26,430 nt of DNA. Origin: a virus. Its lineage: Duplodnaviria > Caudoviricetes. Made by a program: the position numbers and the translations under genes. Shown one piece after another: positions 1 through 26,430 of this stretch (position 1 is its first letter; the number at the start of each line of letters is the position of its first letter). Location of the stretch: IMG/VR virus record IMGVR_UViG_3300017544_000013, positions 1-26,430 of that record; one strand, 5' to 3'. The notes below the pieces were generated by a model. That model was not told the DNA's origin and searched no databases. It saw only the letters and a list, made by a program, of their open reading frames with translations.

Positions 1-77
1 ATACCTTGATCTGATACATTGCTGCCCTCCTGTTTCCATCAGGATAGCGCATCTGTCTAAATATGCGACCAACAATC

Positions 78-102
78 AGCCCCGCCATTGAGCGGGGTTT
101 TT
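78..102 (+). terminator. Rho-independent terminator
   Basis: CCCCGC-cattga-GCGGGG stem followed by TTTTT. Confidence 0.75.
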
Positions 103-118
103 CATTTGGAGTGCTCAG

Positions 119-442
119 ATGGCATCATGTGATCTCAGACTATCCATTGACACGAATGGATTGCATGAAGTGTTATCTTCGCTTTCCGATATTTCGGATC
201 GATTTCCCGAATTTCGCGATGGCCTCCTCGGCCTTCTCAATTCCGGCGAAGAACTTTTCTCTATTGATGATGAAATCAGAACCGCACCCAGGACAGGTGA
301 CATTGTCGTTGGATTTAAGCCAGCCGATAGTCTGCTCGATCTGATTTCCACATTTAGGGCAAGTCACCCCGATTGTCTGGTTTTCAAACATGATAAGCCT
401 CCCGCTGACAATTCAGCACAGTCAGAGCGCAAATTTCAATAG
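119..442 (+). CDS. Hypothetical protein overlapping the Zn-ribbon gene in antisense (may be a shadow ORF)
   Basis: 107-aa ORF with a GGAG SD upstream; in codon register with the - strand ORF. Confidence 0.3.
   Translation: MASCDLRLSIDTNGLHEVLSSLSDISDRFPEFRDGLLGLLNSGEELFSIDDEIRTAPRTGDIVVGFKPADSLLDLISTFRASHPDCLVFKHDKPPADNSAQSERKFQ
173..391 (-). CDS. Small zinc-ribbon protein (two CxxC pairs; resembles YnfU-type prophage Zn-binding proteins)
   Basis: CPKC and CPGC motifs followed by an amphipathic helix; strong SD GGGAGG 6 nt upstream of the ATG on the - strand. Confidence 0.7.
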   Translation of the reverse strand: MFENQTIGVTCPKCGNQIEQTIGWLKSNDNVTCPGCGSDFIINREKFFAGIEKAEEAIAKFGKSIRNIGKRR

Positions 443-607
443 TCTTCATAGGGAGCGACACTCCTTTCACTAGCCCACCGGGCGGCTAGACCATGGCTTT
501 CACTCGCGGGTGTAGAACTCAACACTGGTCGCTCCGGGGAGAAATCTCTGCATATAGCGGTGTGAAGTGGGCAGGCCCGGAAACGTTCATCAACCAAGGA
601 GAAGATC

Positions 608-799
608 ATGCCGAGCAAGAGCGTAAACGTCGCAACTGTTGGTTACGACGTTAGGCCGTCTGAGAACGGTGGCTTCGTCGTGTTCCGTGGCGACAATGAA
701 GAAAGCCCATACCGTGCCACCTCCGGCTTCTATGCATTCTCGAATAGTGCCGACCTGTTGGCATTCTTGCAGCAGCAGCACGGCGCGCTGACCGAATAG
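608..799 (+). CDS. Hypothetical phage protein
   Basis: 63 aa; AAGGAG SD; protein-like composition. Confidence 0.7.
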   Translation: MPSKSVNVATVGYDVRPSENGGFVVFRGDNEESPYRATSGFYAFSNSADLLAFLQQQHGALTE

Positions 800-810
800 G
801 AAGGCTAGCG

Positions 811-1008
811 ATGCCCAAGCCCATCCAGTTCATGCAAGCCACATGGCAGGACATCGTAGGATCAAGGCATCTCCATCTCGCAGCAGTCATGCGCGGTAAC
901 ATGGACATAGCCGATGAAATCCGAGACCAGATGCATGCAAGCCTAGACGCCTACCTGGATCACCAGACCGAGGCAGCAGTAGCAGCAGAGCTTAAGGCGA
1001 AGGGGTAG
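811..1008 (+). CDS. Hypothetical helical phage protein
   Basis: 65 aa; AGGAAGG SD; starts 11 nt after the previous stop. Confidence 0.7.
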   Translation: MPKPIQFMQATWQDIVGSRHLHLAAVMRGNMDIADEIRDQMHASLDAYLDHQTEAAVAAELKAKG

Positions 1009-1010
1009 AG

Positions 1011-1109
1011 ATGAACGCTTTCGAATTCATGTGGTTCAGCGTCGGTATCGCTGTGGGTTCCATCCTTGCCACCGTATCGTTTCGGCTGTTCATGATGACG
1101 CATTGCTGA
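1011..1109 (+). CDS. Small single-pass membrane protein (32 aa, not in the ORF track)
   Basis: MNAFEFMWFSVGIAVGSILATVSFRLFMMTHC; AAGGGG SD; fills the gap between neighbouring genes. Confidence 0.55.
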   Translation: MNAFEFMWFSVGIAVGSILATVSFRLFMMTHC

Positions 1110-1120
1110 GGGATAGAGAC

Positions 1121-1330
1121 ATGGCTGAAGAACATCAAATCAAGTTCCTCGGAAACCTTTCAAGGTTGGATGCTCGACCCGGTGACAAGTTCGTGTTGAT
1201 GACCGAGGGCGATGTACCTCACGATATGGCTATGCGCATCACCGAGGAGTGGAAGCGCTTCATGGGGCCAGATGCTCCAAAGCTCATGATCCTGTCAGAC
1301 GGTATCAAAATCGGTGTCGTGAATGGCTAA
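1121..1330 (+). CDS. Small protein resembling an internal (clip-like) segment of the portal
   Basis: ATG 1121 with GAGGGA SD; 69 aa; 8-nt overlap with the HNH gene; manual alignment to the portal. Confidence 0.7.
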   Translation: MAEEHQIKFLGNLSRLDARPGDKFVLMTEGDVPHDMAMRITEEWKRFMGPDAPKLMILSDGIKIGVVNG

Positions 1331-1682
1331 GATCAAAACCCTCAAGCCTCTCGTATCCACGATGAAGCCAAGGCTGGGATATGCCAAAGGGAATGAGAGA
1401 GAGCGGGACAGACTGCGGTATAAAGTCCAGCCATGGCGCAAACTGTATGCGACAACGGCATGGCGAGCGCTGCGGTGGAAAGTTCTGACCCGCGATTTAT
1501 TCACCTGTCAGATGTGCGGTGTTTTGGAGAGTGACACGTCCAAGCTGGTTGGGGATCACAAGACCCCGCATCGTGGCGATAAGACACTGTTCTTCGATGA
1601 AGGCAACGTCTGGACGCTTTGCAAGACATGCCACGACACAGTGAAGCAACGTGAGGAGAAGCGCGGCTACGGCTTTGAGTAG
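1323..1682 (+). CDS. Terminase-associated HNH endonuclease (HK97 gp74-like)
   Basis: LTRDLFTCQMCG...DHKTPHRGD...FFDEGNVWTLCKTCHD; upstream of cos/terS. Confidence 0.9.
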   Translation: MAKIKTLKPLVSTMKPRLGYAKGNERERDRLRYKVQPWRKLYATTAWRALRWKVLTRDLFTCQMCGVLESDTSKLVGDHKTPHRGDKTLFFDEGNVWTLCKTCHDTVKQREEKRGYGFE

Positions 1683-1706
1683 AGGCGGCAGTATGCTAGA
1701 AATAGC

Positions 1707-1777
1707 GAACCGCCGAGATGCTACCAACATGCTCGACGGTTCTAACCAGTAACGATCATGGAAGGATCGCTATGGCT
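1707..1777 (+). promoter_or_regulatory. Two-hairpin leader occluding the RBS and start codon of the second HNH gene
   Basis: Hairpin 1707-1742 (GAACCG.CGAG.ATG / CAT.CTCG.CGGTTC); hairpin 1745-1777 (CCA..CGATC / GATCG..TGG) enclosing GGAAGGA and ATG 1772. Confidence 0.5.
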
Positions 1778-2500
1778 TCGACCTATCTAGTCGAGTGCGT
1801 TGTCTGTGGCAACACGGCAGAGACCAAGCAGCCCGCAAAATACTGTAGCCAAGAGTGCCGGAACAAACGGCCACGGCCAAATCGTAAGCACAGCAACAGC
1901 GGCAAGCACAGCTTCAAGGAAAAGACGTGTAAGGCGTGTTCGTCAGTCTTCATCGCAAGAGGAGATAATGACCGCATATTCTGCTCTGACGCCTGCAATG
2001 CAGACTGGCGCAGGATCACATCAAAGCCGCCGTCATTCCGCATACTCATGCGTAAGCCAGTTGTGAGGCCTGCTCCCTCACTGGAGTGTGTAAGCTGTGG
2101 CGGCGCGCGTACACCAAAGCCGTATGACCGCAAGATGTGCGACGAATGCAGAGAGGCTAATCGGCTCCAGACCAAGGAGCGAGCGAAGCAGGCATTCAAG
2201 GCATCAGGACGTAAGGCTGCCGAGCGCAAGGCAAGGAAGCTTCGCCTTCGTGGCGTGGCTATGGAGAGTGTCAATCCTCTCACGGTGCTGGAGCGTGACA
2301 AGTGGACCTGCCAGCTATGCGGAGTGAAGACACCGAAGAGGCTGCGCGGAACCTACGATGATCGAGCGCCAGAAGTGGACCACATCATTCCGATAGCGCA
2401 AGGCGGCGAGCATTCGTATCGCAATACACAATGCGCATGTCGAAAGTGCAACCTGATGAAGTCAGGCACGGCAATGGGGCAGATGAGGCTATTCGGATAG
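1772..2500 (+). CDS. Free-standing HNH endonuclease with multiple N-terminal Zn-finger (CxxC...CSxxC) modules
   Basis: CVVC/CSQEC, CKAC/CSDAC, CVSC/CDEC; C-terminal VLERDKWTCQLCG...EVDHIIPIAQGGEHSYRNTQCACRKCNLMK; SD GGAAGGA before ATG 1772 (the track start at 1718 is less likely). Confidence 0.88.
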   Translation: MASTYLVECVVCGNTAETKQPAKYCSQECRNKRPRPNRKHSNSGKHSFKEKTCKACSSVFIARGDNDRIFCSDACNADWRRITSKPPSFRILMRKPVVRPAPSLECVSCGGARTPKPYDRKMCDECREANRLQTKERAKQAFKASGRKAAERKARKLRLRGVAMESVNPLTVLERDKWTCQLCGVKTPKRLRGTYDDRAPEVDHIIPIAQGGEHSYRNTQCACRKCNLMKSGTAMGQMRLFG

Positions 2501-2519
2501 GCAGAACCCGCGAGGATCG

Positions 2520-2726
2520 AAAGGCATCGACCGAGGGTCCGTGAAACATCGACCGTGAAACATTCCGATCGGACGAGGTGTGACAAAAATGTCACCATCG
2601 AAGGGGTGTGACCGAAAAGCAACACCTCAAGGGGGGCGGGGGTCGAAGTCCAAGACCCCTTTGGCCTCCACTCCCGCGCCCCCCACACGCGCAGATTTTT
2701 TCCCGCTTAACAAAGGCTGTTAATCG
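2520..2726. other. Putative cos/packaging region
   Basis: Non-coding gap between HNH and terS with a G-run/C-run dyad (GGGGGGCGGGGGTC...GACCCC...CGCCCCCC) followed by a T-tract, plus short repeats; position typical of HK97-like phages. Confidence 0.65.
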
Positions 2727-3170
2727 ATGGCGTTAACTGAACAGAAGCGCCGGTACGCCGAAGCGCGTATGTCAGGCGCGTCGAAAAAAGAGGCTGCAAT
2801 AGCGGCTGGATGCCCAGAAAAGACGGCTTCACAGGCTGCTTCGAGATATGAGAAAGACCCGGATGTTTTAGCGGCAATAGGGCGCACACAGGTTGTAAAA
2901 GCGGCTGTTAAGCACGAACCACCGGCAGGCGAACCGAACCCGTACATACCGGCTCAGGCCAGTGATCCCCTCAAGTTCTTCGAGCAGATGATGAATGACC
3001 CGGTAGCGGACCCGAAATTGAGGCTTGACGCTGCGAAAGCGCTGGCAAGCTTCACGGTAGCAAAGCCGGGTGAAGGGGGGAAGAAAGAACAGCGTCAGGA
3101 AAAGGCAGAGAAGGCTATGAATAGTGGCCGGTTTGCGCCGCGCTCCCGCCCTAATCTGAAAGTCGTCTGA
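2727..3170 (+). CDS. terS: Terminase small subunit
   Basis: N-terminal HTH (LTEQKRRYAEARMSGASKKEAAIAAGCPEKTASQAASRY); TGATG coupling to terL. Confidence 0.88.
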   Translation: MALTEQKRRYAEARMSGASKKEAAIAAGCPEKTASQAASRYEKDPDVLAAIGRTQVVKAAVKHEPPAGEPNPYIPAQASDPLKFFEQMMNDPVADPKLRLDAAKALASFTVAKPGEGGKKEQRQEKAEKAMNSGRFAPRSRPNLKVV

Positions 3171-4846
3171 TGGTTGAATGGACAACACGATGCCCAGATT
3201 GGGAAAAGCGGATTATCAATCGTCAATCGCTGATCCCTTTCGCCCCGCTATTCCCAGATGAGGCGGCTTACGCGCTGGAGAAGTTCAAGGCGCTTAGAGT
3301 GCCTGACCTACCAGGGAAGCCGACATTTGGCGAATGCTGCGAACAGTGGGTATTTGATTTTGTGGCTTCGATCTTTGGAGCGAATGACCCGGAAACAGGG
3401 CAGCAGAAGATTGCCGAATATCTTTTGCTCATTGCTAAAAAGAATACGAAATCGACCATTGCTGCCGGTATCATGTTGACGGCGCTGCTTATCGGATGGC
3501 GTGAGGAAGAAGAAATCCTCATTCTCGCCCCGACGCTTGAGGTGGCGAATAACAGCTTCAAGCCTGCTGCCGGTATGGTGCGGGCTGATGACGAGTTGGC
3601 TGATTTGCTGCATGTCCAAGAGCATACCCGCACGATTACGCATCGGGTGAATAGATCAGCGCTCAAGGTTGTCGCGGCTGAAACAGATACGGTCTCCGGT
3701 AAGAAATCGGGCCGCATCCTGATCGATGAGCTTTGGGTGTTTGGCAAAAAGCCGAAGTCAGACGCCATGTTGCGCGAAGCAATGGGCGGCATGGTATCGC
3801 GTCCAGAAGGTTTTGTGATCTATCTGACCACGCAGAGCGACGAACCTCCCGCTGGCGTTTTCAAGGCGAAGCTCGACTATGCCCGCGATGTGAGAGATGG
3901 CAAGATTGAGGACAACAAGTTTCTGCCGGTCCTGTATGAGTTCCCAAAGTCGATGATCGACAGCGGCGAATTTATGAAGTCGGAAAACTTCTACGTCACC
4001 AACCCAAATTTAGGTCTTTCGGTTTCATCTGACTGGATTGATCGAGAACTGACAAAGGAACTGGCAAGCGGTCCTGAAACGAGAAATGTGTTTCTTGCCA
4101 AGCATTTGAATGTGGAGATTGGCTCAAATCTGCGCGCAAATCGCTGGCCGGGTGCCGAGTTCTGGGCTGAGCGCACTGACAAGACGATAACCAGTCTCGA
4201 CGCTCTTCTGGATCGGTGCGAGGTATGCGTTGTCGGCATCGACGGCGGCGGTCTGGACGACTTGTTCGGGATGACAATAGTCGGACGTGAGAAAGGCTCG
4301 TGGAACTGGCTCTCATGGTCACATGCATGGTGCCACACAAGCGTTCTTGAACGTCGGAAGTCCATTGCATCCCTGCTTCGTGATTTCCAGCGAGCAGGGG
4401 AATTGACGATTGTCGATGATGCGTTGGATGACATCTCGGACATAATTGGCAAGATCGATTACGTGAAAGAGCGGGGCTTGCTCGCTTCTGTGGCCGTGGA
4501 CCCGGCGGGACTTGGCGACATGATCGAAGCTCTGGATGAAATCGGCGTATCGCAGGAAAACGGCAATCTGGAAGGCGTAGCGCAGGGATGGCGGATGATG
4601 ACTGCAATCAAGTCGTCGGAACGCCGCCTTGTGAACGGTACGCTGAAACATGCGCCGTCATCATTGATGGACTGGTGTGTGGGAAATCTCAAGATTGAGC
4701 CAACGGCGACCGGGATCAAAGCAACCAAGCAAAACGCTGGTGATGCGAAGATTGACCCGGTGATGGCGCTATTCGACGCGGTGACGGTGATGAGCCGGAA
4801 CCCGGAAGTGAAGCGCGAGAAAACCTATCAGATGATGTTCGTCTGA
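3170..4846 (+). CDS. terL: Terminase large subunit
   Basis: Walker A variant IAKKNTKST, Walker B ILIDELW, coupling motif LTTQ, nuclease GIDGGGLDD and KIDPVMALFDA. Confidence 0.96.
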   Translation: MVEWTTRCPDWEKRIINRQSLIPFAPLFPDEAAYALEKFKALRVPDLPGKPTFGECCEQWVFDFVASIFGANDPETGQQKIAEYLLLIAKKNTKSTIAAGIMLTALLIGWREEEEILILAPTLEVANNSFKPAAGMVRADDELADLLHVQEHTRTITHRVNRSALKVVAAETDTVSGKKSGRILIDELWVFGKKPKSDAMLREAMGGMVSRPEGFVIYLTTQSDEPPAGVFKAKLDYARDVRDGKIEDNKFLPVLYEFPKSMIDSGEFMKSENFYVTNPNLGLSVSSDWIDRELTKELASGPETRNVFLAKHLNVEIGSNLRANRWPGAEFWAERTDKTITSLDALLDRCEVCVVGIDGGGLDDLFGMTIVGREKGSWNWLSWSHAWCHTSVLERRKSIASLLRDFQRAGELTIVDDALDDISDIIGKIDYVKERGLLASVAVDPAGLGDMIEALDEIGVSQENGNLEGVAQGWRMMTAIKSSERRLVNGTLKHAPSSLMDWCVGNLKIEPTATGIKATKQNAGDAKIDPVMALFDAVTVMSRNPEVKREKTYQMMFV

Positions 4847-4879
4847 TTTCACTGACAATTTGGAAGATGGAGGTCCGTC

Positions 4880-5500
4880 ATGGAAATGACGCGGCGCGCT
4901 TACTCGTGCATCGAAGTCAAAGCGGTGAACGAAGAACGGCGCATCATTCGTGGTGTGGCGACCAGCCCGGCGGTTGATCGTGTGGGCGATATAGTTGACC
5001 CGATGGGCGTCAAGTTCCAGAACCCGCTCCCACTGCTCTGGCAGCACAAGCATGACAAGCCCATTGGCACGGTGAAGTTCGATGCACCGACCGAGAAGGG
5101 CATCAACTTCGAGGCAGAATTGCCGGTTGTGTCAGAAGCCGGAACGCTTCGGGATCGGATCGAAGAGGCATGGCAGAGCATCAAGCTTGGCTTGGTGCGC
5201 GCCGTGTCCATCGGCTTCCGTCCCATCGAATACAGTTTCATGGAGGAAGGCGGCATTCGCTTCATCGAAAGTGAAGTGTTTGAGCTTTCCGCCGTGACTA
5301 TCCCGGCCAACGAACAGGCCGTGATTTCCAGCGTTGGCAAGAGCCTTGATGCTGATGCCATCGCCCACATCAAGAAATTCGAATTTCCGACCGAGGAAAA
5401 GCAGGCTCCTGCCCAGGTGGGCAAGAAGGTGCATGTAGCTCGCTTGGCGGCGGCGACCCATGAGCGGGTGCCATTCACCATCAACAAAATCAATCGTTAA
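4880..5500 (+). CDS. HK97-family prohead protease
   Basis: GVATSPAVDRVGDIV, LLWQH, AVSIGF, ELSAVTIPAN motifs; GGAGG SD. Confidence 0.95.
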   Translation: MEMTRRAYSCIEVKAVNEERRIIRGVATSPAVDRVGDIVDPMGVKFQNPLPLLWQHKHDKPIGTVKFDAPTEKGINFEAELPVVSEAGTLRDRIEEAWQSIKLGLVRAVSIGFRPIEYSFMEEGGIRFIESEVFELSAVTIPANEQAVISSVGKSLDADAIAHIKKFEFPTEEKQAPAQVGKKVHVARLAAATHERVPFTINKINR

Positions 5501-5511
5501 TGGAGGTAGCA

Positions 5512-6921
5512 ATGGCTACTTACGCTGAACAGATCGCCGCCTACGAAAACAAGCGAGCGGCAAACCTCAAGGCCATGGAAGACATCATGTCCAAGTCGGC
5601 AGAAAAGGGCGAAACGCTCGATGCTGCACAGCAGGAAGAGTTCGACGGTCTTCAGGCAGACAATGACGCTATCGACAGCCACCTGAAGCGCCTGCGCACT
5701 TTGGAAAAGGCTGCGGCTGAAAAGGCGGTGCCTGTTGCCGGTGGCCGTGAAGGTGATGGAGCACAGGCTCGTGCCGGTGTGGTCGTTGTCCCTCGCGCTG
5801 AAAAGCTCGACAAGGGCATCGCATTCGCCCGTATCGCCAAGGTGAAGGCGCTCGCCAAGCTCGACGGTGAGAGCGTCCGCACGGTGGCAAAAGAGCTTTA
5901 CGGCGAAACCTCGTCCGTTTTCGGCTTCTTTGCCAAGGCAGCCGTACCGGCGGCAACCACCACTCATGCAACCTGGGCCGGTCCCTTGGTTGGTGACGAA
6001 ACGTCGGCATTCGCTGACTTCGTGGAATATCTTCGCCCCCAGACCATCCTTGGCCGCTTCGGTGCGAACGGCATTCCGTCGCTTCGCCGTGTGCCGTTCC
6101 GCGTCCCGCTGATCGGCCAGACTTCCGGCGGTGAGGGCTATTGGGTAGGTGAAGGCAAGGCCAAGCCACTGACCAAGTTTGACTTCGAGCGCAAGACGCT
6201 TGAGCCGCTCAAGGTCGCAAATATCGCTGTTGCCACGGAAGAGGTGCTCCGCGATAGCTCGCCTTCGGCTGAAGCGATCATCCGCGACCAGCTTGTTGCG
6301 GCTCTCCGCGCTCGTCTCGATACGGACTTCATCAACCCGGCCAAGGCTGCGGTTGCTGGTACGTCTCCGGCTTCGATCACGAATGGCGTTACCGCTATTC
6401 CTTCGGCTGGCGGCACGGCTGACGATGTTCGCTCCGATATCCAGAAGCTGTTCGGTGCCTTCATTGCTGCGAACAATGCTCCTACCTCCGGCGTCTGGAT
6501 CATGTCGGCAACTGTGGCTCTGGCCCTGTCGCTGATGCAGAACCCGCTTGGTCAGGCTGAGTTCCCAGGTATCAGCATGAACGGCGGCACTCTGTTCGGC
6601 CTTCCGGTTATCGTTTCGGAATATGTTCCGGTCGTGACTGGTTCGACTGATCCGGCTGATGACGGCGCTTATGTCGTTCTCGTCAATGCTTCCGATATCT
6701 ACTTCGCTGATGACGGCGATGTGGCTGTCGATCTGAGCCGTGAAGCATCGCTGGAAATGGCCGACAACCCGGCCCACAACTCCGGTACGCCGACCCCGGC
6801 ACAGCTTGTTTCCATGTTCCAGACGAACAGCGTGGCCTTCCGCGCCGAACGTACCCTGAACTGGATGGCTCGCCGTGCGAATGCGGTTCAGGTGCTCTCC
6901 GCTGTCAAGTGGGGCCAGTAA
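5512..6921 (+). CDS. Major capsid protein (HK97 fold, N-terminal coiled-coil delta domain)
   Basis: WVGEGKAKP, GTLFGLPVIVSEYVP, SMFQTNSVAFRAER; GGAGG SD before ATG 5512; strongly biased codon usage. Confidence 0.96.
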   Translation: MATYAEQIAAYENKRAANLKAMEDIMSKSAEKGETLDAAQQEEFDGLQADNDAIDSHLKRLRTLEKAAAEKAVPVAGGREGDGAQARAGVVVVPRAEKLDKGIAFARIAKVKALAKLDGESVRTVAKELYGETSSVFGFFAKAAVPAATTTHATWAGPLVGDETSAFADFVEYLRPQTILGRFGANGIPSLRRVPFRVPLIGQTSGGEGYWVGEGKAKPLTKFDFERKTLEPLKVANIAVATEEVLRDSSPSAEAIIRDQLVAALRARLDTDFINPAKAAVAGTSPASITNGVTAIPSAGGTADDVRSDIQKLFGAFIAANNAPTSGVWIMSATVALALSLMQNPLGQAEFPGISMNGGTLFGLPVIVSEYVPVVTGSTDPADDGAYVVLVNASDIYFADDGDVAVDLSREASLEMADNPAHNSGTPTPAQLVSMFQTNSVAFRAERTLNWMARRANAVQVLSAVKWGQ

Positions 6922-6926
6922 CCCAA

Positions 6927-6956
6927 TAGGGTGGGGCGCATCACGCGCCCTGCCTA
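6927..6956 (+). terminator. Post-capsid hairpin (weak terminator or mRNA stabiliser)
   Basis: GGGCGC-atcac-GCGCCC stem extended by TAGG/CCTA; poor U-tail. Confidence 0.4.
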
Positions 6957-6975
6957 CTCTTCCATGGAGATCACC

Positions 6976-7143
6976 ATGAAGCACCTTTCCTATTTCGACA
7001 GAGCGATGAAATCCCCGGATCGCCGGTATCTGCGCATCTTCGAAAAGATGGGCTATCGGGAAGAACCTAAGCCAATCGAAGAGCCAGCGCCGAAGCCAAA
7101 GGCAAAGCGAAAGGCGGACAATCATCAGGACGATGACGAATGA
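6976..7143 (+). CDS. Small hypothetical protein following the capsid gene
   Basis: GGAG SD before ATG 6976; Pro/Lys-rich tail; ATGA overlap with the next gene. Confidence 0.7.
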   Translation: MKHLSYFDRAMKSPDRRYLRIFEKMGYREEPKPIEEPAPKPKAKRKADNHQDDDE

Positions 7144-7358
7144 TCGGCTTCATCGGTGCAACAGAGTTCATTCAATTCATCGGTGATGGCGGCGGTGGGA
7201 CAATCGACCCTGCGTTTCTCGTCACTGTGAACGGTGAAACTGTGACGAACAGCGGCGCACCGGTCACGTATGGAACGGACATAGACCCCGCCTTGCTGGT
7301 GCTGAACGATGGTTCTGTCGTCACGAATAGCGGTGCGATTGTTCTGAACGGAGCATAA
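7140..7358 (+). CDS. Small protein with an internal tandem repeat, probable head decoration component
   Basis: IDPAFLVTVNGETVTNSGAPVTYG / IDPALLVLNDGSVVTNSGAIVLNG duplication. Confidence 0.7.
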   Translation: MIGFIGATEFIQFIGDGGGGTIDPAFLVTVNGETVTNSGAPVTYGTDIDPALLVLNDGSVVTNSGAIVLNGA

Positions 7359-7361
7359 GAA

Positions 7362-7661
7362 ATGGCTGAATTATCTACGCTCGGATCGGTCATCAAGACC
7401 GCTTACGAAGGTGAGGCGAACACAAATGCCTACACCGATGCTGAAAAGACGAAGCTGGCAGGTGTCGCGGCTGGTGCTACTGCGCTGACAATCGGCACCA
7501 CTGCGACAACGGCTAAGGCTGGGAATTATCAACCGACTTGGGCGCAGGTAACGGGCAAGCCGGTGGGTGTTGCTGTTCCAGATGCTGCCGAAGGCACGGA
7601 AGTTGCCACGATCAACGCACTCCTAGCCAGCCTTCGCACTGCCGGTTTTATCGCCACCTAA
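7362..7661 (+). CDS. Head fiber/decoration-like protein
   Basis: NAYTDAEKTKLAGV fibre motif and C-terminal INALLASLRTAGFI helix typical of head-fibre proteins. Confidence 0.7.
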   Translation: MAELSTLGSVIKTAYEGEANTNAYTDAEKTKLAGVAAGATALTIGTTATTAKAGNYQPTWAQVTGKPVGVAVPDAAEGTEVATINALLASLRTAGFIAT

Positions 7662-7673
7662 AAGGGGCCAACG

Positions 7674-9002
7674 ATGAAGATTTTTGGCTGGGAAATTGGC
7701 CGCGCAAAGTCGCTTTCGCAGCCTACCGCAAACCGTGGCGGGTGGTTGCCTGTCATACGGGAGAGTTTCAGCGGCGCTTGGCAACAGAATGTCGAGATCA
7801 ATCGCGATCTTGCTCTGACCTATTTTGCCGTGTTTTCGTGCATGACGCTGATTGCCAGCGACATTTCCAAGCTTCGCGTCAAGCTTATGCAGCGCGGGGA
7901 GGGCGGCATCTGGCAGGAAACATCCAACCCTGCATACGATCCGGTTCTGCGCAAGCCCAACTCGATCCAGACCCGCATTCAGTTCTTCGAGAACTGGCTG
8001 CTGTCGAAGCTGTCGAATGGCAATGCTTACGTTCTGAAGCGGCGCGACGGTCGTGGAGTGGTAACGGCGCTCTATGTGCTTGACCCGCAGCGTGTTCAGC
8101 CCTTGGTGTCCGAAAGCGGAGATGTTTTCTATCGTCTTTCAACCGACAATATCAGCGGCATTGAACAGGATGTGATCGTACCGGCGCGTGAGATTATTCA
8201 CGACCGCTATAACTGTCTGTTTCACCCGCTCATTGGTCTTTCGCCACTTACGGCGGCTGGCCTTGCAGCGATGCAGGGTATCACCATCCAGAGCGACAGT
8301 GCGAACTTCTTTGCCAACAAGGGCGTTCCTTCCGGCATCCTGACTGCACCCGGCGAAATATCACAGCCGACAGCGGATCGTCTGAAGGAAGAATGGAATA
8401 AAAACTATTCCGGCAAGAATGCTGGCAAGGTCGCCGTTCTGGGCGACGGGCTTGACTTCAAGAACATGGCTTTCAGCGCCACCGATAGCCAGCTTATCGA
8501 GCAGTTGAAGTGGACCGCCGAAATGGTCTGCTCGACCTTCCACGTACCGCCTTACAAGATCGGTATTGGTCAGATGCCGACCTACAACAACATCCAGGCG
8601 CTGAACATCGAGTACTATTCTCAGGGCCTTCAGAAGCTCATCGAGGATGCTGAAATCTGCCTTGATGAAGGTCTTGGCATGAAAGACGGCATCGGCACGG
8701 AGTTCGATCTGGATGGCCTGTGGCGGATGGACAGCAAGACCCAGATGGAAGTTCTGGAACAGGCGAAAAGCGTTATGACGCTGGACGAACGCCGCAGACG
8801 CATTGATTTGCCGAAGATGAAGACCGGCGGCGATACCGTCTATCTCCAGCAGCAGGACCATTCTCTGGAAGCAATCGCAGCCCGCGACAAGCAACTGATC
8901 GAGCAAGCGGACAATCCTCCGCCGCCTGATGCATCCAACGGGCAAGAGATGAAGTCCATATCAGTCGAAACCGGCTTCTTTAGGAGACTAGCAAATGGAT
9001 GA
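7674..9002 (+). CDS. Phage portal protein (HK97 family)
   Basis: AVFSCMTLIASDISKL, KPN, GNAYV, EIIHDR, GLSPL, FHVPPYKIG, MTLDERR motifs. Confidence 0.96.
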   Translation: MKIFGWEIGRAKSLSQPTANRGGWLPVIRESFSGAWQQNVEINRDLALTYFAVFSCMTLIASDISKLRVKLMQRGEGGIWQETSNPAYDPVLRKPNSIQTRIQFFENWLLSKLSNGNAYVLKRRDGRGVVTALYVLDPQRVQPLVSESGDVFYRLSTDNISGIEQDVIVPAREIIHDRYNCLFHPLIGLSPLTAAGLAAMQGITIQSDSANFFANKGVPSGILTAPGEISQPTADRLKEEWNKNYSGKNAGKVAVLGDGLDFKNMAFSATDSQLIEQLKWTAEMVCSTFHVPPYKIGIGQMPTYNNIQALNIEYYSQGLQKLIEDAEICLDEGLGMKDGIGTEFDLDGLWRMDSKTQMEVLEQAKSVMTLDERRRRIDLPKMKTGGDTVYLQQQDHSLEAIAARDKQLIEQADNPPPPDASNGQEMKSISVETGFFRRLANG

Positions 9003-9795
9003 GTGGGAAAAGCGCGGTGAACGTATGGCTTCCGCTATGCTTGCCCATATCGATAAGTCTCTGAAGCCCATTCTGTCCCGCCTTGATGACTTGGAACAGC
9101 AACTTAAGAGCCTGCCGACACCGAAAGATGGCAAGGACGCAGACCCAGAAACGGTTGCCGACATCGTGAAAGGTCAGGTTCAATCCGATCTTGCCGAAAT
9201 TCGGGCCACAATCGAGGCGTGGAGCGCTCCAGAGCCTGACCGTGAGGTTATACGCGGCATGGTCGAAACGGCTGTCAGTGAGGCGATTTCAGCCATACCA
9301 GTACCGAAGGATGGCAAAGACGGACGTGACGGCGTTGACGGTAAAGACGGCCTGCCTGGTGAGCGCGGTGAAAAAGGCGAATGCGGGGTTGGCGTTGCAG
9401 GTGCATTTATCGAACGCGACGGTAGTCTTGCAGTCACCCTGTCAAACGGTGAGGTGAAAAACCTTGGCCCTGTTTGTGGCAAGGATGGCGCTCCGGGGCA
9501 GGATGGCAAGGACGGCATCGGGTTCGATGATCTTGATCTTGTCGAGGAACCATCAGGCCTGTTCCTGAAATTCATCAAGGGCGATGCCGTCAAATCGTTC
9601 CCGCTGCCGGTAGTCATAGATCGCGGTGTATTCCGAGACGGACAGACCTATCACAAGGGCAGCGGCGTCACCTGGGGCGGTCGATACTGGATTGCGCAGG
9701 AAACCACGTCAGACAAGCCAGACGGCGGGAAAAGCTGGCGTCTCGCCGTTAACAAGGGCCGGGACGGCAAGGACGCGAAGAAGGCAGGTGAGTAA
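8995..9795 (+). CDS. Portal-adjacent collagen-like (DGKDG / Gly-X-Y) protein
   Basis: N-terminal coiled coil; repeats such as DGKDGRDGVDGKDGLPGERGEKGE; C-terminal DRGVF...YHKGSGVTWGGRYWIA...WRLAVNKGRDGKD. Confidence 0.85.
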   Translation: MDEWEKRGERMASAMLAHIDKSLKPILSRLDDLEQQLKSLPTPKDGKDADPETVADIVKGQVQSDLAEIRATIEAWSAPEPDREVIRGMVETAVSEAISAIPVPKDGKDGRDGVDGKDGLPGERGEKGECGVGVAGAFIERDGSLAVTLSNGEVKNLGPVCGKDGAPGQDGKDGIGFDDLDLVEEPSGLFLKFIKGDAVKSFPLPVVIDRGVFRDGQTYHKGSGVTWGGRYWIAQETTSDKPDGGKSWRLAVNKGRDGKDAKKAGE

Positions 9796-10109
9796 TGGCC
9801 GATCTGGTTTCGCTCCAAGAGGTCAAGAATGGCCTTCGCATCGATACTGACGATGACGACGCACACCTGAACTTGCTGATTTCTGCCGCTTCAGGTCGCG
9901 TCAAAGCCTATCTGGATGTGCGGGCCGATGAAGTCATTGACGAGAACGGTGCGACCACTGATGCGCGTGTGAAAACCGCTGCGATCATGCTGGTTGGCTA
10001 CTACTACCGCAATCCAGACCAAGACCCGGATAAGGATTTCTCGGTGGGTATGTTGCCGAAGCCGGTTTCGTCCATGCTGTACCAACTCCGCGACCCGATT
10101 GCGAGGTAG
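9795..10109 (+). CDS. Head-tail connector protein (HK97 gp6-like)
   Basis: VSLQEVKNGLRIDTDDDDAHLNLLISAA...AIMLVGYYYRN. Confidence 0.92.
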   Translation: MADLVSLQEVKNGLRIDTDDDDAHLNLLISAASGRVKAYLDVRADEVIDENGATTDARVKTAAIMLVGYYYRNPDQDPDKDFSVGMLPKPVSSMLYQLRDPIAR

Positions 10110-10112
10110 GCC

Positions 10113-10466
10113 ATGGCAGACAACCGCTCCGCAGGGAGCCTTTATTACAAGGTGGCGCTGCTGAAACGCGAAGACGTTGACGACGGCATGGGCAACACGG
10201 TCGGCCAAGAATGGGTCGAGCAGTTCCAAACCCGCGCCGAGTTCATCCACCTTCGCGGGTCCGAAGCCGTCATGGCTGGCCGCCTTCAAGGCAAGCACAC
10301 ACAGGTCATCCGTGTCCGCAACTCGTCCAACACGCGCCTTATATCCACGGACTGGATGCTTCGGGATATTCGCACCGGAAAATCGTTCAATATCAGAGAT
10401 ATAGAGCACGAAGTTAACCGCCAGTTCATCGCGCTCACGTGCGAAAGCGGCGTAGCTACGGGGTGA
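10113..10466 (+). CDS. Head closure / head-tail adaptor protein (SPP1 gp16-like)
   Basis: AGSL, DDGMGN...W, IRVR, FNIRDI motifs; synteny. Confidence 0.88.
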   Translation: MADNRSAGSLYYKVALLKREDVDDGMGNTVGQEWVEQFQTRAEFIHLRGSEAVMAGRLQGKHTQVIRVRNSSNTRLISTDWMLRDIRTGKSFNIRDIEHEVNRQFIALTCESGVATG

Positions 10467-10470
10467 TGTC

Positions 10471-10905
10471 ATGGTGGAGGGGCTTGATCGTCTTAAGCGC
10501 AAGTTGACCAAGACAATCCCGACCGCTGTTGTTGATGCTACCGTCAAGGCGATGGAGCAAGGTGCGGATGAAGTTGTCTCAATGATGCGGCGGCTTGTTC
10601 CGAAAGATACTGGCAAGCTTGCGGCTACAATTAATTGGACGTGGGGTGAAGCTCCTGAAGGGTCACTGACACTGGGACGGTCCAAAACCGCTGCAAACGG
10701 ATTACGCATCACGATTTATGCCGGCGATATGTCAACGATGGTTGGTGAGCGAAGTCAGTTCCAGCTTGCAAGATTGCAGGAGTTCGGAACCCAGCACATG
10801 CAAGCCAACCCATACTTTTTCCCGTCATGGCGCGCATCGCGTAAGCGAGTGAAGGGACGGATAACGAGACAGATGCGAAAAGCAATCAAGGATGGCTCGA
10901 AGTGA
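10471..10905 (+). CDS. HK97 gp10-family tail component
   Basis: VEGLDRL, VPKDTGKL, QEFGTQHMQANPYFFP. Confidence 0.92.
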   Translation: MVEGLDRLKRKLTKTIPTAVVDATVKAMEQGADEVVSMMRRLVPKDTGKLAATINWTWGEAPEGSLTLGRSKTAANGLRITIYAGDMSTMVGERSQFQLARLQEFGTQHMQANPYFFPSWRASRKRVKGRITRQMRKAIKDGSK

Positions 10906-11303
10906 ATATCTCAGAAGAGCTTCAGCGGTATCTCTACGCTAAATTGCGCACGGTTCCAGAAGTAACAACCTTGGCTAGCGGACGTGTTTATGACCGTGTG
11001 CCAGAAGATAAGTCGTTCCCGTACATCAGTTTTGGACCGTCTGACATTGTTGACGATAGTGCGGAATGTATCGAGGCGGAAACTCATACCATCCAGCTCG
11101 ACGCATGGTCGCGAGCCGTGGGTAAGGGTGAATGTAAGAACCTGGTTGACGGCATCAAGAAAGCGCTCCAGCGCGACACGCCTGAGCTTTCGGACAATGC
11201 AATCGTGGAAATGACCGTGCCGTTTACGAGGATCGTCACGGACCCTGACGGACTAACCACACACGGCATAATCCAGGTGGAAATAAGAGTGGAGATCGCG
11301 TGA
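10902..11303 (+). CDS. Tail completion/terminator protein (DUF3168-like)
   Basis: GRVYDRVP...FPYISFG, LDAWSR, DPDGLTTHG. Confidence 0.88.
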   Translation: MNISEELQRYLYAKLRTVPEVTTLASGRVYDRVPEDKSFPYISFGPSDIVDDSAECIEAETHTIQLDAWSRAVGKGECKNLVDGIKKALQRDTPELSDNAIVEMTVPFTRIVTDPDGLTTHGIIQVEIRVEIA

Positions 11304-11506
11304 TGGCATGGGCAATCTTTAAGGTTGAGTGCAACTGGTCTCGTCCAAAAAGTCGGTTCTCGTTCAATGCGAAGGCGTCACCGGAACCACAAGAACGCCC
11401 GCAAGATTTCATTGATTTTTGCGTATCGAAGGGATGGGCAGAGCGCGTCCAAAGCCCTTCACGCGACCAGAAACGCGCCCTGAAGGGCCGTAACCGGGCG
11501 AAATAA
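11300..11506 (+). CDS. Small hypothetical protein between tail terminator and tail tube
   Basis: Overlaps the upstream stop (GTGATG; start 11300 or 11303); GGAG SD. Confidence 0.65.
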   Translation: MMAWAIFKVECNWSRPKSRFSFNAKASPEPQERPQDFIDFCVSKGWAERVQSPSRDQKRALKGRNRAK

Positions 11507-11583
11507 GCCCATTCACCTGAAACCGGGCCTCAAGCCCTTTTAAGGCTGGCAATTGCTGGCCCGTTTTCGCATGGAGAAAGCAC

Positions 11584-12039
11584 ATGGCTACCAAGCCGAC
11601 TACCGCCGCATTCCCTGATTTCATCCTTGAAGTCGAAACCGATACGCCGGGAACGTTTACCAAGATTTGCGGCATCACTCAGCGCGGCATCAATCGCCAG
11701 CACAACATGCAGACCACTGAAGTCCCGCAGGACTGCGACGACGAAAGCCTGCCGAGCGCGGTCGAACGCGCAATCCAGTCGTCTGAAGTGACGATTTCTG
11801 GGTCTGGCGTCTGGGCATCTCAGAGCCACGAAATGATGTTGGACTGGTGGTACCTGGGCCAGACCAAAAACATCCGTATCAAGCACGTGAAAGCGGCTGT
11901 TGGAGACACGGAATACGAAACCGGTCCAGCAATCCTCGTCAACCTCAACAATGCTGTTGAGAAGGGTCAGAAGGTCAACGCCGAGATTGAAATTCAGTTT
12001 GATGGTGTTCCTGAACGTACCGCTAAGGTCACTCCATAA
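11584..12039 (+). CDS. Major tail tube protein (GTA/TP901-type)
   Basis: FTKICGIT, DCDDES, TISGSGVW motifs; GGAG SD; synteny. Confidence 0.88.
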   Translation: MATKPTTAAFPDFILEVETDTPGTFTKICGITQRGINRQHNMQTTEVPQDCDDESLPSAVERAIQSSEVTISGSGVWASQSHEMMLDWWYLGQTKNIRIKHVKAAVGDTEYETGPAILVNLNNAVEKGQKVNAEIEIQFDGVPERTAKVTP

Positions 12040-12440
12040 TGGCTAAAGCGTTGACGTGGGCAGGCGGGGAGCATGATTTCGAACTCCGCCTTGAACATCT
12101 TCGTGCGCTTCAGGACAAGTGTGATGCAGGGCCAGAATGGATACTGGCCCGCCTATCAAGCAAGCAATGGATGGTTGATGACGTAATTCAGCCGATCCGC
12201 CTTGGGCTTGAAGGTGGCGGGATGGAGAAAGAAGCGGCTCGAAAACTCGTACAAAAGTTTGTCGAGGACCGGCCACTAACTCTTTCCGTTCTGACGGCGC
12301 AGGCCGTTTTGATGATGGCTTTGTATGGCGATCCGGACGATCAGCCGGGGGAGCTGGACGCGGGCGAGGGGAAGACGACCCAGACCCGCTCCCGCGTGGG
12401 AAATGGAAATTCCACCGATATTACCAGTGGGCAGGAGTAA
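12039..12440 (+). CDS. Tail assembly chaperone (GTA-family gpG analogue)
   Basis: LTWAGGEHDFEL...LQDKCDAGP...IRLGLEGGGM; between tail tube and tape measure. Confidence 0.88.
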   Translation: MAKALTWAGGEHDFELRLEHLRALQDKCDAGPEWILARLSSKQWMVDDVIQPIRLGLEGGGMEKEAARKLVQKFVEDRPLTLSVLTAQAVLMMALYGDPDDQPGELDAGEGKTTQTRSRVGNGNSTDITSGQE

Positions 12441-12583
12441 TCCACCGCGACGTTGGGAAAATGACGCTGTGGGAGTTTTCGTGCGCCATCGAAGGCCATC
12501 AAGCTTTCAATCGTGGCGATGAAAAAGCCGCGCCTGAGATAAGCAACGACACTTTGGCAGAGCTTGGAATTGAGGGCTTCTAA
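12347..12583 (+). CDS. -1 frame extension of the tail chaperone (gpT analogue)
   Basis: The -1 frame is open from G GGG GAG (12347) to TAA 12583, encoding ...GKMTLWEFSCAIEG...; the stop overlaps the tape measure ATG. Confidence 0.7.
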   Translation, partial: GGAGRGRGEDDPDPLPRGKWKFHRYYQWAGVIHRDVGKMTLWEFSCAIEGHQAFNRGDEKAAPEISNDTLAELGIEGF

Positions 12584-15168
12584 TGGCAACGGACGTTGAA
12601 CGGCTCATCGTGTCTCTTGAGGCCCGCACCAAGGCTTTCGAGAATGCCCTGAACCGGGCAAACGGAACAGCCAATAAGCGAGCGCGCCAGATTGAGAAGC
12701 GTTTTGCGGATATGAACAAAAACATATCTGCTACGTTTTCTAATTCGCTCAAGAACGCAACGGCGCTCGCGGGTGTTGGCCTAAGCGCACGTGAAGTCAT
12801 TCAGTACGCCGATGCTTGGACGCAGGCAGGCAACATGATCCGGGCAGCGGCGGCTTCGGCTGGCGTTCAGGTGCGCACCCTCGAACAATTGAACGCGGGC
12901 GCTAACGATGCTCGCGTAAGCCTGACAGACTATGCCGATCTGTACGCTAGGCTCATTCGTTCCGCGTCCGGTGTTGCTAAATCTGAAGAAGAAATCGCAC
13001 TCGCGACCAACCTTGTATCCAAGGCGTTCAAAGCGGGCGGCGCATCCGCGCAAGAACAGGCAGCGGGCATTCTTCAGCTTGGTCAAGCGCTCGGTTCTGG
13101 CGTCCTCCAAGGTGACGAACTTCGCTCCATTCGCGAAAATGCGCCTATCGTTGCAAAGGCAATCGCGGACGAGTTCAAGGTTTCCATCTCGGGCCTTAAG
13201 CAGCTCGGCGCAGATGGAAAGCTAACGTCGGATCGTGTTTTTCGCGCAATCATCAATGCACAGAAGGGCATAGAAGAGCAGTTTCGTGCGACTAACGCCA
13301 CGATTGGCGATAGCTTCACCAAGCTTGCTAACAATCTGACGCAGTACATCGGGCAGGCAAACGAAGCCTACGGCATCACCGCAACTGTTGGCGGGATCGT
13401 GAATGCTCTTGCTGATAATATCGGCTTGGTGGCGAACTCAGCAGCCGCTGCCGCCGTTGTCCTACTGTCTCAGTATGTCCCAGCAATGGCGCGAGTTGCT
13501 GTCGCTGGCGCGGCTATGGTTGCGACAAACCCATTCCTGTTGCTTGCTGCTGGAATTGGCGCCGCCACCTTCGCGATTTCGGCTTTTGGCGACCAGATAC
13601 AGCCAATTGCTGGCGAAATGGCTAATCTTCAGGATTATGCTGCTGTAGCATGGGATGCCCTGAAGCAAGGCGCTATGGATGTCGCGTCACTGGTGCGCGA
13701 TGACTTTCTATCTGCGATCAACCTGATTTCCGAGGCACTGTCTGGAACGAAGGTAACTTGGGAAGATGTTTGGAACACAGCAAAAGGCGTTGCCAATAAT
13801 ATAATCGGGGCGATTGGCTTCCTTTATGATGCGACCGTTATCACATTCACGAAGCTTCCCGGCGCTGTAGCGGAAGCGGTTATCAACGCCATGAACTCGA
13901 TGATCGCCGGGATAGAGGCCGGTCTTCAGAAGGCGTTGAACGGGATTAATGCTGTTTCAGCCGCACTGAATAAGCTGGATAGCTTCGTAGGTGTCGCGCC
14001 GACGCTGCCGGAAAACCTGACTGTTGAACTTGGTCGCTTGGATAACAAGTACGCAGGCGCGGGTAAGGAGGCTGGCGATGCTTACGGCGCGGCCCTTCAG
14101 AAAGCTGCCGAAGACCATCTTGGCAAAATTGGCGAAGCGTGGCGAGAACAGGCTAACGCTCGTGCACGTCAACGGACTGCCGATGCAAAGGACCAAGACC
14201 TTATCGCGCCAAACAGGACGGCAAACACGGCTGGGTTTGGTGGTGGTTCGGGCGCATCAGCAGACGGCGATGGAGGCAAGAAAAAGAGAGGGCGCAAGGA
14301 ACGCCAGAATGAGCTTCAGCGCGAGATAGAGCAGATAAAGGAGCGGACAGCTACGCTTCAGGCCGAAACCGCAGCGCAAGCTCAGATTAACCCGCTGATT
14401 GATGATTACGATTACGCAATCACGAAGGCGAGGGCCACGCAAGAGCTTTTGAATGCGGCAAAGAAGGCTGGCATTGAGATAACGCCTGCGCTGAAAGAAC
14501 AAATCAACGGACTGGCTGAAGGTTATGCTCATGCAACTGCTGAGGCTAACAAACTGGCCGAAAGTCAGGAGCAGGCGAGGGAAGCCGCTGACTTCTTCAA
14601 GAACAGTATGCTTGACGCCTTCCAGTCAATGGTTCCGACGATTGAAACCGGGAACAAGGCGCTCGATAAGTTCCTGAATACGCTTATTGAAGCCGTCATT
14701 CAGGCAACCTTGTTGGGTAAAGGGCCATTGGCCGGTTTGTTTGGCGGCGGAGGACTGTTCAAAGGTGGCGGTCTGCTTGGCGGTGCCATTATTCCCGGCA
14801 TTCTTCACAGTGGCGGTGTAGCTGGCTCCGATGGGTACGGTCACGGTAGAGCAGTTTCGCCATCAGCCTTTTCCGGCGCAAAGCGCTACCACCGGGGCGG
14901 GATTGCCGGTCTACAACCAGGTGAAATACCTGCAATTTTGCAACGTGGCGAGGTTGTCCTTCCGCGCAACTCCAAGATTGGAGGCGGAAGCACGGAAACC
15001 ATCAACGTCGTTCTCAGGGATGACAGTGGCCGAATGGCCCAGATAGCCGATCAGCGTATTCAGACAGCATCAGGTGCAATTGTTCAGGTTTCGGTGCAGC
15101 AAAGCGCCAAGGCTGTTCAATCGAACTTCCCGACTATGTTGGCCGATGCTCAGGCAAGGAAGATGTAA
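12583..15168 (+). CDS. Tail tape measure protein
   Basis: 861 aa, Ala-rich helical; QLGQALGSGVLQGDELRSIRENAP motif; C-terminal HSGG/YHRGG...GEIPAILQRGEVVLP. Confidence 0.95.
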   Translation: MATDVERLIVSLEARTKAFENALNRANGTANKRARQIEKRFADMNKNISATFSNSLKNATALAGVGLSAREVIQYADAWTQAGNMIRAAAASAGVQVRTLEQLNAGANDARVSLTDYADLYARLIRSASGVAKSEEEIALATNLVSKAFKAGGASAQEQAAGILQLGQALGSGVLQGDELRSIRENAPIVAKAIADEFKVSISGLKQLGADGKLTSDRVFRAIINAQKGIEEQFRATNATIGDSFTKLANNLTQYIGQANEAYGITATVGGIVNALADNIGLVANSAAAAAVVLLSQYVPAMARVAVAGAAMVATNPFLLLAAGIGAATFAISAFGDQIQPIAGEMANLQDYAAVAWDALKQGAMDVASLVRDDFLSAINLISEALSGTKVTWEDVWNTAKGVANNIIGAIGFLYDATVITFTKLPGAVAEAVINAMNSMIAGIEAGLQKALNGINAVSAALNKLDSFVGVAPTLPENLTVELGRLDNKYAGAGKEAGDAYGAALQKAAEDHLGKIGEAWREQANARARQRTADAKDQDLIAPNRTANTAGFGGGSGASADGDGGKKKRGRKERQNELQREIEQIKERTATLQAETAAQAQINPLIDDYDYAITKARATQELLNAAKKAGIEITPALKEQINGLAEGYAHATAEANKLAESQEQAREAADFFKNSMLDAFQSMVPTIETGNKALDKFLNTLIEAVIQATLLGKGPLAGLFGGGGLFKGGGLLGGAIIPGILHSGGVAGSDGYGHGRAVSPSAFSGAKRYHRGGIAGLQPGEIPAILQRGEVVLPRNSKIGGGSTETINVVLRDDSGRMAQIADQRIQTASGAIVQVSVQQSAKAVQSNFPTMLADAQARKM

Positions 15169-15228
15169 TGAGCAAAGAAACCGATGGTCCTGATATTCTT
15201 GACGATAGAATACGCAAGGCGGCTGGGG

Positions 15229-15447
15229 CTATTGTAACCTTGCCGAATTGTCGAACTCCAAGACATCGATCAGGTTCCGAAACATGTCCCTGCCTTTGTC
15301 GGAGGTTAGCGTCTCTTTTTGCCGCCTTAATACGGCGGCGGTAATCTCTGCAAAACCTCTGTCGTGTTCTCGTATGGCGTTACAGATCGCATTCAATGCG
15401 GCTGTCATGTCGGTGATGTAGTCAGCGTCGTCTTGATGCATTGCCAT
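15229..15447 (-). CDS. Small antisense hypothetical protein inserted in the tail operon
   Basis: 72-aa amphipathic helical ORF occupying the gap between tape measure and the next tail gene. Confidence 0.55.
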   Translation of the reverse strand: MAMHQDDADYITDMTAALNAICNAIREHDRGFAEITAAVLRRQKETLTSDKGRDMFRNLIDVLEFDNSARLQ

Positions 15448-15512
15448 GGTCTCATTTTTGAACTGCCGTCATATTGATAGATGGCGGTTAAAGTTTCGCT
15501 ACGAGGGTCATC

Positions 15513-16190
15513 ATGACAATTCTCTGGCCTCGTTCGGTTCTCAAACCGAAGCGCGACCCGTTCAATATTGCCCCGCGTACACTCGCAGGACCTTCCAGTG
15601 TATCGGGCGTGACGCAGGTTACGGCTTCGGACGCCGGTATCTGGAAGGCGACGTTCAGCGACATCATTATTCGTCGTGGATCGCCTTCCGTTCTTGCATT
15701 TCGGGCTATTGCAAATCTGCTGGAAGGTCGTTTGCGTCCGATCCTGGTTCCTCGCTGTTGCGCTTATCAACCGTTCGATCCTGACGGCAACGGCGCAGCG
15801 GATAAGGTGCCTCATTCGGATACAAGCCCGTTCAGTGACGGTGGACTGTACCGCTCCCGATCAATCGATATCCGCCTGACCAGCAACATACCGCTGCGCG
15901 GGACGACGGCGAACATATCGCTTGTTACGGCAGGCCAATTGCAGCCGGGGATGGATTTCTCCATCGGAGAGCGGATGTACCGTATTCGGACAGTTCAGAT
16001 GACGGGCGAGAATACGGCGACAATCACATTCCGTCCTCCGGCCCGCGAGGCAGCGCCAGCCGGAAGCGAACTGGAGTTCGATTATCCAGTGTGCCGGATG
16101 CGATTGGCCTCCGATAGTGAAATGGACCTCGACCTTGATCTGATTTCGCAGTGGTCATTCCCGACAGTGAATTTCGTGGAAGATGTCTGA
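15513..16190 (+). CDS. Distal tail / tail tip protein
   Basis: GAGG SD; position after tape measure; beta-rich; ITFRPPAR motif. Confidence 0.7.
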   Translation: MTILWPRSVLKPKRDPFNIAPRTLAGPSSVSGVTQVTASDAGIWKATFSDIIIRRGSPSVLAFRAIANLLEGRLRPILVPRCCAYQPFDPDGNGAADKVPHSDTSPFSDGGLYRSRSIDIRLTSNIPLRGTTANISLVTAGQLQPGMDFSIGERMYRIRTVQMTGENTATITFRPPAREAAPAGSELEFDYPVCRMRLASDSEMDLDLDLISQWSFPTVNFVEDV

Positions 16191-16780
16191 TGGCTTTCTT
16201 TGATCCGACGCAACTGGCCGAGTTCGCCAAACATGAAGTTAGGCTGGATTTCCTTGTCGAGTTCCGCTTTGCGTCCGAGACAATGCGTGTCTGGAATGGG
16301 AATACGGCGCTGGAAACTGGCGGCAACCGCTATGAACCGATGTATGGCTATGGCTCGATTGACGGCATCGGCATGGCTTCGACCACTGCCGCGCAGAATG
16401 TCACGTTCCAGCTTTCAGGCTTGCCGGATGCGACACTGAACTTTCTCGCTATGGCACTTGATGCAAATGATGAGGTAGATCAGCGCATTGTCGTTATCTC
16501 GATCCAGCTTTTCGATGAGGAATGGCAGCCACTGGGCGGTCCCGCGCCGATTTGGTGGGGCTTCATGCAGCCGCCACGCATCAGCCGCACCGAAATGCAG
16601 GGTACAGAAGGGGCAATTCAGTCGATCAGCATGACGGCAGAAAACGCATTCTTCAACCGGTCACGACCTGCTTATGGCCGCTATACCGACCGAGACCAAC
16701 AGCGCCGTTCACCCGGTGACAAATTCTGTCAGTTCATCGGTTCGCTGCTCTTCAAGAGCTTTAAATACCCGGATTACTGA
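16190..16780 (+). CDS. Minor tail tip protein
   Basis: TGATG coupling; RYTDRDQQRRSPGDKFCQF motif common in siphophage tail-tip proteins. Confidence 0.75.
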   Translation: MAFFDPTQLAEFAKHEVRLDFLVEFRFASETMRVWNGNTALETGGNRYEPMYGYGSIDGIGMASTTAAQNVTFQLSGLPDATLNFLAMALDANDEVDQRIVVISIQLFDEEWQPLGGPAPIWWGFMQPPRISRTEMQGTEGAIQSISMTAENAFFNRSRPAYGRYTDRDQQRRSPGDKFCQFIGSLLFKSFKYPDY

Positions 16781-16784
16781 TCCC

Positions 16785-17168
16785 ATGAACATTGCCGAGT
16801 TTGTAACTGCCGAGGCGCAAAAGCCTTTCCGGTGGGGAGAGACTGATTGTGTTTCGACCGTGGACCGCTGGATACGGTCATGCACTGGCCGCTCGCCGCT
16901 CGCTTGGGTTGATCGCGAGTATTCGGACGCTGAGGGGGCGGCATCGGTCTTGTCAGACCGTGGCGGGCTGGCTGTGCTGGTCAACCGGGCAATGCGCTCA
17001 CAGGGGTTCATTAAGACCGGCCAGCCTGTGACCGGCGATGTCGGTTTGATCATCCATAACGGCAAACTGTGCATGGCGATCCATGTAGGCGATTGCTGGT
17101 TCTCGCACGATGAGCAGGGCTTCGTCGGAGCACCGCTCAATTCTGTCTGGAAGGCTTGGAGATTGTAA
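16785..17168 (+). CDS. NlpC/P60-like tail assembly protein (DUF6950-like)
   Basis: PFRWGETDC motif, GDVG, C-terminal AWR; position equivalent to lambda K. Confidence 0.8.
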   Translation: MNIAEFVTAEAQKPFRWGETDCVSTVDRWIRSCTGRSPLAWVDREYSDAEGAASVLSDRGGLAVLVNRAMRSQGFIKTGQPVTGDVGLIIHNGKLCMAIHVGDCWFSHDEQGFVGAPLNSVWKAWRL

Positions 17169-18940
17169 TGGCCGTAGCTCTTTCAGGCATCATTGCATCC
17201 GTGGTTGGCGCAGGCGCGCTTGGCGCTGCCCTGCAGACAGGTCTTGCCCTCATCACGCTTGCCGCCGGTACGACGCTCGGCAGTCTGGCTATCGGGCTCG
17301 GTATTTCTTATCTGGCATCGTCGCTGTTTCGTCCAAAGCAGCCCAAGCCGGAAGATGTGCAGCAGCAGGTTCGCCAGCCTACGCCGCCCCGCATTCGCCA
17401 CTATGGCCGCGTGAAAACTTCCGGTGCCTGGATATTCGCCGAAACCCAGAGCGGCGGCTTCTTCAAGGTTCTTGCCTTGGGGCAAGGCCCATTCGATGGG
17501 ATTGAAGAGTATTGGCTTGACGATCAGAAGATCGATTTGCTGCCGGATGGCTCACCGACGCCGCCGAGCAAATGGCGCGAAGGAACGACGGGAAATCCGC
17601 TCTTGCGCATTCAGTCGCGCCTCGGTGCGCCTGTCGAGACGGCATACAGCGAATTGACATCGAAGTTCCCTCAGTGGACGGCTGCGCACCGTGGCGACGG
17701 AATAGCATCGTTGCTCGCCTGCCAATATGCAGTCGGTGACGAGTATTATCTAAGCCTCTTCCCGAACGGCGTGAACACGAACTATCGCGTCGTGGCCCGC
17801 ACGTCACTCGTCAAAAACCCGGTCACGGGTGCAGTCGCTTGGAACGATAACGCTGCCGCAGTGATCCGGGATTACATGACCCATAAGGACGGCATGCGCC
17901 TTCCAGAAAGCCTCGTTTCAACGCCGCTTGCTCAGGCTGGTTGGGTTGCAGCGTACAACCGCGCCGCCGAAGCAATTCCTATTGCTGTTGGCGGTACTGA
18001 ACCTCGCTATCGTCTCTGGGGTTCATACAGCCTTGATGAGCGTCCGGCTGACGTATTAGGCCGAATGCTGGGTTGTTGCGATGGCAGGCTGGTCCCGACG
18101 CCAGACGGTGGCCTTACGCTTGATATCGGGGCATGGTCCGAGCCAACAGTCGTACTGACCGCTGACGCGATCACCGGCTTCAGCGATGTTGGCCGTGGCC
18201 GCGACGTGATGACGACGGCCAATACCATCCGGGCAACGTTCCTCGATCCGAACCAAGACTATCAGGCATCCGATGCCGATCCTTGGGCAGACGAAGACGA
18301 TGTGTCGGTACGCGGCGAAGAAGCCAGAGACGTTCAGTTCAATATGGCACCGTCACACAGCCAAGCCAGACGACTGATGAAGCTCGAATGGTTCCGAGCA
18401 AACCCGAATTGGGTAGGGACTTTCAATACGAACCTGATGGGTCTTGCTGCATTCGGTGAGCGGCTGATCCGCATTCAATACCCGCTATTCGGCATCAACA
18501 GTGTGTTTGAAGTGCTCGATTTCAAGTTCATTCTTGGTGAAGGCGGCATCCTGCAAGGTGCGACTATTCAGGTTCAATCTATGCCTCAGTCGGCATACCA
18601 GTGGGATACGTCGCAGGAAGGGACTGCGCCGGTGTCAGATGAAACAACGTCAGACGATGACTTGCCCGTACCAGACGCTCCGGACGTGACCATTATTTCC
18701 GGCCCAGCGGCAGAATTGAGTTTTCCACCCACTGGCAATCCGTTGCTTAACTACATGGTCCGCTGGAAGAAAACCGCTGATAGCGAATGGCGTGTAGCTG
18801 GGCCACTCGAAAACGACGCAGAGAGCTTTGAAACGCCTACGCTTTCCGCATTAACTGAATACGAGTTCCAACTGGCTGTCCGTACACAGAAGGGCCGTAT
18901 CGGCGCTTATTCGGACAGCACAATCAAAACGACGCCCTGA
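17168..18940 (+). CDS. Tail tip / central hub protein with C-terminal fibronectin type III domain
   Basis: Hydrophobic N-terminus, YGRVKTSG, WNDNAAAVIRDY; FN3 pattern YMVRWK...W...L...TEYEFQLAV...G. Confidence 0.85.
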   Translation: MAVALSGIIASVVGAGALGAALQTGLALITLAAGTTLGSLAIGLGISYLASSLFRPKQPKPEDVQQQVRQPTPPRIRHYGRVKTSGAWIFAETQSGGFFKVLALGQGPFDGIEEYWLDDQKIDLLPDGSPTPPSKWREGTTGNPLLRIQSRLGAPVETAYSELTSKFPQWTAAHRGDGIASLLACQYAVGDEYYLSLFPNGVNTNYRVVARTSLVKNPVTGAVAWNDNAAAVIRDYMTHKDGMRLPESLVSTPLAQAGWVAAYNRAAEAIPIAVGGTEPRYRLWGSYSLDERPADVLGRMLGCCDGRLVPTPDGGLTLDIGAWSEPTVVLTADAITGFSDVGRGRDVMTTANTIRATFLDPNQDYQASDADPWADEDDVSVRGEEARDVQFNMAPSHSQARRLMKLEWFRANPNWVGTFNTNLMGLAAFGERLIRIQYPLFGINSVFEVLDFKFILGEGGILQGATIQVQSMPQSAYQWDTSQEGTAPVSDETTSDDDLPVPDAPDVTIISGPAAELSFPPTGNPLLNYMVRWKKTADSEWRVAGPLENDAESFETPTLSALTEYEFQLAVRTQKGRIGAYSDSTIKTTP

Positions 18941-19004
18941 CCAACCCGAAACTTGAGAAATTCACACCCTGCCTTGGCGGGGAGTTTTGCTATGGAGCAT
19001 CCGC

Positions 19005-20999
19005 ATGACCGTTCGCACGATTGACGAGATTTTCCGCGATTTCGTTACCGATGGCGTTCCCGCGTCCGGCCCGTTCAATCCGCATAAGCCAGATATCCGC
19101 GACACGTTGAAGGCGCTGACCGAGGGGGGCGAGACTTTCCCCGACAATCGCGTCATTCGACTGAACAACGCGAATGAAGGCACAGAAAATAATATCGTTG
19201 TGACGGCTTCTGTCGCCATTCCAGCGGCGGCATATCAGGTGCTCTATATCCTGAATGTCACACAGGAAAACACTGGTCCGGTGACAGTATCAGGCGCGAT
19301 CAATCGCGATCTGGTTACGAACATCAATCAGCCCATAGCGCCGGGTTATCTTATCCCTGGGATGGCGTTGCTCTGCATTGATACCGGAACAGAATTGCGG
19401 CTGCTGTCTTACGGCGATGCCGAAGCAATCCTCGCTGCTGCTGAAGACGCCGCCGCACGGGCCGAGGCTGCCGCCGCTGGGCTTAATCTGCCATCAACTG
19501 GAACGGGTGATAAGGGCAAGGCACTCCTCGTTAACTCTGACGCTACCGGCTATACCCTTGGTTTCGTAGAAATAACAGTTGATACCCGCTCCGATCTCAA
19601 GGCGCTGCCTGTCTTCTTCAAAACAGCCTATCTACTCGAAGCGGGACGCGAAGGCACGTTCGTTCTGAAGGCCGGTTCGCCACCCGTAGCGGACACGCAG
19701 GAAGGCGTCTACGTAGTCAGCAACACAGCTGGATATTATTGGGAGCGTGTCTATGTCGGCGCGGCATCGGCTAAGTGGTTCGGCGCAAAGGGGGATGGGG
19801 TTACAAACGATACTACGGCCATCCAAGCCTCGCTTGATGTGTGCGGCAACGTCATACTACCATACACGTCAGAGGGCTATCTAGCTGGCGGCATCAATCT
19901 TACGAGCGGCATGAGCCTGCGCGGGGAAGATGGCAAATACTCCGGGCCAGATAGCACAATCTTCGCGCCTCGCAAGTCTTGCATCAAGATTGCCGCTGCG
20001 AGTGCATATGGCGTAAAAATTAACAGCTTCATCGCTGGCAATTACACGCGGCTGGGAAATATCCAGTTTGATGGAGGTACAACTTCAGCCACAGCCGTTA
20101 GGTTGGGCCTAGCAACACTGACCGTCTATGGTGTCCGATTGAATGATATTTCGTTCATTCGTTGCGTTGAGGCCATCGGGGACGAAGTACCGAAAGATAG
20201 CACTACATGGGTGCATGATCTCGAAGTGCGTGGGATGTATTCGGGTCTCACGAGGGGTCGGCAAATTTATCTCCGCCAATCGAATGGATTTATTCTTTTC
20301 CGCGATGTTAAGATTGAAAACACGCACAACGCAGCACAGGTTACATGGGAAACGGCTCGCTTTGACAATATTGCTGGACTGGAACTTGATCGTTTTGATA
20401 TTATAGGTTCAGGGCCATTCCCGATGACCTACAACCCATCAGTAATATCTCTTGTTATTTCTGGTGGACCCGGGCTCGACGCATCCGTGTGGCTCAATCG
20501 AGTTCTCGTCGATAGCACTTGTGGACAAGGTATCGTGATTTCTGGCGTGTACAATGTTGTCAGTGAGGCGACGGGAGTCCACCTAACCTTTGGTGCAAGC
20601 TTGTCTCTCATAAACGTTACAAAATCTCGGTTTAGTAAAACTAGCGTGTTCGGGGCAAAGGGTATGACTAATGCGCCCGCCAGTGCTGAGGGGATTAGAC
20701 TTGATGGATCGAGTGATTGTCAGTTTAGCGAAACATACGTCGAGAACTGCACCGGCAACGGAATTACCCTGAACAACAGCCTTCGAAACAGCTTCCACCA
20801 AACGACAACGAGAGACAACACTGGAACTGGTTTTTACGAGGCCGGAACGTCTGATCGCAACATCAATGCTGGTCTGTATTCTTTCGGCAATGCGACGGGA
20901 TCACTTATCCAAGTAGGTGCGAGTTCAGCAACGGTTAATTGGGTTCCGAACAGCGGCGGCTTTGTCGCTAGCACACTTGGTGCGGTAACTATCGCCTAA
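19005..20999 (+). CDS. Tailspike / receptor-binding protein with pectate-lyase-like right-handed beta-helix
   Basis: GGAG SD before ATG 19005; Ala-rich linker; WFGAKGDGVTNDTTAIQA helix-cap motif; N/G/S-rich beta-helix repeats. Confidence 0.88.
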   Translation: MTVRTIDEIFRDFVTDGVPASGPFNPHKPDIRDTLKALTEGGETFPDNRVIRLNNANEGTENNIVVTASVAIPAAAYQVLYILNVTQENTGPVTVSGAINRDLVTNINQPIAPGYLIPGMALLCIDTGTELRLLSYGDAEAILAAAEDAAARAEAAAAGLNLPSTGTGDKGKALLVNSDATGYTLGFVEITVDTRSDLKALPVFFKTAYLLEAGREGTFVLKAGSPPVADTQEGVYVVSNTAGYYWERVYVGAASAKWFGAKGDGVTNDTTAIQASLDVCGNVILPYTSEGYLAGGINLTSGMSLRGEDGKYSGPDSTIFAPRKSCIKIAAASAYGVKINSFIAGNYTRLGNIQFDGGTTSATAVRLGLATLTVYGVRLNDISFIRCVEAIGDEVPKDSTTWVHDLEVRGMYSGLTRGRQIYLRQSNGFILFRDVKIENTHNAAQVTWETARFDNIAGLELDRFDIIGSGPFPMTYNPSVISLVISGGPGLDASVWLNRVLVDSTCGQGIVISGVYNVVSEATGVHLTFGASLSLINVTKSRFSKTSVFGAKGMTNAPASAEGIRLDGSSDCQFSETYVENCTGNGITLNNSLRNSFHQTTTRDNTGTGFYEAGTSDRNINAGLYSFGNATGSLIQVGASSATVNWVPNSGGFVASTLGAVTIA

Positions 21000-21017
21000 A
21001 GGCAACAGAGATGCAGA

Positions 21018-21060
21018 TTGTAAAGGCAGAGCCAGATTGCTATAGGTCTGGCTCATTTTA
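21018..21060 (+). promoter_or_regulatory. Putative sigma70 promoter overlapping a terminator-like hairpin
   Basis: TTGTAA(21018-23)-N17-TATAGG(21041-46) with a TG extension; GAGCCAGA/TCTGGCTC inverted repeat 21029-21054 followed by ATTTT. Confidence 0.5.
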
Positions 21061-21070
21061 GTATCATGGA

Positions 21071-22303
21071 TTGTGTCAAGTGCTGGATCATATAACCATC
21101 TTTCTTCCGATCGCTTACCGTGGCGGCTCCCTGAGGGTCACAAAAACTATCGCTAAAATGATCCGAGTTGGTAGCAATTATAATTGCGGTGTTCGGATTG
21201 CGGTCTTGGAAGGGGCGTACGACCTCCTTTCGGAGTTCAACGATGTCTATAAATTAGGTGTTGATGTTCGCGAGTTCAGTTGGAGCGATGCTACCGCCGA
21301 AGAGGTAAACTTCTCGAACTTTATTCAAGGGCGCCAGAGAAAGCTAAATCACGAAAAATATTATCTGCCAAATGACGGCGTAGATAATTTCATGAAATCG
21401 GACTTGTGGTTTATTGTTTCTGATCGACTTACAAAGCCGATAGCGCCAGTTCGACCGTATGTAGTTTTTGCGACAGACTATATCCAGCGCTATGTACCCG
21501 GCATCTTTCCAAAGGAGGGGTGGGGCACTATAGATATGTCGTTTTTATATACTGTCAGAGACGCAGATGCTATCGTTACCACAACCCCTCAGACGAAGAA
21601 GGATACCGTTTCGTTTGTCGGCGTCCCTGCGTCAAAAGTTCATCTGGCACCGATGGATTTTGATCCAACTGCCTTCCCTGAAGTCGATTACACCAACCTC
21701 AAACCGCAAGATCATATCATTTGGCCGACTAATCCTACACCTCATAAAAACCATGTGCGAGCGTTCGAAGCGCTAGAGAGATATTATGGGCGTTTAGGCG
21801 GCAGTCTTAAGATTAAGATTGTCGGTCCAAACACTGGATGGCTGGATCCGAAGCAGGAGTTGCCGGACTGGCTCAGCGGCAATAAACACATCACAGACGC
21901 CCGAAAAGTATTAGAAACTCACAAGGACCTGTCCGACATGGTCGAATTCTTGGGCGAAGTGTCAGATGACCAGTATGCTTCCTTGGTATCAAGCGCCGAA
22001 TTTATGTGGCATCCGACATTAATAGATAATGGCACTTTTGCGGTAGCAGAGGCTGCGTGGTTTAAATGCCCATCATTATCCAGCGGATACCCTCAGATGA
22101 GGTATATTGGCGAACGCTTCTCGATCCCTATGAAGTTCTTCAATGCAAGTTCTGTGAAAGAGATGTCAGAAGCTCTGCGTGACATGGAGAAAGATGTCGA
22201 TATCTGGCGGAGTGGCCTTCCATCGCAGCAGAGCCTCTCTAGGCACACGTGGGAACATTATTCAAAAGAATACTGGAATATGCTTCAAGGAATAGCAGCA
22301 TGA
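21071..22303 (+). CDS. wboA: GT4 (GT-B) glycosyltransferase, WboA-like (start may be GTG 21080)
   Basis: YRGGSLRVTK, FATDYIQRYVP, WPTNPTPHKNH, WHPTLIDNGTFAVAEA, YPQMRYI; matches my recollection of Brucella WboA along its length. Confidence 0.8.
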   Translation: MCQVLDHITIFLPIAYRGGSLRVTKTIAKMIRVGSNYNCGVRIAVLEGAYDLLSEFNDVYKLGVDVREFSWSDATAEEVNFSNFIQGRQRKLNHEKYYLPNDGVDNFMKSDLWFIVSDRLTKPIAPVRPYVVFATDYIQRYVPGIFPKEGWGTIDMSFLYTVRDADAIVTTTPQTKKDTVSFVGVPASKVHLAPMDFDPTAFPEVDYTNLKPQDHIIWPTNPTPHKNHVRAFEALERYYGRLGGSLKIKIVGPNTGWLDPKQELPDWLSGNKHITDARKVLETHKDLSDMVEFLGEVSDDQYASLVSSAEFMWHPTLIDNGTFAVAEAAWFKCPSLSSGYPQMRYIGERFSIPMKFFNASSVKEMSEALRDMEKDVDIWRSGLPSQQSLSRHTWEHYSKEYWNMLQGIAA

Positions 22304-23898
22304 AGAATTTGGGCATTATTCTAGGTTTCACCCCCCGTGAACTCGTCCCACACGAGGGAATTGCAAGGCTTATTGGCTTCGTCGTCAGGGGGGCCGTCAA
22401 TTCTCCAGAGGTATCGGTCACGATCGCTGGGCCAGCTTGGCTTCGCAAAGAAATAAAGTATTTGCTTGAAGATGCGGGAATAGACCCTCAAAAAGTCGAT
22501 TTAGTCACCACGAGCGGAGAACCATTTCTGATCCGGTTCTGGAGATTGTCTCAGCGATTTAAACGAAAGGCTAGGCCAACTGTTCGTAGGAACAGGTTAA
22601 TGGGATTGTTGACACGAGTACTTAGCTACATTGTTGCTTGGCTTTCAAGTGCTTCGATCTTCACTTTTCTAGCTGGTGGAGTTGTTTTTGCTTTGCTTGC
22701 AATAGTTTTCGCGATCCCCGTCTTGATTGGAGGAACAGCGGTTGCGGCATTCTTGATTTATCGGCGGTTCTCTCCCCGCATAAAAAGTAGCAAACTCTAC
22801 AAGGTGCGTAAGTGGCTTTCGGCCAAGATAGGGTATGTTATCAGCACCGTAGGACCGCTGGACAAAGTTAGGTCGGCTGAACTGGACCGTTTGGTTAAAA
22901 AGCTAAACAAACGGCGAGATATAGATGTCTGGTATGTTCCTTCCATGTTTTGGCCGGAAGTAAGTAACCTACAGGGCAAGGTTCTCATGGCTGCTCCAGA
23001 CATTGTCTTTTATGAGCACCCGGCTCAATTTTTATCGCCTGGTGATGAAAGAATGCTCGGACGCATGACGAAGAGCATTGCAGCCGCTGATCACCTTATC
23101 TGCTATAGCGACTATGTTAAGCAAAATCATATCGTTAAACACCATAACGTACCGTCAGATCGCGTGCATGTCATACGGCACGGTTACGTTGATACTGCAT
23201 CGATTGAGAAAGGCGACGGTTCCAAGGAAAGCGCTCTTGAAGTGTTGCATAAGTATATTGATGACAAGAACAATGATTTGCCCGAGTACCTGCGTGGTTT
23301 TAGGTTTGATGATGTAGATTTTCTGTTTTATTCATCGCAAGTCCGGCCCCACAAAAATATTGAAAGCTTGATTGTTGTATTTGAGCGACTTCTAAGGGAG
23401 CACTACAGGCCCATTAAGTTGGTGCTGACTGGAAGGGTTCTAGGCAATCCGCGGCTCAAACATATTATCGATACGTATGGTTTAGGCAGAGACGTGATAT
23501 CGCTACCATCTATACCGAACCACGTTCTGGCAGCGCTGTATAGGCTGGCGACCGTTTCTGTCACGCCAACTCAATTTGAAGGTGGCTTTCCATTTACCTT
23601 CTCAGAGGCATACTCAGTCGGAACGCCTTCGGTAATGAGCCGTATTCCGGTGGTAGAAGAGTTAATAGACGATAAAAACTTGCTGGAGAAAATGACCTTT
23701 AACCCGCACAATAAGCGGGAGATGTTGGATCGAATTTTGTGGGCTTTGGACAACAGAGAAGAGCTTATAGCGTTGCAGAAGCCGCTATTCGATAAGTTCA
23801 GCGCTCGATCTTGGGACCTTGTCGCAAACGAGTATGTTGATTTGGCCGTCAATATCGCGTCTGGTCAAATGAACGGAATTGAAGATCGATCAAGGTAG
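22300..23898 (+). CDS. wboB: GT4 glycosyltransferase with an internal membrane hairpin, WboB-like
   Basis: ATGA coupling to the wboA-like gene; RPHKN and FEGGFPFTFSEA GT4 motifs; ~45-aa hydrophobic segment; symbol inferred mainly from synteny. Confidence 0.7.
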   Translation: MKNLGIILGFTPRELVPHEGIARLIGFVVRGAVNSPEVSVTIAGPAWLRKEIKYLLEDAGIDPQKVDLVTTSGEPFLIRFWRLSQRFKRKARPTVRRNRLMGLLTRVLSYIVAWLSSASIFTFLAGGVVFALLAIVFAIPVLIGGTAVAAFLIYRRFSPRIKSSKLYKVRKWLSAKIGYVISTVGPLDKVRSAELDRLVKKLNKRRDIDVWYVPSMFWPEVSNLQGKVLMAAPDIVFYEHPAQFLSPGDERMLGRMTKSIAAADHLICYSDYVKQNHIVKHHNVPSDRVHVIRHGYVDTASIEKGDGSKESALEVLHKYIDDKNNDLPEYLRGFRFDDVDFLFYSSQVRPHKNIESLIVVFERLLREHYRPIKLVLTGRVLGNPRLKHIIDTYGLGRDVISLPSIPNHVLAALYRLATVSVTPTQFEGGFPFTFSEAYSVGTPSVMSRIPVVEELIDDKNLLEKMTFNPHNKREMLDRILWALDNREELIALQKPLFDKFSARSWDLVANEYVDLAVNIASGQMNGIEDRSR

Positions 23899-23907
23899 GA
23901 GGGCTTT

Positions 23908-24180
23908 ATGTCTCGTGATGAGGACTATTCGCAACTGTTCCGATTGCAGTATGAGATGATTGATCGTCTCAAAGGCGAAACAGCCGCCTTACAGATGCTC
24001 TTGAAGGGTGTGATTGCGGAAATTGCTTCGATTGAAAACGGCAAGGAACTTGTCGCCAATGCATTCGAAAGCGCTATGGACGCCACAATCCCATTGTCGC
24101 ACGATCCTACCAAAACGACAGCATTTGGAACGCGAGCTATTGGCCTTCTGGACCAGTGGCGTAACGAGCTGAACGTTTAG
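23908..24180 (+). CDS. Hypothetical helical protein, last gene of the glycosyltransferase cassette
   Basis: 90 aa; strong AGGAGG SD; 9 nt after the wboB-like stop. Confidence 0.75.
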   Translation: MSRDEDYSQLFRLQYEMIDRLKGETAALQMLLKGVIAEIASIENGKELVANAFESAMDATIPLSHDPTKTTAFGTRAIGLLDQWRNELNV

Positions 24181-24204
24181 AATTTATCACACCGTCGACT
24201 GACC

Positions 24205-24233
24205 AAGCCGCCCACTGAGGCGGCTTTTTCTTT
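24205..24233 (+). terminator. Rho-independent terminator of the glycosyltransferase cassette
   Basis: AAGCCGCC-cactga-GGCGGCTT followed by TTTCTTT. Confidence 0.85.
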
Positions 24234-24441
24234 GCCGAGGAAAAGAAGCGACCCCAGTAAGGTTTCAGTGAACTGGGGCCGGAGCGCCTTGGGAAACCAA
24301 GCTGAAAGCAATGATAAGCGCCCGGTCTCACATTAAAGGCGCGATTGTTAACATTTTAATTCGTGCCCAAAAAAAACCTCGGAGCTGGGAAGGTCGCCTA
24401 TGGGTATGGGCATAGGGCGCGCGTAATTGCGCGTCTTGCGC

Positions 24442-24470
24442 AAAAGAAAAACCTCGGTCTAGCCGGGGTT
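24442..24470 (-). terminator. Rho-independent terminator of the hicBA-like operon
   Basis: On the - strand: AACCCCGG-ctaga-CCGAGGTT then TTTCTTTT, 3 nt after the hicA stop. Confidence 0.7.
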
Positions 24471-24473
24471 GCG

Positions 24474-24671
24474 TCAGAAGGATTTCGCTAGGCCTGCCTG
24501 CTTCAATGATGCGTTCGCTGTGTACTTGGATAGCGAACCCTTATCGACAGTGAAGTTTCGATTGCTGATAGGGCTATACCATATCTCATGATCTCCCTTA
24601 CCGGGACGGACGTATTTGCAGCCATTGGCTTTCAATATGTCCGTGAGTTCCCGGTAAAAGCCCTTAACCAT
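24474..24671 (-). CDS. hicA: HicA-family toxin (mRNA interferase)
   Basis: 65 aa; LKANGCKYVRPGKGDHEIW with the catalytic His; C-terminal LKQAGL. Confidence 0.9.
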   Translation of the reverse strand: MVKGFYRELTDILKANGCKYVRPGKGDHEIWYSPISNRNFTVDKGSLSKYTANASLKQAGLAKSF

Positions 24672-24925
24672 TAGTGAGCGGCAACGGCATGCATGCTAAA
24701 GGTTGATTGAACGCATACTTCAAGAAGGTCGGACATTTCGTCCTTCTTGTTCAGCAGATGTGCATTATCTTCCAGAAGCTCGGGGGCAACAGCCACCACA
24801 CGCTTCACAAGGTCATCAATGGTCTTCGCTTCAGAAACGAGGCCGGGAATATCATCACTGGTTGCGACCCATACGCCCGCTTCCTCATCCCATTGAGCAA
24901 CGACGAGATATTTTCTCATGCTCAT
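24671..24925 (-). CDS. DUF1902 / HicB-like antitoxin lacking a DNA-binding domain (start 24925 or 24919)
   Basis: AQWDEEAGVWVATSDDIPGLVSEAKTIDDL; TAATG coupling to hicA; purine-rich SD upstream. Confidence 0.85.
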   Translation of the reverse strand: MSMRKYLVVAQWDEEAGVWVATSDDIPGLVSEAKTIDDLVKRVVAVAPELLEDNAHLLNKKDEMSDLLEVCVQSTFSMHAVAAH

Positions 24926-25090
24926 ACCCCTTTTTCTCCCGTGCTGATCGTTAAGCACGATTGTTCGCAATATGCAAGACGCACAACGAACTCGGAGCAA
25001 TTTTGCTCCATGACAATAAAATAAGTGTGAAAGCTAGAAACGGCAATCGCACGAATAATTAACAATCCGTCATAAAACAAGGAAACGAAC

Positions 25091-25774
25091 ATGACACGAC
25101 GCATCAACGCGGCGGGGCTTTCGCTTGTCAAGCAGTGGGAAGGCCTGAAAACGACGGCATATCGAGACGTAGCCGGAGTTCTGACTATCGGTTACGGCCA
25201 TACGAGTGCGGCTGGATCGCCCAAGGTAACGCCGGGCATGGCTATCGGTGACAAGGAAGCCGAGCTCATCCTGAAGTCCGATCTGGCGAAGTTTGAGGCG
25301 AGGGTGGAGCGTTTGGTGAAGGTTCCGCTGACCGACAATCAGTTCGCCGCGCTCGTTTCGTTCGATTTCAACACCGGGGCGCTGGACAAGTCCACGCTGC
25401 TGAAGAAGCTGAACAAGGGCGATTATGCCGCTGTCCCGGTCGAACTCATGAAGTGGGTGAATGCTGGCGGCAAGAAGGTGCAGGGCCTTGTCAATCGCCG
25501 GGCCGCTGAAGCTGGTCTCTGGGCGAAAGGCGATTTCGTATCGTCCAACTACGTTCCAGCGAAGACGGCAGCCAATAAGACTGATGTCGCCACGATTAGC
25601 GGTGCCGGTGCTGCTGGTGCGGCGGCAACGGTCGGCCCTGTCATTCCTGAAATTGTTAGCACCATCTCCAATCAGCAGGACGAATTGTCTAGCGGTCAGT
25701 GGGTACGTGTGGCGATTGCCGCTGTGATTGTCGCCCTTACCCTCTGGGGCATCTGGCGGAAGACGCGCTCATGA
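25091..25774 (+). CDS. Endolysin, GH24 phage lysozyme with C-terminal hydrophobic segments
   Basis: E-x8-D-x5-T triad (EGLKTTAYRDVAGVLTIGYGHT), QFAALVSFDFN, GLVNRRAAE; C-terminal VRVAIAAVIVALTLWGIWRK. Confidence 0.93.
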   Translation: MTRRINAAGLSLVKQWEGLKTTAYRDVAGVLTIGYGHTSAAGSPKVTPGMAIGDKEAELILKSDLAKFEARVERLVKVPLTDNQFAALVSFDFNTGALDKSTLLKKLNKGDYAAVPVELMKWVNAGGKKVQGLVNRRAAEAGLWAKGDFVSSNYVPAKTAANKTDVATISGAGAAGAAATVGPVIPEIVSTISNQQDELSSGQWVRVAIAAVIVALTLWGIWRKTRS

Positions 25775-26046
25775 TCTGGGCGCTCATTCCCACATGGCTG
25801 AAATACTCGCTCGCTGCCCTTGTGGCGGCGTTTCTGCTTCTGGCGGGTGGATATGCTGCCGGAACCATCAAAGAGCGCCAGCGGGCCGCATTGGCGGCGG
25901 CAGAGGCCACAGCCAAGGCAATCCAGAAAAGGGCGAACATCGATGAAAAGATTATCGGTATGGATGCTATTGCTCTCTGCAATGAGCTTGGCGGCTTGCC
26001 AGAGCAATGCAACGAACTGCGCGGGTTGGAAGGCGATCAGCCTTAA
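25771..26046 (+). CDS. Rz: Inner-membrane spanin (Rz-like)
   Basis: ATGA overlap with the endolysin; N-terminal TM then an Ala-rich helix; overlaps a lipoprotein ORF. Confidence 0.75.
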   Translation: MIWALIPTWLKYSLAALVAAFLLLAGGYAAGTIKERQRAALAAAEATAKAIQKRANIDEKIIGMDAIALCNELGGLPEQCNELRGLEGDQP

Positions 26047-26143
26047 ACCGGCGACGGCTGTCTATCTCGCAGGAAACGATACACTGGCGGGTCAGGGTAT
26101 CGCTTCTCACAATGCATATGGGAAATCGCGGGGCTGCTGGTGA
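25943..26143 (+). CDS. Rz1: Outer-membrane lipoprotein spanin (Rz1-like)
   Basis: MKRLSVWMLLLSAMSLAAC signal peptide II with lipobox LAAC; +1 frame overlap with the Rz 3' end. Confidence 0.75.
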   Translation: MKRLSVWMLLLSAMSLAACQSNATNCAGWKAISLKPATAVYLAGNDTLAGQGIASHNAYGKSRGCW

Positions 26144-26430
26144 TGGAGGGCAATCCCATAGGCGACCGTCAGGTGATGGGTATGAACATCGATATGAAAA
26201 TGACTATCGGCAACGTCATCACAATCGGGGTTGTCGTGGTCGGCATTACCGGCAGTTATTACGCGGTGAAGGGCGGTGTAGATCAGAGCAAGATCGATAT
26301 CACCAAACTTGAAACCCGCATTGAACGGCTGGAAACCCAGAATGGTGATGTGCGGGATCGCATGACCCGCATGGAAGTCACCTTGCAGAATATGGCGATC
26401 AATCTGGATCGGGTTGCCCGGTTCGTTGAC
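26143..26430 (+). CDS. Putative holin-like membrane protein (partial, runs off the window)
   Basis: TGATG coupling; single TM (IGNVITIGVVVVGITGSYYAV) followed by a coiled coil (ITKLETRIERLE...). Confidence 0.55.
   Translation, partial: MEGNPIGDRQVMGMNIDMKMTIGNVITIGVVVVGITGSYYAVKGGVDQSKIDITKLETRIERLETQNGDVRDRMTRMEVTLQNMAINLDRVARFVD

Follow-up and report, generated by a model that had tools for sequence, protein, structure and literature searches.

O-antigen conversion morons of temperate phages include gtrABC of P22 and SfV, the oac/OafA acetylases, and the polymerase swaps of epsilon15 and D3. In Brucella, the two-gene wbo locus (wboA, BMEI0998; wboB, BMEI0997) lies on genomic island GI-2; the phage origin of this island and the location of wboA within predicted prophages are already in print, and the portion of PMC2453230 dealing with wboA/wboB mutants describes them as rough. 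The temperate Brucella phage BiPBO1 carries an acyltransferase-3 gene behind its tailspike, a possible holin whose assignment is left open in the corresponding section of its authors' report (PMC4729917). The window analyzed here (the whole 26,430-nt stretch of phage DNA) carries a WboA/WboB-family glycosyltransferase (GT) pair in the same slot, and this cassette is probably a lysogenic-conversion moron whose products complete or alter a perosamine O-chain, the conversion of LPS being read from gene context.

Phage backbone and the cassette behind the tailspike

The features discussed below are as follows.

17156..18940, + strand: tail hub/central fibre (590-594 aa), a conserved backbone marker (PHROG tail fibre)
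18987..20999, + strand: tailspike-like protein, homolog of Brucella BMEI0999 (PHROG tailspike; weak, sub-cut-off Beta_helix/pectate-lyase Pfam matches)
20429..21025, strand not given by the contigs: 3' end of the tailspike gene under RNA-run contigs (X3, 20450-21025; X5, 20429-21006)
21018..21045, + strand: candidate alphaproteobacterial promoter, TTGTAA-N16-CTATAG, with a 10-bp inverted repeat (21029-21054) whose loop contains the -10
21080..22303, + strand: GT1, WboA-family GT-B (GT4-like) protein, 407 aa, GTG start, without a membrane segment (homology, fold, hydropathy)
22300..23898, + strand: GT2, WboB-family GT4 protein, 532 aa, hydrophobic segment at residues ~107-155 (PF00534, E 7e-21; homology, hydropathy)
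23908..24180, + strand: 90-aa three-helix protein (model pLDDT 86.8)
24205..24236, + strand: candidate intrinsic terminator-like hairpin closing the cassette (hairpin proper at 24205-24226, z -2.06)
24474..24925, - strand: DUF1902 (HicB-like by position) and HicA toxin-antitoxin pair (PF08972, PF07927)
25091..26046, + strand: GH24 endolysin and Rz-like spanin (Pfam/PHROG; 89% and 80% identical to BiPBO1)

The virion operon appears intact, as a preliminary description of this DNA had proposed: TerS/TerL, protease, capsid, portal, connectors, tail tube, tape measure, Dit, hub, tailspike, endolysin, and spanin are all full-length open reading frames with PHROG matches. The tail module is shared with BiPBO1-like siphoviruses (83-91% identity in nucleotides, 87-99% in amino acids), and the hub is 99% identical to that of a prophage in genome G439, 94% to that of BiPBO1, and 93% to that of the GI-2-type provirus G003. 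BiPBO1 also shares the lysis region (84%) and the tailspike cluster of the window, but its head and packaging proteins (capsid, portal, and terminase) belong to a different type (TerL 22%, portal 24%, capsid without a match), and the window phage reads as a mosaic. The first 140 aa of the tailspike are 87-100% identical to those of G003, BiPBO1, and the G439 prophage and the last 350 aa only 25-34%; it is predicted to join a conserved N-terminal attachment part to a swapped, low-GC beta-helix C-terminal part. Identity to P0237 is 35% over 528 aa, and a structure search by sequence gave nothing useful among solved structures.

Neither an integrase nor a repressor was found on the window contig, which ends in the lysis region; a temperate life is therefore assigned to this phage from its relatives, since the two complete phage records carry integrases and relatives more generally have integrases or lie within host genomes. 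Its hosts are likely environmental relatives of Brucella, of an Ochrobactrum type within the Brucellaceae.

The GC content is 46.9% over 21018-24233, compared with 55.5% over 2727-18940, and the two coupled GT genes and the 90-aa gene do form the AT-richer unit first described. For the candidate promoter and terminator of this unit the picture is less even: candidates for both are present and partly conserved, but such sites are no more numerous than expected by chance. An E. coli-type promoter scan omits the 21018-21045 site and returns 2 sites vs. 5.5 in shuffled sequence, and terminator-like sites in the region number 5 (shuffle mean 4.9). The promoter pattern, which was picked after the gaps had been seen, recurs in the gap of loci L002/L012 and L015/L016 and is absent in L013 and L014. 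The GI-2-type loci L015 and L016 conserve the hairpin at 95% across 40 nt.

The GT genes are coupled through an ATGA overlap, and the GTG start of GT1 agrees exactly with the collection's protein. GT1 is 47.6% identical to Brucella WboA over 410 aa, and GT2 45.2% identical over 520 aa to the 519-aa Brucella GT next after WboA (WboA being identified by name in its cluster, and WboB by position and consecutive accessions); both are full-length homologs and not domain-level GT4 matches, and the three WboA motifs quoted in the preliminary description are all present in GT1, Brucella WboA differing from them by single changes. The GT1 model (pLDDT 89.9) has GT-B fold matches, its Pfam score falls under the curated cut-off, and the acidic motifs D319-X7-E327 (GT1) and E427-X8-E436 (GT2) are invariant. 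Both genes are full-length WboA/WboB-family members with a GT-B fold and an intact GT4-type acidic motif. Both GTs have 95% counterparts in the record named Brucella sp. LJL56. In wider searches, the annotated phage collection contained no WboA relatives, NCBIfam gave no family above cut-off and Rfam no match, and against solved structures by sequence the WboA profile had no match and the WboB profile one distant match. WboB carries the label WbcU in some records.

The 90-aa protein matches only the window contig, L031, L002, and L012 by profile (73 sequences: 72 loci and the window), and all of these matches adjoin WboA/WboB pairs. Its model has no fold match at E<=0.001; an Atlas lead to IraP (0.87) was set aside, being below the reliable range, and a role as an inhibitor is a guess. 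The HicA/DUF1902 pair, overlooked in the preliminary description, sits between the cassette and the endolysin.

The slot, the host genomes, and the proposed conversion

In all six viral loci that have a WboA relative, its gene lies directly 3' of a tailspike-like gene, accompanied by WboB in five (L013 has wboA without wboB). The slot holds GT, acyltransferase-3, Gtr, or RgpF genes in 23 of the 27 relatives in which it is visible, many of them on the opposite strand, and judged by this content it is a glycan-modification hotspot. The cassette combines a composition break with variable occupancy of the slot among close relatives. Eight phages with wbo genes are distributed over 3 of the 19 tailspike clusters, and the seven-member cluster of the window contains five of the eight (p=0.0012).

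In distant bacteria, the GT pair comes after per-wzm-wzt. In Gammaproteobacteria and Chlamydiae, gmd-per-wzm-wzt-GT-GT-PerB clusters contain the same pair in the same order, but these clusters lie on the chromosome and their WboA frequently carries an N-terminal extension of ~365 aa. (A 284-aa gene before wboA in L003 was considered as part of a split long-form WboA and rejected, as it has no match to this extension.) Six of nine genome loci have a DegT-family (per-like) gene 5' of the pair, usually together with wzm/wzt, and in Rhizobium grahamii a short-form pair is located inside a chromosomal cluster. Two genomes show a split arrangement: G439 has a chromosomal perosamine cluster without the pair, its sole copy found being behind a prophage tailspike, and the chromosomal perosamine cluster of G194 likewise lacks the pair, whose only copy found is behind a related prophage tailspike. 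These pairs are a long-form, distant allele (the G439 copy is 32-34% identical to the window); this difference, the R. grahamii arrangement, and the lone wboA of L013 weigh against the conversion reading. Both genomes are Rhizobiaceae, and their arrangement matches that of Brucella.

In the proposed mechanism, the WboA/WboB-family pair, which fills the variable position next to the tailspike gene in a BiPBO1-like siphovirus, would be transcribed in the lysogen from its own predicted promoter. The host chromosome would make GDP-perosamine and export the chain via Wzm/Wzt, and the predicted GTs would add N-acyl-perosamine units to the host O-chain, with donor sugar and linkage assigned presumptively. 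The new chain may go unrecognized by the phage's own tailspike type, and superinfection would then be blocked, a putative benefit. On this reading, the phage probably contributes a step in chain building for which some host chromosomes seem to depend on their prophages.

RNA-run contigs bear on expression of the cassette. Contigs from two studies (unstranded) cover 56% and 34% of 20401-25050 vs. 2.4% and 0% of 6500-20400, in runs that were selected by matching 19500-25100 and whose contigs give neither strand nor level. This cover over the cassette, and hardly over the virion genes, is a weak hint of cassette expression; run X5 covers 7% of the two GT genes and X21 scraps only, the deepest contigs fall on HicAB, and contigs from both studies end at 25001. 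The RNA at 20429-21025 could reflect either an internal sense start or an antisense RNA. A start near 20430 was first read as the cassette promoter and is now one option, since the gap itself holds a candidate; an extended -10-like site at 20375-20404 is not above chance.

The best-surviving alternative, itself unlikely, is that the pair is a passenger from an O-antigen cluster, idle in a present host without perosamine synthesis. In the likely host genus, WboB and a close per each occur in one of the 43 genomes scored (G439 in both cases), and per occurs in 2 of 400 genomes of the family sample; the WboA profile, which matched 2 of 401 family genomes, missed the long form of G194, and misses in these searches are accordingly weak. 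The rarity of per favors an idle pair, as does genome G002, whose decaying pair comprises a frameshifted wboA and wboB and where no per was found at E<=1e-60, so that the pair can sit without its pathway. In the window, however, both frames are intact and the catalytic-site residues invariant; alleles 45-60% apart hold the same slot across several phage backbones, the pair tracks per and tailspike type, and the RNA runs cover the cassette.

Some mycobacteriophage glycosyltransferases are reported to act in glycosylation of the virion or of other non-LPS acceptors, and the window GTs, co-directional with the late operon and immediately 3' of a tail gene, could be late genes of this kind. We consider this improbable: the pair is inverted relative to the late operon in L031 and G439, the chromosomal homologs follow per-wzm-wzt, and RNA-run contigs cover the pair without virion genes. 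It is more doubtful still that the main role of the unit is that of an anti-phage or addiction island, made up of the 90-aa protein and HicAB, in which the GTs are incidental. HicAB lies under the deepest contigs and the 90-aa protein has no family, but HicAB was found in 0/86 other loci, and G003, G005, and the retrieved portions of G439 and G194 lack the 90-aa gene, whereas the GT pair is found repeatedly.

Relation to Brucella GI-2 and to known conversion systems

The preliminary description had also suggested that the wbo locus of Brucella may descend, or have been acquired, from such a phage. The pair does occupy the slot that wboAB holds in GI-2. Sites for both of the published GI-2 end primers occur, along with Brucella-type wboAB, in a 26-kb provirus record; its tail genes are 87-96% identical to those of the window, and the published BMEI0999 primers map onto its tailspike gene. 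Given the shared slot, and given that what survives as GI-2 comes from a phage whose tail was almost the same, wbo was indeed delivered by this kind of phage. The window allele is not the donor, since in both the WboA and WboB trees it groups with Mesorhizobium/Rhizobium copies (for WboA, in a 29-row clade, support 100/99, that leaves out Brucella WboA) and the AU test rejects placing it in one clade with Brucella WboA (p=0.008; 30 of 48 rows). That the window cassette itself was ancestor or direct donor is thus the least credible alternative, despite the shared slot, terminator, and tail: Brucella WboA is 32nd of 82 matches to GT1, the GT-gene DNA is largely unalignable, and L014, on an unrelated backbone, is nearer to Brucella WboB and has a tailspike C-terminus 68% identical to that of G003. 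GI-2 is instead what is left, in decayed form, of a sister phage that had a different allele of the cassette, the window allele being a cousin and not the source.

Compared with GI-2, the window has the same two-gene family, coupling, tailspike-lysin slot, terminator, and promoter-like pattern; the alleles are only 45-48% identical in protein and fall in separate clades, and the lysin is GH24 in the window and GH108 in GI-2. GI-2 is also marked by an integrase and a tRNA-Gly attachment site; the window contig stops in the lysis region and has no integrase. The window also adds the 90-aa gene and HicAB and has intact head and tail genes, whereas GI-2 and G003 are decayed. GI-2 can now be read as the tail-tailspike-wboAB-lysin segment of a BiPBO1-like prophage whose sister phages are still living and have different alleles. 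The gene BMEI0999 has long been described as a hypothetical O-chain gene and is reported as necessary with wboAB for complementation; by homology it is a truncated phage tailspike gene, which reframes the question as one of protein or neighboring regulatory DNA.

More tentatively, and with somewhat less than even confidence, Rhizobiaceae with a perosamine (wbk-type) cluster may repeatedly have handed O-chain elongation to prophages: the chromosome would make and export the sugar, an exchangeable module of tailspike (BMEI0999 in Brucella) and WboA/WboB would decide whether and how the chain is built, and Brucella smooth LPS would be a frozen case.

Like the known O-antigen conversion morons, the cassette consists of low-GC surface-glycan genes beside a tailspike with their own (here candidate) signals, and Gtr-like and acyltransferase-3 genes, the latter in BiPBO1, occupy the same slot in relatives. 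Unlike them, a pair of this type shows no chromosomal copy in some hosts. Known conversion morons decorate the chain or swap Wzy, whereas the window pair is predicted to build the chain of an ABC-exported O-antigen, which suggests a type of conversion in which the phage provides core chain-building enzymes and not decoration.

The cassette and its glycosyltransferases

The window is the whole record, a single 26,430-nt contig carrying a siphovirus late operon in the order terminase, protease, capsid, portal, connectors, tail tube, tape measure, Dit, hub, tailspike, endolysin, and spanin. No integrase or repressor was found on the 26,430-nt contig. The portal gene is placed after the capsid gene, and the head module (2727-9795) is unrelated to that of phage BiPBO1 (TerL 22%), with a TerL 57% like that of virus record G005. 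The cassette (21018-24233) and its surroundings comprise:

17156-18940, plus strand: tail hub/central fibre gene
18987-20999, plus strand: tailspike gene
21080-22303: GT1, WboA-family glycosyltransferase, GTG start, 407 aa
22300-23898: GT2, WboB-family glycosyltransferase, 532 aa, ATGA overlap with GT1
23908-24180: 90-aa ORF after GT2
24205-24226: terminator-like hairpin, end of the cassette
24474-24925, minus strand: HicA/DUF1902 toxin-antitoxin pair, between cassette and endolysin

The preliminary description had seen an AT-richer unit with its own candidate promoter and terminator. The composition agrees (46.9% GC vs. 55.5% in the virion genes), the fall in GC starting within the C-terminal half of the tailspike gene (49.7%). 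Candidate signals are present, namely the hairpin and a TTG-N-CTAT promoter-like pattern in the tailspike-wboA gap, but in a simple scan of the cassette region neither promoter-like (2 vs. 5.5 in shuffles) nor terminator-like sites (5 vs. 4.9) exceed chance. The gap pattern, picked after inspecting the gaps and occurring in 1-2% of shuffles for each, is shared by the window, loci L002/L012, and L015/L016, and is absent from L013 and L014. A search of 73 sequences (the window and 72 loci) placed the 90-aa family in L002, L012, L031, and the window contig, each time adjacent to the glycosyltransferase pair; it was not found in records G003 and G005 or in the fetched parts of genomes G439 and G194. 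The HicA/DUF1902 pair was not found in 86 other loci. At 24238-24447, a DNA-run contig joins both ends and omits a 208-nt hairpin-rich spacer, representing a variant or a related phage.

A search at E ≤ 0.001 yields 82 relatives for GT1. The closest one with a name comes from Brucella sp. LJL56 (95%), followed by Mesorhizobium, Rhizobium, and Chelativorans proteins (52-59%). The wboA/wboB-like identity first proposed from length and motifs is borne out by full-length homology: the Brucella cluster named WboA ranks 32nd (47.6% over 410 aa), and GT2 relatives rank in the same order, with the 519-aa Brucella glycosyltransferase after WboA, termed WboB by that position, at 45.2%. The predicted GT1 fold is GT-B (pLDDT 89.9), with GT4-type enzymes as top structural matches (10-15% identity). 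The acidic residues of the catalytic site do not vary within either family, and GT2 has a hydrophobic segment. A long form of WboA (L031 10721-13021; L077 547-2850) carries an N-terminal domain of ∼365 aa lacking a Pfam match, which also occurs in chromosomal clusters; in L013 (10001-11236), a phage wboA stands alone, with no wboB behind.

The site behind the tailspike gene

A WboA relative lies right after a tailspike-like gene in all six viral loci having one, joined by WboB in five, and both complete wbo-bearing phage records carry integrases. Searching with the hub retrieved 37 loci. Of these, 10 were excluded, five because the sequence ends in the tailspike region or shortly behind it and five because no tailspike follows the hub. 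In 23 of the remaining 27, which include two pairs of near-duplicates, the site behind the tailspike gene holds glycosyltransferase, acyltransferase-3, Gtr-like, or RgpF genes, many of them in inverted orientation; three of the 27 hold the WboA/WboB pair. The long-form pair of L031 is inverted, so the pair is independent of the direction of the late transcript. BiPBO1 holds an acyltransferase-3 gene at this site (gp32, L001 20853-22001), left by its authors as a possible holin. The acyltransferase-3 genes of L002 (13161-14288), L012 (13124-14269), and L039 (11264-12541) are 38% alike, one behind a wbo pair and the other alone behind a tailspike 58% like that of the window.

The tailspike head and the glycosyltransferase pair appear to travel jointly. 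When 32 tailspike C-termini were grouped into 19 clusters (L040, L012, L044, L046, and L060 left out), the eight wbo-bearing phages fell into three clusters, five of them in the window's cluster of seven (permutation p = 0.0012, descriptive, as kin share labels). Locus L014, near Brucella in its WboB, has a hub only 34% like the window's and matches G003 in 68% of its tailspike C-terminus. For BiPBO1, a member of the window's tailspike cluster, the reported lysis range covers many smooth Brucella strains and excludes B. canis and B. ovis (PMC4729917). Elsewhere among these loci, the complete wbo-bearing phage G004 encodes a BstA abortive-infection gene (L068 7338-8309), and the decayed tail region of L066 (7058-11699) has a defence island behind a hub fragment, made up of a methylase-Vsr-EcoRII-like set and KwaB.

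Relation to Brucella wbo and GI-2

A phage of this type had been proposed as a possible ancestor or donor of the Brucella wbo locus; for the window allele itself, the phylogeny contradicts this. In a 48-row WboA tree, the window groups with Mesorhizobium, Rhizobium, and Chelativorans copies in a clade of 29 rows (100/99) that leaves Brucella WboA outside, and a clade joining the window group and Brucella WboA is rejected (AU p = 0.008; 30 of the 48 rows kept, near-duplicates and long branches left out). A quick 30-row WboB tree agrees. By these trees, the window allele is a cousin, not the donor, of Brucella wbo.

Flanking synteny with genomic island GI-2 is seen through the 26-kb provirus record G003, which has a colinear tail-wbo-lysin order, matches both published GI-2 end primers, and encodes a WboA identical to the protein of that name in Brucella vulpis. 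In G003, the tail terminator, tail tube, Dit, and hub share 87-96% identity with their window counterparts, the tailspike 87% over the first 140 aa and 25% over the last 350 aa, and the glycosyltransferases 48 and 45%. The record also encodes an integrase, its small terminase and portal are fused in one ORF, and neither the large terminase nor the capsid of the window has a match in it. In GI-2-type loci, a 40-nt terminator is 95% conserved with the window and the spanin region 84-87%; one of them, L016, is 98-99% identical to G003, with its tailspike in three pieces. GI-2 is accordingly the remnant of a sister phage with another tailspike head and glycosyltransferase allele.

The phage integrase and excision of GI-2 were already known (PMC4176087; PMC4700419), and wboA has been listed on predicted prophages (PMC11076708). 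BiPBO1 ORF29/30 have a 1.5-kb match in many Brucella, called a possible prophage remnant with no mention of GI-2 (PMC4729917). GI-2 has been argued to have once been larger, with a phage tail protein noted in it and its wbo half proposed as a later arrival via another element (PMC12144129); the colinear order in G003 does not require such an arrival.

Complementing GI-2 deletions took wboAB together with BMEI0999, which was interpreted as a hypothetical gene for the O-chain (PMC4176087; PMC4700419). Because the published BMEI0999 primers map to 7930 and 9700 of the GI-2-type locus L015, around its tailspike ORF (7999-9918), and the B. melitensis 16M protein (P0237, 483 aa) corresponds to residues 72-554 of that 640-aa tailspike (98%), BMEI0999 is by sequence a truncated tailspike gene. 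The B. abortus form has 514 aa, 93 nt longer, as also stated in PMC12144129. BMEI0999 could be required as a protein or as neighbouring regulatory DNA.

Host pathway, expression, and proposed role

Brucella wboA, wboB, wbkA, and wbkE mutants are described as lacking O-chain (PMC2453230; PMC2698832), and wboAB and wbk as present or absent together (PMC5353553; PMC10285381). A DegT-family per-like gene lies upstream in six of nine genome loci bearing a WboA relative, with wzm/wzt-like genes between in five of these six; the exceptions are L011 (ABC ATPase only), L009 (too short), and L004 (none). Because of these mutants and this gene context, the family is predicted to be tied to perosamine O-chains exported via Wzm/Wzt, and the donor sugar of the window allele may be of perosamine type.

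Two genomes carrying 96% hubs pointed to a genus with 44 members, probably Brucella with Ochrobactrum, as suggested by likeness to BiPBO1. Among the 43 scored, 10 have the hub-type prophage gene, one a WboB relative, and one a close per, the last two being the same genome, G439 (chance 1/43, or 1/10 among prophage bearers). Its chromosomal cluster (gmd, per, wzm, wzt, two other GT4, PerB-like acetyltransferase, manBCA, and rml genes) has no WboA/WboB in this draft, where it lies at a contig end; the single WboA and WboB matches are in a prophage whose hub and tailspike are 99 and 57% identical to those of the window. A search of 400 genomes sampled from the family detected per in two. The draft Rhizobiaceae genome G194 likewise lacks the pair in its cluster (GT4-manB-manC-gmd-per-wzm-wzt-PerB). 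The single WboB match of G194 lies on a different contig, where it and a WboA-like neighbour are flanked by a tailspike-like gene (41% identical over 406 aa to that of the window) and an amidase gene, with integrase and capsid genes close by. G439 and G194 thus show the host/prophage split also seen in Brucella; in both drafts, given without completeness, the prophage carries the distant long form of the pair. Genome G197 has per and a distant WboA-like gene in one cluster, with no WboB match. Rhizobium grahamii, with the pair inside a chromosomal cluster beside IS66, and Chelativorans G002, with a frameshifted wboA, wboB, and no per found, speak against a general rule. In the literature consulted, mostly outside subscription papers, we found no account of intact phages with the pair, of the tailspike nature of BMEI0999, or of a comparable split elsewhere in the Rhizobiaceae.

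Four of 24 listed sequencing runs, found by search with 19500-25100, were compared. Contigs of two RNA runs (different studies, at least 99% alike) cover 56 and 34% of 20401-25050 (from 8/9 and 6/6 pieces listed), against 2.4 and 0% of 6500-20400, and leave the lysis genes uncovered; both sets start near 20430-20450 and end at 25001, upstream of the toxin-antitoxin pair. Run X5 covers 7% of the glycosyltransferase genes, and a DNA run, which may be the window's own sample, covers 30/30 bins. As RNA-run contigs carry no strand or level, they give a weak hint of lysogen-type transcription. The deepest contigs of both runs are over HicA/DUF1902 (24474-24925), stopping at 25001. At the tailspike 3' end (20429-21025), both runs are deeper than over the glycosyltransferase genes, which could reflect an internal sense start or antisense RNA from a palindromic CTATAG site.

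We regard the cassette as a real feature and a cousin rather than donor of Brucella wbo; it is probably a lysogenic-conversion moron, a variant form of phage O-antigen conversion. Its family, fold, slot, tree placement, and gene context are documented. The pair would be transcribed in the lysogen from the candidate gap promoter, WboB being anchored at the inner membrane by its hydrophobic segment, and would elongate a host-primed perosamine chain for export by Wzm/Wzt. A new allele would give another linkage pattern and may thereby protect from phages with the same tailspike. Once its chromosomal pair was lost, the host would depend on the prophage; loss of a chromosomal copy fits the second wboA-like gene reported within wbk of two atypical Brucella (PMC3445970). 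That Rhizobiaceae repeatedly outsourced chain elongation to prophages is conceivable, if somewhat doubtful. For comparison, P22, epsilon15, and D3 are known for O-antigen conversion, whereas some mycobacteriophage glycosyltransferases are reported to act on the virion or another non-LPS acceptor.
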